Positions 1 to 64,000 of a stretch of 64,000 nt of DNA are shown here, in pieces (position 1 is the first letter of the stretch; each line of letters opens with the position of its first letter). Where the stretch lies: positions 4,477 through 68,476 of the forward strand of contig DASYRA010000026.1 of assembly GCA_036004845.1 (NCBI GenBank), read 5' to 3'. Below the pieces are notes generated by a model. The model had not been told where the DNA came from, made no database searches, and was given only the letters and a program-made list of their open reading frames with translations. Source of the DNA: Candidatus Limnocylindria bacterium (GTDB lineage: Bacteria > Chloroflexota > Limnocylindria > QHBO01). The translations under genes were made by a program, and so were the position numbers.

Positions 1-719
1 CTGCGACCCATCGCCTCGCCCACCACGTAATCAGCGGTCGGAGGGAGGGTCGGCAGCTCCTCGGCGGTCACTGGCGCGACGTAGCCGATCGTCTGGCCGG
101 CAAGCCACTCCTGCGGGTAGACCCGCTTGCCGTCATCGCGCGTCTCGGCAAAGACGGCCCCACCGACCGCGACAATGCGGCCACGCCGCGCCGCTGAGCG
201 CCGCAGCGCCAGCGTGTCACGGTCGCTCAGCCCGGGGAACAGCAGGGAGGGGCTCCAGCGCACCTCCCAACCGGCGATCCCCCCGGTGACGACGAGCGTG
301 CGACGGACCGCATAGGTCCCGAATCGATCGGTCTCGAAGATGAGGCCGATCGGCACCTCGAACGCCGGAATCGGACCCTCCGACCCGCTCGCCGATTGGG
401 CGCTGCCGCGGATCGGAGCGCCCTCCTGGCCGACGATCCGGGTGACCCCGGCCAGCTCATCGAACTGCCGGAGCAGGCCGATGATGGCCTCGGGCGTGTA
501 GCGATCCCGATCCGCGGGCGCCAGCAGCTCTGCCATCCGTTCGTAGCGCCCTCCGCGCCAGGCTGCCACGAATCTGCGCGCCGCCAGGCGAGCCGCATCG
601 GCATCCGGGTTCGCGGGCACTGCCGACGGGGATGCGCTCGCGCTCGGCTCAATGGTCGGCGGGCCGGCACACCCGGCCAGCAGCGTCGCGACCAGAAGCA
701 CTCTCGCAGTCCGCGCCAT
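1..719 (-). CDS. penicillin-binding protein, N-terminal part (lipoprotein signal, NTF2-like/MecA_N-type region, start of PBP dimerisation region); C-terminus lies beyond the window start
   Basis: My own translation of the minus strand from ATG at 719. It reads MARTARVLLVATLLAGCAGPP (signal peptide with LAGC lipobox) and later RGRIVAVGGAVFAETRDDGKRVYPQEWLAGQTIGYVAPVTAEEL, typical of class B PBP N-termini. The frame stays open to position 1. It is absent from the ORF track because no stop lies in the window. Confidence 0.6.
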   Translation of the reverse strand, partial: MARTARVLLVATLLAGCAGPPTIEPSASASPSAVPANPDADAARLAARRFVAAWRGGRYERMAELLAPADRDRYTPEAIIGLLRQFDELAGVTRIVGQEGAPIRGSAQSASGSEGPIPAFEVPIGLIFETDRFGTYAVRRTLVVTGGIAGWEVRWSPSLLFPGLSDRDTLALRRSAARRGRIVAVGGAVFAETRDDGKRVYPQEWLAGQTIGYVAPVTAEELPTLPPTADYVVGEAMGR

Positions 720-733
720 CACGCGCGACCGGA

Positions 734-1453
734 TCATCGGGCGAGCATCACCCGGCGAAAGCCCTCTGCCGCGGCATACCCGGCGCGCTCACCAAGCTCC
801 TCGGCTCCCCGCCGCACCCACCGCGCGGTCTCGCCATAGTCACGGAACTGGCTTGCGTGATGCGCGAGCGCAGCAATCTTGCGCTCGAGGGTGTCGCCGA
901 TGTCCACCAGCTGGTTCGCCTCGTTGGTGCTCCACAGGAAGAGCTCGGCCACCTTCCAGGCGTCGAGGCCGGCGGCGATGTGCTCGGGGAAGTTGAGCGG
1001 GTCGCGCGCGGTCGGGAAGACCGCGTCGACCACCACTGTCCCCACCGCCCGGTGGTCGGGGTGGTTGACCCACTCGTTGTTCACGAACAGGACGGTGGGA
1101 TCGTGGCTCATCACGATCTCGGGGCGAAAGGTTCTGATGACGCGGGTGACGCGCTCGCGCAGGCGCAGGCTTGGCTCCACCTGCCCGTCTGGCTCACCGA
1201 GGAACTCGACCGCGGTGACCCCGATCTCGGCGGCGGCCGCCCGCTGCTCTCCCTCGCGCAGGCTTGCCAGGGCGGCGGGGTCGGTGCTCGGGTTGTCGCT
1301 CCCCTTGTCGCCCCGCGTCATCAGCAGGTAGCTGACCGCGGCGCCCTCGGTGATCCAGCGAGCCACCGTCCCCGCCGCCCCGAACTCGATGTCGTCGGGA
1401 TGCGCAGCGACGACGAGGACGCGTTCGGGTGTCGGGAGCCGGTCGTTGGGCAT
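734..1453 (-). CDS. PIG-L family deacetylase (LmbE/MshB-like)
   Basis: 239-aa ORF with N-terminal VLVVAAHPDDIEFGAAG and a later HPDH motif, characteristic of PIG-L/LmbE zinc deacetylases. Strong GC3 bias. Confidence 0.85.
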   Translation of the reverse strand: MPNDRLPTPERVLVVAAHPDDIEFGAAGTVARWITEGAAVSYLLMTRGDKGSDNPSTDPAALASLREGEQRAAAAEIGVTAVEFLGEPDGQVEPSLRLRERVTRVIRTFRPEIVMSHDPTVLFVNNEWVNHPDHRAVGTVVVDAVFPTARDPLNFPEHIAAGLDAWKVAELFLWSTNEANQLVDIGDTLERKIAALAHHASQFRDYGETARWVRRGAEELGERAGYAAAEGFRRVMLAR

Positions 1454-1490
1454 CGGTCACTGGTGGTGGGGCGGGATGGAGGTGCGCCGA

Positions 1491-1499
1491 ATCCTACCA
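1491..1499 (-). promoter_or_regulatory. candidate extended -10 promoter element (TGGTAGGAT) for the PIG-L gene
   Basis: Minus strand reads gacTGGTAGGATtcgg, 37 nt upstream of ATG 1453, in the 59-nt gap after the SbcC-like stop. An AT-rich hexamer stands out in GC-rich DNA. Confidence 0.35.
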
Positions 1500-1512
1500 G
1501 TCGAGGGTCGGA

Positions 1513-4005
1513 TCAGCGGCTGGCGGCCTCGGCCAGTGGTGCGCTGGATGGAGCGGCCAGCCGAACGAGCCGATCCCGCGGCTCGATGAGCGCCTGGCTG
1601 GCCCACTCGACGACCTCTGCGTCGTGGCTGAAGAGGATGACCTGGCGGTCCGCGCTGAGCGCGTGCAGCACGTCGAGGATCCTGCGCTTCCGCTCGGGGT
1701 CCGACTGGGCCGTCACCTCGTCGAGGAGGAGGGGGGAACGCTCGTCGGTGGTCACCAGGTGCTCGGCCATCGCGACCCGCAGGAGGAGGTAGATCTGCTC
1801 ACGCGTCCCCTCTGAGAGGAGGCGAGCGTCGCGCCACTGGCCGGTGCGCGCCTCCTTGACGTCGACTGACAGGTCACGAGGGTTCATCCCCACCTCGACG
1901 TAGGCGCCGCCCGTGATCGCCGGCAGGTGGCGCTGGACGGAATCGGTAAGGATCGGGGCCAGGTCGCGATGGACACGCCGTTCGGCAGCCTCCAGCAGGG
2001 CCAGGGTCTCGTCGATCACCGCCGCGAGCTCCTGGACACGGGCCAGCTCGGCGCCCGCCGCCTCGGCTCGCTCCTCCGCCTCGGCGACGTCCGGCAGCGT
2101 GGTCGCCAGCAGGCGCAGCTCCCCGGTGAGGGCGTCGACCGCCTCCTTGCTGCGGGACGCCTCGGCGCGGGCGGCTGCCACCGCCTCGCTCGCATCCGCC
2201 CTCGCGGGGAGCGACGCGACTTCGCCCGCCACCGCGAGCAGCCTGGCTGCTGCCTGGTCCCGTTGCGCAGCGTCCTGCTGAAGTTCCGCGAGTGTCCTGC
2301 CCGCCAGGAGGCCCTGGAGCTCCTGCCATTCCCGGATCGCAACCTCGCTGGCGCGTGCCATCTCGGCGCGCCGCCCCTGCCACGCCGCCAGGCTGGCGGC
2401 CAGTGCCTCGAGGGCCGCGTCGGCCGGCTCGCCGATGCGTCCCGCGGCGTCGCGCAGCGAGCGCTCGAGCGCGGCGGCGGCGGCCATGGCTCGGGCGGCG
2501 CCCTCCTCGGCCGCCCTGCGGGCCTCGACCGCGCGCTGCAGCCCCTCCGCCCCCGCGGCTGCGCGGGCCAGGTCGTCGCGCTCGGCACACGCGGCCTCGT
2601 ATGCGACGGCGGCGGCGCGGAGGTCCTCCTCGTAGGGCGCCCCTCGCGCAGCCAGCGCCGCGCGCAGCACCTCCTCGGCGGCCCGAATCGCCGCTCGCAG
2701 CAGAGCCGATTCGCCCACTCCATCCGATGGCAGATCCGCGATTGGTCCGCGGGCCGGCGTCGGGCGGCTCGACCAGGCCCACGCGCCGAGGGCGAGGCCG
2801 GCGGCGACCAGCGCCAGGCCATAGAGCGGCTGGCCGAGGGCCACGAGCACGAGGCCCGCCACGGCGGCACCGGCAGCCCCGACCATCGGAAGCCGTGGCG
2901 GCAGCGCTTCCGCCGTCGACGGCGTAGGGGCTGGAGGGCGCTCGAGATGGATGCGCAATGCCTCCTCGGCGAGGTCGAGGGAGCGGGTTGCGTCGAGGAC
3001 CGACCGGTCCGATCGCCGGTCCCCCTCCGGGATTGTCGGGAGCGCCGCCAGCTGCTCGTTGAGCTCCGCCGCCGACGGCCCGGTCAGCGCGACCGGGGCG
3101 GGGCGGCGGCGCCAGGCCTCGAGCGCGGCCGCCACGTCGTCGGCCAGCTCGTCGCGGCTCGCCAACGCGGCCGGTGCCTGCGGATGAGCGGCTGCCAGCG
3201 CGGACGCGCGCGCCGCCCGCGCGGACAGGCCGTCCGCCTCGCGCCGTGCGAGGGCGGCCTCGGCACCGGCCAGCTGGCGCTCTGCCGCCAGGTGCGCTCG
3301 CGACGCCTCTTCGAGCCGCGCCTCCCGGTCGAGGTACTCGCCATGGATCCGCCGTGCCTCCGTCAGGGCAACATCCGCGGCCTCCTGCTCGCGCATGGCG
3401 GCCCACATCGGCCCGGTCGCTCCGACTCGGACCGCGCCGACCGCCTCGCGACGAAATCCCTTCAGCCGCTCGATCGCCTCGGCCGCGGTGGCATCGGTGC
3501 CGCGGGTGGCGGCCGCGCGCTGCATGTGGTCCTGCAGCGAGGCTGCGCTGTCGGCCACGGCCATGATCTGCGCCTGGCTGACGGCGGCGACCGAGGCGAA
3601 CGACTCGCGATCGAGGCCGAGCCAGCGCGTCGCGTCGGGCGACCCCTCGTTGATGATCTCCATCGAGACGTTGTCGCCCAGCACCACGTCACGAGCCCGC
3701 GATTGGACTCGACCGGCGAGGTCCTGGGCGATGTCGATGGTTCGGCCATCGGCAAGATGCAGCCGTGCCTCGACCTCCCAACGCTCGGGCGAATCCCACG
3801 GCCGGTGGCGCTCGATGACCGCTGCGGTCTCCTTGGTGCGCCCCGGGCCGCGCCGTACTCCCGTCAGCGCGAGGCGAGTCGCGGCGTGCCAGCTCGTCTT
3901 GCCCGCCTCGTTCGGGCCGCCGATCACGGTCATCCCCTCGCCGAGCTCCAGGGTCTCATCGGTGAGCGGGCCGAAGGCGCGGGCGATGACACGCTCGATC
4001 CACAT
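1513..4005 (-). CDS. SbcC/Rad50-like AAA ATPase (YhaN/SbcE type) with a central hydrophobic hairpin
   Basis: Track ORF 1513..4341 trimmed to ATG 4005 (MWIERVIARAFGPL), 2 nt after the stop of the upstream nuclease gene. It has Walker A GGPNEAGKTS, a long Ala/Glu/Arg-rich coiled coil, and C-terminal LLLDEVTAQSD (Walker B/D-loop). The 112 extra N-terminal residues in the track are Arg/Pro-rich and overlap the neighbouring gene. Confidence 0.8.
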   Translation of the reverse strand: MWIERVIARAFGPLTDETLELGEGMTVIGGPNEAGKTSWHAATRLALTGVRRGPGRTKETAAVIERHRPWDSPERWEVEARLHLADGRTIDIAQDLAGRVQSRARDVVLGDNVSMEIINEGSPDATRWLGLDRESFASVAAVSQAQIMAVADSAASLQDHMQRAAATRGTDATAAEAIERLKGFRREAVGAVRVGATGPMWAAMREQEAADVALTEARRIHGEYLDREARLEEASRAHLAAERQLAGAEAALARREADGLSARAARASALAAAHPQAPAALASRDELADDVAAALEAWRRRPAPVALTGPSAAELNEQLAALPTIPEGDRRSDRSVLDATRSLDLAEEALRIHLERPPAPTPSTAEALPPRLPMVGAAGAAVAGLVLVALGQPLYGLALVAAGLALGAWAWSSRPTPARGPIADLPSDGVGESALLRAAIRAAEEVLRAALAARGAPYEEDLRAAAVAYEAACAERDDLARAAAGAEGLQRAVEARRAAEEGAARAMAAAAALERSLRDAAGRIGEPADAALEALAASLAAWQGRRAEMARASEVAIREWQELQGLLAGRTLAELQQDAAQRDQAAARLLAVAGEVASLPARADASEAVAAARAEASRSKEAVDALTGELRLLATTLPDVAEAEERAEAAGAELARVQELAAVIDETLALLEAAERRVHRDLAPILTDSVQRHLPAITGGAYVEVGMNPRDLSVDVKEARTGQWRDARLLSEGTREQIYLLLRVAMAEHLVTTDERSPLLLDEVTAQSDPERKRRILDVLHALSADRQVILFSHDAEVVEWASQALIEPRDRLVRLAAPSSAPLAEAASR

Positions 4006-4007
4006 GC

Positions 4008-5099
4008 TCAGGCCACCTCGAGGTCCGCGCGACCCTCGAGCGCCCGCAGCCCGGTGATGAGCACCTTGCGGCGCCGATCGTCGTCGGTGATCGCCAGCGT
4101 GTCGCGTGCGAACTGGCCGCGAACGGTGGCCTCCGCGTGGATGGCCTCGAGGTCGTACGAGGGGAGGAGCGCGGCGGCTCGGACGACGAAGCCGTCGAGG
4201 TGATCCCCCAGCTGGACGAGCGCCCGTGGGTCGACCGGCAGGTCGGCCGGCACCTCGCCGCTCAGCGTCACGCGCACCGAGCCGTTGAGCGGGGCGATGG
4301 CCATCGCGATCCGCTGGCGGACGTCGTCGAGGTGGTGGCACCCGTCGAGGTTGACCGCGAGGTCGTGCACCTGGCTCACCGCGACCGAGCGACGGTCACG
4401 CGTCACGGTGCCGTCGTCCGCGACGGTGGCAAGCACAGCACCACGGCCCTCCGACTCTCCGAATTCGAGCGGATCGGGGTTGCCGGGATACGTGTACCGC
4501 TCGCGGTCTCGCGCCACGTGATAGTGGCCGAGGAAGGCGTGGGCGATGCCCGCGGCCTCCAGCTCGGCGGCGTCAAACGGGGAGTGCGGCTCCTTCCCGG
4601 ACTCCTGGAACGGCAGGGCGCTGCGCTCCGAGGCATGGGCCAGGGCCAGGTGCACGCCACCGCGATCGGTTCGGAAGCCGGCGAAGAAGGACCCGGTGCC
4701 GGCCGGTGCGCGATGCGCCGCTCCCCACAGGATGAGGCCATCGGTGAGCTCGACCGGGGTCAGCTGCTCGTCGGTAAAGAGGTGGACGTTGGGGCTCCAC
4801 TCGACCAGCGCGTACGGACTGCGTGGCGAGTACCAGTCGTGGTTGCCCGGGGCGAGGTAGACCGGCAGATCGGTCCGGGCGAAGCTCTCGCGCAGGAAGG
4901 TGACGGTGTCAGGCGTGAAGCGATCGTGCTCGAAGAGGTCGCCGGCGCACAGCAGCGCATCGACTCGCTCCTCCTCTGCCAGCATCAGGATGCGGGTCAG
5001 CGTCTCGCGGCGGTTCCTGCGACGCAGGCGCGCGGTCTCGGGGCGCGCCCAGGCGAACGGCGCGTCGAGGTGGAGGTCGGCGAAATGCAGGAGCCGCAT
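4008..5099 (-). CDS. SbcD/YhaO-like metallophosphoesterase (DNA repair exonuclease subunit)
   Basis: MRLLHFADLHLDAPF, GDLFEH and GNHDW metallophosphatase motifs. Start taken at ATG 5099 (track start 5129 adds 10 residues). Immediately upstream of the SbcC-like ATPase. Confidence 0.85.
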   Translation of the reverse strand: MRLLHFADLHLDAPFAWARPETARLRRRNRRETLTRILMLAEEERVDALLCAGDLFEHDRFTPDTVTFLRESFARTDLPVYLAPGNHDWYSPRSPYALVEWSPNVHLFTDEQLTPVELTDGLILWGAAHRAPAGTGSFFAGFRTDRGGVHLALAHASERSALPFQESGKEPHSPFDAAELEAAGIAHAFLGHYHVARDRERYTYPGNPDPLEFGESEGRGAVLATVADDGTVTRDRRSVAVSQVHDLAVNLDGCHHLDDVRQRIAMAIAPLNGSVRVTLSGEVPADLPVDPRALVQLGDHLDGFVVRAAALLPSYDLEAIHAEATVRGQFARDTLAITDDDRRRKVLITGLRALEGRADLEVA

Positions 5100-5107
5100 G
5101 ATCGGCA

Positions 5108-5113
5108 AGCCTA
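5108..5113 (-). promoter_or_regulatory. candidate -10 element (TAGGCT) 8 nt upstream of the SbcD-like ATG
   Basis: Minus strand reads ggtgGCTAGGCTtgccgatcATG. The geometry implies a leaderless or very short-leader mRNA. Confidence 0.35.
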
Positions 5114-5180
5114 GCCACCTTCGCGACACCTAGGCCGTCGCGTTCGACGTGGCGAGCCCCGGATTGGCGACCCCCGGACG

Positions 5181-5351
5181 TCAGGCCGAGCGATCGGCGC
5201 GCTGCTGGTATCCGAAGACGACGATTCCCGCCAGGAGGATGAGGTGGATCAGGCCGCCGACGCTGAAGCCGCCGATCAGGAGCAGGAACCAGGCGAGCAC
5301 CAGCACGACCGGCAGCGACCGCCAGGCGAGGTAGCTCCACTCGGGGCTCAC
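5181..5351 (-). CDS. small membrane protein, lmo0937-family-like (56 aa)
   Basis: Below the track size cut-off; my translation is VSPEWSYLAWRSLPVVLVLAWFLLLIGGFSVGGLIHLILLAGIVVFGYQQRADRSA. The GTG start overlaps the upstream stop (GTGA). Two predicted TM helices and the GGLIHL(L/I)L motif recalled from the lmo0937 family. Confidence 0.5.
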   Translation of the reverse strand: MSPEWSYLAWRSLPVVLVLAWFLLLIGGFSVGGLIHLILLAGIVVFGYQQRADRSA

Positions 5352-5494
5352 GGCTCCCCCTGGCGCTCGTTGATCACCTGGACCACCAGGAGCACGGCGG
5401 CAACCACCAGCAGCAGGTTGACAAGCGGCCCGAGCTGCAGGAGAAGGCCGACGAACCAGGCCACCAGCGTGATCGCGATGCCGGTCCAGATCAT
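5348..5494 (-). CDS. small membrane protein, lmo0937-family-like (48 aa)
   Basis: C-terminal part of spurious track ORF 5348..6094, starting at ATG 5494, which overlaps the bcp stop (ATGA). Sequence: MIWTGIAITLVAWFVGLLLQLGPLVNLLLVVAAVLLVVQVINERQGEP. Paralogous in pattern to the next small ORF. Confidence 0.55.
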   Translation of the reverse strand: MIWTGIAITLVAWFVGLLLQLGPLVNLLLVVAAVLLVVQVINERQGEP

Positions 5495-5955
5495 GCGGCC
5501 AGCCGCTCCATCAGCAGGTCGACATGCTCGACTGGCTTGACGCGCGGAAGGACGTGCTCGACCCGTCCGTCGGGGCCGATGATGAACGATGTCCGTTCGA
5601 CGCCCTTGTACGTCCTGCCGGCGAACGTCTTCTCGACCCAGGTGCCGAAGGCCTCGGCTGTCTGGTGGCCGGCGTCGGCCAGCAGCCGGTAGGGGAGGTC
5701 GTACTTCTGGCGGAACTTGACGTGGCTCGCGACCGAGTCCGGGGAGACGCCGAAGACCTCGACTCCGGTGTCGATCACGCGCCCGAAGTTGTCGCGCAGG
5801 GAGCACGCCTGGGTCGTACAGCCGGGAGTGTCGTCCTTCGGATAGAAGTACATGACATAGCGGCGCCCGAGGAGGCTCTCGTTCGAGACGGTCGCCCCGT
5901 CGTCGGCCAGCATCTCGAACGACGGAACGGGGTCCCCGGGCTGCGGGTAGCTCAT
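5491..5955 (-). CDS. bcp: thioredoxin-dependent peroxiredoxin Bcp
   Basis: 154 aa. YFYPKDDTPGCTTQAC peroxidatic-Cys motif with full-length AhpC/TSA-type sequence. Confidence 0.95.
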   Translation of the reverse strand: MSYPQPGDPVPSFEMLADDGATVSNESLLGRRYVMYFYPKDDTPGCTTQACSLRDNFGRVIDTGVEVFGVSPDSVASHVKFRQKYDLPYRLLADAGHQTAEAFGTWVEKTFAGRTYKGVERTSFIIGPDGRVEHVLPRVKPVEHVDLLMERLAA

Positions 5956-5969
5956 GCCGGCATCGTACC

Positions 5970-6965
5970 TCAGCCCATCTCCTCGATCGCCAGCAGCACG
6001 GGGGGAAGGTCGCGGGGCAGAAGGCGATCGGCGAGGTCCGTAGCGACCTCTCCGATGAGCTCGTCGCTCGCCTCGGCCAGGTCGTGACCGGCACCCGGGA
6101 TCGGCCAGCTCCGGGGTTCGCTCTCAGCCTCCCGCAGCGCGGCCAGCAGCAGCACCGATTCGTCCGGGTCGGCCCAGCTGTCCGACCCGCCGTGGACCAG
6201 CGTGACTGACCGATGCAGCATCGTGGCGAGGGCGAGCGGTGGCGTGTGGATCGCCTGCTCGAACGGAGCCAGCGCCAGCGTCACCGGCCGTCCCCCGCGC
6301 AACGGGAGCGTGACGCTCGGCTCGCGTCGCTCGGCACGCTCGATCAGCTCCTCGGCCCAGCGGTCGATGGCGGCAACGATCGGATGCTCGTGCTCCGTCC
6401 CCTCGCGCCCTCGGGTGGCGGCCGCGCGGCGGAGCGTCTGTGCCCACGACCTGGCGGACGCCCCGATCAGGGTCAGCGCCGACACCGCCGGATCACCGAT
6501 CGCGACGGCGAGCGCGATCCCGGCGCCCTCGCCGTGCCCCACGATCCCGGATCGGCGCAGGTCGAGCTCGCGGCGGCCGCGCATCGCGGCGAGGAGGTCC
6601 CGCGCGTCGTCGATCCTGGCGAAGAGGGTGACCTCCTCCCACGCACCCTCCGAGCCGGCGCAGCCGCGGGGATCGGCGCGCAGCGAAGCGACGCCGCGAT
6701 GGGCCAGCGCCTCGGCCAGGCGTGCCAGCAGGCCGGCCTGCGCCTCGCCCTCAGGAGATGGCGCGAACCAGTCAGGGTGGCCGATGCGGTCGTAGCCACC
6801 GTCGCGTTCGCGCGGCAGCCAGGATGGAAGCAGCAGGACATTCGGGTAGCGGCCGTTCGCATCATCGGCGGCTGGCTCGTCCGGCAACAGCAGCGTGGCC
6901 GCCAGGGTGGCGTCGCCGGCCCGAACTGGGAGCTCCTCGGAGCGTGGCATGCCACGAGGGTACAC
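5970..6965 (-). CDS. alpha/beta-hydrolase fold protein with an atypical nucleophile elbow (GHGEG)
   Basis: 331 aa with typical alpha/beta hydrolase layout. The expected G-x-S-x-G position reads IVGHGEGAGIA, with no Ser/Cys/Asp nucleophile. Confidence 0.75.
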   Translation of the reverse strand: MYPRGMPRSEELPVRAGDATLAATLLLPDEPAADDANGRYPNVLLLPSWLPRERDGGYDRIGHPDWFAPSPEGEAQAGLLARLAEALAHRGVASLRADPRGCAGSEGAWEEVTLFARIDDARDLLAAMRGRRELDLRRSGIVGHGEGAGIALAVAIGDPAVSALTLIGASARSWAQTLRRAAATRGREGTEHEHPIVAAIDRWAEELIERAERREPSVTLPLRGGRPVTLALAPFEQAIHTPPLALATMLHRSVTLVHGGSDSWADPDESVLLLAALREAESEPRSWPIPGAGHDLAEASDELIGEVATDLADRLLPRDLPPVLLAIEEMG

Positions 6966-6977
6966 GCGGCCACGGGG

Positions 6978-7721
6978 CTAGAGCGCGGAGCCGATCCCGA
7001 GCGCAGCGGCGCCGACGACGGCTGCGGCGAGCAGGATGGCCCAGTCGGCCGCGCGCATCCGTTGCGGGCGAGCGATGGTGTGGCAGGGCGCGGTGCCGAA
7101 GCCGCGTGCATCCATCGCAAGGGCCAGGCGGGTCGCGCGACGGACCGACCCGACCAGCAAGGCCAGCAGCTTCCCGAAGGCGAGCCGTGCCGCGGCCAGC
7201 GGCGACCAGCCAGCGTCGACGCCCCGTGCCCGACGGGCCATGCCGAGCAGCTGCCATTCGATCGCCAGGATGGGGAGCATGCGGATGCCCGCCATCGCCG
7301 CCACGGCAAGCCGCGGGGAGAGATGCGCCTGCTGCTGGAGCGAGTCGGCCAGGTCGGTCGGGTCGGTGGTCACCACGGCCAGGACGCCGGCGAGGGCGAT
7401 CGCCAGCAGGCGCAGGCCGAGGGCGATGCCAGCCGCAAGGTCCGGGCTGCCGTTCACGTTGGGAGCGAGCAGCACGTTGAAGATGCCAACCATCAGGGCA
7501 GCGATCAGCAGCGGCCACGTCCTCCCCAGCAGCGCGCCCACGCCGAGGCCGGTGAGCGGGAGGCTGGCACCCATGGCGGCCAGCACCACGATCGGCGGGA
7601 CGGGGCCGGACGCCACGAACAGGAAGGCCATCAGGATGGCCGCGGCGCCCAGCTTCGCGACCGGGTTGGCGCGCGCCAGCGAAGCGCGGGGGTCGGGTCG
7701 CAGTGGGGTGAAGCGCCTCAT
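6978..7721 (-). CDS. ykoC: ECF transporter transmembrane (T) component, YkoC/CbiQ-like
   Basis: 247-aa polytopic membrane protein with the EcfT-type ARRARG / AMDARGF coupling motifs. ATGA overlap with the upstream ATPase gene. Confidence 0.8.
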   Translation of the reverse strand: MRRFTPLRPDPRASLARANPVAKLGAAAILMAFLFVASGPVPPIVVLAAMGASLPLTGLGVGALLGRTWPLLIAALMVGIFNVLLAPNVNGSPDLAAGIALGLRLLAIALAGVLAVVTTDPTDLADSLQQQAHLSPRLAVAAMAGIRMLPILAIEWQLLGMARRARGVDAGWSPLAAARLAFGKLLALLVGSVRRATRLALAMDARGFGTAPCHTIARPQRMRAADWAILLAAAVVGAAALGIGSAL

Positions 7722-9178
7722 CCGGCCAGCTCCAGCGTTCGATCGGCGAGCGCGGCGGCGAAGGGCAGGTCATGGGTGACGAAGCAGATGGCGGTCCCTT
7801 CGTCGCGCTGCCGCGCCAGCAGGTCGAGCAGCTCGACCGCGGTGCGTCGGTCCTGTCCAAAGGTCGGCTCGTCGAGGATCAGCACCCCGGGCTCACCCAC
7901 CAGGGCTGTGGCGACCGAGAGCCGGCGCTTCTCACCGCCGGAGAGCGTGAACGGATTGGCCTCGGCAAGCGCAGCTAGATGGAGCCGCTCCATCAGCTCC
8001 GCGGCCCGCGCACCGGCCTGGGTGCTCGGCGGTCCCGGCTGTGGCGGTGCCAGGCTGAGCTCCTCACGCACCCTGCCGGTGAGGAACTGGTGCTCGGGAT
8101 CCTGGAAGACCGACCCGATCCGCCGCGCAAGGCGCCTCGCCGGCCAGCGCCAGATCGGCTCGCGCTCGGCACCCGTTACGCGTCCGATGCTCGGACGAAG
8201 GAGGCCGCCCAGGAGGAGCGCGAGGGTCGACTTGCCCGAACCATTCGGCCCCACCACCGCCAGCGCCTCGCCGGAGCGCAGCTCCACGTCCATCGGCCCC
8301 ACCGCCAGCAGCCGTTCACCGGGGAAGCGATAGCCAGCCTGGTCGGCGACCAGCATCGGCTCGCGAGGGGGCCCGGGGCGGGCAGGCGCCCTCGGCAGTG
8401 GGTGGTTCGGCACCCAGATACCGGCCGACGCCAGCTCGTCGCCGAGGCCGGCGAACACCGCGGCGGGCGGCCCGTCAGCGATCACGCCCGCCCCCCCCTG
8501 GAGAACGATCACCCGGTCGACCAGGTCGACCGCCTCGGCCACCCGATGCTCGACAAGCACCATCGTCTTCGTCCCGCCCGCGAGCACCCGGCCGATGGCA
8601 CCCCGCACCAGGGCTGCGCCGCCCGGGTCGAGGTTTGCCGTCGGCTCGTCGAAGAGGAGCAGCCCGGGGTCCAGGGCCAGCGCCGCGGCGAGCGCCAGCC
8701 GCTGCTGCTCTCCACCGGAGAGTGCGTCGGTGGGCCGATCCCGCCCGTACGGGAAGCCAACCATCTCGAGGGCCTGGTTGACGCGCGGCCAGATCTCGCT
8801 CGGGGGGACGCACCGGTTCTCGAGGCCGAACGCGATCTCATCCCCGGCCCGCGCCATCACCAGGCTCGACTCGGGGTCCTGGAAGACGATCCCCATCCGA
8901 TCGCGCGCCGTCCTCGGGTCGAGCCCATCCACCAGCAGCTCCCCCTCCAAGTCGCCGCCCTCGAGCAGGCCGGCCAGCCCGGATAGCAGCGTCGACTTGC
9001 CCGAGCCCGAGGCCCCGAGCAGCATCACACGCTCGCCGGGCTCGATGCGGATATCGACGCCGCGCAGGGCCCACCCGCGGCGCCCGGGGTGCCGCCAGCC
9101 CCAGCCGCGCGCCTCGATGGCCGCCGGCGCGCTCAGTGGCTCAGACCTCCGGCTGCTCGCGCCCCGCCGGGAAGGCAC
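7718..9178 (-). CDS. ykoD: ECF/ABC transporter duplicated ATP-binding protein, YkoD-like
   Basis: 486 aa with two ABC cassettes: Walker A GASGSGKST and GPNGSGKST, signatures LSGGEQQR and LSGGEKRR. Confidence 0.9.
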   Translation of the reverse strand: MPSRRGASSRRSEPLSAPAAIEARGWGWRHPGRRGWALRGVDIRIEPGERVMLLGASGSGKSTLLSGLAGLLEGGDLEGELLVDGLDPRTARDRMGIVFQDPESSLVMARAGDEIAFGLENRCVPPSEIWPRVNQALEMVGFPYGRDRPTDALSGGEQQRLALAAALALDPGLLLFDEPTANLDPGGAALVRGAIGRVLAGGTKTMVLVEHRVAEAVDLVDRVIVLQGGAGVIADGPPAAVFAGLGDELASAGIWVPNHPLPRAPARPGPPREPMLVADQAGYRFPGERLLAVGPMDVELRSGEALAVVGPNGSGKSTLALLLGGLLRPSIGRVTGAEREPIWRWPARRLARRIGSVFQDPEHQFLTGRVREELSLAPPQPGPPSTQAGARAAELMERLHLAALAEANPFTLSGGEKRRLSVATALVGEPGVLILDEPTFGQDRRTAVELLDLLARQRDEGTAICFVTHDLPFAAALADRTLELAG

Positions 9179-9728
9179 CCAGCACTCCGGTCCGGGCGAG
9201 CGCGCGGACCAGGAGCCAGCCCCCCAGGCCGGCGATCAGGGCCGAGCTGACGGCCACGAGCGCCGTGTAGAGCACCATCCAGTCCGTTCCCCACTCGGGG
9301 TAGTAAGCCAGGAGGTCCAGCAGCGCGCCGGCCACGCCCGCGGCGCCGCCCGCCGCCATCGCCGCGACGAGCCCCCACCGCCGGTACAGGCCGAAGGCGA
9401 AGACGAGCTCGGCAGCCGCCCCCTGCGCGAGGCCGTAGACCAGCAGCCACAGCCCCCATGGCGCCCCGAAGAGGATCTCGGCCGAGGCGGCGACCGTCTC
9501 GGCAAGCAGCGCCGCGCCCGGCCTGCGGAGGACGAGCGGGACCAGCACCGCGGGCAGCATCCACGTCCCGTAGATGATCCCGCGGAAGGGCGGAAGCACC
9601 CAGGTCGTCGCCTCCCACAGCACGTTCCAGGCCTGGAAGACCGCGCCGAAGGCGACGGCCAGCACGGCAGCCGTGACGATGTCGACGGTCCGCCATCGCC
9701 CGGAGAGGGTGTCACTCGTGGTCGTCAT
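9141..9728 (-). CDS. ykoE: ECF transporter substrate-specific (S) component, YkoE-like (thiamine-precursor type by context)
   Basis: 195-aa six-TM-like protein between thiamine pyrophosphokinase and the duplicated ATPase, under a TPP riboswitch. Sizes and order match the Bacillus ykoEDC arrangement as I recall it. Confidence 0.7.
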   Translation of the reverse strand: MTTTSDTLSGRWRTVDIVTAAVLAVAFGAVFQAWNVLWEATTWVLPPFRGIIYGTWMLPAVLVPLVLRRPGAALLAETVAASAEILFGAPWGLWLLVYGLAQGAAAELVFAFGLYRRWGLVAAMAAGGAAGVAGALLDLLAYYPEWGTDWMVLYTALVAVSSALIAGLGGWLLVRALARTGVLGAFPAGREQPEV

Positions 9729-10375
9729 GTGCCCGGCTCCTTTCGCGTCTCGATGACCAGCAGCGTCCCGCGCGCGAGCGATACCGATGCGGGTGGGTGC
9801 TCGACCTGGTTGGAGAGGCCGCGCGAACGACCCAGCTGCAGCGGCTCCCCGTCGAGCGGGAAGCGCAGTCCGCGGGTCTCCACCCCCATCGCATCGCCAT
9901 CGATGGGGAGCAGGGTCACGAGGTCGCCCTCGTCCCCGGACAGTTCAATCGTTTCGCCGCCGTTCACGGATCGCACGGTCGTGCCGCCTCGCACGATTCG
10001 CAGACGGTGGCCGAGCCAATCCCGCCCAACCAGGAGCAGCAGGTTCGCGAGCTCGTGGTCGAGCCGCCGCCCGCCGAGGGCGCCCAGCAGGACGACATCG
10101 TCCGCGCCGGCGGCGACGGCACGCGCCAGCGCCAGCTCGAGGTCCGACGCGTCCTTCTCGACGGGATGGCGCTCGATCCCCACGCCCGCACCGGCGAGGC
10201 GGTCGAGCAGGATCGGATCGACCGAGTCCAGGTCGCCGATCACCAGGTCGGGGACGGCCCCGCTGGCATCCAGCCACCGCGCGCCCGAGTCGGCGGCGAT
10301 GAGCAGGTCGGCGCCAAACAGCTGGGCAGTGTCTTCGGGAACGGCGTCGCCGCCGGCGACCACGATTGCCTTCAT
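9725..10375 (-). CDS. thiN: thiamine pyrophosphokinase
   Basis: 216 aa. N-terminal AIVVAGGD, then ADSGA and GDLDS motifs, and a C-terminal thiamine-binding beta domain. First gene after the TPP riboswitch. Confidence 0.85.
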   Translation of the reverse strand: MKAIVVAGGDAVPEDTAQLFGADLLIAADSGARWLDASGAVPDLVIGDLDSVDPILLDRLAGAGVGIERHPVEKDASDLELALARAVAAGADDVVLLGALGGRRLDHELANLLLLVGRDWLGHRLRIVRGGTTVRSVNGGETIELSGDEGDLVTLLPIDGDAMGVETRGLRFPLDGEPLQLGRSRGLSNQVEHPPASVSLARGTLLVIETRKEPGT

Positions 10376-10378
10376 GTT

Positions 10379-10462
10379 CGACTTCCTTCGCTGGCATGAC
10401 CCAGATCAGGTTCGAGGGTCTGCGGCCTTCCGCACTCTCAGCGCTTGCGCGCTCCCCTGTCG
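10379..10462 (-). promoter_or_regulatory. TPP (THI-box) riboswitch
   Basis: Minus strand: CGACAGGGGAGCGCGCAAGCGCUGAGAGUGCGGAAGGCCGCAGACCCUCGAACCUGAUCUGGGUCAUGCCAGCGAAGGAAGUCG. This matches the conserved GGGG..CUGAGA..ACCCU..GAACCUGAUCUGG.U.AUGCCAGCG.AGGGAA core. The P1 3' strand ends 3 nt before the thiN ATG and contains the SD-like AGGAAG. Confidence 0.88.
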
Positions 10463-10482
10463 CTCTTGGGGATGTCCCGACG

Positions 10483-10491
10483 AGGGTAGCA
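10483..10491 (-). promoter_or_regulatory. candidate extended -10 promoter (TGCTACCCT) driving the riboswitch/thiN operon
   Basis: Minus strand cgTGCTACCCTcgtcggg lies about 20 nt upstream of the riboswitch P1. Confidence 0.45.
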
Positions 10492-10507
10492 CGCACGCGA
10501 TCCTGCG

Positions 10508-10536
10508 TTGACCCGAGAGGCAGTCGCGGGTACGGT
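10508..10536 (+). promoter_or_regulatory. candidate sigma70-type promoter TTGACC-17 nt-TACGGT for the FAD oxidase gene
   Basis: TTGACC at 10508-10513 and TACGGT at 10531-10536 with an exact 17-nt spacer. This argues against the TTG 10508 start used by the track. Confidence 0.45.
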
Positions 10537-10570
10537 CACCGCATCAGCCAGCAGCGAGGGACGCCGGGGA

Positions 10571-11986
10571 ATGAGCGCGCCAACCATCAACCAGGCGGTC
10601 GCGGCGGCGTCGGTCCAGGAGCTGCGTGACGACCTGCGCGGGACGGTCATCGCGCCAGGCGAACCGGAGTACGACGCCGCACGGCAACCGTGGAATGCGA
10701 TGGTCGACAAGCACCCGATGCTCATCGCGCACTGCGCCGATGCGGGCGATGTCGCCACCGCGATCGCCTTCGCCCGGCGCCACGGGCTGGAGATCGGGGT
10801 CAAGGGCGGTGGCCACAGCATCGTGGGGCAGGCCGTTCCGGACGGCGGGCTCATGATCGACCTTTCGCCGATGGGCTCGGTCCGCGTCGATCCCGAGCAG
10901 CGGCTCGCGTACGTCGGCGGAGGTGCGCTGCTGGGTGACCTCGACCGCGCGACCGAGCCGTACGGTCTCGCCACGACCGCTGGAAACGTCTCGCACACCG
11001 GCGTCGGCGGGCTCACCCTCGGCGGCGGGATGGGATGGCTGGCGCGTCAGTTGGGACTTGCGTGCGACAACGTCACGGCCTTCGAGGTGGTCATCGCCGA
11101 CGGCTCACGGCTGATCGCCTCCGCGGACGAGAACGCGGAACTGTACTGGGGGCTGCGTGGCGGCGGCGGGAACTTTGGCGTCGTCACCCAGTTCACCTTC
11201 CGGCTGCATCCGATCGGCGGGCAGGTCCTCTCGGTCGACTTCTTCTACCGGCCTGAGGCCGGGCCGGCGGTGCTGAAGGCCCTGCGCGACTTCGCCCGCT
11301 CCGCGCCGCCGCAGGCGAACCCGACCGGCTGGATCGGGACCGCGGCCGAGTGGCCCTTCCTCGCACCCGAGCTCCACGGAGCGTCGCTCGTCAATGCGGG
11401 CTACGTGTGGATCGGCGATCCGGAGGAGGGCCGTTCGCTGCTTCGGCGCTTCCGCGACGTGGCGCCGCCGCTGGCGGAGGTCGCCAAGGCGTCCACCTAC
11501 GTTCAGTTGCAGGCCTCGGCCGATGAACCGATGCGCCCGGGGATGCGGCGCTACTGGAAGGACTGCTACGTTCGCGAGATGACGGATGAGGCCATCGAGG
11601 CGATCCTGGCTCGGGGCGGGCCGGCCGGAGACGGTGAGATCCAGGCGAACGGCTCGCTGCTGGGGATGGGTGGCGCGATCACCCAGGTCGGAGCCGGCGA
11701 ATCGGCCTTCAGCCTTCGGGATGCGGCCTTCGAGTTCATCACCAGCGCCGGCTGGGAGGATCCCGCCGAGGACGAGATGCGGATGGCGGCGTGCCGGCGC
11801 TACGCTGCGGCCCTCGAGCCGTTCTCGAGCGGGACGTACGTGAATGCACTGTCGGACGAGGGTGAAGCCGGCGTTCGCCGCGCGTATCCGCCCGAGACGC
11901 TGGCGAGGCTGACCGCCCTGAAGGACCGCTACGACCCGGACAACGTCTTCCACCTGAACCACAACATCCGGCCGTCGCGGCGATAG
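10571..11986 (+). CDS. FAD-linked oxidase (FAD_binding_4 plus BBE-like C-terminal domain)
   Basis: VKGGGHSIVG FAD-binding motif and C-terminal YDPDNVFHLNHNI (BBE domain end). Start moved to ATG 10571 because the track start lies inside the predicted promoter. Confidence 0.85.
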   Translation: MSAPTINQAVAAASVQELRDDLRGTVIAPGEPEYDAARQPWNAMVDKHPMLIAHCADAGDVATAIAFARRHGLEIGVKGGGHSIVGQAVPDGGLMIDLSPMGSVRVDPEQRLAYVGGGALLGDLDRATEPYGLATTAGNVSHTGVGGLTLGGGMGWLARQLGLACDNVTAFEVVIADGSRLIASADENAELYWGLRGGGGNFGVVTQFTFRLHPIGGQVLSVDFFYRPEAGPAVLKALRDFARSAPPQANPTGWIGTAAEWPFLAPELHGASLVNAGYVWIGDPEEGRSLLRRFRDVAPPLAEVAKASTYVQLQASADEPMRPGMRRYWKDCYVREMTDEAIEAILARGGPAGDGEIQANGSLLGMGGAITQVGAGESAFSLRDAAFEFITSAGWEDPAEDEMRMAACRRYAAALEPFSSGTYVNALSDEGEAGVRRAYPPETLARLTALKDRYDPDNVFHLNHNIRPSRR

Positions 11987-11991
11987 AAGCC

Positions 11992-12420
11992 TCAGGGCCG
12001 ATCGAGCCTGATCTCGATCGCCAGGCGGCCGTCGGGTGTGGCACGCGCCACCATCTGCCAGATCTCCCCGTCGGGCGCGCCAAAGCGGATGAGGGCGACC
12101 TCACCGCCGGGGTAGAGACCGACGATCCGATACCCGGCCGCGGGCAGCGCCGCGGCGTAGAAGTCGTAGGCCGCTGACCCGACCTGGTCGCTCTGCCAGA
12201 GCGCGATGAGGCCGGGATCGTCGTCCGGCATCGGCAAGGGCACCGCGCCGGGGAGGATCGGGAAGCCCGCGGGCAGCGGTCTGCGCTGGACGAGCCACGC
12301 GGACACCCCGGTGGAGGCCGACGGCCCGTGGACGGCCTCGGATGCGCCGGGGGACGGCGAGCCCGTCCCCACCGAGCATCCCTCGAATGCGAGCACGAGC
12401 AGGAGGAGCCGGATTCTCAC
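11992..12420 (-). CDS. hypothetical secreted/lipoprotein-like protein (142 aa)
   Basis: GTG at 12420 overlaps the M23 peptidase stop (GTGA). Begins VRIRLLLLVLAFEGCS (signal-like with Cys). The rest of track ORF 11992..12756 overlaps the M23 gene in another frame. Confidence 0.5.
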   Translation of the reverse strand: MRIRLLLLVLAFEGCSVGTGSPSPGASEAVHGPSASTGVSAWLVQRRPLPAGFPILPGAVPLPMPDDDPGLIALWQSDQVGSAAYDFYAAALPAAGYRIVGLYPGGEVALIRFGAPDGEIWQMVARATPDGRLAIEIRLDRP

Positions 12421-13427
12421 TGCGCCACCACGACAATCGGGACGTAGTAGCCGCCCAGCCTGCCCCAATCGAACCAGTGGAGGCCGTATGCCTGCAGGTC
12501 GAAGGCCTCCGTGTAGCTTCCCGGTGCCGGTGATGCACGCAGCTCGAAGGTGAAGCGGCCGACTCCATCGGGCGGAATGGAGCTGGTCCCATCCAAGAAC
12601 TTCGCTAGCCAGCTCAGCGGCCACGAGGAGCTCTTGAAGAGCGAGGCGTGCGCCGGCGGGTTCCACGTGCCGAGCGCTGTCCGCCCCACGTTTCCGCTGC
12701 TGCGCCAGGTGCGGCCGCCGGTGTTGCGAAACTCGACCCAGTGCCCGATCGTCCACCCTTGCGGAATCCGCTCAGTGCCGGCGTTGCTCTCGCGCACGTA
12801 CGCGGCATCAAAGGGGACGCGCCCCGGCCACGTCGTCCAGCGACGTTCCGCCAGGGGGTCCACCGGCTTGTAGGTCTTTGCGGTGGAGCTCCAGGCCAGC
12901 ATCTCGAAGTGCAGGTGGGCGCCGTAGCAGAGGCCGCTGCATCCCGACCGCCCGATCCGCTGACCGGCGAGCACGGTCGCCCCCACGCCAACCAGGATGC
13001 CGCCATCCGCCGAGCTGGCAAGGTGGTAGTAGAGCGTCTGCCGGCCGTCGGCATGCTGGAGCTTCACGAAGTTCCCGAACGAGCCGAACTGTGTCGTGCC
13101 GTACCCGCCTTCGACATCCACCACCGTCCCGTCCTTGGCGGCGGCGACCTCGCTGCGCAGGCTCATCGGGTAGTCGGTCCCGGTGTGCTGGTCGTAGACC
13201 CGGCCGTAGTGCGCCACGCCGTCGTTCCACACCTGGCCGGTCCAGTCAAGCTGGCGATTCAGCGTGCGATCGCGATCAACCCCATAGCTCATCGTCACGG
13301 TCGGGTTGTAGAAGGGCAGGGTGTAGTCGTCGACTCCCAGCACGGTGCCGCAGCTGATTGCGATGGCGGCCAGCTGAAGACAGGCGGCCGTGGCCACTCT
13401 GCATCGCCTGTGGCTCATGACCCGCAC
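12417..13427 (-). CDS. M23 family metallopeptidase with C-terminal Ig/NBR1-like domain
   Basis: HTGTDY and HLHFE zinc motifs of peptidase M23, with an N-terminal signal-like segment. Confidence 0.85.
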   Translation of the reverse strand: MRVMSHRRCRVATAACLQLAAIAISCGTVLGVDDYTLPFYNPTVTMSYGVDRDRTLNRQLDWTGQVWNDGVAHYGRVYDQHTGTDYPMSLRSEVAAAKDGTVVDVEGGYGTTQFGSFGNFVKLQHADGRQTLYYHLASSADGGILVGVGATVLAGQRIGRSGCSGLCYGAHLHFEMLAWSSTAKTYKPVDPLAERRWTTWPGRVPFDAAYVRESNAGTERIPQGWTIGHWVEFRNTGGRTWRSSGNVGRTALGTWNPPAHASLFKSSSWPLSWLAKFLDGTSSIPPDGVGRFTFELRASPAPGSYTEAFDLQAYGLHWFDWGRLGGYYVPIVVVAQ

Positions 13428-14419
13428 CCCGCCGAGCCCGCGAACCCGGCCAGCTCATCGATGACGGCCAGCACCGATCCGTCAGGGGTCAGCGCAATGT
13501 GCTGGTCCCCGCGTCGAAGGAGCAGCGACGATCCGTCTGGAGCGAAGCATGGCCCGGAACCGATCCCGACGCTGTGCGGGGTTGAGGCCGCGGCATCGAG
13601 CACGAAGATGCCGTGGTCGCCGTACTCGTAGGCGATGCGGCCGTCGCCCGCCACGGCAACGTTCACGGCACCCGGGTCGAGGTGGGCCAGCACCCGCGCG
13701 GCACCCGAGGTGAGCCGCTCGACCCGGGCCCCGCTCGGATCGTGGACGACGATGGCGAGGTCGCCGTCGTCGAGTGGGAAGGCGGCGTAGACGAGGTCCT
13801 CCTCCGAGAGCGCGGCCGCGACCCCGTTCGTCGGATCGAACTCAACGAGGCGCGACTGATACGGCGCCTGGACGGATGGGACCGCCAGCAGGATCAGGGA
13901 ACCGTCGGCGGCCACGATCGGCGAGCCGACAAACGGACCGTCGTCCAGGAGCTCTGCACGGCCCGACCCGGCATCGACTCGCCAGAGGGCGCCGCGGCCG
14001 TCGGTGACGGCCAGCCATGACGCGTCCGTGGCAAACGCCGCGGCCAACAGGCCGGGAAGCTGCACCCGCAGCTGGGCGCCATCGGCGCCGGCCAGCGTGA
14101 GCGAACCGGCGAGCTCGCCGACTCGATCTGCGAGGGCCACCTCGGCGCCGTCCGGTGAAACCGCCAGCAGGCTCTGGCCGGCGGCTGGTTGCTCCACCTC
14201 GACCAGGGTTGAGCCACCCACGGCGTGTTGGAGCAGCAAGATGGTCGCCCCCGACCGCTCGGCATCTGCAGCGCTCAGGCGGGTGACCCCCGGCACCTGC
14301 CCGGCGGACACCACCCCCGCAGCCAGGGCGGCGAGGACGATGGGAATGGCGGCGAAGGCGGCGATGCGAGGATCGCCGCGCGGCTGGCGGCGCGCGATGA
14401 CGCCCTGGGACCAGGACAT
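13415..14419 (-). CDS. membrane-anchored beta-propeller repeat protein (TolB/PD40-like), hypothetical
   Basis: N-terminal TM segment (IAAFAAIPIVLAALAAGVV) followed by repeated SPDG/APDG/AADG-type blade motifs. 13-nt overlap with the M23 gene. Confidence 0.55.
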   Translation of the reverse strand: MSWSQGVIARRQPRGDPRIAAFAAIPIVLAALAAGVVSAGQVPGVTRLSAADAERSGATILLLQHAVGGSTLVEVEQPAAGQSLLAVSPDGAEVALADRVGELAGSLTLAGADGAQLRVQLPGLLAAAFATDASWLAVTDGRGALWRVDAGSGRAELLDDGPFVGSPIVAADGSLILLAVPSVQAPYQSRLVEFDPTNGVAAALSEEDLVYAAFPLDDGDLAIVVHDPSGARVERLTSGAARVLAHLDPGAVNVAVAGDGRIAYEYGDHGIFVLDAAASTPHSVGIGSGPCFAPDGSSLLLRRGDQHIALTPDGSVLAVIDELAGFAGSAGCGS

Positions 14420-14421
14420 GG

Positions 14422-14498
14422 AGACCTCCGTAGCGTTGAGAACGACCGCTGAAACAAACGCTTCGGTGGCGACAGACCTCCATTCGTGGGAGAACGAC
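14422..14498. repeat. duplicated 25-nt module AGACCTCC-N8-GAGAACGAC (period 52 nt) in the leader of the propeller/M23 operon
   Basis: AGACCTCC at 14422 and 14474; GAGAACGAC at 14438 and 14490, with identical internal spacing. On the minus strand the proximal copy supplies the GGAGGTCT Shine-Dalgarno of the 14419 start. Confidence 0.6.
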
Positions 14499-14557
14499 GA
14501 TGACGAGCCTAGGAAGCGGTCCTTACCGCAGACTTATGGGGCAATGAACCGCGCCAG

Positions 14558-15319
14558 ATGCCCCCGTCGCTGATGCTTCCCGCCTGGCTGGCGCTGGGTG
14601 GGTTCCTGCTCCTGGCAGGTGGGCTGCTCCTCATGCGTCGCTCCGGGGCGCGCCCGACGATGGGCAGGCGGCTGGCCGGAGCCCGCCAGCTGCGCGTTGG
14701 AGAGCTGCTCGATCTCGCTCCAGGCGATCTGCTGCCCCATCGACCCGTGCGCGTGGTCGGTCGCATTCGCTGTGGCGAACCGATCGTCACCCCGCAGGAC
14801 GACGGGCTCGTCGCTCTCCATCGGGACGTGGAGGTGGAAACCTCGCATGGCGAATGGAGAAGCATCGAGCGCCTGCGAGAGACCCGCTCCTTCGAGCTGT
14901 GGGACCACGACGGGTCCCTGGAGGTCGATCCCGCGCAGGCGGCCGAGCCGCTCGTCGTGCTGCCGCACGTCTGGTCGGGCTCGGTGACGGAGCTTGACGA
15001 GTCCTACGCGCCTGCGCTGGCGCGACTCACCGCTGAGCAGGGGCCCGCGATGCAGGCCCGGGCGATCACCCGCATGGTCAGCGTGGTCGATCGGCTGCTG
15101 CTGCTGGCGACGATCAGGCGCAAGGCAGACGGTCGGATTGCCCTGCTTCCGCCTCCTGGCGGATTCATCGTCAGCACGCTCGACCTCGACGACGCGATGC
15201 GGCTCCTGGGCGGCTCGCGCCCGCGATTGATGCTGGCCGCCACGGCAGCCCTTGTCCTGTCGGTTGCCGTGCTGGTCGCGGCGGCCGTGCTGCTGGTTTT
15301 CGGGCTCAGCGCCGCCTGA
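14558..15319 (+). CDS. membrane protein with GIDE-like domain (N- and C-terminal TM helices)
   Basis: TM at both ends. The central VRVVGRIRCGEPIVTPQDDGLVALHRDVEV ... FELWDHDGSLEVDP pattern resembles bacterial GIDE-domain proteins (from memory). Confidence 0.5.
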   Translation: MPPSLMLPAWLALGGFLLLAGGLLLMRRSGARPTMGRRLAGARQLRVGELLDLAPGDLLPHRPVRVVGRIRCGEPIVTPQDDGLVALHRDVEVETSHGEWRSIERLRETRSFELWDHDGSLEVDPAQAAEPLVVLPHVWSGSVTELDESYAPALARLTAEQGPAMQARAITRMVSVVDRLLLLATIRRKADGRIALLPPPGGFIVSTLDLDDAMRLLGGSRPRLMLAATAALVLSVAVLVAAAVLLVFGLSAA

Positions 15320-15393
15320 TCGAGGGTCGGCGCCCAGCGAGTACTGGTGCCCCGGGGTACGAACGGGGTATCGAGGCGGCGCCTACCCAGTTC

Positions 15394-15399
15394 TACCAT
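15394..15399 (+). promoter_or_regulatory. candidate -10 element (TACCAT) for the GGDEF operon
   Basis: gttcTACCATccgc lies 58 nt upstream of GTG 15458. Preceded by the tandem CGGGGTA repeats at 15353-15370. Confidence 0.35.
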
Positions 15400-15457
15400 C
15401 CGCTCCACGGGACTTACCAGAAGTTCCAATGCCCAAGAGGGGCAGGAGCGGACAGCA

Positions 15458-18400
15458 GTGGCGCAGACAGCTCGCGACCATGCGGAGGGCCGGGAGGCCC
15501 TGGTCAGCGTTGCCCAGGCGGCTGCCCTCCTGGGTGTCCACCCCAACACCCTTCGCGCCTGGACGGACGCCGGCAGGCTGCCGGCGTATCGGATCAACGC
15601 TCGCGGCGACCGACGCTATCGCAGCGGCGACGTGCAGCGGCTCCTCGCCGAAGGCACTGGCTCTCCTGCGCCCCCGGCACCCGAACGCCGGATCGACGCC
15701 GAGCTCGCCGTCCTGGGCCGGCTCACCGCGGGGCCTGGAGGCTCGGCGAACGCCACCGCCGTGTGTCGAACCGCCGTAGAGGCTCTCCGTGCCCACCTGC
15801 GCATCGCACGGGTCGCGGCCTACCTCGCGCGCGAGGGCGGCGACGGCTCCCTCCAGCTCGAGACGCATGCGGGATACGAGACCGCGCCGCCGGAGACGAT
15901 CGATCCCGCCCGCAGCTTCGACCACGGTGAGGATGGGAGCCTGGTCGCGGACATCGTCGTCGGCCCGCTGCGTCGCCAGGTCGCCCTGCGCGCGGGTGGT
16001 GGTGGCGAGATCGTGGGAGCACTCGTGCTCGAGGACGATCCGGGCGGGCCGCTGGTGGGCGTCGCGCTCGGCTTTCTGCGAACGGTGGCCACGGCGGTCG
16101 CGGCCAACGTCTTCACCGCGCGGGCGCTGGCTCGCGCCAAGCGCGAGGTGACGCGGTCTCGAGTCCTGCGCCACGTCGCGCAGGAGCTCGCCGGTCAGCT
16201 CGACCTGAGCACGGTGCTCGACGACATCGTCGAGCGAACTCGAACCCTGTTCGACGCCGACAAGGCCGGCCTGTGGCTGATCGAGGAGGGTGAGCGCCCG
16301 TTCCACGTCGCGGCCGTGCGCGGCATCGGCGAGCGCTTCCTGGCCAAGACGCGGGAGCTGACCTGGGACAGCACCGCGGTCGGCGTCCAGGCCGCCAAGG
16401 AGCGCCGCAGCATCGTGGTTCGCAACGCCGACACGCGAGCCGGCGTCGGGGAGATGCAGCAGCACTACCGCGATGAGGGGATCAAGACCTCGTGCCTCGT
16501 GCCGCTGGTGAACCACGACCAGGCGCTGGGCCTCATCGGCCTGTTTCACACACGCGATCGGGAGTGGCCGGACGACGAGCTCGCCCTGGCCCAGGGGTTT
16601 GCCAACCAGGCCGCCGTCGCGATCAGCAACGCTCGCCTCTACCGCTCGGTGGCGGACCAGGCCGCTCGCATCCGGTCGATCCAGGATCTGTCGTCCAGGC
16701 TCAACCGACTGACCGACGTCCAGGCGATCGCCGACGCCATCGTGGCCGAGGCGAGCACGCTGGCGGCCTATCACGACATCCGGGTCTACGTGGTGAACTG
16801 GGACGAGGGCCTGTGCGAGCCGGTCGCGTACACCGACCGGCTGCTGGGCAAGGGCGACTTCCACGAGCGCCTGCGCGTCGCCATCGGCGAGGGGTCATTC
16901 ACCGGCTGGGTCGCGGAGCACGGCGAGCCGCTGCTCATCAACGACGCGCTGAACGACACGCGCGGGCACACCATCGAGGGGACCGACGACATCGACGAGT
17001 CGATGCTGGTGGTGCCGATGCTGTTCGAGGGGCGTGCCGTCGGCGTGGTCGCCCTATCGAAGCTGGGCCGCGACCAGTTCAGCAACGACGACCTGCAGAC
17101 GATGACGATCTTCGCCGGCTACGCCGCCCAGGCGATCGCGAATGCATCGGCCTATGAGCGGATGGAGCTGCAATCGACGGAGCTTGCTCGCCAGCTCCAG
17201 TCCCAGCGTCGCCTGCTAGAGATCAACGAACGACTGCAGTCGACCCTCGACCAGCAACACGTGCTGGAGACGATCGCCGACGGCCTGCGCTCGGTGGTCC
17301 ATTACGACAACCTGTCGATCTATCGCGCCGACCACCAGAATCAGGTCATGGTGCCGGTCCTCACCAGGGAGCGGCACGCCGAGCAGGTGATGGCCTATCT
17401 CGCGCCGTTCAGCCGGGGCCTGATGGGGTGGGCCGTCGAACATGCGGAGTCGGTCCTGGCCAACGACGCGCTGAACGACCCGCGGGCGGTGCAGATCCCC
17501 GGCACGCCGGCGGATCCCGAGTCGCTGGCGGTGGTGCCCCTCGTCGGCGGAGGCGAGGTGATCGGCTGCATGAACATCTCCCGCGTCGGCGGGGCCGAGA
17601 ACTACTTCAGCGAGAACGACTTCGAGCTGATCAAGCTCTTCGCTGGCCAGGCATCGATCGCCCTGCGCAACGCCGACACCCACCATGCCGTCAGTCAGCG
17701 AGCCGACACCGATGCCCTCACCGGGCTCGGCAACCATGGATCGTTCCAGCGAACGCTGGGCGAGCTGGCGAACGATTTCGCCGCCGAGGGCGGTAGCGGG
17801 CGGCGCAAGGGGGCGCGAGCCAAGCAGCGCCCCATCTCGCTGCTGATGATGGACCTCGACTCGTTCAAGGGCTACAACGACCGGCTCGGCCATCCAGCCG
17901 GCGACGCGCTGCTGCACGCGGTCGGGACCGGGATCTACGGCGCCGCGCGAACCGACGACCGGGTCTATCGATACGGTGGCGACGAGTTCGCCCTGGTCCT
18001 GCCTGCGGTTGACGGGGATGCTGCTGCCGCGATCGGTGAGCGGGTGCGCGAGGCCGTCTCGCGGCTCACGTCGAACGATGCAACGCCGGTCACGATCTCC
18101 ATCGGCGTCGCAACGCTGCCAGGGGACGCCAACGACAAGAACGGGTTGATCGCCGCCGCGGACATTGCCCTCTACTACGGGAAGCAGTCGGGAGGTGATC
18201 GGGTGATGCGTGCCTCTCACGTCCCCGGCGAGATGCGCGACCTGCGCGACACGCTCGATCAGTCGGCCCGCACGGCGCTGCTCGTCCCGCAGGGCGCCGA
18301 CGGGGAGGGGGCCCGGGGTGCCGTGCGTCGCGGGGCGGTCACACCCATCGTCTCGAATGCGGACGAGGGGGTGATCGAGGCGCTGCTGGCGCTGGCTCGC

Positions 18401-18871
18401 TCCATGGATGTGCGCGATCCCGCCGGGCGTGGGCACGCCGACCGGGTCGCGATCCTGGCCGCCAGGATCGCCAAGCAGCTCGACTGCCATGCCCAGCAGA
18501 CCGCCGACATCGAGCTCGCCGCGCGATTGCACGGGCTCGACCTGGTGGCTGCCACCGAGCTCGAGGCAATCAACTCTCTCCGCCCCGCGGCCGTCCTCGT
18601 CCGCCAGCACCGCGCCGCCATGGACCCGCAGGAAGCCCAGATCGGCTCGCAGATCGTCTCGGTCGCCGATGCCTACGACTCGCTCCTCAGCGGCTCGGAC
18701 GGAAAGCGCCGCGGGCGCGCGGCGGTCCTCACCGCGCTGCGAGCGGCGGTGGGGACCCGCTACCGCGCCGAGGTGGTGGAGGCGCTGGCCACCGTCGTCT
18801 CCGCGCGGACCGTCCGGGGCCAACATCGACGGCGGAGCGACCGGCAGGCTGACGAACGGGGAGCTGCCTGA
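15458..18871 (+). CDS. multidomain signalling protein: excisionase/MerR-type HTH, 4 GAF-like domains, GGDEF diguanylate cyclase, degenerate HD-GYP-like domain
   Basis: HTH: LVSVAQAAALLGVHPNTLRAWTDAGRLPAYRINARGDRRYR. Four GAF-like blocks follow, then RYGGDEFALV with the RTDD I-site 5 residues upstream. The C-terminal GHADRVAILAARIAKQL ... LHGLDLV segment is HD-like with the Asp lost. Start placed at GTG 15458 (GGAG 8 nt upstream); the track start is 15347. Confidence 0.85.
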   Translation: MAQTARDHAEGREALVSVAQAAALLGVHPNTLRAWTDAGRLPAYRINARGDRRYRSGDVQRLLAEGTGSPAPPAPERRIDAELAVLGRLTAGPGGSANATAVCRTAVEALRAHLRIARVAAYLAREGGDGSLQLETHAGYETAPPETIDPARSFDHGEDGSLVADIVVGPLRRQVALRAGGGGEIVGALVLEDDPGGPLVGVALGFLRTVATAVAANVFTARALARAKREVTRSRVLRHVAQELAGQLDLSTVLDDIVERTRTLFDADKAGLWLIEEGERPFHVAAVRGIGERFLAKTRELTWDSTAVGVQAAKERRSIVVRNADTRAGVGEMQQHYRDEGIKTSCLVPLVNHDQALGLIGLFHTRDREWPDDELALAQGFANQAAVAISNARLYRSVADQAARIRSIQDLSSRLNRLTDVQAIADAIVAEASTLAAYHDIRVYVVNWDEGLCEPVAYTDRLLGKGDFHERLRVAIGEGSFTGWVAEHGEPLLINDALNDTRGHTIEGTDDIDESMLVVPMLFEGRAVGVVALSKLGRDQFSNDDLQTMTIFAGYAAQAIANASAYERMELQSTELARQLQSQRRLLEINERLQSTLDQQHVLETIADGLRSVVHYDNLSIYRADHQNQVMVPVLTRERHAEQVMAYLAPFSRGLMGWAVEHAESVLANDALNDPRAVQIPGTPADPESLAVVPLVGGGEVIGCMNISRVGGAENYFSENDFELIKLFAGQASIALRNADTHHAVSQRADTDALTGLGNHGSFQRTLGELANDFAAEGGSGRRKGARAKQRPISLLMMDLDSFKGYNDRLGHPAGDALLHAVGTGIYGAARTDDRVYRYGGDEFALVLPAVDGDAAAAIGERVREAVSRLTSNDATPVTISIGVATLPGDANDKNGLIAAADIALYYGKQSGGDRVMRASHVPGEMRDLRDTLDQSARTALLVPQGADGEGARGAVRRGAVTPIVSNADEGVIEALLALARSMDVRDPAGRGHADRVAILAARIAKQLDCHAQQTADIELAARLHGLDLVAATELEAINSLRPAAVLVRQHRAAMDPQEAQIGSQIVSVADAYDSLLSGSDGKRRGRAAVLTALRAAVGTRYRAEVVEALATVVSARTVRGQHRRRSDRQADERGAA

Positions 18872-18899
18872 TCGACCCCTCCTCGGCCCGGGCGCTATC

Positions 18900-19637
18900 A
18901 TGGCGCCTCCCATGCCGACGACCCGACCGGACGCTGCCCGCCGGCGGCGCGCCATCCAGACGCGGCACGTCACCACGCTGTCTGCCCTCCTCCTGATCGT
19001 CGCCGGTTGCACGTTCGCGTCGCCAACCCCGACGCCGAGCCCGAGCCCCGTCCCAACCCCCGTCGCCACGCCGACGCCGGAGCCGACACCAGAGCCGACC
19101 CCGATCTTCACGAACGTCCCTGATCCGGCGCTGGTGGCCCTGATCCCGACCGAGGCCGCCGGGCAGGTGGTCCAGATCCCGGCGATCACGGAGTTCTCGA
19201 TCACGCCCGGCGACATCGGCGAGGTCTATGGCGAGATCGGCGCGCGCTTTCGCTCGCTCCAGATCGCGTACATCTCGCGCCCTCGCCTCTCGCTCTACGC
19301 CATGCGCATGAATCCGCCGACCGTGACCACGGCGGACCTGAAGCCGTACCTGGCCGCGGCGGCGGAGTACGTCGGGATCGCGGGCCTCCACCCCGAAGCG
19401 TGGAAACTGCAGACGGTCGCCGCCCACGTCGTCTGGGTGCGTCCCGAGGACAACGCGACGCTGCCCGGGACGCGGGTCTACAGCTGGGTGGCCGACGACC
19501 TCGTCTTCCTGATGATCGGCGTCGACGAGGCGCAGAACCTGGCCATGCTGGCCGGCCTCCCCGGCGAGGCACCCCCGACCCCATCCCCGGTGCCCTCGAC
19601 CATTGAAATCCCGAGCGTCGGGCCCTCAGCCTCATGA
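18900..19637 (+). CDS. hypothetical lipoprotein with Pro/Thr-rich linker
   Basis: ATG 18900, in frame within track ORF 18408..19637. LSALLLIVAGCTF lipobox, then a PTPTPSPSPVPTPVATPTPEPTPEPTP linker, then a globular domain of unknown family. Confidence 0.6.
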   Translation: MAPPMPTTRPDAARRRRAIQTRHVTTLSALLLIVAGCTFASPTPTPSPSPVPTPVATPTPEPTPEPTPIFTNVPDPALVALIPTEAAGQVVQIPAITEFSITPGDIGEVYGEIGARFRSLQIAYISRPRLSLYAMRMNPPTVTTADLKPYLAAAAEYVGIAGLHPEAWKLQTVAAHVVWVRPEDNATLPGTRVYSWVADDLVFLMIGVDEAQNLAMLAGLPGEAPPTPSPVPSTIEIPSVGPSAS

Positions 19638-20659
19638 CCGATTGGGGCGATTGGGGCGACGACGCGCGCGAGGATCGCCTCTCCCGCAAGCGAGACCGCC
19701 TGGCCCGCCTCCTCTCGGTCGCCTCGATCCTGTACGCCCGCGGCAGCGGCGAGTCCGGCGTGCCGGTCGCCGAGATCGCCGGGCTGACGGGGATGACGAC
19801 CCGCACCGTCTACCGCGACATCCGCGCGCTGGAGGAGGAGCTGGCGATGCCGATCTTCCAGGCGGGAAAGGGCCGGTACGGGATCGAGAAGAAGTACTTC
19901 CTCCCGCCGCTGCATCTCTCCCTGCCCGAGGCGGTCGTCCTCTTCCTGGCGTCGCGCCTGATCGCCCGCTGGTCGGATGCCTACGACCAGGCGGTGGTCA
20001 GCGCCTTCACCAAGCTCGCCGACCTGCTTCCCCAACCCATCGCGCGGCACGTGGCCGCCACCATGCTGACCGTCGGCCAGGCTGAGCCGAACGACCAGTT
20101 CGTGCGGAACTTCGCCCACGTCGCCCAGGCATGGGCCGATGGGCGGGTCGTGGAGTTCGAGTACGAGCCGGGCGAGGGTGAGCGCCGGAAGGCGCGGGTG
20201 CAGCCGTACTTCCTCGAGCCCGATGCAGCTGGGCGCAGCGTCTACCTGATCGGCTTCGACGAGACCGTCAAGGCGATGCGGACGTACAAGGTGGAGCGGA
20301 TCCGGAGTTCGACGCTGACGGCGGACCGCTACCAGATCCCCGACGACTTCGACCCGGACCGCTGGCTCGCCCACTCGTGGGGCATCTGGTCCTCGGACAC
20401 CACGGCCACCGCCGATGTGCGGCTGCGGTTCGAGGCGTCCGTCGCGCATCGCGTGCGCGAGGCGGTCTGGCACCGCTCGCAGCGTGTCACCGAGCTGCCA
20501 GACGGCCGGGTCGAGCTGACGGTGACCGTCGCCGGCATCGTCGAGATCCGGCCCTGGATCCTCTCCTGGGGCGATGGGGTCGAGGTGCTCGAGCCGCCGG
20601 AGCTGCGGGAGGCGGTGGCCCGCGCCGTGCGTGCGGCCGCGGCACGCTACGAAGCGTGA
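19634..20659 (+). CDS. WYL-domain transcriptional regulator (HTH-WYL-WCX; YafY/PafBC-like)
   Basis: N-terminal HTH (VPVAEIAGLTGMTTRTVYRDIRALEE), a central WYL-type segment (RVQPYFLEPDAAGRSVYLIGFDE ... RTYKVERI), and C-terminal VEVLEPPELR. ATGA overlap with the lipoprotein gene. Confidence 0.85.
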   Translation: MTDWGDWGDDAREDRLSRKRDRLARLLSVASILYARGSGESGVPVAEIAGLTGMTTRTVYRDIRALEEELAMPIFQAGKGRYGIEKKYFLPPLHLSLPEAVVLFLASRLIARWSDAYDQAVVSAFTKLADLLPQPIARHVAATMLTVGQAEPNDQFVRNFAHVAQAWADGRVVEFEYEPGEGERRKARVQPYFLEPDAAGRSVYLIGFDETVKAMRTYKVERIRSSTLTADRYQIPDDFDPDRWLAHSWGIWSSDTTATADVRLRFEASVAHRVREAVWHRSQRVTELPDGRVELTVTVAGIVEIRPWILSWGDGVEVLEPPELREAVARAVRAAAARYEA

Positions 20660-21291
20660 CCTCGCCTCACGTCGAAGCCGAGCTGAAGTACACCACCCTC
20701 GACGAGCGCCCGCTGCAGGAGCTGGAGCGCGCGGAGCGCCTCGGCCCGGCGCATCTCGGCGTCCCCCGGACCGTGGCCGAGCTGGACCGATACCTGGACA
20801 CGACGGGCCTGCGCCTGGCCGCGCTCCGCTGGGCGTGCCGCCTGCGGTCGCGCGAGGGACGGACGGTCGTCTCGCTGAAGGGGCCTGCCGAGCACGCGGC
20901 TGGTGATCGCGTCCATCGGCGGCCCGAGCTTGAGGGACCGGTGGGCAGGGGCCTCGACCCGATCGGCTGGCCACCGTCAGCCGCCCGAGATCGGCTGCTC
21001 GCCATGGCGGGGGGCGCGCCGCTCACCGAGAGATTCCGGCTGGAGCAGGAGCGGATCGAGCGATCCGTGTCGATGGGCGGCCTCCGGGTGGGGACCCTGT
21101 CGCTCGACCGAGTGCGGGTACTGCGCGGCGAGACCGACCTCGGCGGGCTGCTGGTGGTGGAGCTCGAGTTCGACCCGGCCAACCCCGTCGATCATCGGCC
21201 CCTGGCGGCTGCCCTGGGTCGGCTGCCCGGCCTCGCCCCCGATCCGTTGAGCAAGTTCGAGCGCGCGGAGGGGATGCTGGCCGGCGCCTGA
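20656..21291 (+). CDS. CYTH-domain protein (triphosphate tunnel metalloenzyme family)
   Basis: GTG 20656 overlaps the WYL stop (GTGA). The N-terminal VEAELKY is the ExExK signature, followed by alternating charged beta-strand patterns. 211 aa, no CHAD domain. Confidence 0.7.
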   Translation: MTSPHVEAELKYTTLDERPLQELERAERLGPAHLGVPRTVAELDRYLDTTGLRLAALRWACRLRSREGRTVVSLKGPAEHAAGDRVHRRPELEGPVGRGLDPIGWPPSAARDRLLAMAGGAPLTERFRLEQERIERSVSMGGLRVGTLSLDRVRVLRGETDLGGLLVVELEFDPANPVDHRPLAAALGRLPGLAPDPLSKFERAEGMLAGA

Positions 21292-21298
21292 TTCGCGC

Positions 21299-21988
21299 TC
21301 AGTCGCCGAGCGGGAGACGAAGGATCAGCGCCAGCGTCGGGCGTGGGCGTGGCTCGGGCGCCAGCAGCGAGGCGCGCAGCCACGCATCGCCGGCCGGTCC
21401 GGCCCGATGGCGCGCGCTCAGCTGACGCGCCGACAGGCCATCGATCCCCAGCGCCGCCAGGGCTTCCGCCACCAGCGTGCCGTCACCGACGTAGGCGCGT
21501 CCAACGGTGACGCGGTCCCCGGGGGTCAGAATCGCATCGAGCCAGCGGCGCCGAACCCCGAACGACCTCGCGACGACGGGCTGGCCGCCGCTCCACAGCA
21601 GGTCGCCGGCGACGTAGGCCGGGCGGCCGGGGCGCGCCCGTCCCTCGAGCCGGGCGCGTAGCAGCTCCGGATCGGGGCGTCCGGCGTCATCGAGGACGAG
21701 CAGGGTCCCATCGAGCACCACGCCGTCCTCGGCAAGCTGCTCGGGCATCGGCATCAGCTCGGGGAAGGCCGCGAGCGCATCGGCCAGGCCAGCGACCTGG
21801 AGCCGGACGGTGCCGTGCTCGCAGAACGCGATCGCACGGGCGCCGGGCCACCACGGCTCGAAGAGGTAGCCCGGATCGTCAAACGGCGCATCGACGATGG
21901 TCGCCTGCATCGGGGAGATGCGGGATGGCAGGCGTCGCGGCGAGTCGCTGCTGGGCGGAACCGGGAGCGGAAGCTGCTCTGCCGCCAC
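21299..21988 (-). CDS. ATP-dependent DNA-ligase-like nucleotidyltransferase domain protein, catalytic motifs degenerate (probable pseudo-enzyme)
   Basis: PMQATIV...YLFEPWWPGARAIAF...VVLDGTLLVLD...GDLLWSGG...IDGLSARQL...AWLRASL aligns with LigD-type motifs I, III, IIIa, IV and V, but the motif I Lys/Asp, motif III Glu and motif IV/V Lys residues are all replaced. No OB domain. Good GC3 coding signal. 8 nt downstream of Ku. Confidence 0.65.
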   Translation of the reverse strand: MAAEQLPLPVPPSSDSPRRLPSRISPMQATIVDAPFDDPGYLFEPWWPGARAIAFCEHGTVRLQVAGLADALAAFPELMPMPEQLAEDGVVLDGTLLVLDDAGRPDPELLRARLEGRARPGRPAYVAGDLLWSGGQPVVARSFGVRRRWLDAILTPGDRVTVGRAYVGDGTLVAEALAALGIDGLSARQLSARHRAGPAGDAWLRASLLAPEPRPRPTLALILRLPLGD

Positions 21989-21996
21989 GCGAACGG

Positions 21997-22953
21997 CTAG
22001 GCGCTCTTGCGTTGGCGCGGCCGCGCCGCCTCATCGGCGCGCGTGGCCTTCGCTGGCTTCGCGCTCTTCGCGGCCTTCGCGCCGACCTTCGTACCAGCCT
22101 TGACGGTCGCCGGCTTCGCGGCGGCCTTCGCCGCAGGAGCTGCCTTGCCCTTCGCCGATGCACCCAGGCGCCGCGCTTCCCGGGCGCCGGCCACGCTCGC
22201 CTCGAGGGCCGCCATGAGGTCACCGATGCGGGTCGGCTCGACCTTCTGCGCCGGCACCGGAGCCTCGCCGGCGACCTTGGCCTCGATGACGGCCATCAGG
22301 GCCTGGCGGTAGTCGTCGTGGTACTCCTCGGGCTTGAACACCCCGGACATCGAGGCGACCAGCTGCTCGGCCATCTTGCGCTCGGCTGGCTTGACCTCGA
22401 TCTCCTCGTCGGGGATGTCCAGCTCCTCGAGCGGACGGACCTCATCGGGCCAGTGCAGGGTGGTCAGCAGCATCGTCTTCGTGTACGGGTTCAGAGCGGC
22501 GAGCTGCTCACGGTCCTTGAGCACGATCTTGCAGATGGCGGTCTTGCCCTGCTCGGCCAGGACCTGGCGCAGGAGCTCGAAGGCCTTGCGCCCGATCGGG
22601 TCGGGCTCGAGGTAGTAGGCCTGCTTGACGAACTCGACGCCCTGCCCCTCGCGATGCGCGTCGACGAACATCTCGATCTCGATCGCCCGCACCGTCTTCA
22701 GCGGGACCGCCTCGAAGTCCTTGTCGTCGAGGACGACGTAGCGCCCCTTTGCCCACTCGTAGCCGCGCACCGTCTCGGATCGCGGGATGACCTCATCATC
22801 CTCCGGGCAGTAGATCTTCATCTGGATCCGGCTCAGATCCTTCTCGTGGAGGAGGTTGAAGCCGATAGAGCTGCTCTCAGTTGCCAGGTACAGCTTGACC
22901 GGGATCGTCACCAGGCCGAACTGGATCGCGCCGCGCCACATTGAACGTGCCAT
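21997..22953 (-). CDS. ku: Ku protein (non-homologous end joining) with Lys/Ala-rich C-terminal tail
   Basis: MARSMWRGAIQFGLVTIPVKLY is a typical bacterial Ku N-terminus. C-terminal tail: AKGKAAPAAKAAAKPATVKAGTKVGAKAAKSAKPAK. Start trimmed to ATG 22953. Confidence 0.9.
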   Translation of the reverse strand: MARSMWRGAIQFGLVTIPVKLYLATESSSIGFNLLHEKDLSRIQMKIYCPEDDEVIPRSETVRGYEWAKGRYVVLDDKDFEAVPLKTVRAIEIEMFVDAHREGQGVEFVKQAYYLEPDPIGRKAFELLRQVLAEQGKTAICKIVLKDREQLAALNPYTKTMLLTTLHWPDEVRPLEELDIPDEEIEVKPAERKMAEQLVASMSGVFKPEEYHDDYRQALMAVIEAKVAGEAPVPAQKVEPTRIGDLMAALEASVAGAREARRLGASAKGKAAPAAKAAAKPATVKAGTKVGAKAAKSAKPAKATRADEAARPRQRKSA

Positions 22954-22960
22954 GCGCAAG

Positions 22961-22966
22961 ATCGTA
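22961..22966 (-). promoter_or_regulatory. candidate -10 element (TACGAT) 7 nt upstream of the Ku ATG (leaderless geometry)
   Basis: Minus strand reads ccgcTGTACGATcttgcgcATG. Confidence 0.4.
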
Positions 22967-23076
22967 CAGCGGACGGGCAACGAGGCTCAATCCTCGACCG
23001 GATGGTGCAGCCGCGGCAGGACCATCACGCCATTGGCCGCGCATCGGGCGACCACGACACTCGGCGGGTGATGCCC

Positions 23077-23568
23077 TCAGAGGACCTGCGTCCCCTCCGG
23101 CCCCGAGATCGCCACCAGCGCGCTGACCTCCTCGCCGTCCCGCTGTGCGAGCCGGTAGCGGTGCTCGATCCGAGCGGAGCGCGACAGCATGGCGTTGACC
23201 GGACAATAGATCGTCGCCGACAGCTCAACCGCGCGGCGCACCGTCTCGGGCTCGACATCACCCGCCACCTGGTGCTCGACGACGATGCCGGTGTAGACCT
23301 GCGGGTGCTCGTCGCGCTTCTCGCCGGTCACCGCAATGCGATAGCTGCTCGCCGGCTGCCGCTTCTTGCGCAGGATGCTGGCGACGTCCATCGAGGTGCA
23401 GGCGGCCAGGGCGGCCAGGAGCGATTCGGTCGGGCTCGGGCCGCCGCGATGGCCGTCGGCATCGGCGAGGTCGAACGTCATTCCGAAGCCGGTCCCGGTC
23501 AGCACGTCGACGCGTGCTCCCTGCTGCGGATCGTCCACGGTGGCGACCGCGGTGAGCGTGGTGGGCAT
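23077..23568 (-). CDS. OsmC family peroxiredoxin/redox protein
   Basis: 163 aa with the two conserved Cys contexts LAACTSMD and TIYCPV of OsmC/Ohr proteins. Confidence 0.9.
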   Translation of the reverse strand: MPTTLTAVATVDDPQQGARVDVLTGTGFGMTFDLADADGHRGGPSPTESLLAALAACTSMDVASILRKKRQPASSYRIAVTGEKRDEHPQVYTGIVVEHQVAGDVEPETVRRAVELSATIYCPVNAMLSRSARIEHRYRLAQRDGEEVSALVAISGPEGTQVL

Positions 23569-23574
23569 GTCATG

Positions 23575-23583
23575 AGCCTAGCA
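23575..23583 (-). promoter_or_regulatory. candidate extended -10 (TGCTAGGCT) 6 nt upstream of the OsmC ATG (leaderless geometry)
   Basis: Minus strand reads gacTGCTAGGCTcatgacATG. Only 29 nt separate the divergent OsmC and NERD starts. Confidence 0.45.
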
Positions 23584-23597
23584 GTCGGAAGTCACCG

Positions 23598-24359
23598 ATG
23601 CGCCTGATCCATCCCGTCATGATTCGCGGCATGCGGACCCACGCGCTCACCGTCGCGCTTGGCATGCTGATCGTCGGCTTCACCGCCCTGGTGCTCCTGG
23701 CGCTCCTGCCCTCGAACCGCGTAGTGGCCCTTGCCCTGATGGGCGTCTCCGCCGCGCTCGGCATTGGCGTGGGCACCGCAATGGTCTGGCGGGAGGCCCG
23801 CGCGGCCCGGCGACGGCGCAACGAGACCGGCGACGACATCGCGCGCCTCCTGGCCCCCACCCTCGACGACTCCTACACCCTGGTGCTGGCCCCGCGCCTG
23901 CCCGGCGTCCCCGGCGACCTGGCGGCGCTGCTCGTCGGCCCGGCCGGGGTGCGGGCGCTGATCGCGCGCCGCTGGCCCGGGCGGTATCGGGTGCGAGGGA
24001 AGGGGTGGGAGCTCGACACCCGTTCGCGGGCGGGCTGGATCCCCACCCTCACCAATCCCTCGTTCGACGCCGATGCCGTGGCTGATGCCGTCGGACGATG
24101 GTCGCGCGCCGCGGTCGACGACCCGAGCGTCGCCATCACGCCGGCCATCGCCTTTCCGCGGCCGTACTCCACCGTCGTGCTGGAGGAGCCGGCCGGCGAG
24201 ATCGTGACAATCGACAACGCCCCGTGGTGGGCGCAGAGCATTGGGCGGGTGCAGCGCATCGACGCGCAGCGCGCCACCCGGTTTGTGGAGGCGGTCCTCA
24301 GCGCCTCCGAGGCTGAGGCGACGGGAGCCGCCCGCAGCGCCGCCCCCCGGGTCGTCTAG
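23598..24359 (+). CDS. membrane-anchored NERD-domain-like protein
   Basis: Two N-terminal TM helices, then a segment with NERD-like layout (GDDIARLL...DSYTLVLAPRLPG..GDLAALLVGPAGVRALIARRW). The start could be a downstream ATG (23619 or 23631). Confidence 0.5.
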   Translation: MRLIHPVMIRGMRTHALTVALGMLIVGFTALVLLALLPSNRVVALALMGVSAALGIGVGTAMVWREARAARRRRNETGDDIARLLAPTLDDSYTLVLAPRLPGVPGDLAALLVGPAGVRALIARRWPGRYRVRGKGWELDTRSRAGWIPTLTNPSFDADAVADAVGRWSRAAVDDPSVAITPAIAFPRPYSTVVLEEPAGEIVTIDNAPWWAQSIGRVQRIDAQRATRFVEAVLSASEAEATGAARSAAPRVV

Positions 24360-26089
24360 CCCTCGACGGCCTCGTCGCCGACTTCGCCGGTGGCGGCGAT
24401 CCGTTCCGTCTCGCCCCTGGCGCCGCGCGCCAGCAGGATCCGACCACTGGCCTGGGCGGCGAACAGCTTCTCGACGGTCGCCAGCTCGTCGATGTCGGCG
24501 GGGGTCTTGTCGTCGCGAATTCGCACGATGCGCGGGAACCGCATCGCGAACCCGCTCTTGTGGCGCGCGCTGCGCATGATCCGGTCGAAGGCGATCTCAA
24601 CGACCACCTCCGGCACCACGGTCCGATAACGCCCGAAGTCCCGCAGCGTGATCTCCTTGAAGTGCTCGGTCATGGTCGCGATCTCGGCATCGGTCAGGCC
24701 GGTGTAGGCCTTGCCGATGGTGAGCAGCGAATCGCCGTCCGCCGCACGCACCGCGAAGGTGTAGTCGGAGAGGACGCCGCGACGCTTCCCGTGCCCCCAC
24801 TCGACGCCGACCACGACGCAGTCGAGGGTGGCGAGCGCCTTCTTGAGCTTCAGCCAGCCGAGCCCGCGCCGGCCGGGCTGATACACCGATTCGGGGTCCT
24901 TGACCATCAGCCCCTCGTTGCGTCGCTCGCGGGCATCGTCGAAATGCGTCTCCACCTCGTCAGCTGAGCGCGCCGTGGCGAGGTGCGAGTAGAGGAAGCG
25001 CTCGCCGCTCCGCTCCGGCAGTGCAAGCCCCTCGAGCGCGGCGCGGCGCTCGCGGAGCGGCGTTTCGAGCATGTCCCGCCCGTCGAGGTGCAGCAGGTCG
25101 AAGGCGACGAGCACGACCGGCACCTGCTCGAGCAGCTCGGGGCTCGGATCCACGCGGCCGAGCCTCGTCTGCAGGCTGGCGAAGTCGAGCACCGCCCCGG
25201 CCCGATACGGGACCAGCTCCCCGTCAATGACCAGGCGATGCGTGAACGCCGCGGCCGCCGACACGACCTCCGGGAACGCCCCGCCGATCTCGTTGAGGTC
25301 TCGCGAGAAGAGCCTCGGGCCCGCGTTGCCATCCAGGTGCAGCTGCGCGCGGATGCCGTCGTACTTATCCTCGATCCAGGCCTCGTCCCCTACTCGACGC
25401 ATCACCTCGTCGGCATCGACGACCGGCGTGGCGAGCATGAAACGGACCGGGCGTCCCAGGTGGAGTGCCGCATCGGCGAGCCGGTCGTCCCGGGCCAGGA
25501 TCGCCGCCTCGCCGGGCTCGCCGACCAGCATCAGCGCCCGTCGCACCGCCTCGATCGGACGCGCGAACGCCGCGGCGATGGCGTCCTCCAGCAACCCCTC
25601 GCGGAGCCCGATCCGCAGCTCGCGCGCGGCGATCCTGCCGACGAAGCGCGCCTCGGGAGCCGTGGCGCGCCGGAAGAGATCGGTCATCAGCCCGACCCGC
25701 GCGGCCGTGCTGCCCGCCGCGCTCATGGCGCGAAAGGCCGCGTCGACGTCCGTCAGCCTGAGGTGCGCGCCGCTCGGCTCCCGGCCGTCGAGCAGGTCGG
25801 CCGCGGCGTCCCCGAAGTCGGAGTGGCGCAGGTATGCCTCGTGCAGCGCCTGGTCGTCTGCGCCCGTGGCCGCGGCCAGCGCCTGCGTCTGCTGCACCCA
25901 GCCGAGCCCCAGCTTGTCGGCGCTGCCGGGCAGCGGCCTCCCCGCAAAGAACGTCGCGGCGATCGGCACGTCGCCCGGCGGCAGGTTGCGGAGGTAGGAC
26001 GCCAGCAGGTCGCGCTTGCGCAGCTTGGAGGTGGTGGCCGCCACCGCCTCCGCGGTCTTCGCGAACGCCGCGAACAGGCTCGAGCGCAT
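24356..26089 (-). CDS. lig: ATP-dependent DNA ligase with N-terminal DNA-binding domain (LigB/Cdc9 type)
   Basis: 577 aa. Motif I EDKYDGIRAQL, motif IV NEGLMVK, motif V GWLKLKK, plus the C-terminal OB domain. Confidence 0.9.
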   Translation of the reverse strand: MRSSLFAAFAKTAEAVAATTSKLRKRDLLASYLRNLPPGDVPIAATFFAGRPLPGSADKLGLGWVQQTQALAAATGADDQALHEAYLRHSDFGDAAADLLDGREPSGAHLRLTDVDAAFRAMSAAGSTAARVGLMTDLFRRATAPEARFVGRIAARELRIGLREGLLEDAIAAAFARPIEAVRRALMLVGEPGEAAILARDDRLADAALHLGRPVRFMLATPVVDADEVMRRVGDEAWIEDKYDGIRAQLHLDGNAGPRLFSRDLNEIGGAFPEVVSAAAAFTHRLVIDGELVPYRAGAVLDFASLQTRLGRVDPSPELLEQVPVVLVAFDLLHLDGRDMLETPLRERRAALEGLALPERSGERFLYSHLATARSADEVETHFDDARERRNEGLMVKDPESVYQPGRRGLGWLKLKKALATLDCVVVGVEWGHGKRRGVLSDYTFAVRAADGDSLLTIGKAYTGLTDAEIATMTEHFKEITLRDFGRYRTVVPEVVVEIAFDRIMRSARHKSGFAMRFPRIVRIRDDKTPADIDELATVEKLFAAQASGRILLARGARGETERIAATGEVGDEAVEG

Positions 26090-26095
26090 CGGCCA

Positions 26096-26101
26096 AGTCT
26101 A
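26096..26101 (-). promoter_or_regulatory. candidate -10 element (TAGACT) 6 nt upstream of the ligase ATG (leaderless geometry)
   Basis: Minus strand reads caccgTAGACTtggccgATG. Confidence 0.4.
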
Positions 26102-26149
26102 CGGTGGCGCCGCCTTGACGAGCCGCATCGGTCCATTCACCCTTCGCGG

Positions 26150-26752
26150 ATGGTCTTCGCCTGGCAGCGGGTCTCCGACGACCCGGCGATCGCTGCCCGC
26201 ACGCCGCCGGGTCAGGTCCTGACCCACAAGTTCCCGGTGCTGCACTTCGGACGCGTCCCCGACTACCCCGACCTGTCGCGCTGGGATTTCCGCGTCTTCG
26301 GCAACGTTGATACGCCGTTCAGCCTCAGCTGGACCGAGTTCCGCCAGCTGCCGACGATCGAGGTGACCCTCGACATCCACTGCGTCACACGCTGGTCGAA
26401 GCTGGACACCACCTGGGCCGGGGCGCCGTTCAGCCACATCGCCGAGGTGGCGGGACCGCGGGGTGCGCGATTCGTGACCTTCCACAGCGAGCACGGCTAC
26501 ACCACCAACATCCCGCTCGAGGTGGCCCTCGACCCCCAATGCCTCCTGGCCTGGAGCTACGACGGCAAGCCGATCGAGCCCGATCACGGCTACCCGTTGC
26601 GCGCCATCGTGCCGGGCCGCTACTTCTGGAAGAGCGCCAAGTGGCTGCGCGGGGTCGAGTTCACGGTCGAGGATCGGCTCGGCTTCTGGGAGCGCAACGG
26701 CTACTCGAACTCCGCCGACCCATGGCGCGAAGAGCGCTACTCGGACCCGTAG
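26150..26752 (+). CDS. sulfite-oxidase-like molybdopterin-binding oxidoreductase (small, single domain)
   Basis: The C-terminal 200 aa of track ORF 24983..26752, from ATG 26150. DIHCVTRWSK (Mo-ligand Cys) and GYPLRAIVPGRYFWKSAKWL motifs. The upstream 389 track residues are antisense to the ligase gene. Confidence 0.8.
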   Translation: MVFAWQRVSDDPAIAARTPPGQVLTHKFPVLHFGRVPDYPDLSRWDFRVFGNVDTPFSLSWTEFRQLPTIEVTLDIHCVTRWSKLDTTWAGAPFSHIAEVAGPRGARFVTFHSEHGYTTNIPLEVALDPQCLLAWSYDGKPIEPDHGYPLRAIVPGRYFWKSAKWLRGVEFTVEDRLGFWERNGYSNSADPWREERYSDP

Positions 26753-26753
26753 G

Positions 26754-27062
26754 ATGCATCCCTTTCTGCGCAACGTGGTGATCGGCGTGGTCGGGCTGCT
26801 GATCGCCGCCGCCCTGACCACCATGTCGATCCTCAGCGCGGACACCGGCTTCTCGGTTGCCGCCATGCTGGTGTCGGCGCTGATCGCGGTGGTGATCGGG
26901 ATCTTCCTCTTCGTCCAGGGCTGGATCTGGTCGCAGCGCGCCTACCGCACCCGCTCGACCGGGATGTCGCTGGCGATCGCGCTGGGCGGCGGGTTCATGA
27001 TCCTGCTGGCGGCCCTGGCGCTGGCCGGGGCCGTGATCCTCGTGATCCTCTTCTACCTGTAG
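26754..27062 (+). CDS. hypothetical membrane protein (3-4 TM)
   Basis: 102 aa, strongly hydrophobic with plausible TM helices. Starts 1 nt after the previous stop. Confidence 0.55.
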   Translation: MHPFLRNVVIGVVGLLIAAALTTMSILSADTGFSVAAMLVSALIAVVIGIFLFVQGWIWSQRAYRTRSTGMSLAIALGGGFMILLAALALAGAVILVILFYL

Positions 27063-27092
27063 GAGCGGCGCCGATGGCGCGGGCCAGCGCCT

Positions 27093-27101
27093 TGCTACGA
27101 T
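27093..27101 (+). promoter_or_regulatory. candidate extended -10 promoter (TGCTACGAT) for tRNA-Glu
   Basis: cctTGCTACGATggg lies 13 nt upstream of the mature tRNA 5' end. Confidence 0.5.
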
Positions 27102-27114
27102 GGGCGCCGCAGGC

Positions 27115-27191
27115 GCCCCCATCGTCTAGAGGCCTAGGACGCCACCCTTTCAAGGTGGAGATCACCGGTTCGAATCCGGTTGGGGGCACCA
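27115..27191 (+). tRNA. tRNA-Glu (anticodon UUC), CCA encoded
   Basis: GCCCCCATCGTCTAGAGGCCTAGGACGCCACCCTTTCAAGGTGGAGATCACCGGTTCGAATCCGGTTGGGGGCACCA folds by hand into a cloverleaf: 7-bp acceptor, CCACC/GGTGG anticodon stem, loop CTTTCAA. Confidence 0.92.
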
Positions 27192-27205
27192 CACCTTCGA
27201 GGCCG

Positions 27206-27688
27206 ATGCCCACCTGGCACACCCTCCACAGCCTGGCTCCCGACCTGGTGACGGTCGGCGAGGCGCGCCTGCGACACTTCCGGCTGGCGATGTTGGGCAC
27301 CATCCGCGCGGATGGCTCGCCGCGGATCAGCCCGGTGGAGCCGTACCTCGGCAGCGGGGAGCTGCTCATCGGGGTGATTCGCGGCTCCGCCAAGGCCCAC
27401 GACCTGCTTCGCGATCCGCGCTGCACGCTGCACTCGATCATCGACGACCCGGATGCCGGCCAGCCCGAGCTGACCCTCCGTGGCCGATTCACCGAGGTCG
27501 ACGCCGCGACCCGCCGGGCCGACCCGGACGGTTGGTGGCTGTCCTTCGAGGAGAGCGCGCCGCTGGTCGGCACGATCGACCTCGCGGCTGCCTCACTCCT
27601 GCGCTTCGACCTGGAGCGCAGCGAGCTGTCGGTCATGCACTGGACGCCGGCGGGCGGCGTCACGGAGCTGCGGAAGCCCTACCCCTGA
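27206..27688 (+). CDS. pyridoxamine 5'-phosphate oxidase family (split-barrel flavin/deazaflavin-binding) protein
   Basis: 160 aa from ATG 27206 (track ORF 27074 runs through the tRNA). AMLGTIRADGSPRISPVEP and RDPRCTLHS are typical of the PPOX-like family. Confidence 0.7.
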   Translation: MPTWHTLHSLAPDLVTVGEARLRHFRLAMLGTIRADGSPRISPVEPYLGSGELLIGVIRGSAKAHDLLRDPRCTLHSIIDDPDAGQPELTLRGRFTEVDAATRRADPDGWWLSFEESAPLVGTIDLAAASLLRFDLERSELSVMHWTPAGGVTELRKPYP

Positions 27689-27694
27689 ATCGCG

Positions 27695-27874
27695 CTAGAC
27701 GTGGTTGATCTCGACGCGGTCGCCACAGTCGGGGCAGTACAGCAGCAGCAGCTTGGGATCGTCCGGCACCGGGCGCCAGGAGTAGACCATCTCCTCGGTG
27801 ACGCGTTCGCCGCAGCGAGGGCATTCGGCGCCGATCTCGAGCCACTGGTCGCGCGGGACGTTCTGCCTGCCCAC
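27695..27874 (-). CDS. small zinc-ribbon protein (59 aa), hypothetical
   Basis: Below the track cut-off; my translation is VGRQNVPRDQWLEIGAECPRCGERVTEEMVYSWRPVPDDPKLLLLYCPDCGDRVEINHV, with CPRC...CPDC pairs. The GTG start directly follows the upstream TAG stop. Confidence 0.45.
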   Translation of the reverse strand: MGRQNVPRDQWLEIGAECPRCGERVTEEMVYSWRPVPDDPKLLLLYCPDCGDRVEINHV

Positions 27875-28378
27875 CTACCCGCCCTCGTCGGTCGGCTCGT
27901 CGGTCGGCTCGTGGCCCGCCTCGGCGTCCCGGCGCACCGCAGGTGGCGGCGCCCACTCGGGCTTGCCGACCGGGTTGGTGGGGCCCGGCGCGTCGGCCGG
28001 CGATCCATCCGCAGCGAGGATCGCGGCGCGCGTGCGCTCGGCATGCTTCGACGGCGCCAGCATCGGGTAGGCGCGTGCCGCGTAGCCGGGCCACAGGCCG
28101 ACCGCGCCGTCACGGATCATGACCTGTGAGCGACGGAAGCTGCCGGTCACGTCGCTCGCGGCCCGGTCGAGGACCTGGTAGGTGTGCCCCGTCACCTGGC
28201 GCAGGGCGCCAGGCAGGGACTCGACCAGGTCGTCGGGGTTGGGGTTGTCCGTCAGCGCGATCTCCAGGGCGGCGAGCACCTGCTCGTCCCGCAGGTTGCG
28301 CGGCAACGGAAGGCTGATGAAGGCCATGCGTGGGTCGCGGCTCGGCCCCCTCAGCGTGCGAACCAGGGACTTGATCAT
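27875..28378 (-). CDS. hypothetical protein (167 aa) with acidic Pro-rich tail
   Basis: Good GC3 bias. I recognise no family. Confidence 0.55.
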   Translation of the reverse strand: MIKSLVRTLRGPSRDPRMAFISLPLPRNLRDEQVLAALEIALTDNPNPDDLVESLPGALRQVTGHTYQVLDRAASDVTGSFRRSQVMIRDGAVGLWPGYAARAYPMLAPSKHAERTRAAILAADGSPADAPGPTNPVGKPEWAPPPAVRRDAEAGHEPTDEPTDEGG

Positions 28379-28387
28379 CGGTTCGCG

Positions 28388-28393
28388 ATTGTA
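28388..28393 (-). promoter_or_regulatory. candidate -10 element (TACAAT) 9 nt upstream of ATG 28378
   Basis: Minus strand reads caacGCTACAATcgcgaaccgATG. Confidence 0.4.
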
Positions 28394-28436
28394 GCGTTGT
28401 GGACCTGGACGCTTCGGCGGCGCAGCCGGCGGGCGT

Positions 28437-28445
28437 TGCTATACT
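28437..28445 (+). promoter_or_regulatory. candidate extended -10 promoter (TGCTATACT) for galU
   Basis: gcgtTGCTATACTcc lies about 95 nt upstream of GTG 28540. Confidence 0.45.
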
Positions 28446-28539
28446 CCTTCCCGCGTGAGGCACCCCTTCATCGGCGCCGCCTGAAATCCGCCGGCGCTGT
28501 GCCGAGACAGCAACCCGCCCGAGGAGAGACCTGATCACC

Positions 28540-29412
28540 GTGCGCGTCAGAAAGGCCGTCCTGCCGGCGGCCGGCTTCGGTACTCGCTTCCTGCCCGCGA
28601 CCAAGGCCATCCCCAAGGAGATGATCCCGCTGGTCGACCGACCGATCATCCAGTACGCGGTCGAGGAGGCGGTCGCCTCGGGGATCGAGCAGATCGTCAT
28701 CGTCATCGCCAGCGGCCGCAGCGCCGTCGAGGAGCATTTCGACTCGCATCCTGCCCTGGAGAGCTGGCTCGAGGAGCGCGGCGACATCGAGACGCTGCGG
28801 GCGATCCGTCGCATCTCGGAGATCGGCCCGATCGCCTTCGTCCACCAGAAGGAGCAGCTCGGGCTCGGCCACGCGGTGCTGATGGCCAAGGAGCTGGTCG
28901 GCGATGAGCCGTTCGCGGTGCTCCTCTCCGATGACGTGATGCTCAACCCCGGCGGGAAGCCGGTGACGGCGCAGCTGATCGAGCAATACCACGCGCACCG
29001 AGGCTCGATGATCGCCGTCCAGCGCGTGCCGCGCGACGAGGTCGACCGCTACGGGATCGTCGCGCCGCTCCACCACGAGGGGCGCCTGGTCGAGATCGAC
29101 GACCTGGTGGAGAAGCCCGCGGTCGGCGAGGCGCCGTCCGACCTGGGCGTCCTGGGCCGCTACATCCTGAGCCCGAGGATCTTCGACAAGCTCGAGACGA
29201 CCCAGCGCGGCGCCGGTGGCGAGATCCAGCTCACCGACGCCATCCGCGCCCTCACCGCCGAGCAGCCGGTCTTCGGCTACCAGTTCGAGGGGGTGCGTCA
29301 CGACGCCGGCACCCGGCTGGGCTGGTTGAAGGCCAACATCGCGATGTCGCTGGAGTCCGACCTGGCCGACGAGGTGCGGGCCCATGTGCGCAGCCTCGAC
29401 CTGCGAGACTAG
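28540..29412 (+). CDS. galU: UTP--glucose-1-phosphate uridylyltransferase
   Basis: AVLPAAGFGTRFLPATKAIPKEMIPLVD N-terminal motif with full-length GalU-like sequence. Confidence 0.95.
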   Translation: MRVRKAVLPAAGFGTRFLPATKAIPKEMIPLVDRPIIQYAVEEAVASGIEQIVIVIASGRSAVEEHFDSHPALESWLEERGDIETLRAIRRISEIGPIAFVHQKEQLGLGHAVLMAKELVGDEPFAVLLSDDVMLNPGGKPVTAQLIEQYHAHRGSMIAVQRVPRDEVDRYGIVAPLHHEGRLVEIDDLVEKPAVGEAPSDLGVLGRYILSPRIFDKLETTQRGAGGEIQLTDAIRALTAEQPVFGYQFEGVRHDAGTRLGWLKANIAMSLESDLADEVRAHVRSLDLRD

Positions 29413-29418
29413 CGCGCG

Positions 29419-31053
29419 GTGGAGATGATCGGGCGGCTGATCGGCGGTCGGTATCGGCTCATCGCGCCCCTCGGCGAGGGCGGGATGGCGACGCTGTGGC
29501 GCGCCATGGACGAGCAGCTCGACCGCGAGGTGGCCGTCAAGCTGCTGCGGCCGCAGTTCGGCAACGACCCCGGCTTCGCCGCGCGGTTCAAGCAGGAGGC
29601 CCGATCCGCCGGCTCCCTCTCCCACCCGAACATCGTCTCGGTCTACGACTACGGAACCGATGCCGAGACGGGCGGCCAGTTCATCGTCATGCAGCTGGTC
29701 GACGGCGATGACCTTGCCGCCATCCTGCACAAGCACGGGCGCCTCGAGACCGACGACGCGGTGCGCATCGCCATCGGCGTGGCGTCGGCCCTGGAGGCAG
29801 CGCATCGCCGCGGGATCGTCCATCGCGACGTCAAGCCGGGGAACATCCTGATCGACCAGGACGTGAAGGTGACCGACTTCGGCATCGCCCGGGCGGTGAG
29901 CGAAGCCTCAATGACGGTGACCGGCACCACCTTGGGATCGGTGCATTACTTCAGCCCCGAGCAGGCGCGCGGCGACGAGGTGACCGGCCAGTCGGACGTC
30001 TACGCGCTGGGGATCGTGCTGTACGAGATGCTGACCGGGCGCCGCCCATTCGAGGGGGACTCGGCCGCCGGCGTGGCCCTCAAGCGGTTGAGCGAGGACC
30101 CCGCCCCGCCCACCGAGCACGGTCCCGTGCCGCCCGGCCTTTCAGCGATCGTGATGCGCGCGCTCGAGCGCGAGCCCGCCAACCGCTACCCCGATGCCGG
30201 AGCGTTCGCCGAGGCGCTGCGCGTCTGGCAGAGCGACCCGGACGCCGCCAACGCCGTCGCCGCGGCGGCGGCTCCCATGGTCACGCCGGCGGCTGGCGAG
30301 CCGACGGTCTACGTGCCGCCGCGGGTGACCCTGCCGTCGGACCGGGCGGCGATCTCGGGGATGCCAGCGGAACCCGGCGGCTCCCGTGGCGCGCCGCCGG
30401 GACGGCCACTGCAACGCTACCCCGAGCCACGCGACGAGGGACAGCCGTGGTGGATCTGGCTCCTCGCCGTGCTGGCGGTGATCCTGCTCGGCACCATCGG
30501 CTTCCTGGGGGCGCAGGTCATCGGTGGGCTTGGGCCCGATGGATCTCCCACCCCGACCCCGACGGGGCTGACGGTGCCGAACTGGGTCGGCGACCCAATC
30601 GCCGGCGTGCGTGCCGATGCAGAACGGCTGGGCCTGGTCCTCGACGAGCAGCCTCCCGAGCCGAGCGACACCGTTCCGGTCGACCGCGTCATCCGCACCG
30701 ACCCCGAGAGCGGCACACCGGTCGAACGGGGTGACACGGTCCAGGTCTGGGTCAGCTCGGGGACCGAGCAGGTGACCGTGCCCATCCTGATCGGGCAAAA
30801 TCGAACGGAGGCGGTTGCCACCCTGCAGGCAAACGAGCTGCAGCTGGGGCGCGTCACCTTCGAAGCGTCCGACCGTCCGGCCGACGAGGTGATCGCCACC
30901 AACCCGAGCGCCGGGATAAAGGTCGGCGTCGGAAGCCAGGTGGACCTGGTGCTGTCTCTCGGGCCCACGCCCTCGCCCAGCCCGTCGCCAACGCCAGTGC
31001 CGACCCCCAGCCCCACGCCGGTCCCGCCGCCTCCCACGCCATCACCGTCCTGA
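29419..31053 (+). CDS. Ser/Thr protein kinase with TM helix and two extracellular PASTA domains (PknB-like)
   Basis: Kinase motifs GEGGMATLW, VAVKLL, HRDVKPGNIL, DFGIA, SPEQ. TM segment WWIWLLAVLAVILLGTIGFLG. Two PASTA-like repeats and a Pro/Thr/Ser-rich tail. Confidence 0.9.
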   Translation: MEMIGRLIGGRYRLIAPLGEGGMATLWRAMDEQLDREVAVKLLRPQFGNDPGFAARFKQEARSAGSLSHPNIVSVYDYGTDAETGGQFIVMQLVDGDDLAAILHKHGRLETDDAVRIAIGVASALEAAHRRGIVHRDVKPGNILIDQDVKVTDFGIARAVSEASMTVTGTTLGSVHYFSPEQARGDEVTGQSDVYALGIVLYEMLTGRRPFEGDSAAGVALKRLSEDPAPPTEHGPVPPGLSAIVMRALEREPANRYPDAGAFAEALRVWQSDPDAANAVAAAAAPMVTPAAGEPTVYVPPRVTLPSDRAAISGMPAEPGGSRGAPPGRPLQRYPEPRDEGQPWWIWLLAVLAVILLGTIGFLGAQVIGGLGPDGSPTPTPTGLTVPNWVGDPIAGVRADAERLGLVLDEQPPEPSDTVPVDRVIRTDPESGTPVERGDTVQVWVSSGTEQVTVPILIGQNRTEAVATLQANELQLGRVTFEASDRPADEVIATNPSAGIKVGVGSQVDLVLSLGPTPSPSPSPTPVPTPSPTPVPPPPTPSPS

Positions 31054-31081
31054 GGCCTGGCGCGCCAGACTGCGGCGGCGG

Positions 31082-31090
31082 TGCTACCAT
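31082..31090 (+). promoter_or_regulatory. candidate extended -10 promoter (TGCTACCAT) for trxA
   Basis: gTGCTACCATccc lies 44 nt upstream of ATG 31135, which is preceded by GGAGG. Confidence 0.45.
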
Positions 31091-31134
31091 CCCGGCCGCA
31101 CAACGAATCCCGACCTGGAGGTCAGCCCCCGAAC

Positions 31135-31461
31135 ATGACAGCCCCGATGACGGTCGACGATGCGACCTTCGCCGCGGAGGTCCTCAATGCCGAGAAGCCG
31201 GTCCTGGTCGACTTCTGGGCGCCTTGGTGCGGCCCCTGCCGCCTCGTCTCGCCCGTGGTCGAGGCGGTGGGTGAGGCACACGCCGACAAGATCGCCACGG
31301 CCAAGGTCAACACCGACGAGAACCAGCAGCTGGCGATGCGCTACAGCATCTTCAGCATCCCGACCATGATCGTCTTCAAGGACGGCCGCGAGGCCGCACG
31401 CCTGGTCGGCTACATGCCGCAGGCGGCACTGGAAGATCGGCTCCGCGAATTTCTCGCCTAG
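31135..31461 (+). CDS. trxA: thioredoxin
   Basis: VLVDFWAPWCGPCR active site. 108 aa from ATG 31135 with a GGAGG RBS; the track start at 31081 is an upstream GTG. Confidence 0.95.
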   Translation: MTAPMTVDDATFAAEVLNAEKPVLVDFWAPWCGPCRLVSPVVEAVGEAHADKIATAKVNTDENQQLAMRYSIFSIPTMIVFKDGREAARLVGYMPQAALEDRLREFLA

Positions 31462-31492
31462 GCGGAATGCGCGCCGGCGCGATGCCACTCGC

Positions 31493-31498
31493 TAGACT
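31493..31498 (+). promoter_or_regulatory. candidate -10 element (TAGACT) 6 nt upstream of GTG 31505 (leaderless geometry)
   Basis: ctcGCTAGACTcagccgGTG. Confidence 0.35.
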
Positions 31499-31504
31499 CA
31501 GCCG

Positions 31505-32062
31505 GTGATCATCAAGACCGAGCGCCGGACCAGCACGGACCGGCGCCAGGTGGCCGACCCCTTCGCTCCGGAGCGCCCGACCAGCGAGCGGCGCACCATG
31601 TGCTGGGAGGTCGAGAACTGCACCCTCACCATCCGCTACCGCTGCCCGGCCTTCATCCTGCGGCGCCCGTGCTGGGAGCTGTGGGCGGTGGATGGCGTTG
31701 GTCCCGCGCGCGCCTGCTGCCACAACGAGATCGACTGCGAGCCCGGTCGCTGCGCCATCGCCGAGAAGCGCTTCGCGGGGACGGCGGAGCCACTCACCGT
31801 GCACGTCGGCCGCCGCGGCGTGCCCCTTGGCTACGCGAAGCCGCGCCGCCACTCCTGTCCGCACTTCTACCTGACCCATGGGGCGAAGGGTCGCGTCGGC
31901 ACCGACTCGCCGGGCGTGCTGCGGATGCTCATGAAGCAGGAGGGGGTGGTGAACCGATGCGAGCTGCGCGGCGGTGTCCACCTGGACGCGAGCTACGTGA
32001 GCGACCTGTGCATGACCGGCCAGTACCACGACTGCGTCTTCTACGAGGACGAGGGAGCCTGA
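31505..32062 (+). CDS. Cys-rich hypothetical protein with two-CW-like N-terminal domain
   Basis: 185 aa with strong GC3 bias. Contains CWEVENC-x7-CP-x8-CWELW followed by CCHNEIDCEPGRC and four further Cys. I know no enzymatic family for it. Confidence 0.6.
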   Translation: MIIKTERRTSTDRRQVADPFAPERPTSERRTMCWEVENCTLTIRYRCPAFILRRPCWELWAVDGVGPARACCHNEIDCEPGRCAIAEKRFAGTAEPLTVHVGRRGVPLGYAKPRRHSCPHFYLTHGAKGRVGTDSPGVLRMLMKQEGVVNRCELRGGVHLDASYVSDLCMTGQYHDCVFYEDEGA

Positions 32063-33405
32063 CGCCCGGCGCGCTCGACTACGACGCGGCGGTGGCGGCC
32101 CTGCGCAGCCGGGGTCGCTTCGGGATCAGTCTGGGCCTGGCGCGGATCGAGGCACTCCTCGACGAGCTCGACCACCCCGAGCGCCGCCTGCACGGGGCTC
32201 TGGTGGCCGGCACGAACGGGAAGGGCAGCGTGGTGGCCCTGGCGCGATCCGCGCTCCAGGCTGCGGGTCTCCGGATCGGCACCATGCCGAAGCCGCACCT
32301 GGTCAGCTATCGGGAGCGCATCGCCATCGATGGGCGGTCGATCAGCCGCGAGCGCTTCGCTGCGAGGCTGGCCGCGGTCACCCCCGCGATCGAGCGTGTC
32401 ACCCAGCGCCTCGGGCCGCCGACCGAATTCGAGGCGCTGACCGCCGCCGCCTTCGCGGAGCTGGCCGGCGCCCGGATCGACCTGGCGCTGGTGGAGGTGG
32501 GGCTGGGCGGCCGGCTGGATGCCACCAATGTCCTGGACGCCGGCGTGGCGGTGGTCACCAACGTCCAGCACGATCACGAGCGGCTGCTGGGTTCGACGCT
32601 GGCCGCCATCGGTGCCGAGAAGGCCGCGATCATCAAGCCGGGCAACCTCGCCGTCACCGGGGCAGGCGGGAGGGGCCTGGCCCCGATCCTGGCGCGCTGC
32701 TCGGAGGTGGGCGCTCCGCTGCGGCGGGCGGGACGCGGGCAGCCGTATGACGCCACCCTCCGGGACGCGGGCTGGGACGGGATCGTGGTCGATGCGGCAC
32801 GGCCCGGCGGCCAGCTGGCCGATCTGCGGATCGGCCTGCTCGGGAGCCACCAGGCCGCCAACGCCGCCGTCGCCCTGGCGCTCCTCGATGCGGTGGTCGA
32901 GGACGCCGGCCGGCGCGGCACGCCCCTCGACCTCGACGAAGGGGCGATTCGAGGAGGCTTCGCGACGGCCCGCTGGCCGGGCCGTCTCGAGCTGCTGCGC
33001 GAAACGGTGGTCGGGCCGGTGCTCCTCGACGGTGCGCATAACCCCGCCGGCGCACGCGCCCTGGCTCGCGCCCTGGGCGAGCTCGGGATGCGCCGCTTTC
33101 CCCTCGTCTTCGGTGCGATGCGTGGCAAGCGAGTGGCGGCGGTGCTGCGCGCCTTGGCACCGCTCGAGCCGCGGCCGATCTTCACGCGCGTGGACGACCC
33201 CGGTGCCATCTCCCCGGATGAGCTGCTCAAGCGCTGGCGGCGGGCCGGTGCGAGTCGGGGACGGACCGTGCACACGCCCGAGGCTGCGCTCCGCCAGGCG
33301 GCTGCTCTGCGCTCCGAGCCGGGGCAGCCGGTCGTGGTCGCCGGGTCGCTCTACCTGGTCGGCGCGGTGCGTGGGATCCTCCGCGGCGAGGAGGCGGACC
33401 GGTGA
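32008..33405 (+). CDS. folC: bifunctional folylpolyglutamate synthase / dihydrofolate synthase
   Basis: LVAGTNGKGS P-loop, then EVGLGGRLDATNV and NVQHDHE motifs. The start is uncertain: GTG 32008, ATG 31957, or CTG 32059 in a CTGA overlap. Track start 31600 is clearly too far upstream. Confidence 0.85.
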   Translation: MHDRPVPRLRLLRGRGSLTPGALDYDAAVAALRSRGRFGISLGLARIEALLDELDHPERRLHGALVAGTNGKGSVVALARSALQAAGLRIGTMPKPHLVSYRERIAIDGRSISRERFAARLAAVTPAIERVTQRLGPPTEFEALTAAAFAELAGARIDLALVEVGLGGRLDATNVLDAGVAVVTNVQHDHERLLGSTLAAIGAEKAAIIKPGNLAVTGAGGRGLAPILARCSEVGAPLRRAGRGQPYDATLRDAGWDGIVVDAARPGGQLADLRIGLLGSHQAANAAVALALLDAVVEDAGRRGTPLDLDEGAIRGGFATARWPGRLELLRETVVGPVLLDGAHNPAGARALARALGELGMRRFPLVFGAMRGKRVAAVLRALAPLEPRPIFTRVDDPGAISPDELLKRWRRAGASRGRTVHTPEAALRQAAALRSEPGQPVVVAGSLYLVGAVRGILRGEEADR

Positions 33406-34256
33406 TCGACCTGGAATGGGGTGAACGGACCTGGGTGATGGGCATCATCAACCTCACGCCCGACTCGTTCAGCGGCGACGGTCTCGCGACCCCGGGGCGC
33501 AGCGAGGAGGAGATCGTGCGTGCTGCGCTCGACCAGGCGCGTGGCTTCGTCGCCGCCGGGGCGCAGCTCCTCGACGTAGGCGCCGAGTCCTCCCGGCCGG
33601 CGCAGTTCTACGGCGATCATCCGACGGTGTCGGCGGCCGACGAGGCCGCCCTGGCGGTGCCGGTCGTGGCCGCCCTGGCGGCGGAGCTCGGCGACCGCGC
33701 CCGGGTGAGCATCGACACGACCAAGGGATCGGTCGCTCGCGCGGCCCTGGCGGCCGGCGCCACGGTGGTCAATGACGTCTGGGCCGGCCGCGGCGACCCG
33801 GAGACGGTGGCCGCCGCGGCAGAGGCCGGGGCGCACCTGGTCCTTATGCACAACCGGGAGCTTGCCGAGTACCCGGCCGGCGTCTTCGACGAGGTCGTCT
33901 CCTGGCTGCGTGCCGCCATCGAGGATGCCGTCGCCGGCGGTGTCCCGCGCGAGCGCCTGATCGTCGACCCGGGGATCGGCTTTGGCAAGACGCCCGCCCA
34001 TTCGATCGAGATCCTGCATCGCCTCGCGGAGCTCAAAGCCGCGCTGGGAGGCCTCCCGCTGCTGGTCGGCACGAGCCGCAAGCGGGTCATCGGTGAGCTC
34101 CTCGGCGGCGCCGCGCCGGACGAGCGGCTGGATGGAACCGCCGCCAGCGTTGCCCTGGCCATCGCCGCCGGGGCCGACATCGTGCGCGTCCATGACGTGG
34201 CGGCGATCATGAAGACGGTCAGGGTGTCGGACGGAATCGCGAGGTGGCGACCATGA
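33402..34256 (+). CDS. folP: dihydropteroate synthase
   Basis: VMGIINLTPDSFSGDG, DVGAES and VNDVW motifs. GTGA overlap with folC. Confidence 0.95.
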   Translation: MIDLEWGERTWVMGIINLTPDSFSGDGLATPGRSEEEIVRAALDQARGFVAAGAQLLDVGAESSRPAQFYGDHPTVSAADEAALAVPVVAALAAELGDRARVSIDTTKGSVARAALAAGATVVNDVWAGRGDPETVAAAAEAGAHLVLMHNRELAEYPAGVFDEVVSWLRAAIEDAVAGGVPRERLIVDPGIGFGKTPAHSIEILHRLAELKAALGGLPLLVGTSRKRVIGELLGGAAPDERLDGTAASVALAIAAGADIVRVHDVAAIMKTVRVSDGIARWRP

Positions 34257-34618
34257 GCGACCGCATCACGCTGCGGGGGATGCAGTTCACGGGCCGCCAC
34301 GGCGTGTCAGCCGAGGAGCGGGCGGACTCCCAGCCGTTCGAGGTCGACCTGGTGCTGCGCCTCGACCTGTCCCGACCGGCGAAGACCGATGAGCTCTCCG
34401 ATACGATCAACTACGCATCCCTCTTCGAGCTGACGCGTGAAGTCGTGGAGCGGCGATCGTTCAAGCTGCTCGAGGCGTTGGCAGCCGCAGTCGCCGATGC
34501 CGTCCTCGCCGCCCACCCGGTCGACGACGTGGAGGTGCGCGTCCGAAAGCCAAGGGCCCCGTTGCCCGGGGCCCTTGAGGCGGTCGAGGTGCGGATCCGC
34601 CGCACGCGCAGCGGCTAG
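34253..34618 (+). CDS. folB: dihydroneopterin aldolase
   Basis: ITLRGMQFTGRHGVSAEER and TINYA motifs. ATG 34253 overlaps the folP stop (ATGA). Confidence 0.9.
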   Translation: MSDRITLRGMQFTGRHGVSAEERADSQPFEVDLVLRLDLSRPAKTDELSDTINYASLFELTREVVERRSFKLLEALAAAVADAVLAAHPVDDVEVRVRKPRAPLPGALEAVEVRIRRTRSG

Positions 34619-35880
34619 GGTGTTGTTGCGGGGAGGGTCCCCAGCGTCAGCGTGATCTCCAGGGTCTCGCCGTCACGGACGACGCTGAGGCTGACGCTGT
34701 CTCCGGGTACATGCGGCAGGATGCGGGTCGAGAGGTCATGGTCTTCGTCGACGGCGTCGCCATCGACCGCAACCACGATGTCACCCTCGAGCAGGCCGGC
34801 CTCGGCCGCCGGGCTGCCCGGGAAGATGGCCGGCGCGCCGCTGGCGGGCTTGTCGATGAGCACGCCGTGGTCGACGGACAGGCCGAGGTCCTTGGCGACC
34901 TGCTTGTCGACGAGCTTGTAGTAGACGCCGATCCAGGGCCGGGCGATCGGCTTTCCGGCCAGCGCCAGCTCGGCGATCGGCCGCGCGACGCTGATCGGAA
35001 TCGCAAAGCCGATCCCCTGCGCGTCCTGGTTGACGGCGGTGTTGATGCCGATCACCTGCCCCGCGCTGTTGATCAGTGGCCCGCCCGAGTTGCCGGGATT
35101 GATCGCGGCATCGGTCTGGATCAGGTTGTTCAGCTGCTCCGATGTGGTGCCGGTGGAGTCACCGGCCTGGATCTGGCGACCCAGCCCAGAGACGACGCCG
35201 GTGGTGACCGTGTTCTCGAAGTTCCCCAGGGGGTTGCCGATGGCGATCGCCAGCTGACCCAGCTGCAGCTCCTCGCTCGACCCCAAGGAGGCGACGGGGA
35301 GGCCGGTCGCGTCGATCTTGACGATGGCCAGGTCGGTCAGCGTATCGATGCCGTAGACACGCCCGGTGAAGACGCGACTGTCGTTCAGCTGCACGCTGAT
35401 CTCGTCGGCGCCGGCGACCACGTGCTTGTTGGTCAGGATCCAGCCATTCGAATCGAAGATGAACCCGGAGCCGGTCCCATTCGCGCCACCCAGGACGCCG
35501 CCGTTGCTGCGGGACTCGATGACGACCACCGCTGGCATGACCCGGGCCACGGCGGTGATCACGGCGCTCGACTCGTCGATGTGCACCTGGCTCACGGCGC
35601 TGCCGGTCGGCTCGTTCGACAGGCCGCTGGAGCCGGGCCGCAGCAGGTTCGCCACCGCCGCCGCCGAGAGTGAGCCGGAGACGATCGCCGTCACCAGCGC
35701 GATCGTCATCACCGGGGCGACGCCGAGGCTGCGCCCCTCCCGGGTTGGTCTCTGGTTTGGGGCCGCAGCGGACCAGGCGGGGGTGTCCCAGGTCGCGCGG
35801 GTCGGCTGGCTGGGGGGAGGTCCGTAGCGCTGGACCTCGGGTTCAGGGGGCTGGGCGGCGGTATCGTCGCGTTCGGTCAT
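34615..35880 (-). CDS. htrA: HtrA/DegP-family serine protease with TM anchor and PDZ domain
   Basis: Trimmed to ATG 35880 (MTERDD...). TM segment MTIALVTAIVSGSLSAAAV, TNKHV (His), NPGNSGGPL (Ser), and a C-terminal PDZ domain. Confidence 0.9.
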   Translation of the reverse strand: MTERDDTAAQPPEPEVQRYGPPPSQPTRATWDTPAWSAAAPNQRPTREGRSLGVAPVMTIALVTAIVSGSLSAAAVANLLRPGSSGLSNEPTGSAVSQVHIDESSAVITAVARVMPAVVVIESRSNGGVLGGANGTGSGFIFDSNGWILTNKHVVAGADEISVQLNDSRVFTGRVYGIDTLTDLAIVKIDATGLPVASLGSSEELQLGQLAIAIGNPLGNFENTVTTGVVSGLGRQIQAGDSTGTTSEQLNNLIQTDAAINPGNSGGPLINSAGQVIGINTAVNQDAQGIGFAIPISVARPIAELALAGKPIARPWIGVYYKLVDKQVAKDLGLSVDHGVLIDKPASGAPAIFPGSPAAEAGLLEGDIVVAVDGDAVDEDHDLSTRILPHVPGDSVSLSVVRDGETLEITLTLGTLPATTP

Positions 35881-35884
35881 CGGT

Positions 35885-35933
35885 CGATCGTGCTCACTGC
35901 TGTCGCGTCTGGGGCGTCGCAGCGATCGTGCTC
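35885..35933 (-). repeat. perfect 11-bp direct repeat GAGCACGATCG x2 (38-nt period) upstream of htrA
   Basis: Plus-strand cgatcgtgctc at 35885-35895 and 35923-35933. The proximal copy ends 4 nt before the htrA ATG and contains CACGAT, 6 nt from the start. Confidence 0.7.
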
Positions 35934-35971
35934 CGGCTGCGTTGCGAGCGTGCGCAGTGACCGGTGAAGTT

Positions 35972-37474
35972 TCATTGACCTGGCAGGGCCGGTGCGCCGC
36001 GCGGCAGGCGCACCGTGAATGCCGATCCTTCGCCGATCTTACTGGCGACCTCGATCTGGCCGCCGTGCATCTCGACGATCGACCGCGCGATGGCGAGCCC
36101 CAGCCCGCTGCCGGAGGCGCGTGCCTCGCCGACGTTGGTGCCACGGAAGAAGCGCTCGAAGATGTGCGGCAGCTCAGCTGCCAGGATTCCCGGCCCGGAG
36201 TCGCGCACCTCGAGCGCAGCTCCTTCCGGCGCGTCGGTCAGCTGGACGCTCACCTGGCCACCGCGCGGCGTGAACTTCAGCCCATTGCCGACCAGGTTGC
36301 TCAGCAGCTGCACGATCCGCTCGCGATCGAAGCGCAGCATGACCGGCGCCGGCGGGACCTCGCTGATCAGCGACACGCCACGCTGCTCGGCTAGCTCCGC
36401 ATGGGCCTCGACCACGGATCGGATCGGGTCGCGCAGGTCGCCCGACCGCACGTCGAGCGGGAAGATGCCCGCATCGATCCGGGAGAGATCGAGCAGGTTC
36501 GTGCTCATCCAGTCGAGCCGGCTGATCTGCTCGCTGGACCGATCCAGGAACTCGCGGCGCGTCGCGTCATCGACCTGCCCGTCGCGCTGCAGCTCGGTGA
36601 AGGCGCGCAGCGCAGCGATCGGTGTGCGGAGTTCGTGCGAGACATCGGCAACGAACTCGCGCAGCTGATCCCGATCCGCCTCGAGCATCCGCAGCGACTC
36701 GGACAGCCGATCCGCCATCACGTTGAACTGTCGCGCCAGGTCGTCGATCTCGAGGATGTCGGACCGTGGCGCTCGCTCGTCCAGCTGCCCCTGCGCCAGG
36801 CGGCTGGCAGCGCGACGCAATCGAGCGAGCGGCGTCGTCAGCCGTCGTGCGACGAGCGCCCCAACGACCATCGATACGACCAGGGCGATCAGACCGGTGA
36901 ACAGGAGCGTCCCGCGAACGCTGTCGAGCGTGACGAGTCGGGTCGTGTACGGCTGGGAGACGACGATCGTGAAGGTGATCGATCCGGAGATCCCGGGCAG
37001 GTCGCGCAGGGTCGTTTGCCAGCCCTGGTTGGCCACCTCCGGATCCGGTCGGAGCCCCTGTGAGCGAAACTCGGCATCGGCCTCGTCATCGGGCGAAGCG
37101 CTGGCCGCAAGCGAGCCGTCCGGGTTGAAGATCGACACGGTCCCCTGGGCGAGGGTATTGGCGGCCGTCTGCGCCACAGGGAGCAGGAACTGCGTATTGC
37201 GCAGCTCGGGGGTGAGGAGCACGTTCGGCGGCGTCGTCGTGGCCCTGTCGATCATGAGGAGTCCTGTCGCCTGTGCCGCGACGAAGGCCCGGGTCTCCGC
37301 TTGGCTCACGAACAGCCCGGGCAGGATCTGGTTCAGGGTCGCGCCGGAGACAAGCAGCGCGACCAGCGCCACGCTGGCCAGGGCGATCACGAGTCGCACG
37401 TTCAGACGCTGCATCAGCCCAAGGGAGCTCCCCCACCGCGGAGTTGGCGGTGGGTCAGTCTTCGCTGAATGCAT
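35972..37474 (-). CDS. sensor histidine kinase (2 TM, HAMP, HisKA, HATPase_c; MprB/CssS-like by context)
   Basis: H-box SHELRTPIAAL, N-box LLSNLVGNGLKF, and the GSGLGLAIA G2 box. Adjacent to htrA and an OmpR-type regulator. Confidence 0.9.
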   Translation of the reverse strand: MHSAKTDPPPTPRWGSSLGLMQRLNVRLVIALASVALVALLVSGATLNQILPGLFVSQAETRAFVAAQATGLLMIDRATTTPPNVLLTPELRNTQFLLPVAQTAANTLAQGTVSIFNPDGSLAASASPDDEADAEFRSQGLRPDPEVANQGWQTTLRDLPGISGSITFTIVVSQPYTTRLVTLDSVRGTLLFTGLIALVVSMVVGALVARRLTTPLARLRRAASRLAQGQLDERAPRSDILEIDDLARQFNVMADRLSESLRMLEADRDQLREFVADVSHELRTPIAALRAFTELQRDGQVDDATRREFLDRSSEQISRLDWMSTNLLDLSRIDAGIFPLDVRSGDLRDPIRSVVEAHAELAEQRGVSLISEVPPAPVMLRFDRERIVQLLSNLVGNGLKFTPRGGQVSVQLTDAPEGAALEVRDSGPGILAAELPHIFERFFRGTNVGEARASGSGLGLAIARSIVEMHGGQIEVASKIGEGSAFTVRLPRGAPALPGQ

Positions 37475-38150
37475 ACCCGACGCCCCTCACCGTCTTGATG
37501 AAGCGCGGTTGGGCGGGGTCCGGCTCGATCTTGTCGCGAATATGGCTGATGTGGACGTTGATCGTGCGCTCGTCGGCCTCCAGCGCTTCGTAGTCGCGCA
37601 CCAGCTCGAGCAGCTGCGTTCGGGTGTAGACCCGTCCAGGCTTGGTGGCCATGTGGCGCAGGAGGTCGAACTCGGTGGTCGTCAGGCTGATGCGCTGGTC
37701 GCCGCGGGTCACCCGCCGCCGCTCGAGGTCGATCACCAGGTCTCCCCGACGAAGCGTGCGGCCCGTCTGGGTGTCGGCCAGCTCGCCATAGGCGCGCCGC
37801 AGCAGCGCCTTGATACGGCTCACCAGCTCACGGACGCTGAACGGCTTGACGAGGTAGTCATCGGCGCCGATCTCGAGGCCGACCACCTTGTCCACCTCAT
37901 CGGCCCGGGCCGTCAGGAAGAGGACCGGGGCGCGCGTCTCGCGGCGCAGCTGGCGGCAGACCTCGAAGCCGTCCATGCCGGGCAGCCGCACGTCGAGCAG
38001 GACCAGGTCCGGGGCGATGTCGGAGAACCGCTTCAGCGCCTCCTCGCCGGTCCCGACGATGGCGGTGCTGTAGCCCTCGCGCTCGAGGGCAACCTGCACG
38101 CCCCGCGCGACGGCGGGCTCATCCTCGACGATCATGATCGTGCCGGCCAT
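37455..38150 (-). CDS. OmpR/PhoB-family response regulator (MprA/CssR-like by context)
   Basis: Trimmed to ATG 38150 (MAGTIMIVEDEP). DLVLLDVRLPGMDG receiver domain and a C-terminal winged helix (LTTTEFDLLRHMATKPGRVYTRTQLLE). Confidence 0.9.
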   Translation of the reverse strand: MAGTIMIVEDEPAVARGVQVALEREGYSTAIVGTGEEALKRFSDIAPDLVLLDVRLPGMDGFEVCRQLRRETRAPVLFLTARADEVDKVVGLEIGADDYLVKPFSVRELVSRIKALLRRAYGELADTQTGRTLRRGDLVIDLERRRVTRGDQRISLTTTEFDLLRHMATKPGRVYTRTQLLELVRDYEALEADERTINVHISHIRDKIEPDPAQPRFIKTVRGVGYAFSED

Positions 38151-38160
38151 TCGGCCGCTG

Positions 38161-38166
38161 ATTCTA
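38161..38166 (-). promoter_or_regulatory. candidate -10 element (TAGAAT) 10 nt upstream of the response-regulator ATG
   Basis: Minus strand reads cggtcTAGAATcagcggccgaATG. Confidence 0.35.
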
Positions 38167-38244
38167 GACCGATGCCCGACAACGTCCCACGGCAGTCCTC
38201 GCTGTGCCGGGCGCACCTGGGAAGCGCAGTACCATCTGCCGGCG

Positions 38245-38886
38245 ATGAGCACACCCACCCAGACCGATGCATCGGCGAGCGAGGGGTATCTCCTGCTGGC
38301 CGATATCTCGGGCTACACCGGCTTCCTCACCAGCGTCGAGCAGGCGCATGACGTTGACTTCAGCGGAGGCATCCCGGCGGGGTACACCGTGCTCGGCGAG
38401 CTGCTGGACAGCGTGGTGGAGGGCGTCGAACCCGAGTTCGGGGTCGCCAAGCTGGAAGGCGATGCGGTCTTTGCCACCGCGCCCGCCGAAGCGCTCGATG
38501 GGCACGGCGACGCCGTCGTCAGCCACCTGCGGGACGTCCACCGCGCATTCCGGGCGCGGAGGACAGAGGCAAAGACCGCCCAGGATCATATGTGCACGGC
38601 CTGTCCGGTCGTCGGCAGCCTCGACCTGAAAATGGTCCTGCACCGAGGCAGGGTGGTGCGGCAGACGGTCGGATCCCGAACGGAGATCCTCGGTCCAGCG
38701 GTCAACGTCGCGCATCGGCTCCTGAAGAACTCGATCCAGGCGCGCATCGGCGCCCGCCCGTATCTGTTCGTGACCGATGCAGCCGCAACCGGGCTGGGGC
38801 TCATGCGGGCCGGACTGGAGCACCGCGAGGAGTACGCCGACGTGGGATCAATTCGAGGTCGCATCGTCGACCTGACCGAGGGCTAG
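38245..38886 (+). CDS. DUF2652-like protein (nucleotide-cyclase-like fold, unknown function)
   Basis: ATG 38245. GYLLLADISGYTGFL and AKLEGDAVFA motifs as recalled for DUF2652. TACCAT lies 9 nt upstream of the ATG. Confidence 0.6.
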   Translation: MSTPTQTDASASEGYLLLADISGYTGFLTSVEQAHDVDFSGGIPAGYTVLGELLDSVVEGVEPEFGVAKLEGDAVFATAPAEALDGHGDAVVSHLRDVHRAFRARRTEAKTAQDHMCTACPVVGSLDLKMVLHRGRVVRQTVGSRTEILGPAVNVAHRLLKNSIQARIGARPYLFVTDAAATGLGLMRAGLEHREEYADVGSIRGRIVDLTEG

Positions 38887-38916
38887 CCTCTTCCGCTTGC
38901 CGCTCTCCCGCGCCGC

Positions 38917-38925
38917 TGCTACGAT
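38917..38925 (+). promoter_or_regulatory. candidate promoter for rplY: TTGCCG-17-TACGAT with TG extension (TGCTACGAT)
   Basis: TTGCCG at 38897-38902, a 17-nt spacer, and TGCTACGAT at 38917-38925. Confidence 0.5.
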
Positions 38926-38999
38926 CCCGCGGCACCCAAGCAGTCGTCCCAACCGTCCGGCCGTGCCCGGGCCGAGCCATTCGAGGATCAGCCGCACCG

Positions 39000-39683
39000 A
39001 TGGACCTGGAGATCGCCGTCAACGCCCGCGAGGTGTACGGCAAGCAGAACAAGCGCCTGCGCACCACCGGCGTGGTGCCCGGCGTCCTGTTCGGCAAGAC
39101 GACCGGCTCGATCCCGGTTCAGCTCGATGCCAAGGCGCTCGACGCCCTCTATCGCCAGGCCGGTCGCACCAGCGTGGTCAAGGTCGCCGTCGATGGCGGC
39201 CAGCCGACGAGCGCGATCATCAAGAGCATCCAGCGCAACCCGCTGACCGGCAGGGCGCTGCATGTGGACTTCTTCGCGGTCGACCTGACGCACGAGATGC
39301 TCGCCGATATCCCGCTCTCGTTCACCGGCACCTCGCACGCGGTCGAGATGGAGGGGGCCATCCTCTTCACCTCGCTCGACCACCTCAAGGTCCGCGGCCT
39401 CCCTGGCGACCTGCCCCACGAGATCGAGGTTGACCTCGCCCCGCTGGTCGACCTCGAGGCAACCATCCACGTTCGCGACCTGGTAGTCGACGCCAAGGTG
39501 ACCGTCGTCAACGATCCCGACGAGCTGGTCGCCAAGGTCACCCCGCCGCGCGAGGAGGAAGTGATCGAGCCGGTCGTCGTCGAGGGCGAGGAAGGCGAGG
39601 AGGCTGCCGAGGGCGAGGAGGGTGCCGAGGGCGCGGGCGCGGGCGAGGGCGCCACCGCTGCCGAAGAGGGCGACGAGAGCTAG
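39000..39683 (+). CDS. rplY: 50S ribosomal protein L25 / general stress protein Ctc, with acidic C-terminal tail
   Basis: ATG 39000, in frame in track ORF 38592..39683. REVYGKQNKRLRTTGVVPGVLFG and RNPLTGRALHVDF are typical of L25/Ctc. Glu/Gly/Ala-rich tail. Confidence 0.9.
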   Translation: MDLEIAVNAREVYGKQNKRLRTTGVVPGVLFGKTTGSIPVQLDAKALDALYRQAGRTSVVKVAVDGGQPTSAIIKSIQRNPLTGRALHVDFFAVDLTHEMLADIPLSFTGTSHAVEMEGAILFTSLDHLKVRGLPGDLPHEIEVDLAPLVDLEATIHVRDLVVDAKVTVVNDPDELVAKVTPPREEEVIEPVVVEGEEGEEAAEGEEGAEGAGAGEGATAAEEGDES

Positions 39684-39927
39684 TCGCTCGGGCCCCCTTC
39701 GGGCCTTCGCAAATCAGCCCTTCCCGCGCGACTTGCGCATGGCTATAGTCGCTGCGTCCGGCTCGCGACGAGCGCTCCCACGGTTCGGCGCGTCACGTCG
39801 CGCTCGCATCAGGAAGGAGGCGACCCGCAGCCCGGCATCCCATGCGCCCATCGCGTGACCTGACCTTCGCCCGCGCAGAGCCTGGCCGCCACGCACGCGG
39901 CACCGTCCCCAGGAGGAGAGGTTCCAC

Positions 39928-41622
39928 ATGACGCAATCCCGCGAGCAGACCATCCAGCAGGACGTCCGCGACCTGCATGGACTTGGCTACGCCCAGGAGC
40001 TGCTGCGCAGCATGGGCGGCTTCTCAAACTTCGCGATCAGCTTCAGCATCATCTCGATCCTCACCGGCGCCGTCATCCTGTACGACTACGGGCTGGCCTG
40101 GGCGGGGACGGCGGCGAGCCTCATCGGCTGGCCGCTCATCACGATCTTCGTCCTGTGCATTGCAGCAGCGATGGCGGAGGTCGCATCGGCCTATCCCACG
40201 GCCGGCGGCCTGTACTACTGGGCCAGCAAGATGAAGAACAAGAACTGGGGCTGGTGGACCGCCTGGCTCAACCTGATCGGGCAGTTCGCGATCGTGGCTG
40301 GCATCAACTACGCTGCGGCGCTCTTCATCAACGCCACCATCATCACCCCGCTGACCAACGGCGCGTATTCGAACACCACGGTCTTCTTCGGAGATCCTGC
40401 GTTCGGCGCCGAGGGCCCGGCACTGAGCGGAGCGCTGGTGACGATGGCGGTTCTCCTGGCCGTCGAGCTGGCGTTGAACATCGCCGGCGTGCGGGTGGTG
40501 GCGCTCCTCAACCAGGTCAGCGTCTGGTGGCACATCTTCTTCGTGATCGTCATCGCCGGGGCGCTCTTCTTCCTCGGCACGAAGTCGACCGAGGTCAACG
40601 CGGGCCTGCAGCTGTTTGCGATCCAACCGGTCGATACGCTCGGCTCCTGGGACAACACCTTCCCGGTGGGCAGCGAGAACCCATGGTTCAGCTTCAAGTA
40701 CGGGCCGGCCGTCGCCTACCCGTTGCTGCTCGCCTTTTTCTTCTCACTGCTCCAGGCGAACTGGACCTACACCGGCTACGACGCCTCTGCGCACGTGGCC
40801 GAGGAGACGATCGGTGCGCGTCGGGCGAGCGCCTGGGGGATCTTCCTGTCGGTCGCCGTCTCGGCCGTCGCCGGCTACATCTTCCTGCTGGCCATCACCC
40901 TGCACCTGCCCGACCTCACGCCACTGTTTGGGCAGCTGGACGATCCGGCGGTCTACTCGCAATACTACTTCGGCGACGGCGCCGCGGTCCTCTACACGCT
41001 GACGGAGAACCTCGGCGCAGGCCTGGGCGGCGTGCTGGGCGGTGCGATCGCCATCGCCATGGCCTTTTGCGGCCTCTCGTCGGTGGCATCCGCCGGACGG
41101 ATGCTGTTTGCGTTCAGCCGTGATGGCGGCGTCCCCGGCTCGGGGTGGCTGAAGAAGGTGTCGCATCGGTACCGGACCCCCGCCAACTCGTTGACCGCCA
41201 TGGTCATCGGCGCCTTCATCCTGACCTTCCTGGCCTTCTGGGTGGGCCGCGGGATCGCGGTCGTGATCGTCACCGCGGTGAGCACGATCTTCCTGTACGC
41301 GGCATATGGCGTGCCGATCTACCTGGGGCTGACGACCAACGAATGGAGGCAGAAGCAGGTCTGGAGCCTGGGGCGGTGGTCGCGACCCATCGCGATCGTC
41401 TCGCTTTTCTGGATCGTGGTGCTGATGGTCCTGTTCTCCTTCCCGACCTCGGGAAACATCTCGTGGCCCTTTATGGTGGCCATCGTCCTCTTCCTGCTGG
41501 TGTACTACTTCGGTTGGGCACGCAGCAGGTTCATGGGACCACAGGCCCAGGGCGGCGAGGAGCAACTGAGCGAAATCGAGCGCGAGTTCGAGGATGCTGC
41601 TAAGGGACTCGCCCCAGCATGA
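39928..41622 (+). CDS. APC-superfamily amino acid/amine permease
   Basis: 564 aa, about 12 TM. NFAISFSIISILTG and AEVASAYPTAGGLYYWA motifs. Strong RBS (AGGAGGAGAGG). Confidence 0.9.
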   Translation: MTQSREQTIQQDVRDLHGLGYAQELLRSMGGFSNFAISFSIISILTGAVILYDYGLAWAGTAASLIGWPLITIFVLCIAAAMAEVASAYPTAGGLYYWASKMKNKNWGWWTAWLNLIGQFAIVAGINYAAALFINATIITPLTNGAYSNTTVFFGDPAFGAEGPALSGALVTMAVLLAVELALNIAGVRVVALLNQVSVWWHIFFVIVIAGALFFLGTKSTEVNAGLQLFAIQPVDTLGSWDNTFPVGSENPWFSFKYGPAVAYPLLLAFFFSLLQANWTYTGYDASAHVAEETIGARRASAWGIFLSVAVSAVAGYIFLLAITLHLPDLTPLFGQLDDPAVYSQYYFGDGAAVLYTLTENLGAGLGGVLGGAIAIAMAFCGLSSVASAGRMLFAFSRDGGVPGSGWLKKVSHRYRTPANSLTAMVIGAFILTFLAFWVGRGIAVVIVTAVSTIFLYAAYGVPIYLGLTTNEWRQKQVWSLGRWSRPIAIVSLFWIVVLMVLFSFPTSGNISWPFMVAIVLFLLVYYFGWARSRFMGPQAQGGEEQLSEIEREFEDAAKGLAPA

Positions 41623-41645
41623 GCTGAGGCAGTCAACGGTTCGCG

Positions 41646-41676
41646 GCGGGCCGGCTGGACGCCCTGGCCGGCTCGC
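41646..41676 (+). terminator. hairpin between the permease and the GS-like gene (possible terminator/attenuator)
   Basis: GCGGGCCGGC (41646-41655) pairs with GCCGGCTCGC (41667-41676): 10 bp with 1 mismatch and an 11-nt loop, followed by cgTTTcg. There is no real U-tract. Confidence 0.3.
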
Positions 41677-41703
41677 CGTTTCGCGACTGAGAGGTAAGGA
41701 CCG

Positions 41704-43089
41704 ATGGCCAACGAGCACAAGGGCGACCACCCAAAGCTCGCCGAGCTGCAGGCGATGGTGCGGGATGGGCGGATCGACACCCTCATCGTGGCCCTCACCG
41801 ACATGCAGGGACGGCTGATGGGGAAGCGTGTCCAGGGGCAGGCGTTCCTGAACGGCGCCATCGACCACGGGGCGCACTTCTGCACCTACCTGCTCGGGAC
41901 CGACATGGAGATGAACACGCCGGACGGTTTCCAGCTGATGAACTGGGAGACCGGCTACGGCGACTGGATCGCCGACCCGCTCTGGGAGACGATGCGCGTG
42001 GTCCCCTGGCTCGAGAAGACGGCCCTCGTCCTCTCCGACACGATCGACCACCACGGCCACGAGATCGCGGTCTCGCCGCGGACGATGCTGAAGCGGGTCG
42101 TGGAGCGTGCCGAGAAGCACGGCTTCCGGGTGATGGCCGGGTCAGAGTTCGAGTACTACCTGCTGACCGATACCTACGAGCAGGCCTGGAAGAAGGGTTA
42201 CGTCGGCCTTGAGCGCTTCGGCTACTACAACGAGGACTATCACCTCCTGCAGGCCACGAAGGGCGAGCCGATCCACGGTCGACTGCGCAACCTGATGACC
42301 GAGGCGGGGATCCCGGTCGAGTTCAGCAAAGGGGAGGCTGCGCCGGGCCAGCACGAGGTCAACATCCACTACACCGACGTCCTGGAGATGGCCGACCAGT
42401 CGGTCATCTTCAAGCACGGCGCCAAGGAGATCGCGTACCTCAATGGCTTCGGCCTCAGCTTCATGGCCAAGCCGGATCACACCTGGACCGGGTCCAGCGG
42501 CCACCTGCACATGTCGCTGTGGGACAAGGCCGGCAAGAAGCCCCTCTTCTACGACGCCAAGGCCCAGCCGTACGGGATGTCGAAGACGATGCGCCACTTT
42601 CTGGGCGGGATGATGAAGTACTCGCGCGAGCTGGCCGTCTTCTGGGCCTGGAACGTCAACTCCTACAAGCGCTACGCGGTCGCCTCCTGGGCCCCGGTCA
42701 ATGTCGTCTGGGGCCGCGACAATCGGACCACCGGCTTCCGGATCGTCGGCGACGGGCCGGCGCTCCACGTCGAGGACCGATTCCCGGGCGGCGACATGAA
42801 CTCGTACACGACCTACGCCGCGGTGGTCGGGGCCGGGCTGCTTGGGATCGAACGCGAGATCGAGCCACCCGACGAGTACATCGGCAATGGGTACGTGGCC
42901 ACGGGCTGCGACCGCATGCCGCGGGCCCTGCACGAGGCGATCCGCGAGCTCGAGACGAGCGAGGCGGCCGCCGAGATCTTCGGTGCCAACGTGGTGGCCC
43001 ACTACCTGAACGCGGCACGCGTGGAGCAGGAAACCTACGACGCCGTCGTCCACCCGTGGGACCGCGAGCGCTACCTGGAGCGCGGCTGA
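41704..43089 (+). CDS. glutamine-synthetase-family gamma-glutamyl-amine synthetase (GlnA4/PuuA-like)
   Basis: 461 aa. GSEFEYYL, KGEAAPGQHEVN, SSGHLHMSLW and NSYKRY GS-fold motifs. Context of SDR, ALDH and a PuuD-like hydrolase. Confidence 0.88.
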   Translation: MANEHKGDHPKLAELQAMVRDGRIDTLIVALTDMQGRLMGKRVQGQAFLNGAIDHGAHFCTYLLGTDMEMNTPDGFQLMNWETGYGDWIADPLWETMRVVPWLEKTALVLSDTIDHHGHEIAVSPRTMLKRVVERAEKHGFRVMAGSEFEYYLLTDTYEQAWKKGYVGLERFGYYNEDYHLLQATKGEPIHGRLRNLMTEAGIPVEFSKGEAAPGQHEVNIHYTDVLEMADQSVIFKHGAKEIAYLNGFGLSFMAKPDHTWTGSSGHLHMSLWDKAGKKPLFYDAKAQPYGMSKTMRHFLGGMMKYSRELAVFWAWNVNSYKRYAVASWAPVNVVWGRDNRTTGFRIVGDGPALHVEDRFPGGDMNSYTTYAAVVGAGLLGIEREIEPPDEYIGNGYVATGCDRMPRALHEAIRELETSEAAAEIFGANVVAHYLNAARVEQETYDAVVHPWDRERYLERG

Positions 43090-43856
43090 TGCGACTCGAA
43101 GGCAAGGTGGCGATCATCACCGGAGCCGGCAGCGGCATGGGTCGAGTGGCCGCGCAGCTCTTCGCGGCCGAGGGGGCCAAGGTCGTGGTCGCCGAGTTCA
43201 ACGAGGCCGCAGGGAGCCAGACCGTGGCATCGGTGCAGGAGGCGGGCGGTGACGCGACGTTCGTCCGCGCCGACGTCAGCAACGAAGCCGATGCGAAGGC
43301 CATGGTCGACCACGCGGTCGCGACCTTCGGGCGTGTCGACGTCCTCTACAACAACGCCGGGGTGATGCCTGAGCCGGATCACTCGGTGATCGACACCGAG
43401 GTCGACGTCTGGGACAAGGTGATGGCGGTCAACGTGCGCGGCGTCTTCCTGGGCTGCAAGTACGCCATCCCGAAGATGCTCGACCAAGGGTCGGGATCGG
43501 TCATCAACATCAGCTCGTTCGTCGCCCTTCTTGGCTGCTCGGTGCCGCAGGACGCCTACACCGCCTCGAAGGGCGCCGTCCTGTCACTGACCCGCTCGCT
43601 GGCGGTGCAGTTCGGACCGCGCGGTGTGCGCTCGAACGCCATCTGCCCCGGCCCGATCGAGACCCCGCTGCTGATGGACTGGCTCCTCAAGGACGAGGCG
43701 GCCAAGCAGCTGCGCCTGGCCCGCAACCCGACGGGGCGCTTCGGCAAGCCCGAGGAGGTCGTCAACGCGGCGATCTACCTCGCCTCGGACGAGTCACGCT
43801 GGACGAACGGCGCCTCCTTCGTGATCGACGGCGGGATCAGCGTCAACTACTTCTAG
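43089..43856 (+). CDS. SDR-family oxidoreductase
   Basis: ATG 43089 overlaps the upstream TGA by 1 nt. TGAGSGMG cofactor motif, NNAG, and the YTASKGAV catalytic motif. Confidence 0.9.
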   Translation: MRLEGKVAIITGAGSGMGRVAAQLFAAEGAKVVVAEFNEAAGSQTVASVQEAGGDATFVRADVSNEADAKAMVDHAVATFGRVDVLYNNAGVMPEPDHSVIDTEVDVWDKVMAVNVRGVFLGCKYAIPKMLDQGSGSVINISSFVALLGCSVPQDAYTASKGAVLSLTRSLAVQFGPRGVRSNAICPGPIETPLLMDWLLKDEAAKQLRLARNPTGRFGKPEEVVNAAIYLASDESRWTNGASFVIDGGISVNYF

Positions 43857-43860
43857 GCTC

Positions 43861-43866
43861 TAGGAT
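43861..43866 (+). promoter_or_regulatory. candidate -10 element (TAGGAT) 6 nt upstream of GTG 43873 (leaderless geometry)
   Basis: ggctcTAGGATcgggcgGTG. Confidence 0.35.
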
Positions 43867-43872
43867 CGGGCG

Positions 43873-45297
43873 GTGAACGACCGCATCCGGCGGGCCACCC
43901 TGGCGGTCCTCCTGGCCTACCTGGCCTTCGCCGGCTACATCCTGGGGCGCTTCGCGAACTCCGCCTTTCCGACGTTCTACCTGTTCCGGCCGCTGCTCCT
44001 GGTCATTCCGCTGGCGATCCTGATCGGCCTGGTGGCCGCCTGGCTGGCGCGGTCGCACGCGCCGCTGGCGGTGGGGGTGACGGTTGGGGTCATCAGCTTC
44101 TGGGCGACCTTCACCCGACACTGGTGGCAGGCCGCGCTGCTTGGCCTTGGCTGGCTGGCGCTGGTCGTGGTGGTGCGCCGCCTCGGCCGCCCGATGCCCC
44201 TCCTCCCCCGGGCCGCATCGACCGCGGCCACGGCATTCATCGTCGTCTTCTTCGTCGCGGGGGTGGTTCGCGCCTTCAACAGCGCCGAGGGCTCAGTGAC
44301 GCCGGTCGAGGTCACGGCCACGCCGACCGGACCGAACATCTACATCGTCCTGCTGGACGGATACCCGCGGCGCGACACCCTCATGAACGACATGGGGATC
44401 GACAACGGACCGTTCGAGGAGGCGCTGGTTGAGCGCGGCTTCGACGTCTACGACGACGCCCACACCGATCGCCACTACACCGACCTCACCCTCATGAACC
44501 TGCTAACCGGGACGACAGAGGGCGTCCCCCTGGACACTGCCCCGGCCAGCGAGGTGCAGTGGCTGATCCGGAAGGCTCTCTCCGACGCTGTGCTCCCGCG
44601 CGAGGCCCAGGCGGCGGGCTACGAGTGGGACGTGATCGACTCACCGGCGGGGCACGTGACCTTCTCGGCCGGACACCACATCCAGCACGGCGGGGTGAAC
44701 ACCTTCGAGGACAACATGCTGGCCGAATCGGTCTTCGCACCCGTCGTCAAGGTCACCCTCCCCTACCTGCTGACCGACTCGCTTCGGGCGCATTTCGAGG
44801 AGAGTGTCGACAGCCTCGTCTCGCTCGCCGAGCCCGATGCACATCGGCTCGTGCTGGCCCATCTCTTCCAGCCGCACCTGCCGTTCCTGTGGGACGCCGA
44901 TGGACGACCGACGAAGGTTCCCTTCTTCTGGCCAGGGGTGAACATCTTCGCGGCGCAAATCGAGACGATGGGGATGACGCTCGAGGACTACTCGGCCGCG
45001 ATGAAGGGCGACCTGGCAACCCTCAACCCGAAGCTGCTCGAGATGGTCGACGAGATCGTGGCCAAGGACCCGGGGGCGGTAGTGGTCCTCTTCAGCGACC
45101 ACGGCTCACGCTACAGCCTCGCCCTGAAGCAGACCGAGTGGTACCACTCGTTCCTGGCGGCACGCACACCCGGCTACCCGATGCTCTTCGCTGACGATCC
45201 GAAGCCGACCAACATCCTGCGCACGCTTCTCCCCATCTACGTCCACAGCTGCGCTGAACCCGGGTGCACGCCGACCTTCGCCTCGCCCGCGCCGTGA
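43873..45297 (+). CDS. membrane-anchored alkaline-phosphatase-superfamily enzyme (sulfatase / LtaS / EptA-like)
   Basis: About 5 N-terminal TM helices, then NIYIVLLDGYPR (metal Asp), YTDLTLMNLLTG (candidate Thr nucleophile) and VVVLFSDHGSRY (DHG metal ligands). Confidence 0.7.
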   Translation: MNDRIRRATLAVLLAYLAFAGYILGRFANSAFPTFYLFRPLLLVIPLAILIGLVAAWLARSHAPLAVGVTVGVISFWATFTRHWWQAALLGLGWLALVVVVRRLGRPMPLLPRAASTAATAFIVVFFVAGVVRAFNSAEGSVTPVEVTATPTGPNIYIVLLDGYPRRDTLMNDMGIDNGPFEEALVERGFDVYDDAHTDRHYTDLTLMNLLTGTTEGVPLDTAPASEVQWLIRKALSDAVLPREAQAAGYEWDVIDSPAGHVTFSAGHHIQHGGVNTFEDNMLAESVFAPVVKVTLPYLLTDSLRAHFEESVDSLVSLAEPDAHRLVLAHLFQPHLPFLWDADGRPTKVPFFWPGVNIFAAQIETMGMTLEDYSAAMKGDLATLNPKLLEMVDEIVAKDPGAVVVLFSDHGSRYSLALKQTEWYHSFLAARTPGYPMLFADDPKPTNILRTLLPIYVHSCAEPGCTPTFASPAP

Positions 45298-45314
45298 TCC
45301 GAGCCACACCGGCC

Positions 45315-45320
45315 TAGAAT
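45315..45320 (+). promoter_or_regulatory. candidate -10 element (TAGAAT) 6 nt upstream of the ALDH ATG (leaderless geometry)
   Basis: ggccTAGAATcagccgATG. Confidence 0.4.
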
Positions 45321-45326
45321 CAGCCG

Positions 45327-46770
<1,444 letters not shown>

Positions 46771-46799
<29 letters not shown>

Positions 46800-47520
46800 C
46801 CCGGGCGGCGTCGACGAAGGCGCGCCACAGGCGATCGAACTCCGGGCCGATGAACTCCGGTCGTTCTGGATGGAACTGGACCCCGATGAGCCAGTCGTCG
46901 CCACCCGCTGGCTCGAGCGCCTCCACCAGCTCTCCTCCCTCGTGCGGTGCAACGGCCGACGCCACGAGTCCCGGAGCGAGATCTGCGGAGCGCACCGCCT
47001 GGTGGTGGTAGCTGTTCACCTCGGTGCTGAGCAGCGGTTCGGTCTTGCCCAGGATCCGAGCCAAACGCGAGGCGGGATCGAGGTGAAGTGGATGCGCCTC
47101 GGGCGCGTCGATGGGGCTGTCGTGGCCCTCGAGGTGCTGGACGAGCCTTCCACCCGAGAAGACGTTGATGGCCTGGAATCCGCGGCAGACGCCGAAGACC
47201 GGCACGCCTCGTTCGCGCGCAGCCGACCACGCGGCGAGCTCCAGGTCGTCGCGCGCCGGCTCGACCGCTACCGCCGGGTGCGGCTCCTCGTCGTACAGCG
47301 CGGGGTTCAGGTCCGCGCCACCGGGCAGCAGGAGACCGTCCATCGACGCCAGGACGGCCGCGCGCTGCGAGGCGCTCGCCGTCGGATCCAGGGCGACGGG
47401 CTCACCGCCGGCCCGGCGCACGGCGTCGAGGTAGGGGTCGAACGAGGCCCAGGTCGGCTCCTCCCGTGCGGCTTGCTCGGGGCCGTGCAGGGTGACCACG
47501 ATCCGCGGGCGATCCGGCAT
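46771..47520 (-). CDS. gamma-glutamyl-amide hydrolase, class I glutamine amidotransferase / peptidase C26 (PuuD-like)
   Basis: GVCRGFQAINV (Cys nucleophile) and GVQFHPE motifs. 29-nt convergent overlap with the ALDH gene. Confidence 0.85.
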
Positions 47521-47526
47521 GGACCG

Positions 47527-47532
47527 ATGATA
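47527..47532 (-). promoter_or_regulatory. candidate -10 element (TATCAT) 6 nt upstream of the PuuD-like ATG (leaderless geometry)
   Basis: Minus strand reads ccccTATCATcggtccATG. Confidence 0.4.
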
Positions 47533-47545
47533 GGGGTGCGCCTCC

Positions 47546-47551
47546 TACAAT
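47546..47551 (+). promoter_or_regulatory. candidate -10 element (TACAAT) 7 nt upstream of the Nudix GTG (leaderless geometry)
   Basis: cctccTACAATctgcctcGTG. The divergent starts are only 38 nt apart. Confidence 0.4.
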
Positions 47552-47558
47552 CTGCCTC

Positions 47559-48077
47559 GTGACCGAGTCCAAGACGCGCGCCGAGGGCTGGCCCGCGCAC
47601 CGAGTGACGGGGGTGGACGTCTGGCCGTATCGCCTCCTCGACGGCGCGGCCGAGTTCCTGCTGCTCCATCGGTCCGGGCGCGATGGCTCACCCTTCTGGC
47701 AGGGCGTCTCCGGCTGGATCGAGGCGGGCGAGCCGCCCCACCTCACCGCACTGCGCGAGCTGCGCGAGGAGACCGGGCTCGAGGCCGTCGAGCTGTACTC
47801 CGTCGACGCGGTCTTCGACCTCTACGCTTGGAAGCGAGGGACGGTCGAGGCGATCGTCCCGTTTGCGGCGCAGGTGGCGGCTGACGCCGAGCCGCTCCTG
47901 TCCGAGGAGCACGACGAGTGGCAATGGGGGCCGCTGGCCGAGGCGGTGCGGCTGGTTCCCTACGAGCCGCAGCGCGCGGCCCTCACCCGGATCTCCGCCG
48001 ACATCCTCGAGCGACCCGATCTGGCGCACCTCTACCGCGTTGTCGCCTCGAGCGAGGGACCCGAAAAAAGTCGTTGA
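47559..48077 (+). CDS. Nudix hydrolase
   Basis: Nudix box GWIEAGEPPHLTALRELREETGL (G-x5-E-x7-REUxEExGU). Confidence 0.85.
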   Translation: MTESKTRAEGWPAHRVTGVDVWPYRLLDGAAEFLLLHRSGRDGSPFWQGVSGWIEAGEPPHLTALRELREETGLEAVELYSVDAVFDLYAWKRGTVEAIVPFAAQVAADAEPLLSEEHDEWQWGPLAEAVRLVPYEPQRAALTRISADILERPDLAHLYRVVASSEGPEKSR

Positions 48078-48221
48078 CGGGTCACCGGGCCGCTCTTATG
48101 CTGCCGCCCAGCCCGGCCGATCGGTCGCCCAATTGCTGCATCGCCGATCCGCGCGGACCTGTCCCTCGATTCCCGGAGGCTCGCACCCAACCCGGCGTGC
48201 GATGGAGAAGGAGGACCTGTC

Positions 48222-49856
48222 TTGACCATGGAATCCAGTCATGGTGAGCAGATCGCGCGCGACGATGCGCACCTGCGATCGCTCGGCATCAAGCCTGAGC
48301 TGAGGCGAACACTCGGCTTTCTCTCGAACTTCGCCGTCGCGTTCAGCTACATCAGTGTCTCTACCGGCACCTTCACCAACCAGGCGGTGGCTTTTGGGGT
48401 TGGCGGCCCGGCGATCTTCTGGGCCTGGCCGCTGGTGATCCTCGGCCAGACGTTCGTTGCGCTCAACTTCGCCGAGCTGGCAAGCCACTTCCCGGTGGCC
48501 GGCTCGATCTACCAATGGTCGAAGCGCCTCTCCAACAGGACCCTTGGCTGGTTCACCGGCTGGATCTACTTCTGGGCCGGCGTGGTCACGGTGACGGCAG
48601 TCGCGGCGACAGTGCCGCTCGTTCTCTCGACCATCATGGGCTTCGATCTTGCCAGCGACTCACCGATCCCAGGCCTCGACATGTGGCAGTTCGTCGGGCT
48701 CGCCGCGCTGCTCACCACGACGCTCATCAACATCGAGGGGGTCCGCCTGCTGGCACTCATCAACAACATTGGGGTCGGGGCGGAGATCCTGGGGATGGTC
48801 GTCTTCGCGCTAATCCTGCTGTTCTTCGCCAACAACCAGTCGCCGAGCATCCTGTTCGACACCTCGTTCACCGCCAACCTGAGCGACGGCGGCTACCTGC
48901 CGATCTTCCTTGTTGGCATGTTCATGGCGCTCTTCGTGGTCTATGGATTCGACACGGCAGGCACGTTCGGCGAGGAGACCGTGGACGCCGGTCGACAGGC
49001 GCCGCGCGGCGTCCTGTCGGCCATCTGGCTCTCCGGCCTCGTGGGAGGCATCTTCCTGCTCGCCGTGACCCTCTCATTCCAGGACGTCGGCGCCGCGGTG
49101 GCCACCGGCCAGGCGTTCGGCTTCCCCATCGCCGACACGATCAAGGAGAACCTCACCTTCTCGTTCGGGTTCATCACGCTCGGCGAGCTGTACCTGGTGA
49201 TGATCCTGATCGCGGTCTACGTCTGCACCCTTGCCATCCAGGGCGCGACGGTGCGGCTCATGTTCTCGATGGGGCGCGATCGCCGGCTGCCGTTCGGCGG
49301 GGCCTGGGGTCACGTGAATCACACGTTCCGGACCCCTGCCAATGCCGCGGTGGCGGTGGGCATCCTCGGGGCCGTACCGCTGCTTTTCATGGGAGCGCTG
49401 GCTTCGATCTACCTCGCCATCGCGGCGACCGGGATGATCTACATCAGCTACTTCCTGTGCAACCTCGGCGTCTTCGTCGCTCGCACCAAGGGCTGGCCAC
49501 ACAAGGAAGCCTGGTTCAGCCTCAAGGGCTGGGGCACCGTCATCAACTTCATCGCGCTGGTGTGGGGCGCCGTGATGGTCATCAACATCGGCATCTGGAC
49601 CAGCCCGATCTTTGGCGTATTTGGAAACGACCTCCGAAACACGTGGGTGAACCCCTTCATCAACACCTTCCTGGCCTTCGGCAAGAACGCCGACGGGACC
49701 GCAAACGTCCTCACTGGGCTTCCCGCCTGGCCGGTGTTTGAGACCCTCGTCGGCGCCGTCTTCGTCGTCGGGCTCGTCTACTACCTCATCGTCCAACGAG
49801 GTCGCGAGGATCGCCTCGAGGCCGATCTCGCAACCGGCGAGTCGGTCATCGCCTAG
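48222..49856 (+). CDS. APC-superfamily amino acid/amine permease (second copy)
   Basis: 544 aa, about 12 TM. AELASHFPVAGSIYQWS motif. GGAGAAGGAGGA RBS upstream of TTG 48222 (ATG 48228 is an alternative). Confidence 0.9.
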   Translation: MTMESSHGEQIARDDAHLRSLGIKPELRRTLGFLSNFAVAFSYISVSTGTFTNQAVAFGVGGPAIFWAWPLVILGQTFVALNFAELASHFPVAGSIYQWSKRLSNRTLGWFTGWIYFWAGVVTVTAVAATVPLVLSTIMGFDLASDSPIPGLDMWQFVGLAALLTTTLINIEGVRLLALINNIGVGAEILGMVVFALILLFFANNQSPSILFDTSFTANLSDGGYLPIFLVGMFMALFVVYGFDTAGTFGEETVDAGRQAPRGVLSAIWLSGLVGGIFLLAVTLSFQDVGAAVATGQAFGFPIADTIKENLTFSFGFITLGELYLVMILIAVYVCTLAIQGATVRLMFSMGRDRRLPFGGAWGHVNHTFRTPANAAVAVGILGAVPLLFMGALASIYLAIAATGMIYISYFLCNLGVFVARTKGWPHKEAWFSLKGWGTVINFIALVWGAVMVINIGIWTSPIFGVFGNDLRNTWVNPFINTFLAFGKNADGTANVLTGLPAWPVFETLVGAVFVVGLVYYLIVQRGREDRLEADLATGESVIA

Positions 49857-49883
49857 CCGTCCTCGCACCCGCTCGCAGCCTGA

Positions 49884-49915
49884 GAGCGGCTCGGCGCCCC
49901 GGCGCCGGGCCGCTC
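49884..49915 (+). terminator. strong GC hairpin downstream of the permease (terminator candidate, no U-tract)
   Basis: GAGCGGCTCGGCGCC (49884-49898) pairs with GGCGCCGGGCCGCTC (49901-49915): about 15 bp including one G-U pair. Confidence 0.4.
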
Positions 49916-49951
49916 GCTATCGTTCCCGGCACCAGCAGGAGCCCAGCGTCC

Positions 49952-50896
49952 ATGACCGATGCCGATGACGAGCCTCACGGCGAGCTGCGCGACGAGCTGG
50001 TCGCCGCGCTCCAGCGCGTGCCGGAGACGGCCGGACGGGAGCTGACGCTCACCGCGCTCTCGGGCGGGATCACGAACCGCAACTACCTGATCACCGCCGC
50101 AGGCGAGGACGAGCGGTACGTGATCCGCCTCGCGGGCAATGACACGCACCTGCTCGGGATCAGCCGCGAGGTCGAGCACGCTGCCACCGTGGCGGCGGCG
50201 GGCGTTGGCATCGGCCCCGAGGTCACCGCCTTCATCCGGCCGGAGGGCTACCTCGTTACGCGCTTCATCGTCGGCGAGCCGGTCAGCCTGGAGCAGGTCC
50301 ATCAGCCCGCGACATTGCGTCGGGTCGCCGATTCGATCCGCCGCATCCACGCCGGTCCGGCCATCCCTGGCCTCTTCGTGCCGCTGCGCATCGTGGAGGC
50401 CTACCTGGCCATGGCGCTCGAGCGCGGCGTCCCGCGGCCGGCCGCCTGGGACGAGGCGCACGCGGTAGGCAGGCGCATTGAGCGCTCCCTGCTCGAGGCG
50501 CCAGTGGAGCTGCGTCCCTGCCACAACGACCTGCTCAACGCCAACTTCATCGATGACGGCGAGCGCATCCGGATCGTCGACTGGGAGTACGCCGGGATGG
50601 GCGACCCGTTCTTCGACCTCGGCAACTTCAGCGTCAACCACGACCTCACGCCGGACGAGGACGGCATCCTGCTGGAGGCCTACGAGGGCGACGTGCGGCC
50701 CGCCCGCCTGGCGCGCCTGGCCCTGATGCGCATCGTCTCCGACTTCCGCGAGGCGATGTGGGGCGTCCTGCAGCAGGGCATCAGCTCGCTCGACGTCGAC
50801 TTCGTGGCCTATGCGGACGAGCATTTCGAGCGGCTGCTGGCGAACGCGTCAGGATCCAGCTTCGAGGACCACCTGCGCGAGGTGGCGGGTGGCTGA
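49952..50896 (+). CDS. choline/ethanolamine-kinase-like phosphotransferase (APH fold)
   Basis: LSGGITNRNY, Brenner-type HNDLLNANFI and IVDWEYAGMGDPFFDLGN motifs of the choline/ethanolamine kinase family. Confidence 0.8.
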   Translation: MTDADDEPHGELRDELVAALQRVPETAGRELTLTALSGGITNRNYLITAAGEDERYVIRLAGNDTHLLGISREVEHAATVAAAGVGIGPEVTAFIRPEGYLVTRFIVGEPVSLEQVHQPATLRRVADSIRRIHAGPAIPGLFVPLRIVEAYLAMALERGVPRPAAWDEAHAVGRRIERSLLEAPVELRPCHNDLLNANFIDDGERIRIVDWEYAGMGDPFFDLGNFSVNHDLTPDEDGILLEAYEGDVRPARLARLALMRIVSDFREAMWGVLQQGISSLDVDFVAYADEHFERLLANASGSSFEDHLREVAGG

Positions 50897-53336
50897 CCGC
50901 GGGGCGCGGGTGCCGGACCAGGCACGCTGCGTGATCATCGGGGGTGGCGTCGGCGGGGCGGCGATCGCCTATCACCTGACCGCCATGGGCTGGACCGATG
51001 TCGTCCTGCTCGATCGCTCCGAGCTGACCTCCGGCTCGACTTTCCACTCCGCCGGGCTGGTGGGGCAGCTGCGCTCGAGCCCGACCCTGACCCGGATGAT
51101 GGTCGACAGCGTGGCCACCTACCGCGCGCTGGCAGTAGAGACCGGGGTCGACCCAGGCTGGCGCGAGGTCGGCTCCCTCCGCCTGGCCGCTTCCCCGGAG
51201 CGGATGGAGGAGCTGCGCCGGCAGGCGGGCTGGGCCAAGACCTACGGACTGCCGATGGAGCTGGTCAGCGCGGACGAGGCACGACGGCTCTTTCCGCTGA
51301 TGGTCACCGATGGCGTCCGGGGCGCGGCCTGGCTGCCGACCGATGGCTACCTCGACCCGAGCGGCCTGACCCAGGCGCTGGCGGCTGGTGCTCGCAGCCG
51401 TGGCGCGACGATCCTGCCCAGGACGCGAGTGACGGGCATCGGCGTCAAGCGCGGGCGGGTGACCGGCGTGACCACGGAGGGCGGCGAGATCCGGGCCGAG
51501 GTGGTCGTCAACGCGGGCGGCATGTTCGCGCCGGAGATCGGCCGCATGGCGGGCATCACCGTCCCCATCATCCCGTTCGCGCACCAGTACCTCGTCACCG
51601 AGCCGATCGAGGGGGTGACCCCCGACCTGCCGCAGCTGCGCGATCCGGACAACCTCGTCTACTTTCGGCCCGAGGTGCGCGGGCTGGTGATGGGCGGCTA
51701 CGAGCGCGACCCCGCACCCTGGTCGCTCGACGGCATCGCGCCCGACTTCAACGGAAAGCTGCTTCCCCCCGACTGGCCGCGCTTCGAGGAGATCAGCGCC
51801 GGCGCGGTGCGTCGCGTGCCGGCGATGCAGGACGCGGGCATCACCCGCCTGATCAACGGACCCGAGGGCTTCACCCCCGACAACGAGTTCATCCTGGGCG
51901 AGTCGGAGGTGCGCGGCCTCTTCGTCGCCGCCGGCTTCAGCGCCCACGGCATCGCCGGCGCGGGCGGGCTCGGGCGCCAGCTGGCGCACTGGATTGTGGA
52001 CGGCGAGCCGGAGCTGGACCTCTGGAAGATGGACATCCGTCGCTTCGGCTCGCAGTATCGCTCGCGGTCCTACACCCTGGCGCGGTCGACCGAGAACTAC
52101 GCCACCTACTACGACATCCACTACCCCAACGAGGAGCGCCAGTCGGCGCGGCCCCTGCGCCTCTCGCCGACCTACGCCCGGCTGACTGAGCTGGGCTGCG
52201 CCTTCGGCGAGAAGTCGGGCTGGGAGCGTCCCAATTGGTTCGAGTCGAACGCGGCGGCCGGCGACGAGACGCTCCGTCCGCGCGGCTGGGCAGGCCAGCA
52301 CTGGTCGCCGGCGATCGGGGCCGAGGCGCTCGCCACCCGCAACGCCGCGGCCCTCTTCGACGAGACGAGCTTCGCCAAGATCGATATCAGCGGCCCGGGG
52401 TCGCTCCCCTTCCTGCAGCGGCTGTGCGACAACGAGATGGATCGGCCGATCGGCAGGATCACCTACACCCAGATGCTCAACCGCCGCGGCGGGATCGAGT
52501 GCGACTTCACCGTCACCCGGCTCGGCGAGGATCGGTTCTTCATCGTCACCGGCACCGCCTTCGGGAATCATGACCTCGGCTGGATCCGGCGCCACGCGGC
52601 CGACGACGGCGGCGTGACGGTCGGCGACGTCACCTCGTCGCGAGCGTGTATCGGGATCTGGGGACCGCTGTCACGGCAGATCGTGCAGTCCACCACGACC
52701 GATGACCTCGGCAACGAGGCCTTCCCCTACCTGACGGCTGCGGAGATCACGGTGGGACACGTGCCGGTGACCGCGCTGCGCGTCACCTACGTCGGCGAGC
52801 TGGGCTGGGAGCTGTACTGCCCGATGGAGTACGGCGGGCTGCTGTGGGACACCCTGTGGGAGGCGGGACGGCCGCTCGGGATGCTGGCCGGGGGCTATCG
52901 GGCCATCGACAGCCTGCGCCTGGAGAAGGGCTATCGCGTCTGGTCCAGCGACATCACGCCCGAGGAGACGCCGTACGAGGCGGGTCTTGGCTTCGCGGTG
53001 CGGCTGAAGAAGGGGGCCGATTTCATCGGCCGCGAGGCGCTCGTGGCCGCCCGGGATGCCGGACCGCGCAAGGCCCTGGCCTGCCTGGTCACCGACGACC
53101 CCCGTGCGGTGGCGCTCGGCAACGAGCCGGTCCGAGTCGAGGGGCAGGTCGTGGGGCGGGTCACCTCCGGCGGCTTTGGCTTCGCCGTCGAGCGCTCCAT
53201 CGCCTACGCGTATCTGCCGCCGGCGCGGGCGTCGGTCGGGCAGCGCGGCGAGGTGGAGATCTTCGGGGACTGGGTTGGCTGCGTGGTCAGCGCCGAACCG
53301 CTCTACGATCCCGAGGGGACGCGCATCAAGGGCTAG
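50889..53336 (+). CDS. FAD-dependent oxidoreductase fused to a GcvT-type folate-binding aminomethyltransferase domain (dimethylglycine/sarcosine dehydrogenase family)
   Basis: CVIIGGGVGGAAIAYHL dinucleotide fold, a DAO domain, and a C-terminal GcvT-like YVGELGWELY. Start is either GTG 50889 (8-nt overlap with the kinase gene) or GTG 50910; track start 50811 is upstream of both. Confidence 0.88.
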   Translation: MADRGARVPDQARCVIIGGGVGGAAIAYHLTAMGWTDVVLLDRSELTSGSTFHSAGLVGQLRSSPTLTRMMVDSVATYRALAVETGVDPGWREVGSLRLAASPERMEELRRQAGWAKTYGLPMELVSADEARRLFPLMVTDGVRGAAWLPTDGYLDPSGLTQALAAGARSRGATILPRTRVTGIGVKRGRVTGVTTEGGEIRAEVVVNAGGMFAPEIGRMAGITVPIIPFAHQYLVTEPIEGVTPDLPQLRDPDNLVYFRPEVRGLVMGGYERDPAPWSLDGIAPDFNGKLLPPDWPRFEEISAGAVRRVPAMQDAGITRLINGPEGFTPDNEFILGESEVRGLFVAAGFSAHGIAGAGGLGRQLAHWIVDGEPELDLWKMDIRRFGSQYRSRSYTLARSTENYATYYDIHYPNEERQSARPLRLSPTYARLTELGCAFGEKSGWERPNWFESNAAAGDETLRPRGWAGQHWSPAIGAEALATRNAAALFDETSFAKIDISGPGSLPFLQRLCDNEMDRPIGRITYTQMLNRRGGIECDFTVTRLGEDRFFIVTGTAFGNHDLGWIRRHAADDGGVTVGDVTSSRACIGIWGPLSRQIVQSTTTDDLGNEAFPYLTAAEITVGHVPVTALRVTYVGELGWELYCPMEYGGLLWDTLWEAGRPLGMLAGGYRAIDSLRLEKGYRVWSSDITPEETPYEAGLGFAVRLKKGADFIGREALVAARDAGPRKALACLVTDDPRAVALGNEPVRVEGQVVGRVTSGGFGFAVERSIAYAYLPPARASVGQRGEVEIFGDWVGCVVSAEPLYDPEGTRIKG

Positions 53337-53346
53337 CGGCGCGGCG

Positions 53347-53904
53347 CTACTCCTCGGCCTTCTTGCGCCTGGCGCCCGCGCGCACCTCGTGTGGAAAGGC
53401 GCGCATGAGGCGCCGCAGCAGGGCGTGCAGCTGCTCCTTCTCGCCGTCCGTCAGCGCCGATGCGATGAGGGCCTCGCGCCCAGCCTGGGTGTCGGTCGCC
53501 CGGTCCCACGCCGCGTGGCCGGCCTTGGTGGGCTCGACCAGGACGCCACGTCGGTCACCGGGGTCTGGCAGCCGGCGCACCAGGCCGGCCTCCTCGAGAC
53601 GATCGAGCCGGTTCGTCATGGCGCCGCTGGAAAGCCCCAGGCCCTCCGCCAGCTCCCCGGCCGAGAGCTGGTACGGCGGGCCCTGGTATCGAAGCCTGGC
53701 GAGGACCCGATGGGTGCGGCGGTCCAGCCCGAATTCGGCCAGCGTCGTCTCCATGGAGTGGTCGAAGTACCGGGAGAGGGTGCCGATGCGCTCGACGATC
53801 CCCTCCGTCAACCGGTCGAGTCCGGGGATCTCGCGAACCCAGACGTCGAGCATCTTGTCGAGGGAGTCCGCGCGGTCCGATGCGGCGTCCTTCGTCCTGG
53901 TCAC
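53347..53904 (-). CDS. MarR-family transcriptional regulator
   Basis: Winged-helix core LSAGELAEGLGLSSGAMTNRLDRLEEAGLVRRLPDPGDRRGVLVEPT. I favour GTG 53904 (leaderless, 5 nt after a -10) over track ATG 53925. Confidence 0.85.
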   Translation of the reverse strand: MTRTKDAASDRADSLDKMLDVWVREIPGLDRLTEGIVERIGTLSRYFDHSMETTLAEFGLDRRTHRVLARLRYQGPPYQLSAGELAEGLGLSSGAMTNRLDRLEEAGLVRRLPDPGDRRGVLVEPTKAGHAAWDRATDTQAGREALIASALTDGEKEQLHALLRRLMRAFPHEVRAGARRKKAEE

Positions 53905-53909
53905 GCCAC

Positions 53910-53939
53910 AGTATCGGCATCGCATACTCTTGATGTCAA
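53910..53939 (-). promoter_or_regulatory. candidate marR promoter TTGACA-18 nt-GATACT
   Basis: Minus strand reads cTTGACAtcaagagtatgcgatgccGATACTgtggcGTG. Confidence 0.45.
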
Positions 53940-53944
53940 GCCTC

Positions 53945-53973
53945 TTGACATCGAACGATCACTGTTCTAGACT
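53945..53973 (+). promoter_or_regulatory. candidate divergent promoter TTGACA-17 nt-TAGACT with a 7-bp inverted repeat (ACTGTTC-N10-GAACAGT) over the -10
   Basis: TTGACA at 53945-53950 and TAGACT at 53968-53973. The inverted repeat spans 53961-53984, an operator-like arrangement. Confidence 0.5.
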
Positions 53974-54045
53974 ACCGGAACAGTCTTGACATAAAGAGTC
54001 TTGGACTGGAAGGACCAGGCGGCGGCCCGCCAGGTGGAGGACCAG

Positions 54046-54243
54046 ATGACGTTCGGATACATCTCCCAAAAGGCAAGCTCAGTCACGGCACCGCGGCGCC
54101 CGCGACTGGCCGTCGAAACAGCTCGGGCTGCACGCCGATCGAACGGCCCCGCGCGACAGGCGCTCGGCGTGGCCCTGGTGACGATCGGTCAGCGGATCGC
54201 GGGCGAGCTTCCCGCAGCGCACCCGAATAGCGACTGCGCCTAG
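54046..54243 (+). CDS. hypothetical small protein (65 aa), possibly MarR-controlled
   Basis: ATG 54046 is preceded by GGAGGA at 4-nt spacing. GC3 is roughly 78%. No family recognised. The track ORF starts at TTG 54001. Confidence 0.3.
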   Translation: MTFGYISQKASSVTAPRRPRLAVETARAARRSNGPARQALGVALVTIGQRIAGELPAAHPNSDCA

Positions 54244-54596
54244 CCCCCCGGGCGAACCTCTTCGGCGTGATAGCGGCGCTCGCCGCTGGCCGGGTCGATG
54301 TACACCCGCAGCCGATGACCGGTGGTGGGGTCGATGAAGACCTCGTCCGTGGGGCGGAACGGCGCTGCGGGAACGGTCGGCTCGCCGCCGCCGGGGCCGC
54401 TGGCCTCCGCCGCTGAGCTTTCAGCCGCCTCGGATCGATAGCGGGCTCGCTCCAGGACGACCGCCACCAGCACGACGCCGCCGGCGACCGCTGCCCACAG
54501 GCCTTCGGCCCAGGCTCCGGCCATCACGCCGACTAGGCCGCCCAGCATCAGCAGCGCGCCCAGCACTCCGACGACGACACGGATGGTGTCCACCAT
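54240..54596 (-). CDS. hypothetical membrane protein (2 TM) with duplicated (F/Y)IDPxxG motif
   Basis: 118 aa with two N-terminal TM helices. C-terminal VFIDPTTGHRLRVYIDPASGERRY. Confidence 0.5.
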   Translation of the reverse strand: MVDTIRVVVGVLGALLMLGGLVGVMAGAWAEGLWAAVAGGVVLVAVVLERARYRSEAAESSAAEASGPGGGEPTVPAAPFRPTDEVFIDPTTGHRLRVYIDPASGERRYHAEEVRPGG

Positions 54597-54603
54597 CGCT
54601 TGC

Positions 54604-54951
54604 CTATTCGCTGCGCGGCTGCGGCGCGCTGCTGTCCGCCTCGACCAGGACCGCCGTCCCGTAGGCGACGATCTCGCTCATCGTGCTGCCGATCTCGGAG
54701 CTGTCGAACCGCATCGAGATCACGGCGTTGGCGCCCATCAGGGTGGCGTTCTGCACCATCCGGTCAATGGCCTGGCGACGGGTGTCCTCCAGCAGCTGGG
54801 TGTACTCCTTGATCTCGCCGCCGGCGAGCGAGCGCACGGCGGCGGCCAGGTTCCCGCCCAGGCCGCGGCTGCGGACCACGAGCCCGTAGACGTGGCCCTT
54901 GCTCTCGACGATCCGATGGCCGGCGGCGAACGGGGTGGTGGCGACAATCAT
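54604..54951 (-). CDS. ybjQ: YbjQ-family (UPF0145) protein
   Basis: 115 aa. GHVYGLVVRSRGLGGN...GGEIKEYTQLLEDTRRQAIDRMVQNATLMGANAVISMRFD is the typical YbjQ sequence pattern. Confidence 0.9.
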   Translation of the reverse strand: MIVATTPFAAGHRIVESKGHVYGLVVRSRGLGGNLAAAVRSLAGGEIKEYTQLLEDTRRQAIDRMVQNATLMGANAVISMRFDSSEIGSTMSEIVAYGTAVLVEADSSAPQPRSE

Positions 54952-54957
54952 GGCGCT

Positions 54958-54963
54958 ACTGTA
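54958..54963 (-). promoter_or_regulatory. candidate -10 element (TACAGT) 6 nt upstream of the ybjQ ATG; its palindromic partner TACTGT (54957-54962) may serve the divergent gene
   Basis: Minus strand reads cgcgTACAGTagcgccATG. Plus strand reads gcGCTACTGTAcg. Confidence 0.4.
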
Positions 54964-55008
54964 CGCGGTCGGAGGCTAGAGTTACCGAAGCCGTTTGGGG
55001 TACCCGCC

Positions 55009-55497
55009 ATGGGCTGGCCGTTCCGAAAGCAGCAGGAGCCTTCGCCGCCACCGGCGCCGCTCGAGCCGATCCGCATCTACACCGACAGCGCCGAGCTGGA
55101 CGGTTGGGTGATCACCGGCGGGGAGCGCATGACAGACATCCTGGCGCAGGGAGATGAGCTCTCGTTCCTGCCGCGCGGGGCCGACAGAGACCGGCCGGAG
55201 GCGTGGGTGGCGCTGTTCCCCAACGACACGCGGATCGTGGTGCCGCCGCCGCACGTCAGCGATCCCGAGCTGCGACAGCCGCGCGAGCGGCAGGAGGTGA
55301 CGCTCAACATCGGAGAGTTCCGCGTGACCGGCATTGCCCACCTGCGCCCGGGAGTGGAGCGTGACGTCTACCTGCGCACGACCCAGCCCTTCCTGCCGCT
55401 GACCGAGGCGACGCTGATGCGCGCCGATGGGGCCGGCGCACAGCAGTACGAGGTGGTGATCGTCAACCTGCGCTGGGCGGAGTTCGTCGAGACCTAG
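55009..55497 (+). CDS. hypothetical protein (162 aa)
   Basis: ATG 55009, in frame in track ORF 54583..55497 (the upstream part is antisense to ybjQ). Good GC3. No family recognised. Confidence 0.5.
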   Translation: MGWPFRKQQEPSPPPAPLEPIRIYTDSAELDGWVITGGERMTDILAQGDELSFLPRGADRDRPEAWVALFPNDTRIVVPPPHVSDPELRQPRERQEVTLNIGEFRVTGIAHLRPGVERDVYLRTTQPFLPLTEATLMRADGAGAQQYEVVIVNLRWAEFVET

Positions 55498-55611
55498 GCC
55501 GCCCCGCGGTCGCCGCTGGTGGCCAGGGAGTCCGCCCCCCGGACGCGGTAGCCGACCCCGGGCTCCGCCACCAGGAGCTCTGCGAGCTCCTCGCCAAGGA
55601 ATCCTTGTGGA

Positions 55612-56031
55612 TCAGCGAGGCGTGTGCTCGCGTCGGTGCAGGCGTTTGATAAGCGCGTGCATGATCGGCACCGCCATCTCCGGGTGCTCCTGGAGGAGCG
55701 CGGTGAACTGCCAAGCCACGAACAGGATGCACTCCGTTTCCTCGACGGCGATGACACTCGCCGTCCGTGGGAGGTGCTCGATCAGCGCGAGTTCGCCGAA
55801 GAAGTCGCCGGCGTACAGCTCACCCGGTGTCGGGTCCAAGTCGCCGTCCCTCTCGGCTCGCGCATGGCCGCGGAGAATCACGAACAGGGCCAACGCCCCC
55901 GCATCCTGCTGGATGATCCAGTCTCCGGGCGCGTAGACGCGACGAGTGCCCGATTCGGCCAGGCGCTTGATGATCTTCCTATCAAGGTCGGCGAGGAGAG
56001 GGGCCGCTGCGAGGGTCTGCTCGAGGTCCAT
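55612..56031 (-). CDS. cyclic-nucleotide-binding domain protein (stand-alone CAP/Crp-type effector domain, no HTH)
   Basis: 139 aa with FFGELALI and PRTASVIA motifs of cNMP-binding domains. GAGGAA RBS. Confidence 0.85.
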   Translation of the reverse strand: MDLEQTLAAAPLLADLDRKIIKRLAESGTRRVYAPGDWIIQQDAGALALFVILRGHARAERDGDLDPTPGELYAGDFFGELALIEHLPRTASVIAVEETECILFVAWQFTALLQEHPEMAVPIMHALIKRLHRREHTPR

Positions 56032-56204
56032 GGCGTTTCCTCATGGTGCGGTCGACCGGGCGGGTCGGAACGTCATCCTAGTCGAGCCCGGCCGTTTCGC
56101 CTATCCTCAAGCCCCACTCAGACGCCACGATCGACAGCGAGCACACCGCAGATCCCAGTGTCAGCGAGTTGCCTAGAAGCAGCGGGGCGACGCTTGACTG
56201 TGGT

Positions 56205-56279
56205 TGGAGCCGAAGGTGGGATTCGAACCCACGACCGACGGTTTACGAAACCGTTGCTCTACCACTGAGCTACTTCGGC
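56205..56279 (-). tRNA. tRNA-Thr (anticodon CGU), CCA encoded
   Basis: Minus strand GCCGAAGTAGCTCAGTGGTAGAGCAACGGTTTCGTAAACCGTCGGTCGTGGGTTCGAATCCCACCTTCGGCTCCA folds into a cloverleaf by hand. Anticodon loop TTCGTAA. Confidence 0.92.
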
Positions 56280-56298
56280 CCGATGCTGGCGGGGCCGA

Positions 56299-56307
56299 AG
56301 TCTAGCA
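56299..56307 (-). promoter_or_regulatory. candidate extended -10 promoter (TGCTAGACT) for tRNA-Thr
   Basis: Minus strand gggcTGCTAGACTtcgg lies about 19 nt upstream of the tRNA 5' end. Confidence 0.5.
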
Positions 56308-56366
56308 GCCCTCCGGAATGGTCGGCCGCGCGAGGGAGAGGGAGCTCCCCTCGCGCAGCCGATGGG

Positions 56367-56636
56367 TCAGACGGGTGAACGGCCTGGGAGGGCGCGAACG
56401 ATCGCAATCAGGATCACCGCGCCGACGAAGGCGACGGCGATGCTGCCCCAGAAGCCGGCGGTCCCGCCGCCGGTGATCAGCGTGAAGACGAATCCGCCGA
56501 CCAGCGCACCGACGAGCCCCACCACGATGTCGCCGACGATGCCGTAGCCACCGCCCTTCATAACCATGCCGGCCAGCCAGCCGGCGACCAGCCCGACGAC
56601 GAGCCACGCAATGATGCCGCCCGGATCGAGTGTCAT
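56367..56636 (-). CDS. GlsB/YeaQ/YmgE-family stress-response membrane protein
   Basis: Trimmed to ATG 56636 (GAAGGAGAG RBS). IIAWLVVGLVAGWLAGMVMKGGGYGIVGDIVVGLVGALVGGF is typical of the family. Confidence 0.85.
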   Translation of the reverse strand: MTLDPGGIIAWLVVGLVAGWLAGMVMKGGGYGIVGDIVVGLVGALVGGFVFTLITGGGTAGFWGSIAVAFVGAVILIAIVRALPGRSPV

Positions 56637-56662
56637 CCCTGCTCTCCTTCTGTCAGCGCGAG

Positions 56663-56686
56663 GTCTCGTGACGGGCGCCACGAGAC
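56663..56686 (-). terminator. 8-bp perfect hairpin between nth and the GlsB gene (terminator/processing candidate)
   Basis: GTCTCGTG (56663-56670) pairs with CACGAGAC (56679-56686) with an 8-nt loop. No U-tract. Confidence 0.3.
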
Positions 56687-56762
56687 GCTGCTTGGCGGAT
56701 TGAAGCGGAGCGTCAATTTCAGGCGCGTAACAGACGTGGGTGCCACCATGCCAAGCGTCGCG

Positions 56763-57593
56763 TCAGCCGCGGCGCTCGGGCGGAGCCCATCCGTGGATCA
56801 GCTCGTCGTAATATCGGGGTGCGCCGCCGTCCTGGCTGGCGCGAGGGATGGGCGCCATCGGCGCCTTGCCGCGGCGCGCCAGCTCGAAGTACGGGCAGAC
56901 GTCCGTGAGCGGACAGAGGCCGCAGATCGGGCGCGGTGCTCGGCAGGTGTCCCGCCCATGGCGGATCAGCTCCACGTGAAACGGGTACATCTCGTCGGGT
57001 TGGAGCGCCGCCTCGAGCAGGTCGTGGGCGCGCTCGACATCGGTCCTGGGTGGAATCAGCCCCAGCCGGAGCGCCACGCGGTACACGTGGGTGTCGACTG
57101 GCAGCGCGGGTCGCCCGAACCCGAAGAGGAGGACGATGGCGGCCGTCTTGCGGCCAATCCCCGGGAGCGCGACCAGCCACGCGCGCGCTTCCTCCAGCGG
57201 CAACGCCCCGAGAAAGGAGAGATCCCAGCTGCCGCCGGTCGCATCGTGCACCTCCGCCAGCACCGCCTGGATGCGCCGCGACTTGGTCGGCGCCAGGCCG
57301 CCGGGCCGGAGCACCTCCTCCAGCTCGTCGATGGGAGCGGCGAGCACCTCGGCCCAGCTCCCGTACCGGGCGCGCAGCGCGGTGAAGGCCCGGAACGAGT
57401 TGATGTCGGCGGTGTTCTGCGACAGGATCGTGAGGACCAGCTCGCTCACCGCGTCGACCCGCGGTCCGGCCCAGGTCGGGCGGTCGTAGCGGTCGCCGAG
57501 TCGCTCCAGGACCACCTCGACCAAGCGTCTGCGCGCGCGCCGATCGGCGGCGAGCTTCTGCGGGCTCGGGCCTCGGCGGGATCGAGCGCTCAC
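56763..57593 (-). CDS. nth: endonuclease III-family HhH-GPD DNA glycosylase with 4Fe-4S cluster loop
   Basis: GTG 57593 overlaps the glxK stop (GTGA). LPGIGRKTAAIVL helix-hairpin-helix, VDTHV, and C-x6-C-x2-C-x5-C (CRAPRPICGLCPLTDVC). Confidence 0.85.
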   Translation of the reverse strand: MSARSRRGPSPQKLAADRRARRRLVEVVLERLGDRYDRPTWAGPRVDAVSELVLTILSQNTADINSFRAFTALRARYGSWAEVLAAPIDELEEVLRPGGLAPTKSRRIQAVLAEVHDATGGSWDLSFLGALPLEEARAWLVALPGIGRKTAAIVLLFGFGRPALPVDTHVYRVALRLGLIPPRTDVERAHDLLEAALQPDEMYPFHVELIRHGRDTCRAPRPICGLCPLTDVCPYFELARRGKAPMAPIPRASQDGGAPRYYDELIHGWAPPERRG

Positions 57594-58767
57594 CGCTCGG
57601 CCAGTGCCAGCCCGATCCCTATGCTGGCGGCGAGCCGCTCGGCCGCGTTCGTCAGCAGGCGCTCGGTGTCGGCCATCGCCTCCGCCAGGGTCATCGGCCG
57701 GTCCGCAACCGGCTGGATCAGCTGGAAGAGACCGGACACCTCCAGGGCCTCCGAGCCCGGTCCGAGCGTGCCGCACAGGAGGACCACCGGCGTGCCCCGT
57801 CCGCCGGCCATCTGGGCGACCCCCATCGCCGCCTTGCCGGCGAGCGTCTGCTCATCGGCACGACCCTCGCCGGTGATCACCAGATCGGCATCCTCCAGGG
57901 CGGCGGTGAGGCCGATCATCTCGGCGACCACCTCGACGCCCGGCCGCAGCGTGGCATTCGTGAAGCCGAGCAGCGCGGCCCCCGTCCCGCCTGCGGCACC
58001 GGCACCCGGATGATCGGCGACGTCTCGATTCGTCGCCGCCTGGATGGCAGTGCCGTAGATCCCGAGCGCCGCGTCCAGGTCCGCCACCGCGTCCGCATCG
58101 GCGCCCTTCTGGGGACCGTAGGTGGCAGCCGCTCCCGCCGGCCCGGTGAGCGGGTTGGTGACGTCCGAGGCGACCACGACCTCGACCTGCGCGAGGCGCG
58201 GATCGAGGCCTGTCGGGTCGATCACGATCAGCTCGGCCAGCGCCGCGCCGCCGGGCCCCAGGTCGCCGCCGGCCATGTCGAGGAAGCGAACGCCGAGCGC
58301 CGCGAGCATGCCGCTCCCGCCGTCGTTGGTGGCCGATCCGCCGAGCCCCAGGATCACCCGCTTCACCCCGGCGTCGAGGGCGCTCCGCACCAGCTCGCCG
58401 GTGCCTCCGGTGCTGGCGATGCGTGCCGAGGCCGGGGTGCGCTCCTCGACCTTCAGCTGCGCCAGGCCGGAGGCGGCCGCCATCTCGACGAAGGCCACGC
58501 TGCCCTCCTCGAGCAGGAGGTAGTCGGCCGAGATCGGGCGACCCAGCGCGTCGTGGACGGCGACGGAGCGCCGGAAGGCGCGATCGCCGAGGGCGGCCGC
58601 AACGGCAGCCAGGGTCCCCTCGCCGCCATCGGCCATCGGCGCTTGACTGACCGTGTCCTCCGGCCTCGCTCGCTGCCAGCCTGTTGCGATGGCCCCCGCG
58701 ACGGCTACCGAGTCCAGGGCGCCACCAAACGAATCGGGAGCCACCAGGACGCGCAGCGACGCGCTCA

Positions 58768-58768
<1 letters not shown>
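57590..58768 (-). CDS. glxK: glycerate kinase
   Basis: ATG 58768 (1-nt TGATG overlap with the upstream gene). VLVAPDSFGGAL N-terminus and full-length GlxK/GarK-like sequence. The track ORF's 217-residue N-terminal extension is out-of-gene junk. Confidence 0.9.
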
Positions 58769-60716
<1,948 letters not shown>

Positions 60717-60717
<1 letters not shown>

Positions 60718-62021
60718 CAGCCGGCCGCCTCGGCGCGCATCTCGCGCCAGCGGCCGACCAGGTATGGCTTGAGCTCCTCGAACTCGCGCGCCACCGCGTC
60801 GATCACCCGTTCCGCCTGATCGGTGGTCATCTCGATCGTCTCGGCGATGAAGCCCGCGGTCCGCCCGAAATAGAGCGGTGTGAGCCCGGCCAGCAGGCGC
60901 TCCCGGTCGGTCCCCGGGCGGTTGTACGCCACCAGGGCGTCGTACAGGCAGCGGATCCACAGCTCGGCGGGGAAATGGAACGCGCCCGGCTCGGCTGGGA
61001 TCTCGATCGACATCACACGATCCAGCTGCTCCGGGGAGAGGATCTGGCCCCAGGCGTCGGCCTGCGACAGGCGCGCCGTCTCGAAGGTGTCGACCAGCTT
61101 GGCATGGTTGACCTGGACCACCTCCGGGGCGATCACCCGCTCAAAGCCGTACTCGGGGATCGGATGCGAGCCGCGGACCTTGAGCCATCGGTCCTCGTAG
61201 CGGGCGGCGAGCCCGAACAGCGTCCCGACCACCTGCCGGAACATCGGCCCCAGGTCGGAAGCCGGGTCCTTGGCGTCGTGGATCTTGGCGCCCAGCCGTG
61301 TCTGGCACACCGCGAACCCCTCGTTGATGGCCGAGTGCGTCATCCAGACGTCGATCCCGAAGCGCGCCGTCAGCTCGTCGAAGCTGTCGAGCTCCAGGTA
61401 GCGCTGCACCAGGTCGCCGCTCACCGCGAACTCGCCGCCGATCGGCTGCCGGATGCGAGCGCCGTACAGGGCCCGGGTGAGGGGATACGCGATCGAGTTG
61501 GTGATGGTGCCGTCGTACTTGTAGCGCGCGTAGAGCGGCGCCACGAAATCGTAGCCGCCCTTCAGGATCGGTCCTGCCAGAAGCTCGATCCACTCCGGCG
61601 CGATGCTGCGAAGGTCCGAGTCGACCATCACCATCGCCTTCACGCCCAGTTCGCGCGCAACTTCGAAGAGGGCGCGCACCGCGGTCCCCTTGCCGGAGAG
61701 GCCGTGGTAGGTGAAGGTGATCCGCTGCAGCTTGTGAATCGGGCTGACCAGGATGATCTTCTCGATGTACTCGGGGCTCTCGGCCGTGATCGCGACGCGC
61801 GGGGTGTGATCGGGAGAGCCGCCGTCGGAGTTGACCAGGATCGGCTTGAGGTCCGGGAAGTACTGGACCATCCCGGCCGTTGCGGCGCGCACCACGAAGC
61901 CGATGGTCTCGGCGTTGCCGAAGCTCGGGATGCCGACCATGAGGTCCGCCTGGCCCACGCGGCGGACCTCGGCGAGCCCGCTCGCGTCGAGCGCCGAAGC
62001 GGTCGGCGTGGAACGCGTCAT
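60717..62021 (-). CDS. GT-A-fold glycosyltransferase (glucosylglycerate-synthase-like by context; family uncertain)
   Basis: VGIPSFGNAETIG N-terminal nucleotide-sugar fold and an MVDSDLRSI DxD-type motif. Start taken at ATG 62021 (track TTG 62030 overlaps the putative -10). Confidence 0.65.
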
Positions 62022-62029
62022 GCGCGTCA

Positions 62030-62035
62030 AGGGTA
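62030..62035 (-). promoter_or_regulatory. candidate -10 element (TACCCT, context GCTACCCT) 8 nt upstream of ATG 62021
   Basis: Minus strand reads gggcGCTACCCTtgacgcgcATG. This is the same 8-mer as the riboswitch promoter at 10483. Confidence 0.35.
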
Positions 62036-62059
62036 GCGCCCTCGGCGCCGCGGGTCAGG

Positions 62060-63337
62060 TCAGGAGCGGTTGTAGAGCTTCAGCTCGCCCTCTTCGACCT
62101 CGACCCCGACCTCCTTGCGGATCCCCTCCCAGGCGTCGAGGTCCCACTCGCCGACCAGGGTGATGGCGGTCCCTTCGCGCCCGGCCCGCGCGGTGCGGCC
62201 GACGCGATGCACGTACGTGTCGGCGTCCTCGGGGATGTCGTAGTTGAGGACGAAGGGCAGGTCGGTGATGTCCAGCCCGCGCGACGCCACGTTGGTGGCG
62301 ATCAGGAACTGGATCTTGCCCGACCGGAAGTCGGCCAGCGTCTTGTCTCGCTCCCGCTGCGAGAGGCCGCCATGCAGCGCCGCGACGTTCCTGCCGCGCC
62401 GGGCGAGGATCGCGGTCAGGCGATCGACGCCGATCTGGGTGTGGCGGAAGACGAGGAGCCGATCGAACCCGAACTGGTCCGTGAGCTCGGTCAGCGCCGC
62501 CACCTTGTCCTGCTCGGCCACGAAATAGACCAGCTGGCGCACCGTCTCGACGGTGCGCATCTCAGGCCGCACGATGATGTGCTCGGCCTGCTTGTCCATG
62601 AAACGATCGCAGATGCGCAGGATCGCGTACGGCATCGTGGCGGAGAAGAGGGCCGTCTGCCGGCTGCGAGGACAGCGGGACAGGATCGTCTCGACGTCGA
62701 CGATGAAGCCCATGTCGAGCATCCGGTCGGCCTCGTCCAGGATGACGGTGTGCACCCGGTCAAGGCGCAGCTCGCCGCGCCGGATGAGGTCGAGGACGCG
62801 GCCGGGGGTGCCGACCACGACCGGGACGCCGCGCTTCAGGGCGGTCACCTGGCGGTCCATGCTCGAGCCGCCGTAGATCGCCACCGCGGCGACGTTGCGG
62901 AAGACGCCGATGCGGCGGATCTCCTCGGTCACCTGCACGCACAGCTCGCGGGTGGGGGTGAGCACCAGGGCCTGGACGTAGTGCCCGGCCGGATCGACCT
63001 TCTCGACGATCGGGATCCCGAAGGCGGCGGTCTTGCCGGTGCCCGTCTGCGCCTGGCCGATGAGGTCCTTCCCGGCGCGGAGGGGCCCGATGGCGCGGGC
63101 CTGGACCTCGGTCGGGGCGGTGAAGCCCATCTTCTCGATGGCGCGGGCGATGGTGACCGGCAGCTCCATGTCGCCGAAGCGATGGGAACGCTGCGCCGCC
63201 AGGACTGCGGCCATCAGGGGCGAGGATTCAGGGTCGTCAGACGCGAGATTGCCGTTGGGTGCTGGCGAGGGCGCCGGGGCCGCTCGACGAGGCGCGCGGG
63301 CGCGTCGAGGAGGGGCGGGTGATGTGGTCTCAGGCAA
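62060..63337 (-). CDS. DEAD-box ATP-dependent RNA helicase
   Basis: AQTGTGKTAAF, VILDEADRMLDMGF, SAT and HRVGRTARAG motifs. Arg/Pro/Ala-rich N-terminal extension. TTG start as in the track. Confidence 0.9.
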   Translation of the reverse strand: MPETTSPAPPRRARAPRRAAPAPSPAPNGNLASDDPESSPLMAAVLAAQRSHRFGDMELPVTIARAIEKMGFTAPTEVQARAIGPLRAGKDLIGQAQTGTGKTAAFGIPIVEKVDPAGHYVQALVLTPTRELCVQVTEEIRRIGVFRNVAAVAIYGGSSMDRQVTALKRGVPVVVGTPGRVLDLIRRGELRLDRVHTVILDEADRMLDMGFIVDVETILSRCPRSRQTALFSATMPYAILRICDRFMDKQAEHIIVRPEMRTVETVRQLVYFVAEQDKVAALTELTDQFGFDRLLVFRHTQIGVDRLTAILARRGRNVAALHGGLSQRERDKTLADFRSGKIQFLIATNVASRGLDITDLPFVLNYDIPEDADTYVHRVGRTARAGREGTAITLVGEWDLDAWEGIRKEVGVEVEEGELKLYNRS

Positions 63338-63388
63338 ACGGGGGCTCCGAGGGAGGGTGACTTGGTCGCGATCGTACCACGCGGCGCC

Positions 63389-64000
63389 TCAGGCCGATGC
63401 CGGGGCACCCGGCCGGGAGGCCTGTCGGTCGATCCGGCCGTCGGGCGGCTGGCGGTCGGTCGTCGGGCGTTCCACCGCGCCATCGGTCCGCGGACCCTTC
63501 CCGTAGCCGTTGGGGTGGGTCAGTCGCCAGGCCCACGCATCCGACAGCATCTGCTCGAGCTTGGAGTGCTCCGGATGCCAGCCCAGGGCGAGCCGGGCGC
63601 GGCGGGACGAGGCGACCAGCACCGGCGGGTCGCCGGTGCGGCGCTTCACGACCCGCGCCGGGATGGCGCGGCCGGTCACCTTGCGGGCGGCCTCGACGAC
63701 CTCGCGGACGCTGAAGCCGGCGGCCGAGCCGAGGTTGTAGACCTCGAACGACGAGTCGCCCTCGCCGGTCGCCTCGAGGGCGAGCAGGTGCGCGGCAGCG
63801 AGGTCGCGGACGTGGATGAAGTCGCGGATGCACGTCCCATCCGGGGTTGGGTAGTCCTGCCCGAAGATCTGGACGTGGGTCGCCTCACCGGCGGCGACCC
63901 TCAGCATCAGGGGCATCAGGTGGGTCTCGGGGTTGTGGTCCTCGCCGTTGCGCTCGGTGGCCCCGGCGACGTTGAAGTAGCGCAGGCTGATGGCCTGGAA
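63389..64000 (-). CDS. galE: UDP-glucose 4-epimerase, C-terminal part (N-terminus beyond window end), with a roughly 45-aa Pro/Arg-rich tail
   Basis: The frame is open to position 64000 ([32 protein letters not shown]...). [20 protein letters not shown] is typical of GalE. Confidence 0.9.

Follow-up and report, generated by a model that had tools for sequence, protein, structure and literature searches.

The region analysed here belongs to a Candidatus Limnocylindria (Chloroflexota) genome and lies in a stretch of 64,000 nucleotides, called hereafter the window. Four genes occupy positions 15458..21291 on the same strand and encode a diguanylate cyclase, a lipoprotein, a WYL regulator and a CYTH protein (features are on the + strand unless otherwise indicated). 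By direct reading of the sequence, we found the four open reading frames in the same direction and at the coordinates given in a preliminary description of this DNA. A 28-nt gap (18872-18899) separates the cyclase and lipoprotein genes, the lipoprotein stop overlaps the WYL start in an ATGA (19634-19637) and the WYL stop overlaps the CYTH start in a GTGA (20656-20659). We looked for a terminator-like site on the + strand of the interval 15458..21291 and saw none. The GGDEF, WYL and CYTH assignments proposed earlier are all backed by Pfam, and the domain matches in the four genes are specific and not due to chance.

The first gene (15458..18871, GTG start) encodes a multidomain cytoplasmic protein of 1137 aa, annotated with Pfam and NCBIfam; its start is shared with the orthologues, which have the same V/L codon with a conserved Shine-Dalgarno sequence ahead. 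The excisionase/MerR-type helix-turn-helix noticed previously is present at residues 16-65 (15503..15652; HTH_17, PF12728, E 1e-10; MerR_1, PF13411, E 2.8e-8), and this segment is near-invariant in an alignment of 17 orthologues. Four GAF-like modules had also been proposed. Three of them are canonical GAF domains (16202..17665), since GAF (3.6e-52), GAF_2 (7.1e-49) and GAF_3 (1e-31) match three stretches apiece, the best ones being residues 249-389 and 597-736 with the third in between (approximately 425-590); the fourth, a degenerate module nearer the N-terminus (residues ~100-216, 15755..16105), is only a sub-threshold match to PF01590 (E 3.6e-4, 21.5 bits for a cut-off of 22.4).

The GGDEF catalytic domain (residues 749-914, 17702..18199) scores far above the cut-offs of PF00990 (E 2e-34, 119 vs 23.8 bits) and TIGR00254 (115 vs 37.4 bits). 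It contains the metal-binding segment DLDSFKGYND (residues 799-808), then the I-site RTDD (residues 831-834, 17948..17959), the five residues RVYRY and the GGDEF motif (residues 840-844, 17975..17989), so that the intact motif and the RxxD placed five residues upstream are as first described. The metal-binding segment is kept across 18 orthologues, and the I-site (R-x-[DEN]-D) and GGDEF in 18/18 aligned orthologues. By its domain score, A-site and DxD, the 1137-aa protein is assigned to the GGDEF diguanylate cyclases.

At the C-terminus, the domain matches are weak: Pfam HD_5 gives E 0.0028 (17.8 bits for a cut-off of 27.2), the NosR-type HD-GYP model of NCBIfam gives 1.1e-8 but far under its cut-off, and phmmer against V-cGAP3 (5z7c) gives E 0.18. 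The alignment with 5z7c is nevertheless in register, with GHADRV (residues 992-997), LHG in place of LHD (1024-1026) and ADAYD (1070-1074) matching HD-GYP motifs, and we place there the core of a degenerate HD-GYP-derived domain (18431..18679). An HD dyad was sought in the aligned orthologues and none was found, the D position being occupied by G, A or S; likewise, neither HHE nor GYP was found in the cyclase or its aligned orthologues, in agreement with the HG dyad and missing HHE..GYP segment already reported. An active HD-GYP phosphodiesterase was rejected because of the HG dyad, the lack of HHE and GYP and the low HD_5 score. Judged from its motifs, the domain is a catalytically dead HD-GYP relic, for which only a regulatory or binding role is possible. 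In the literature, we found no description of this exact architecture of HTH, GAF, GGDEF and dead HD-GYP.

The ~100 nt located 5' of the cyclase (15341..15448) are conserved in 18 loci whose proteins are merely 53-85% identical. We observed within this region a GTAC-N12-GTAC sequence (15341..15360) and a -10-like TACCAT (15394..15399), and, 3' of the conserved leader and ahead of the cyclase start, the Shine-Dalgarno sequence AGGAG (15444..15448). An Rfam search of this region gave no family match and RNAalifold detected no covariation, with 0 compensatory pairs; the riboswitch hypothesis was therefore rejected and we consider this DNA as a promoter/operator region. It should be kept in mind that all promoters mentioned here are predictions from consensus and conservation. 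In the mechanism that we propose, the GAF-gated cytoplasmic cyclase would produce c-di-GMP under feedback inhibition via its RxxD I-site, the near-invariant HTH probably tethers the enzyme to DNA, and the GTAC-N12-GTAC of its own promoter, a putative operator, would be the likeliest target of the HTH. In a bolder version, to which we give little credit, the HTH-GAF4-GGDEF protein would be a promoter-tethered "trigger" cyclase.

The second gene (18900..19637; alternative start at 18912 in public gene calls) follows the gap and was said to encode a lipobox lipoprotein. We could read in the sequence a signal peptide, RRRRAIQTRH-VTTLSALLLIVAG↓C, with an RRRR n-region, then an h-region and the lipobox IVAG↓C (residues 33-37, 18996..19010), whose Cys37 is invariant in 25 homologues. 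By this signal peptide and lipobox, the product is classified as a bacterial lipoprotein. After the lipobox come a Pro/Thr-rich linker and an alpha/beta domain of ~150 aa, without a family match in Pfam, so that no family is assigned; the 575 homologues are all annotated "hypothetical" and those with a named source are nearly all from Limnocylindria/Chloroflexota. The core of the AF2 model has a pLDDT >90, and its comparison with PDB folds returned nothing better than E 2e-3 and TM <0.3.

A -10-like TATCAT is present at 18896..18901, at the end of the gap between the cyclase and lipoprotein genes. It is the sole sigma-70-like match in 14300-24500, and TAT(C/G)AT followed by 10-11 nt and an ATG is kept in 21/21 loci. 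Since this element is found class-wide, a separate promoter is predicted, serving the lipoprotein gene and those that follow, with a near-leaderless transcript.

The third gene (19634..20659) encodes a transcription regulator with Pfam matches to WCX (9.6e-22, 77.6 bits vs 23.9), WYL (5.4e-13, 49.2 bits vs 21.8) and, at the borderline, HTH_11 (1.8e-5, 24.9 bits vs 25), as expected from the HTH-WYL-WCX organization initially proposed. With identities of 75-96% across the class, it is the most conserved gene of the block. The protein aligns full-length to DriD, its nearest solved relative (7tzv/8tp8/9pfq, E 3e-12 to 2e-11), and PafBC comes next (6sj9, E 7e-4); by sequence, it is a wHTH-WYL-WCX regulator of the DriD/PafBC type. 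The residues by which DriD contacts single-stranded DNA have been listed (PMC9186387). Judged from the alignment alone, 7/9 of them are identical or conservatively replaced, namely Y168, R176, Y192, R204, W206 (Y here), R207 (K here) and Y240 (W here), and the remaining two are substituted, R178 by A and R288 by V. Across 15 members of the family, several of the conserved contact positions do not vary. The regulator thus most likely senses damage-derived single-stranded DNA and then switches transcription.

The last gene (20656..21291, GTG start) encodes a stand-alone CYTH protein of 211 aa. The match to PF01928 is above the cut-off (9.7e-9, 35.7 bits vs 23.2) and E7, E9 and K11 form the ExExK signature, which agrees with the earlier assignment; E7, E9, R62, R64, K75, E169 and E171 are invariant in 18 homologues, and K11 nearly so. 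Searches of the PDB by sequence, profile included, gave no match. The AF2 model (pLDDT 92) has as best Foldseek match the E. coli tripolyphosphatase YgiF (5a60, E 1.7e-11, TMq 0.71); SaTTM and AtTTM3 come next, and all three have a probability of 1.0. Tripolyphosphatases fit the model better (TM 0.59-0.71) than do class IV adenylate cyclases (TM about 0.5). On the profile match and the predicted fold, the protein is a member of the CYTH/triphosphate-tunnel metalloenzymes (TTM). As a YgiF-like enzyme, it most likely hydrolyses a triphosphate, either tripolyphosphate or a nucleoside/5'-triphosphate, and would make no cyclic nucleotide. Its subfamily was found only in Limnocylindria/Chloroflexota and, with 48-67% identity across the class, its gene is among the least conserved of the block.

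Convergent with the CYTH gene, on the - strand, is a gene (21299..21988) for a LigD-type ligase nucleotidyltransferase subdomain without OB fold. By phmmer, it matches the ligase domain of M. tuberculosis LigD (1vs0/6nhx, E ~1e-17, residues 19-185 of 310), with a weak Pfam match to DNA_ligase_A_M. It is followed, on the same strand, by Ku (21997..22953; PF02735, E 9.7e-42), whose start we reassigned to the ATG at 22953 because the first in-frame TTG falls inside a promoter motif. This predicted promoter, TTGC-N6-C(C/G)G(G/T)TG-TA(G/C)(G/C)AT (22961..22980, - strand), is conserved class-wide, with an exact match in 24/27 loci; it has no -35 element but has a TTG element. The latter precedes the -10 by 14 nt, and the -10 itself lies 7 nt ahead of the ATG, implying a leaderless transcript. 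In a PWM scan of ~500 kb, the motif was found only upstream of Ku; it was sought upstream of WYL and of the ligase gene and not found, so that any regulatory link of WYL to Ku is putative. WYL-CYTH adjoins the Ku/LigD-like/ATP-ligase end-joining genes, and the Ku and ligase genes are always near WYL-CYTH in the class. Other flanking genes encode OsmC and an M23 peptidase.

We then compared the locus with those of 29 species-level relatives. In these genomes, synteny extends over 12 genes or more, with the M23 peptidase at one end and the ATP-dependent ligase at the other, and therefore adjacency within the class says little about function. About 11 other species share with the window an uninterrupted run of the four genes joined by stop/start overlaps; the arrangement is thus not particular to this genome. 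Among the 22 reference loci with a readable junction, however, 11 have the lipoprotein and WYL genes 0.4-3.6 kb apart, the interval ranging overall from a 4-nt overlap to 3.6 kb; that between CYTH and LigS ranges from 8 nt to 2.3 kb. The genes inserted in the block across the loci encode DUF2254, a Na/Ca exchanger, a rhodanese and a Wzy_C-TPR protein, the first three being found together between lipoprotein and WYL in locus L030. The lipoprotein is always 3' of the cyclase, and WYL and CYTH are adjacent in 28/28 informative loci and in two additional WYL-anchored look-ups.

The upstream partner of WYL is variable. Its start overlaps the lipoprotein stop in the clade of the window and the rhodanese stop in five loci (L018, L023, L028, L029 and L030), and in seven other loci a separate -10-like element precedes it. 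No promoter proper to WYL could be recognised in the window clade, where the gene must therefore share a transcript with the lipoprotein, and possibly one that includes the cyclase; in this clade, the regulatory input may be shared.

Taken together, these observations lead us to consider it rather probable that the region consists of two independent, individually conserved modules, cyclase-lipoprotein and WYL-CYTH. Their separability is directly observed. The first would comprise the cyclase and the lipoprotein, the latter with its own -10-like element as predicted promoter, and the second WYL co-transcribed with CYTH; in this Limnocylindria sub-lineage, the two would have come to sit head to tail and become overlap-packed. 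A single operon with conserved coupling and no internal promoter is not supported, in view of the 11 split loci and of the -10-like elements that precede the lipoprotein and, in seven loci, WYL as well. The region is an ordinary lineage-specific arrangement of an uncultured Chloroflexota class and not a new four-part signalling system.

Could WYL and CYTH alone form a signalling pair, in which CYTH makes or destroys a phosphate-rich molecule that is the true effector of WYL and so tunes a damage or stress response including the end-joining genes? Tripolyphosphate, a nucleotide and 5'-triphosphorylated oligonucleotides are the candidate effectors. The invariable adjacency of the two genes, mostly overlapping even amid rearranged surroundings, the strict conservation of the CYTH catalytic residues, the established role of WYL domains as ligand sensors and the constant proximity of Ku and ligase genes speak for such a pair; we found no publication treating WYL with CYTH as a pair. 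We nevertheless regard it as unlikely. In at least 15 loci, CYTH is as tightly coupled to the Wzy_C-TPR envelope protein, which indicates that overlap-coupling in this lineage joins functionally unrelated genes; moreover, the two proteins differ strongly in conservation, the fold of CYTH matches hydrolytic TTMs of the YgiF type, and the pairing is restricted to this class. Outside the class, we sampled the nearest WYL relatives that match two peptide patterns and are 40-49% identical to the window WYL; in 80 such loci, with CYTH detected by a narrow HMM and by Pfam scans of cluster representatives, no CYTH or GGDEF neighbour was found. Their neighbours are Metallophos, cupin, SF1 helicase-nuclease, UDG-like, HNH, restriction and McrBC genes. 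A more specific version, to which we give slightly less credit, is a Limnocylindria-specific damage-signalling pair: CYTH would set the level of a phosphate-rich effector (tripolyphosphate, nucleotide or 5'-triphosphate ends), this effector would tune WYL with or instead of single-stranded DNA, and WYL would drive the adjacent leaderless Ku/LigD-like operon through its unusual promoter.

The preliminary description had gone further, taking the tight coupling as the sign of one functional unit in which the cyclase and CYTH feed the WYL switch. All four genes would then form one device, where the DNA-bound cyclase and CYTH supply or remove a nucleotide signal for WYL and the lipoprotein provides the envelope input. 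The contiguity in about 12 species including this one and the lack of a terminator-like site are consistent with it, and one WYL regulator, MbpR, does bind c-di-GMP (PMC11880434). We find this improbable and did not retain either part of the claim: unrelated genes part the two halves in 11 loci, in other lineages WYL overlaps another gene on its 5' side or has a predicted promoter to itself, a conserved -10-like element lies between cyclase and lipoprotein, and adjacency is uninformative within a 12-gene synteny. In addition, neither partner was found beside the nearest WYL relatives in the 80 out-of-class loci, and the WYL pocket, which keeps most of the DriD contacts, resembles that of single-stranded DNA binders.

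Finally, an anti-phage defence island, in which WYL would be a CapW/BrxR-like repressor and signalling or effector functions would fall to the cyclase and CYTH, is very improbable: in PADLOC, WYL does match the models for WYL and a "Cas3c" model, the latter over the model's N-terminal third (E 4.5e-75), and its out-of-class relatives adjoin restriction, McrBC, HNH and helicase-nuclease genes, but PADLOC gives no match for CYTH, the lipoprotein or LigS and a generic HTH match only for the cyclase, a plasmid search gave no match, the flanks are housekeeping and repair genes (Ku, ligase, OsmC, M23 peptidase), and, where a defence island would be variable, the block looks like core genome and keeps its synteny in all class members sampled. 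A known PADLOC anti-phage system was rejected, the only matches being the generic WYL, Cas3c N-terminal and HTH ones.

Returning to the two modules, each resembles known systems. The window WYL shares the three-domain architecture of DriD from Caulobacter crescentus and of PafBC and SiwR from Actinobacteria, which are wHTH-WYL-WCX regulators activated by single-stranded DNA, although it is merely ~25-30% identical to them. Its gene adjoins DNA-repair genes as that of SiwR adjoins its targets; it is a single gene, so that its product presumably pairs with itself, as DriD does, instead of forming a PafB/PafC pair, and a CYTH gene comes next, a neighbour that the characterised members lack. MbpR, from Lactiplantibacillus plantarum, is likewise a WYL regulator and works in a c-di-GMP signalling context; its authors describe it as a monomer that relies on R192/E268 and state that DriD and PafBC do not conserve E268 (PMC11880434). 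By analogy, c-di-GMP may be a ligand of the window WYL, but this protein groups with DriD and PafBC by sequence.

The CYTH protein shares its CYTH match, ExExK signature and predicted closed beta-barrel with the inorganic triphosphatases YgiF, NeuTTM, SaTTM and AtTTM3, and its homologues are labelled "inorganic triphosphatase YgiF" by JGI; YgiF, however, carries a CHAD domain that is absent from the stand-alone protein of the window. As for the cyclase, two E. coli systems also tie a c-di-GMP domain or enzyme to an HTH: the HTH-EAL protein PdeL and the pair formed by DgcM and the MerR-like MlrA (in part PMC5052742). In the window protein, the HTH is fused directly to GGDEF behind four GAF modules and the whole is followed by the dead HD-GYP domain. 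This likeness to PdeL and DgcM-MlrA suggests, by analogy, that the cyclase may act in local promoter-bound signalling or autoregulation.

The preliminary description treated four co-directional genes of the window as one signalling unit, in which a cyclase and a CYTH enzyme would feed a WYL switch. The four open reading frames are all present, in DNA with a G+C content of about 70%: the cyclase gene (15458..18871, + strand, 1137 aa), the lipoprotein gene (18900..19637, +, 245 aa, or 241 aa from the ATG 18912 used in public gene calls), the WYL gene (19634..20659, +, 341 aa) and the CYTH gene (20656..21291, +, 211 aa). The CYTH protein has an identical counterpart annotated in a MAG of Candidatus Limnocylindria, a Chloroflexota class. 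The junctions, read directly in the sequence, are also as described, with a 28-nt gap, an ATGA overlap at 19634 and a GTGA overlap at 20656. Overall, the sequence observation was confirmed, qualified by a weak fourth GAF module and a weak, in-register HD-GYP assignment in the cyclase. Other genes of the window overlap briefly too, as at 7718/7721 and 13415/13427, and in compact, strongly syntenic genomes overlaps and conserved adjacency alone define no functional system.

We searched one genome per GTDB species with a pattern derived from the CYTH alignment and obtained 29 loci, all labelled Limnocylindria, Chloroflexota, Chloroflexia or uncultured MAG. By tblastn with twelve window proteins, the whole block was syntenic across these genomes, in the order M23 peptidase, two hypothetical genes, cyclase, lipoprotein, WYL, CYTH, small LigD-like gene, Ku, OsmC, hypothetical gene and ATP-dependent ligase. 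Since the entire block is syntenic, conserved adjacency is functionally little informative here, and the informative signal is in the points where the block breaks. WYL and CYTH are adjacent in 28/28 loci where this is visible, and two WYL-anchored look-ups both found CYTH directly downstream; cyclase and lipoprotein are likewise adjacent in all of the approximately 20 loci where they can be seen. The interval between lipoprotein and WYL is a 4-nt overlap in the window and five reference loci, less than 160 nt in six loci and 0.4-3.6 kb in 11; in one related genome (L030) it holds DUF2254, Na/Ca exchanger and rhodanese genes. On the other side of the pair, a gene for a Wzy_C (O-antigen-ligase-like) and TPR membrane protein of 735-740 aa follows CYTH in 15 loci and in a further one, L112 (7664..9871). 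Its start overlaps the CYTH stop in 15 or more relatives, L030 (10657..12879, 740 aa) among them, whereas the clade of the window lacks this gene. The locus thus probably consists of two separable modules, cyclase plus lipoprotein and WYL plus triphosphatase, packed together in one sub-lineage.

We then considered WYL and CYTH outside the class. Searching 1.84 billion cluster representatives in full with HMMER yielded 11,403 WYL relatives; identity is 75% for the in-class representative and at most 46% for the next full-length ones. The four closest representatives from outside the class then served as seeds for a metagenome scan, which returned 80 loci whose WYL relatives are 40-49% identical to the window protein. 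In these 80 loci we detected neither CYTH, by a subfamily HMM, nor homologues of the window Ku, ligase or cyclase. A Pfam scan of 20 neighbour proteins, largest-cluster representatives included, returned Metallophos, cupin, CAP, RNaseH-like plus SF1 helicase, methyltransferase-HNH, PadR, HD, SDR, UDG-like, ARPP-1, a type I restriction subunit, an integrase and McrBC. The adjacency proposed for a neighbourhood check is therefore invariant across the class but not found with the nearest out-of-class relatives. As CYTH also gave no match in plasmids (tblastn) and we found no literature linking CYTH to WYL, we regard the pairing as lineage-restricted. That WYL and CYTH alone form a ligand pair would suit their invariant adjacency within the class, and the 80 outside loci speak against it; we consider this reading unlikely, though it fares best among the alternatives. 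The pairing beside end-joining genes is invariant, class-specific and mildly interesting.

Promoter-like footprints point to the same division. In the cyclase-lipoprotein gap, TAT(C/G)AT is followed by 10-11 nt and then ATG in 21/21 aligned orthologous upstream regions; in the window this -10-like element (18896..18901) is the only sigma-70-like match in the region. Where WYL does not abut another gene (seven loci), it carries its own CTAT(C/G)ATCGG element 7-10 nt 5' of the start codon, and in five other loci its ATG overlaps a rhodanese stop. Because the contexts upstream of WYL vary by locus, its ATGA overlap with the lipoprotein gene counts as one of three interchangeable arrangements, and it reflects compaction, not a specific partnership. 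Simple consensus scans, which carry limited weight in this phylum, picked up a single promoter-like site and no terminator between the genes. The integrated model, with all four genes as one functional unit, has the tight junctions of the window on its side; the separation of lipoprotein from WYL in 11 loci and the interchangeable upstream arrangements of WYL make it improbable, and to this extent the earlier claim is not upheld. If instead the two modules are independent, the locus holds routine signalling and repair genes of an abundant, uncultured soil and freshwater class.

The cyclase carries the excisionase/MerR-type HTH described before (HTH_17/MerR, Pfam, E 1e-10) and a GGDEF domain (E 2e-34) with the I-site RTDD exactly five residues ahead. 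The I-site, the GGDEF motif and the DxD/FK.YND segment are kept in 18 orthologues. Three of the four proposed GAF modules score above threshold, but the N-terminal one stays just below it (21.5 vs 22.4 bits). The C-terminus has only weak matches (NosR-type HD-GYP, 1.1e-8; HD_5, E 0.0028; V-cGAP3, E 0.18), but they are in register at GH.DRV, LH(D) and AD.YD. The HD dyad, HHE and GYP are absent from every orthologue aligned, and by its sequence this domain reads as a degenerate HD-GYP relic. In L113, a long-read contig, the cyclase gene (1640..5902) is called as three pieces of 626, 170 and 623 aa, which looks like frameshift errors or pseudogenisation; no separate lipoprotein gene is called there.

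The approximately 100 nt 5' of the cyclase gene (15341..15448) are conserved class-wide at the sequence level and contain GTAC-N12-GTAC, a -10-like TA(C/G)CAT (TACCAT in the window), a conserved leader and a Shine-Dalgarno sequence. A riboswitch or leader RNA was rejected as a reading, as there was no Rfam match and no covariation by RNAalifold. The region is probably promoter/operator DNA, possibly bound by the cyclase's own nearly invariant HTH. It is always preceded by a gene (14558..15319, +) for a 253-aa conserved hypothetical protein with a hydrophobic C-terminus, which matches no family and has only sub-threshold GIDE and Trp_oprn_chp matches. The combination of HTH, four GAF, GGDEF and dead HD-GYP is mildly interesting for its unusual architecture; as its promoter/operator is also strongly conserved, the protein is a candidate GAF-gated, possibly DNA-tethered diguanylate cyclase.

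The lipoprotein has the expected lipobox, with a canonical signal IVAG|C, and no Pfam or NCBIfam match. Its 575 homologues are all annotated as hypothetical, those with a named source being nearly all from Limnocylindria/Chloroflexota. The alpha/beta core is confidently modelled, with no PDB fold better than E 2e-3 and TM <0.3; it may be an uncharacterised extracytoplasmic domain.

Convergent with CYTH lie Ku and LigS (21299..21988, -, 229 aa). The match of LigS to the LigD ligase (M. tuberculosis 1vs0, E ~1e-17) is confined to the nucleotidyltransferase subdomain; LigS lacks the OB fold and is always paired with Ku. The Ku promoter (22961..22980, -) reads TTGC-N6-C(C/G)G(G/T)TG-TA(G/C)(G/C)AT and is conserved class-wide. 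Its TTG element lies 14 nt 5' of the -10, a distance that does not suit a -35 element, and because the -10 is only 7 nt ahead of the ATG at 22953, the Ku mRNA is apparently leaderless; the mechanical start, TTG 22980, falls inside the promoter. Further upstream lies ATGG-N4-ATGGTCC (23019..23033, -), whose counterpart in deep-branching relatives is a GGTACC(C)-N3-5-(G)GGTACC palindrome. A PWM scan of about 500 kb found the promoter motif at Ku only, ATGG-N4-ATGGTCC matches occur at chance rate, and paired GTAC motifs are at about chance number overall, with spacing that differs between the two conserved sites; an operator or regulon shared by Ku, ligase and WYL was thus set aside as unsupported. 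The location of WYL beside Ku fits a DNA-damage regulator; a regulon link is not supported by the motif scans.

The CYTH assignment was borne out by an invariant ExExK and invariant tunnel residues. The structure model is confident (pLDDT 92), and a fold search placed it nearest E. coli YgiF tripolyphosphatase (TMq 0.71) and further TTMs of the hydrolytic kind. Class IV adenylate cyclases ranked lower, and no sequence-level PDB relative was found, even by profile. On this model, CYTH is predicted to be a YgiF-like triphosphatase.

The match of the WYL protein to the PADLOC 'Cas3c' model (E 4.5e-75) covers the first 316 positions of that model, and relatives of about 1200 aa with the WYL module N-terminal occur (P0293, P0315, P0337, P0346 and others), so that this regulator subfamily is also fused to large (helicase-like) proteins, which fits a nucleic-acid-sensing family. 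A defence island, which such a match might evoke, is very improbable: PADLOC found nothing system-specific, and this reading was discarded.

Pfam matched the HTH, WYL and WCX domains proposed for this regulator, the best conserved gene of the block (75-96% identity). Among proteins of solved structure, the regulator is closest to DriD (E 3e-12 to 2e-11), then to PafBC. Among the ssDNA-contact residues listed for DriD (PMC9186387), a HMMER alignment shows Y168, R176, Y192 and R204 to be identical, W206, R207 and Y240 conservatively replaced, and R178 and R288 not kept; several of these positions are invariant in 15 family members. Judged from these alignments, WYL is a predicted DriD/PafBC-type regulator. 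For a phylum whose regulation of the damage response is unstudied, it is of note that the best conserved gene beside the end-joining genes is of ssDNA-sensor type, and specialists will find here a CYTH subfamily invariably paired with a WYL regulator resembling DriD.

Follow-up and report, generated by a model that had tools for sequence, protein, structure and literature searches.

A 229-aa protein resembling the ligase module of LigD, here named psiLig, is encoded directly after ku in a 64,000-nucleotide stretch of DNA (hereafter the window) from a Candidatus Limnocylindria bacterium. The protein is devoid of lysine, its catalytic motif positions are occupied by other residues that are themselves conserved, and its gene is maintained beside ku under purifying selection. 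Taken together, the results suggest that end joining in these soil bacteria uses a third, non-enzymatic subunit for which no description was found in the searchable literature, and psiLig is probably such a subunit of the Ku-dependent machinery, deprived of catalysis and retaining the docking surfaces of LigD.

The ku-psiLig gene pair

The two genes and the spacer that separates them are arranged as follows.

21997..22980, (-) strand: Ku (TIGR02772, E 1.5e-81), with the conserved C-terminal DLMAALEASV arm and a Lys/Ala-rich extension
21989..21996, (-) strand: ku-psiLig spacer of exactly 8 nt, between the ku TAG (21997-21999) and the psiLig GTG
21299..21988, (-) strand: psiLig ORF, 229 aa, GTG start, TGA stop at 21299-21301, GC3 0.85

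An earlier note, made from the sequence alone, had described a 229-aa ORF with strong GC3 bias 8 nt downstream of ku, and its coordinates, spacer and codon bias were all reproduced. Most gene callers start psiLig 26 residues later, yielding a protein of 203 aa; since the protein sequence of these 26 N-terminal residues is conserved while their codons vary synonymously, the 229-aa start is the better call. The true start of Ku may be the ATG at 22953 (MARSMW...).

An 8-nt spacing is typical of a co-transcribed pair, and translational coupling would be possible. Neither a promoter- or terminator-like site in the region 21100-23700 nor a promoter or terminator of psiLig's own after ku was detected, in a scan that is weak at 70% GC. 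The adjacency to ku, which had led to the proposal of a partnership between the two proteins, extends well beyond the window: among loci with enough upstream DNA, ku lies directly upstream of psiLig in 81 of 81 of the window's type and in 36 of 37 of a third subfamily, the gap being 6-10 nt in most loci, and this arrangement persists in loci whose remaining neighbours differ. A seeming Ku-psiLig fusion of 665 aa at locus L026 was a reading-frame artefact, the Ku stop being located 8 nt before the psiLig GTG.

Homology and fold

The relationship of psiLig to DNA ligases was assessed by profile, sequence and structure searches. Residues 18-206 matched positions 472-657 of the NCBIfam profile PRK09632 (E 3.8e-24), TIGR02779 (NHEJ_ligase_lig) was matched with an E value of 2.2e-17, and sequence comparison with the Mycobacterium tuberculosis (Mtb) LigD LIG structures 6nhx, 6nhz and 1vs0 gave E values of 1.5e-17 to 2.8e-17. 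The scores lie under the cut-off of every curated family compared: 23.4 bits for PF01068, whose gathering score is 26.2, 63.3 against 227.75 for TIGR02779, and 85 against 989 for PRK09632. An AF2 model of the protein (pLDDT 87.5, pTM 0.81) was submitted to Foldseek, and its best matches were ATP DNA ligases and Mtb LigD LIG, with E values of 1e-13 to 1e-11, TMq of 0.66-0.72 and rmsd of 2.4-2.8 Å over about 190-205 columns. The three kinds of search agree in supporting the proposed homology to the nucleotidyltransferase (NTase) domain of LigD/LigC ligases, and psiLig is, with solid statistical backing, a true homologue of the NTase subdomain of the LigD ligase.

Replacement of the catalytic residues

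In ATP-dependent DNA ligases, the lysine of motif I (KxDG) is the site of covalent adenylation. The status of this and the other catalytic motifs of psiLig was read from a residue-level HMMER alignment and from an alignment with active ligases.

21836..21862, (-) strand: degenerate motif I, FEgKWDGyR to FEPWWPGAR; Lys to W46, Asp to P48
21689..21721, (-) strand: degenerate motif III, VVLDGTLLVLD; LDGE to LDGT, Glu to T95
21596..21616, (-) strand: degenerate motif IIIa, YVAGDLL; AFDLL to AGDLL, adenine-stacking aromatic to G128
21425..21442, (-) strand: degenerate motif IV, EGviAK to DGLSAR; Lys to R188
21368..21382, (-) strand: degenerate motif V, WvKxK to WLRAS; Lys to R205, Lys to S207

Each of the substitutions claimed beforehand for motifs I, III, IV and V was confirmed in the alignments, and the change in motif IIIa came in addition; there, position 128 is Ser in most relatives (ASD) and Gly in the window protein. 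The reported absence of an OB-fold domain also stands: no match to PF04679 was obtained in psiLig, which stops 22 residues past motif V, its sole recognisable OB part in the alignment with LigD being the first strand, and motif VI is missing from the protein as well. The lysine count of the window protein is zero, 68 of 86 orthologues lack lysine altogether, and no alignment column has more than 10% Lys. Since lysine is entirely absent, psiLig, judged from its sequence, cannot ligate DNA by the known mechanism.

The replaced forms (FEPWWPG, G-T-L-L, S-A-R and W-L-R) are themselves conserved across 121 close relatives, FEPWWPG showing little or no variation both there and in the family alignment, and loss of the catalytic residues is common to the three psiLig subfamilies, at identities down to 41-48%. 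The description of psiLig as a conserved non-catalytic protein with a ligase fold is supported.

Conservation and selection

A psiLig relative was found in 224 GTDB species, labelled almost exclusively as Chloroflexota or Candidatus Limnocylindria, and two of the subfamilies contain 548 and 988 protein clusters. In the 85 loci examined out of the 224 matching GTDB species, ORFs of about 225-240 aa were intact, and the few of deviating length were start-codon or frame-extension artefacts. For the closest genome pairs, dN/dS of psiLig was 0.045-0.155, a value equal to or lower than those obtained in the same genome pairs for Ku (0.04-0.27) and LigB (0.07-0.25), and comparable also to that of the WYL gene.

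These data bear on whether psiLig could be what is left of a LigD in decay, a pseudogene that survives merely by being linked to ku. Such an origin would fit the fact that psiLig has lost domains and catalytic residues and occupies the place held by LigD in canonical Ku-LigD operons (L090). However, decay is ruled out by the intact ORFs and by dN/dS values as low as those of Ku and LigB, and both the near-invariance of the new motifs in three subfamilies, to about 41% identity, and the presence of psiLig beside an intact LigD within a single operon argue in the same direction, leaving this explanation with next to no probability. The earlier note, which had held that the gene was no recent pseudogene and had named frameshifts or stops in orthologues as the sign of the contrary, is thus upheld: among orthologues the reading frames are intact, the substitutions and the neighbourhood of ku are conserved, and dN/dS is low. 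In combining homology to an enzyme, loss of the residues required for catalysis and purifying selection, psiLig would, from its sequence, qualify as a pseudoenzyme akin to those reviewed in PMC10211241, for example pseudokinases; in some genomes it is encoded beside an active paralogue.

The terminal peptides

Two short segments outside the folded domain are conserved.

21959..21979, (-) strand: N-terminal peptide EQLPLPV, residues 4-10, family pattern Q-L-x-L-[PS]-[VIL]
21302..21343, (-) strand: C-terminal tail RPTLALILRLPLGD, vestige of the first OB-fold strand and LPL end

At the N-terminus, Q5 is conserved in 74 of 74 ORFs and L6 and L8 in 73 each; at the C-terminus of the same ORFs, R216, P217, L219, L221 and L225 are invariant and P226 is present in 71. 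Synonymous codon variation accompanies this conservation at both ends. The AF2 model assigns a pLDDT below 65 to the N-terminal peptide, the segment carrying it being probably disordered, and of 44-53 to the C-terminal tail, for which disorder is predicted in the monomer. Protein-level conservation, synonymous variation and low pLDDT together form a pattern typical of partner-binding linear motifs, which both ends may therefore represent.

Alignments point to LigD as the source of the two segments. The N-terminal peptide aligns in position and spacing with the PE-LIG linker motif PLP[ST]LD, conserved in active Chloroflexota LigDs, and the tail aligns with RPTQELVVGGY of the LigD from a psiLig-containing operon, so that the ends of psiLig correspond to the linker motif between PE and LIG and to the strand that opens the OB domain. 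The N-terminus of subfamily 3 reads [DE]PLPLEF, without Gln. Similar end motifs occur in distant lysine-less relatives encoded away from ku, one (P0394) beside PPK2 and two others (P0163 and P0142) among other neighbours, and because of these proteins the module formed by the fold and its tails can evidently work without an adjoining ku, which counts against psiLig as a Ku-associated subunit.

Ligases and other neighbours

In subfamily 3 the operon order is Ku - psiLig - intact LigD, LigD being directly downstream in 30 of 32 loci and carrying an intact motif I (FEPKWDGYR). With ku on one side and an intact, full-length LigD on the other, psiLig in these operons is an additional member rather than a wrecked LigD. 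No LigD was found within the examined flanks of psiLig loci of the window's subfamily (0/83), and no LigD, PrimPol or PE domain in the annotated part of the window. Stand-alone LigD genes are present in other Limnocylindria MAGs (L091 and L175), in assemblies distinct from those of the psiLig loci and on contigs that show no synteny with the window. The neighbours of the pair in the window comprise another ligase and two convergent genes.

24356..26089, (-) strand: LigB/Lig1-type ATP-dependent DNA ligase with intact DBD-NTase-OB, 2.4 kb upstream
19634-20659, (+) strand: HTH-WYL-WCX regulator, convergent and syntenic; with the next gene it spans 19634..21291
20656-21291, (+) strand: CYTH-domain protein, syntenic, convergent partner of the WYL regulator

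The LigB-type ligase, whose motif I reads EDKYDGIR, is present at 62 of 87 loci of subfamilies 1/2; at most loci of the window's subfamily it shows synteny with Ku-psiLig, and it is a candidate for the sealing enzyme. The WYL-CYTH gene pair is regarded only as context for the ku-psiLig locus. PADLOC, applied to psiLig, Ku, CYTH and neighbours, gave no match other than a generic WYL-domain hit and a weak AbiEii hit, both to the WYL regulator, and membership of the locus in a defence system was ruled out on this ground.

A model for psiLig and its alternatives

According to the model that we favour, psiLig would have originated as a paralogue of the NTase subdomain of LigD that lost the catalytic residues and the OB domain and kept the fold together with the two short flanking segments described above. 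Co-expressed with Ku from one operon, it would dock on Ku through LigD-like surfaces, and a further factor would be held or positioned by its conserved disordered ends. The sealing step would be left to a true ligase, which in subfamily 3 could be the intact LigD encoded immediately downstream, and in the window's lineage either a LigD encoded elsewhere or the LigB-type ligase at a distance of 2.4 kb. We infer that psiLig binds Ku physically and acts as a scaffold rather than as an inhibitor, and likewise which ligase does the sealing in the window's genome. Since its net charge is slightly acidic (-3), the protein is less favoured as a stand-alone binder of DNA ends, against which the charge argues weakly. 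More tentatively, Limnocylindria and related Chloroflexota might possess a three-component NHEJ system, in which lysine-free psiLig serves as a dedicated structural subunit whose terminal peptides link the Ku dimer with the sealing enzyme and perhaps also with the sliding clamp, as a functional counterpart of XRCC4/XLF/PAXX that arose independently by duplication and inactivation of a ligase.

In Mtb, the C-terminal arm of Ku contacts the ligase domain of LigD, and in the published model one LigD engages both arms of the Ku dimer via POL and LIG (bioRxiv 10.64898/2025.12.12.693941). The Ku-contact residues D522, K579 and L580 of Mtb LigD map to E87, R148 and W149 of psiLig, a comparison that proved uninformative: because even the Chloroflexota LigD of a psiLig-containing operon does not preserve these positions, retention of the Ku interface in psiLig cannot be read from sequence.

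The data that agree with a positive scaffold fit a decoy or inhibitory role equally well. As a mimic of the LigD module, psiLig could occupy the LigD-docking arm of Ku, or the DNA ends, without sealing, and thereby restrain or time joining, for instance by holding Ku-bound ends unsealed until they have been fully processed or the cells have ceased to grow. The evidence from structure and genomes is identical to that for a scaffold; retention of the elements that flank the LigD module is consistent with competition for LigD's partners, an intact LigD coexists with psiLig in one operon, and the engagement of both Ku-dimer arms (POL, LIG) by one LigD (bioRxiv 10.64898/2025.12.12.693941) leaves such competition possible. 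However, an inhibitor encoded 8 nt after ku, and kept where the operon has no LigD (0/83), is less parsimonious than a positive subunit, and we consider a brake unlikely. An enzymatic or sensory function, in which the remodelled pocket (W46, W47, P48, T95, R188, R205) would bind a nucleotide or other small molecule non-covalently or catalyse a reaction without lysyl-AMP, might account for the near-invariance of the replaced residues (FEPWWPG, SAR, WLR), suggestive of ongoing selection on the former active site. Yet no lysine is available for covalent nucleotidylation, neither the acidic metal-/ribose-binding residues (motif I Asp and motif III Glu) nor the adenine-stacking aromatic is retained, the ligase active site is incomplete without the OB domain and motif VI, and it is simpler to suppose that the two Trp and the Pro fill the pocket and stabilise it, all of which makes this function very improbable.

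A further role could reside in the N-terminal Q-L-x-L-P-[VIL] peptide, which may bind the beta-clamp and enable psiLig to tether Ku or broken ends to DnaN, or to deliver a clamp-bound ligase or polymerase. QLPLPV at residues 5-10 fits the hexapeptide Q-phi-x-L-x-L at the very positions conserved in subfamilies 1 and 2 (Q5, L6 and L8), other lysine-less LigD-like proteins begin with MPQLSLF, MDDQLSLKL or QLALDL, and matches in the next-best-scoring active ligases are internal and scattered. The location at the extreme N-terminus recalls Hda among clamp clients, whose clamp motif is QLSLPL and whose binding Kd is sub-micromolar. By contrast with such clients, Gln is gone from the [DE]PLPLEF peptide of subfamily 3, and the psiLig peptide appears to derive from the LigD linker (PLP[ST]LD), being perhaps an inherited LigD element with another role; moreover, chance matches to short motifs are fairly frequent. 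Because of the alignment with the linker and the missing Gln, clamp binding was demoted to a minor rival of the scaffold model, and we judge it improbable.

Relation to known systems

Bacterial NHEJ is usually pictured as a minimal two-protein system of Ku and LigD. psiLig adds a third gene under long and strong selection, which in one lineage is located between ku and ligD and in another has ku as its sole companion. It shares with the LigD LIG module and LigC-type ligases (TIGR02779, PRK09632; 1vs0, 6nhx, 6nhz) the NTase fold, and with LigD LIG the PMxAT entry, the upstream linker motif and the first OB strand; it follows ku as LigD does in the canonical Ku-LigD operon (L090). Unlike LigD LIG, it has all six catalytic motif positions replaced and no lysine at all, and unlike LigD it comprises neither an OB domain with motif VI nor PE and POL modules.

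In eukaryotes, Ku and ligase IV are partnered in NHEJ by the scaffold proteins XRCC4, XLF and PAXX, which are not enzymes. By analogy, the role proposed for psiLig would be similar, that of a non-catalytic subunit of the Ku machine whose terminal peptides could bind partners, although there is no homology between them: the eukaryotic factors have a head-plus-coiled-coil architecture, whereas psiLig is a dead ligase domain. The claim that psiLig is an undescribed factor stands within the searchable literature, where neither a DNA-ligase pseudoenzyme of this kind nor a lysine-less ligase adjoining Ku was found. Should psiLig prove to have a structural or regulatory part in end joining, bacterial NHEJ would have its first dedicated accessory factor without enzymatic function, and DNA ligases an example of a pseudoenzyme; the protein would also offer a handle on how the two C-terminal arms of Ku are used, and its recognition would correct a systematic error of annotation. 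Automated annotation currently labels psiLig as "LigD" or "hypothetical protein", and since JGI calls it "bifunctional NHEJ protein LigD", genome surveys for Ku and LigD may credit organisms carrying psiLig with a Ku-adjacent ligase that they lack.

A lysine-free relative of the LigD ligase module beside ku

Genes of the ku-psiLig pair:

21299-21988, minus strand: psiLig ORF, 229 aa, GTG start
21997-22980, minus strand: ku, canonical bacterial Ku (PF02735, E 9.8e-42; TIGR02772, E 1.5e-81), upstream of psiLig

The product of the ORF directly after ku, named psiLig, is related to DNA ligases well beyond chance. Its top NCBIfam matches were all NHEJ-type ATP ligases, with scores far under the curated family cut-offs, and included PRK09632 (E 3.8e-24, residues 18-206 on profile positions 472-657 of 781) and TIGR02779 NHEJ_ligase_lig (E 2.2e-17, residues 27-205 on 2-182 of 302); the Pfam match to PF01068 was sub-threshold (23.4 bits versus 26.2). 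The solved structures closest in sequence were those of the M. tuberculosis (Mtb) LigD ligase domain (6nhx, 6nhz and 1vs0; E 1.5e-17 to 2.8e-17). An AlphaFold2 model based on a 150-sequence family alignment (mean pLDDT 87.5, pTM 0.81) was confident at residues about 21-210. In Foldseek it superposed with rmsd 2.4-2.8 Å (TMq 0.66-0.72; E 1e-13 to 1e-11) on the nucleotidyltransferase (NTase) domains of Mtb LigD and of ATP ligases from archaea. Profile search and superposition thus bear out the ligase kinship that an earlier note had proposed by eye. The coordinates and length it gave for the ORF also stand, as do the strong GC3 bias (0.85, similar to that of the neighbours; GC of the window, 70%) and the gap of eight bases between the ku stop and the psiLig start (TAG-CCGTTCGC-GTG).

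The motif calls agreed among three alignments: one by HMMER with Mtb LigD, an HMM-based one with 150 cluster representatives, and one with the active LigD of a related operon. They matched each of the substitutions that the earlier note had read in motifs I, III, IV and V.

Catalytic motifs of active ligases and of psiLig
Motif I: active FExKWDGxR; psiLig FEPWWPGAR; Lys to W46, Asp to P48
Motif III: active DGE; psiLig DGT; Glu to T95
Motif IIIa: active AFD; psiLig AGD; aromatic to G128 (Ser in most relatives)
Motif IV: active EGxxAK; psiLig DGLSAR; Lys to R188
Motif V: active WxKxK; psiLig WLRAS; Lys to R205, Lys to S207

The chain ends 22 residues past motif V, and hence lacks motif VI and the OB domain, whose absence had already been remarked. 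psiLig contains no lysine at all; 68 of 86 orthologues are also lysine-free, and lysine occurs in at most 10% of sequences at every alignment column. psiLig therefore cannot use covalent lysyl-AMP chemistry, an established requirement of every ATP- or NAD-dependent ligase, and the case for lost catalysis does not depend on alignment detail.

Start codon and terminal peptides

21908-21988, minus strand: N-terminal psiLig segment missed by most public calls (P0001, P0002 and other database proteins)

Most automated calls start psiLig at an internal ATG (residue 27), yielding 203 aa. This was the case for 73 of the 120 best matches (201-210 aa, mostly 203), with loss of 26 conserved N-terminal residues. 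Among 74 ORFs, conservation upstream of Met27 was at the protein level: Q5, L6, L8, L20 and P21 were invariant or nearly so, with 3-5 synonymous codon variants each. In alignments, Met27 falls on the Met of PMLAT, the conserved entry of LigD ligase domains. Both observations indicate that the 229-aa reading is right.

The two ends of psiLig with low AlphaFold2 confidence, residues 1-20 and 211-229, rank among the most conserved segments of the 74 ORFs. The N-terminus reads [EDQ]-Q-L-x-L-[PS]-[VIL] in subfamilies 1 (that of the window) and 2, and [DE]-P-L-P-L-E-F in subfamily 3 (Ku - psiLig - intact LigD operons); the C-terminus reads R-P-x-L-x-L-[IL]-x-[RK]-L-P-L. The N-terminal peptide aligns with a motif of the linker between the PE and ligase (LIG) modules of LigD, with the same spacing, about 20 residues ahead of PMxAT, and the C-terminal one with the first OB-domain strand of the LigD of the same operon, RPTQELVVGGY. 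The linker motif, APLP[ST]LDPPGSR, is strongly conserved about 20 residues before PMLAT in a LigD clade (P0404-P0521; e.g. L093:4001-6913), more distant members having xEIDLSxA in its place; we know of no function assigned to it. psiLig is thus a slice of LigD that begins at the linker motif, spans the NTase subdomain, ends in OB strand 1 and has lost the chemistry; its N-terminal peptide appears to be inherited from LigD.

Distribution and conservation of psiLig

Searching 5.8 billion clustered proteins yielded 548 relatives, the best 120 of which were 71-94% identical and all about 203 or 229 aa long; organism labels, where sources give one, were Chloroflexota or Candidatus Limnocylindria. 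Exhaustive search of 50%-identity representatives revealed the same replaced motifs in about 25 representatives at 41-68% identity, followed in rank by ordinary active LigD/LigC ligases. Subfamily 2 comprised 988 members (41-47% identity), and 224 stretches encoding a relative were found in GTDB species representatives. The few loci labelled Methylomirabilota, Zixiibacteriota, Dormiibacterota, Steroidobacteraceae or Pleomorphomonadaceae, 56-91% identical to Limnocylindria sequences, may be binning errors.

The ORF was intact, at about 225-240 aa, across 85 loci, the few off-lengths being start-codon or frame-extension artefacts. Residues F43, E44, P45, W47, P48 and G49 of the replaced motifs were invariant and W46 and T95 were conserved at 90% or more; many positions outside these motifs were likewise near-invariant. 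The psiLig gene of the window, compared with its 15 closest relatives (dN below 0.13), gave Nei-Gojobori dN/dS values of 0.045-0.155; in the same genome pairs the values were 0.04-0.27 for Ku, 0.07-0.25 for the LigB-type ligase, 0.03-0.15 for the WYL regulator and 0.22-0.50 for OsmC. At greater distances the ratio is overestimated, since dS saturates near 0.6-1.0. Intact ORFs, near-invariant replaced motifs and low dN/dS rule out a decaying gene, as expected from the earlier note, which had not taken the ORF for a recent pseudogene.

Linkage to ku

Flanking genes:

24356-26089, minus strand: intact three-domain LigB/Lig1-type ATP-dependent DNA ligase (PF04675 + PF01068 + PF04679; motif I EDKYDGIR), 2.4 kb from ku
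19634-21291, plus strand: HTH-WYL-WCX regulator and overlapping CYTH-domain gene, converging on the psiLig 3' end

The window Ku retains the conserved C-terminal arm (...IGDLMAALEASV...); its start is either TTG at 22980 or ATG at 22953 (MARSMW...), the ATG being used by most orthologues. Ku was directly upstream of psiLig in 81/81 subfamily 1 and 2 loci with 600 nt or more of upstream sequence, mostly at 6-10 nt, and LigD was downstream in none of 83 loci of these subfamilies. Adjacency is kept despite a differing wider neighbourhood: LigB-type ligase ... OsmC - Ku - psiLig in subfamily 1, with the CYTH gene and WYL regulator converging from the other strand, versus GDSL lipase / Ku - psiLig / TetR in subfamily 2. 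Among 87 loci of the two subfamilies, 62 have the LigB-type ligase in synteny with Ku-psiLig. The regulator, of PafBC/DriD-like architecture, and the CYTH gene keep their synteny in most related loci, many of which have a gene for a Wzy_C/TPR membrane protein inserted between this pair and psiLig.

The closest active relative of psiLig was P0146, a LigD with all three modules (PE-LIG-POL). It belongs to a Chloroflexota-type clade, some of whose proteins are named Candidatus Limnocylindria. Contigs L092 (651 kb) and L093 (445 kb) carry Ku, an unannotated gene of 248 or 227 aa, and a LigD of 964 or 970 aa, respectively. The middle gene is psiLig (FEPWWPGIR; 46% identity to the window protein; end ...FLALLRRLPL; hmmsearch E 6e-62 and 1e-67); motif I of the adjoining LigD, FEPKWDGYR, is intact. 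Scanning metagenomes with this group, subfamily 3, provided about 50 loci, with Ku directly adjoining psiLig upstream in 36/37; downstream, 30/32 had the LigD PE domain directly next, and 17/19 the POL domain. In the sole locus with ku and psiLig apart (L127:168-3842), about 2 kb of DNA is inserted. The related contig L090 bears a canonical Ku - LigD(PE-LIG) - PrimPol operon without psiLig. The presence of psiLig and active LigD in one operon rules out a mere LigD leftover: psiLig is a separate paralogue that coexists with active LigD and stays with ku in lineages where LigD no longer adjoins. It appears to be a pseudoenzyme derived from the ligase module of LigD, added to the Ku operon as a third, non-enzymatic member.

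Possible role of psiLig

[quoted passage not shown] In our alignment these residues are not conserved even in Chloroflexota LigD, and therefore give no test of psiLig. The most economical reading, which we regard as reasonably probable, is that psiLig would be a non-catalytic subunit of the Ku machine that keeps LigD-like docking surfaces and engages a further partner through its two terminal peptides. The net charge of about -3 argues, weakly, against a stand-alone DNA binder.

Among non-catalytic Ku-linked models, the data fit a positive scaffold and a decoy or brake alike; as a separate reading we consider the decoy or brake unlikely, and still more doubtful is a sliding-clamp adaptor acting through the N-terminal peptide. 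In subfamilies 1 and 2 this peptide does fit the hexapeptide clamp-binding motif Q-phi-x-L-x-L, as in QLSLPL of Hda, and other lysine-less Chloroflexota LigD-like proteins open with MPQLSLF, MDDQLSLKL or QLALDL, matches in the next-best-scoring active ligases of the same search being internal and scattered; however, the Gln is absent in subfamily 3, and the peptide is homologous to the LigD linker element.

The candidate sealing enzymes in the window's lineage are the syntenic LigB-type ligase, which may serve the Ku-psiLig cluster, or an unlinked LigD. Full-length stand-alone LigD was found in two Candidatus Limnocylindria MAGs (L091:5001-7832, L175:2508-5189), in a conserved PNPOx - aminotransferase - HAD - LigD locus with no ku nearby; ku (with psiLig) and ligD may be generally unlinked in the Limnocylindria class.

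Annotation and other lysine-less relatives

Sources annotate psiLig as "bifunctional non-homologous end joining protein LigD", "ATP-dependent DNA ligase" or "hypothetical protein". The earlier note's view of it as undescribed holds within the searchable full-text literature, where searches on three subjects returned no description: pseudoenzymes among DNA ligases, ligases that are inactive or lack lysine in connection with Ku or LigD, and end joining in Limnocylindria. Nor did targeted look-ups reveal one in two comparative surveys of NHEJ or a metagenomic survey of repair enzymes.

The motif I lysine is also missing from LigD-like proteins P0142 (L174:651-1634), P0163 (L086:6001-7158), P0394 (L088:6001-6744), P0164, P0165, P0190, P0210 and P0215, with versions such as FEPLYDGQR, FEVRWDCIR, FEPRWGGRR and FEVLWDGxR. 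Source labels are Chloroflexota or Dehalococcoidia for three (P0142, P0163 and their clusters). An OB domain is retained in several, and clamp-motif-like peptides (MPQLSLF, MDDQLSLKL) open some of them. None of the three loci examined for these more distant relatives (P0142, P0163, P0394) had an adjacent ku: a PPK2 gene precedes P0394, and the neighbours of P0163 and P0142 are unrelated. The link to Ku is shown for the FEPWWPG family alone, and loss of lysine among ligase homologues may extend more widely.

Other genes of the window

Conserved ORFs with strong GC3 at 23598-24359 (plus strand) and 13415-15319 gave no significant Pfam match. One of these Pfam-less ORFs, of 253 aa, lies between the genes for OsmC and the LigB-type ligase; it is syntenic in L001 and L002, and its product is predicted to begin with membrane-like segments. 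A 1174-aa protein with a MerR-type HTH, three GAF and one GGDEF domains (15347-18871, plus strand) is syntenic beside the WYL gene in the same two related loci. About 16 kb from the Ku cluster, SbcC-like (SMC_N/AAA_23, 942-aa ORF) and SbcD-like (Metallophos, 373 aa) genes (1513-5129, minus strand) would encode a DNA-end-processing nuclease pair.
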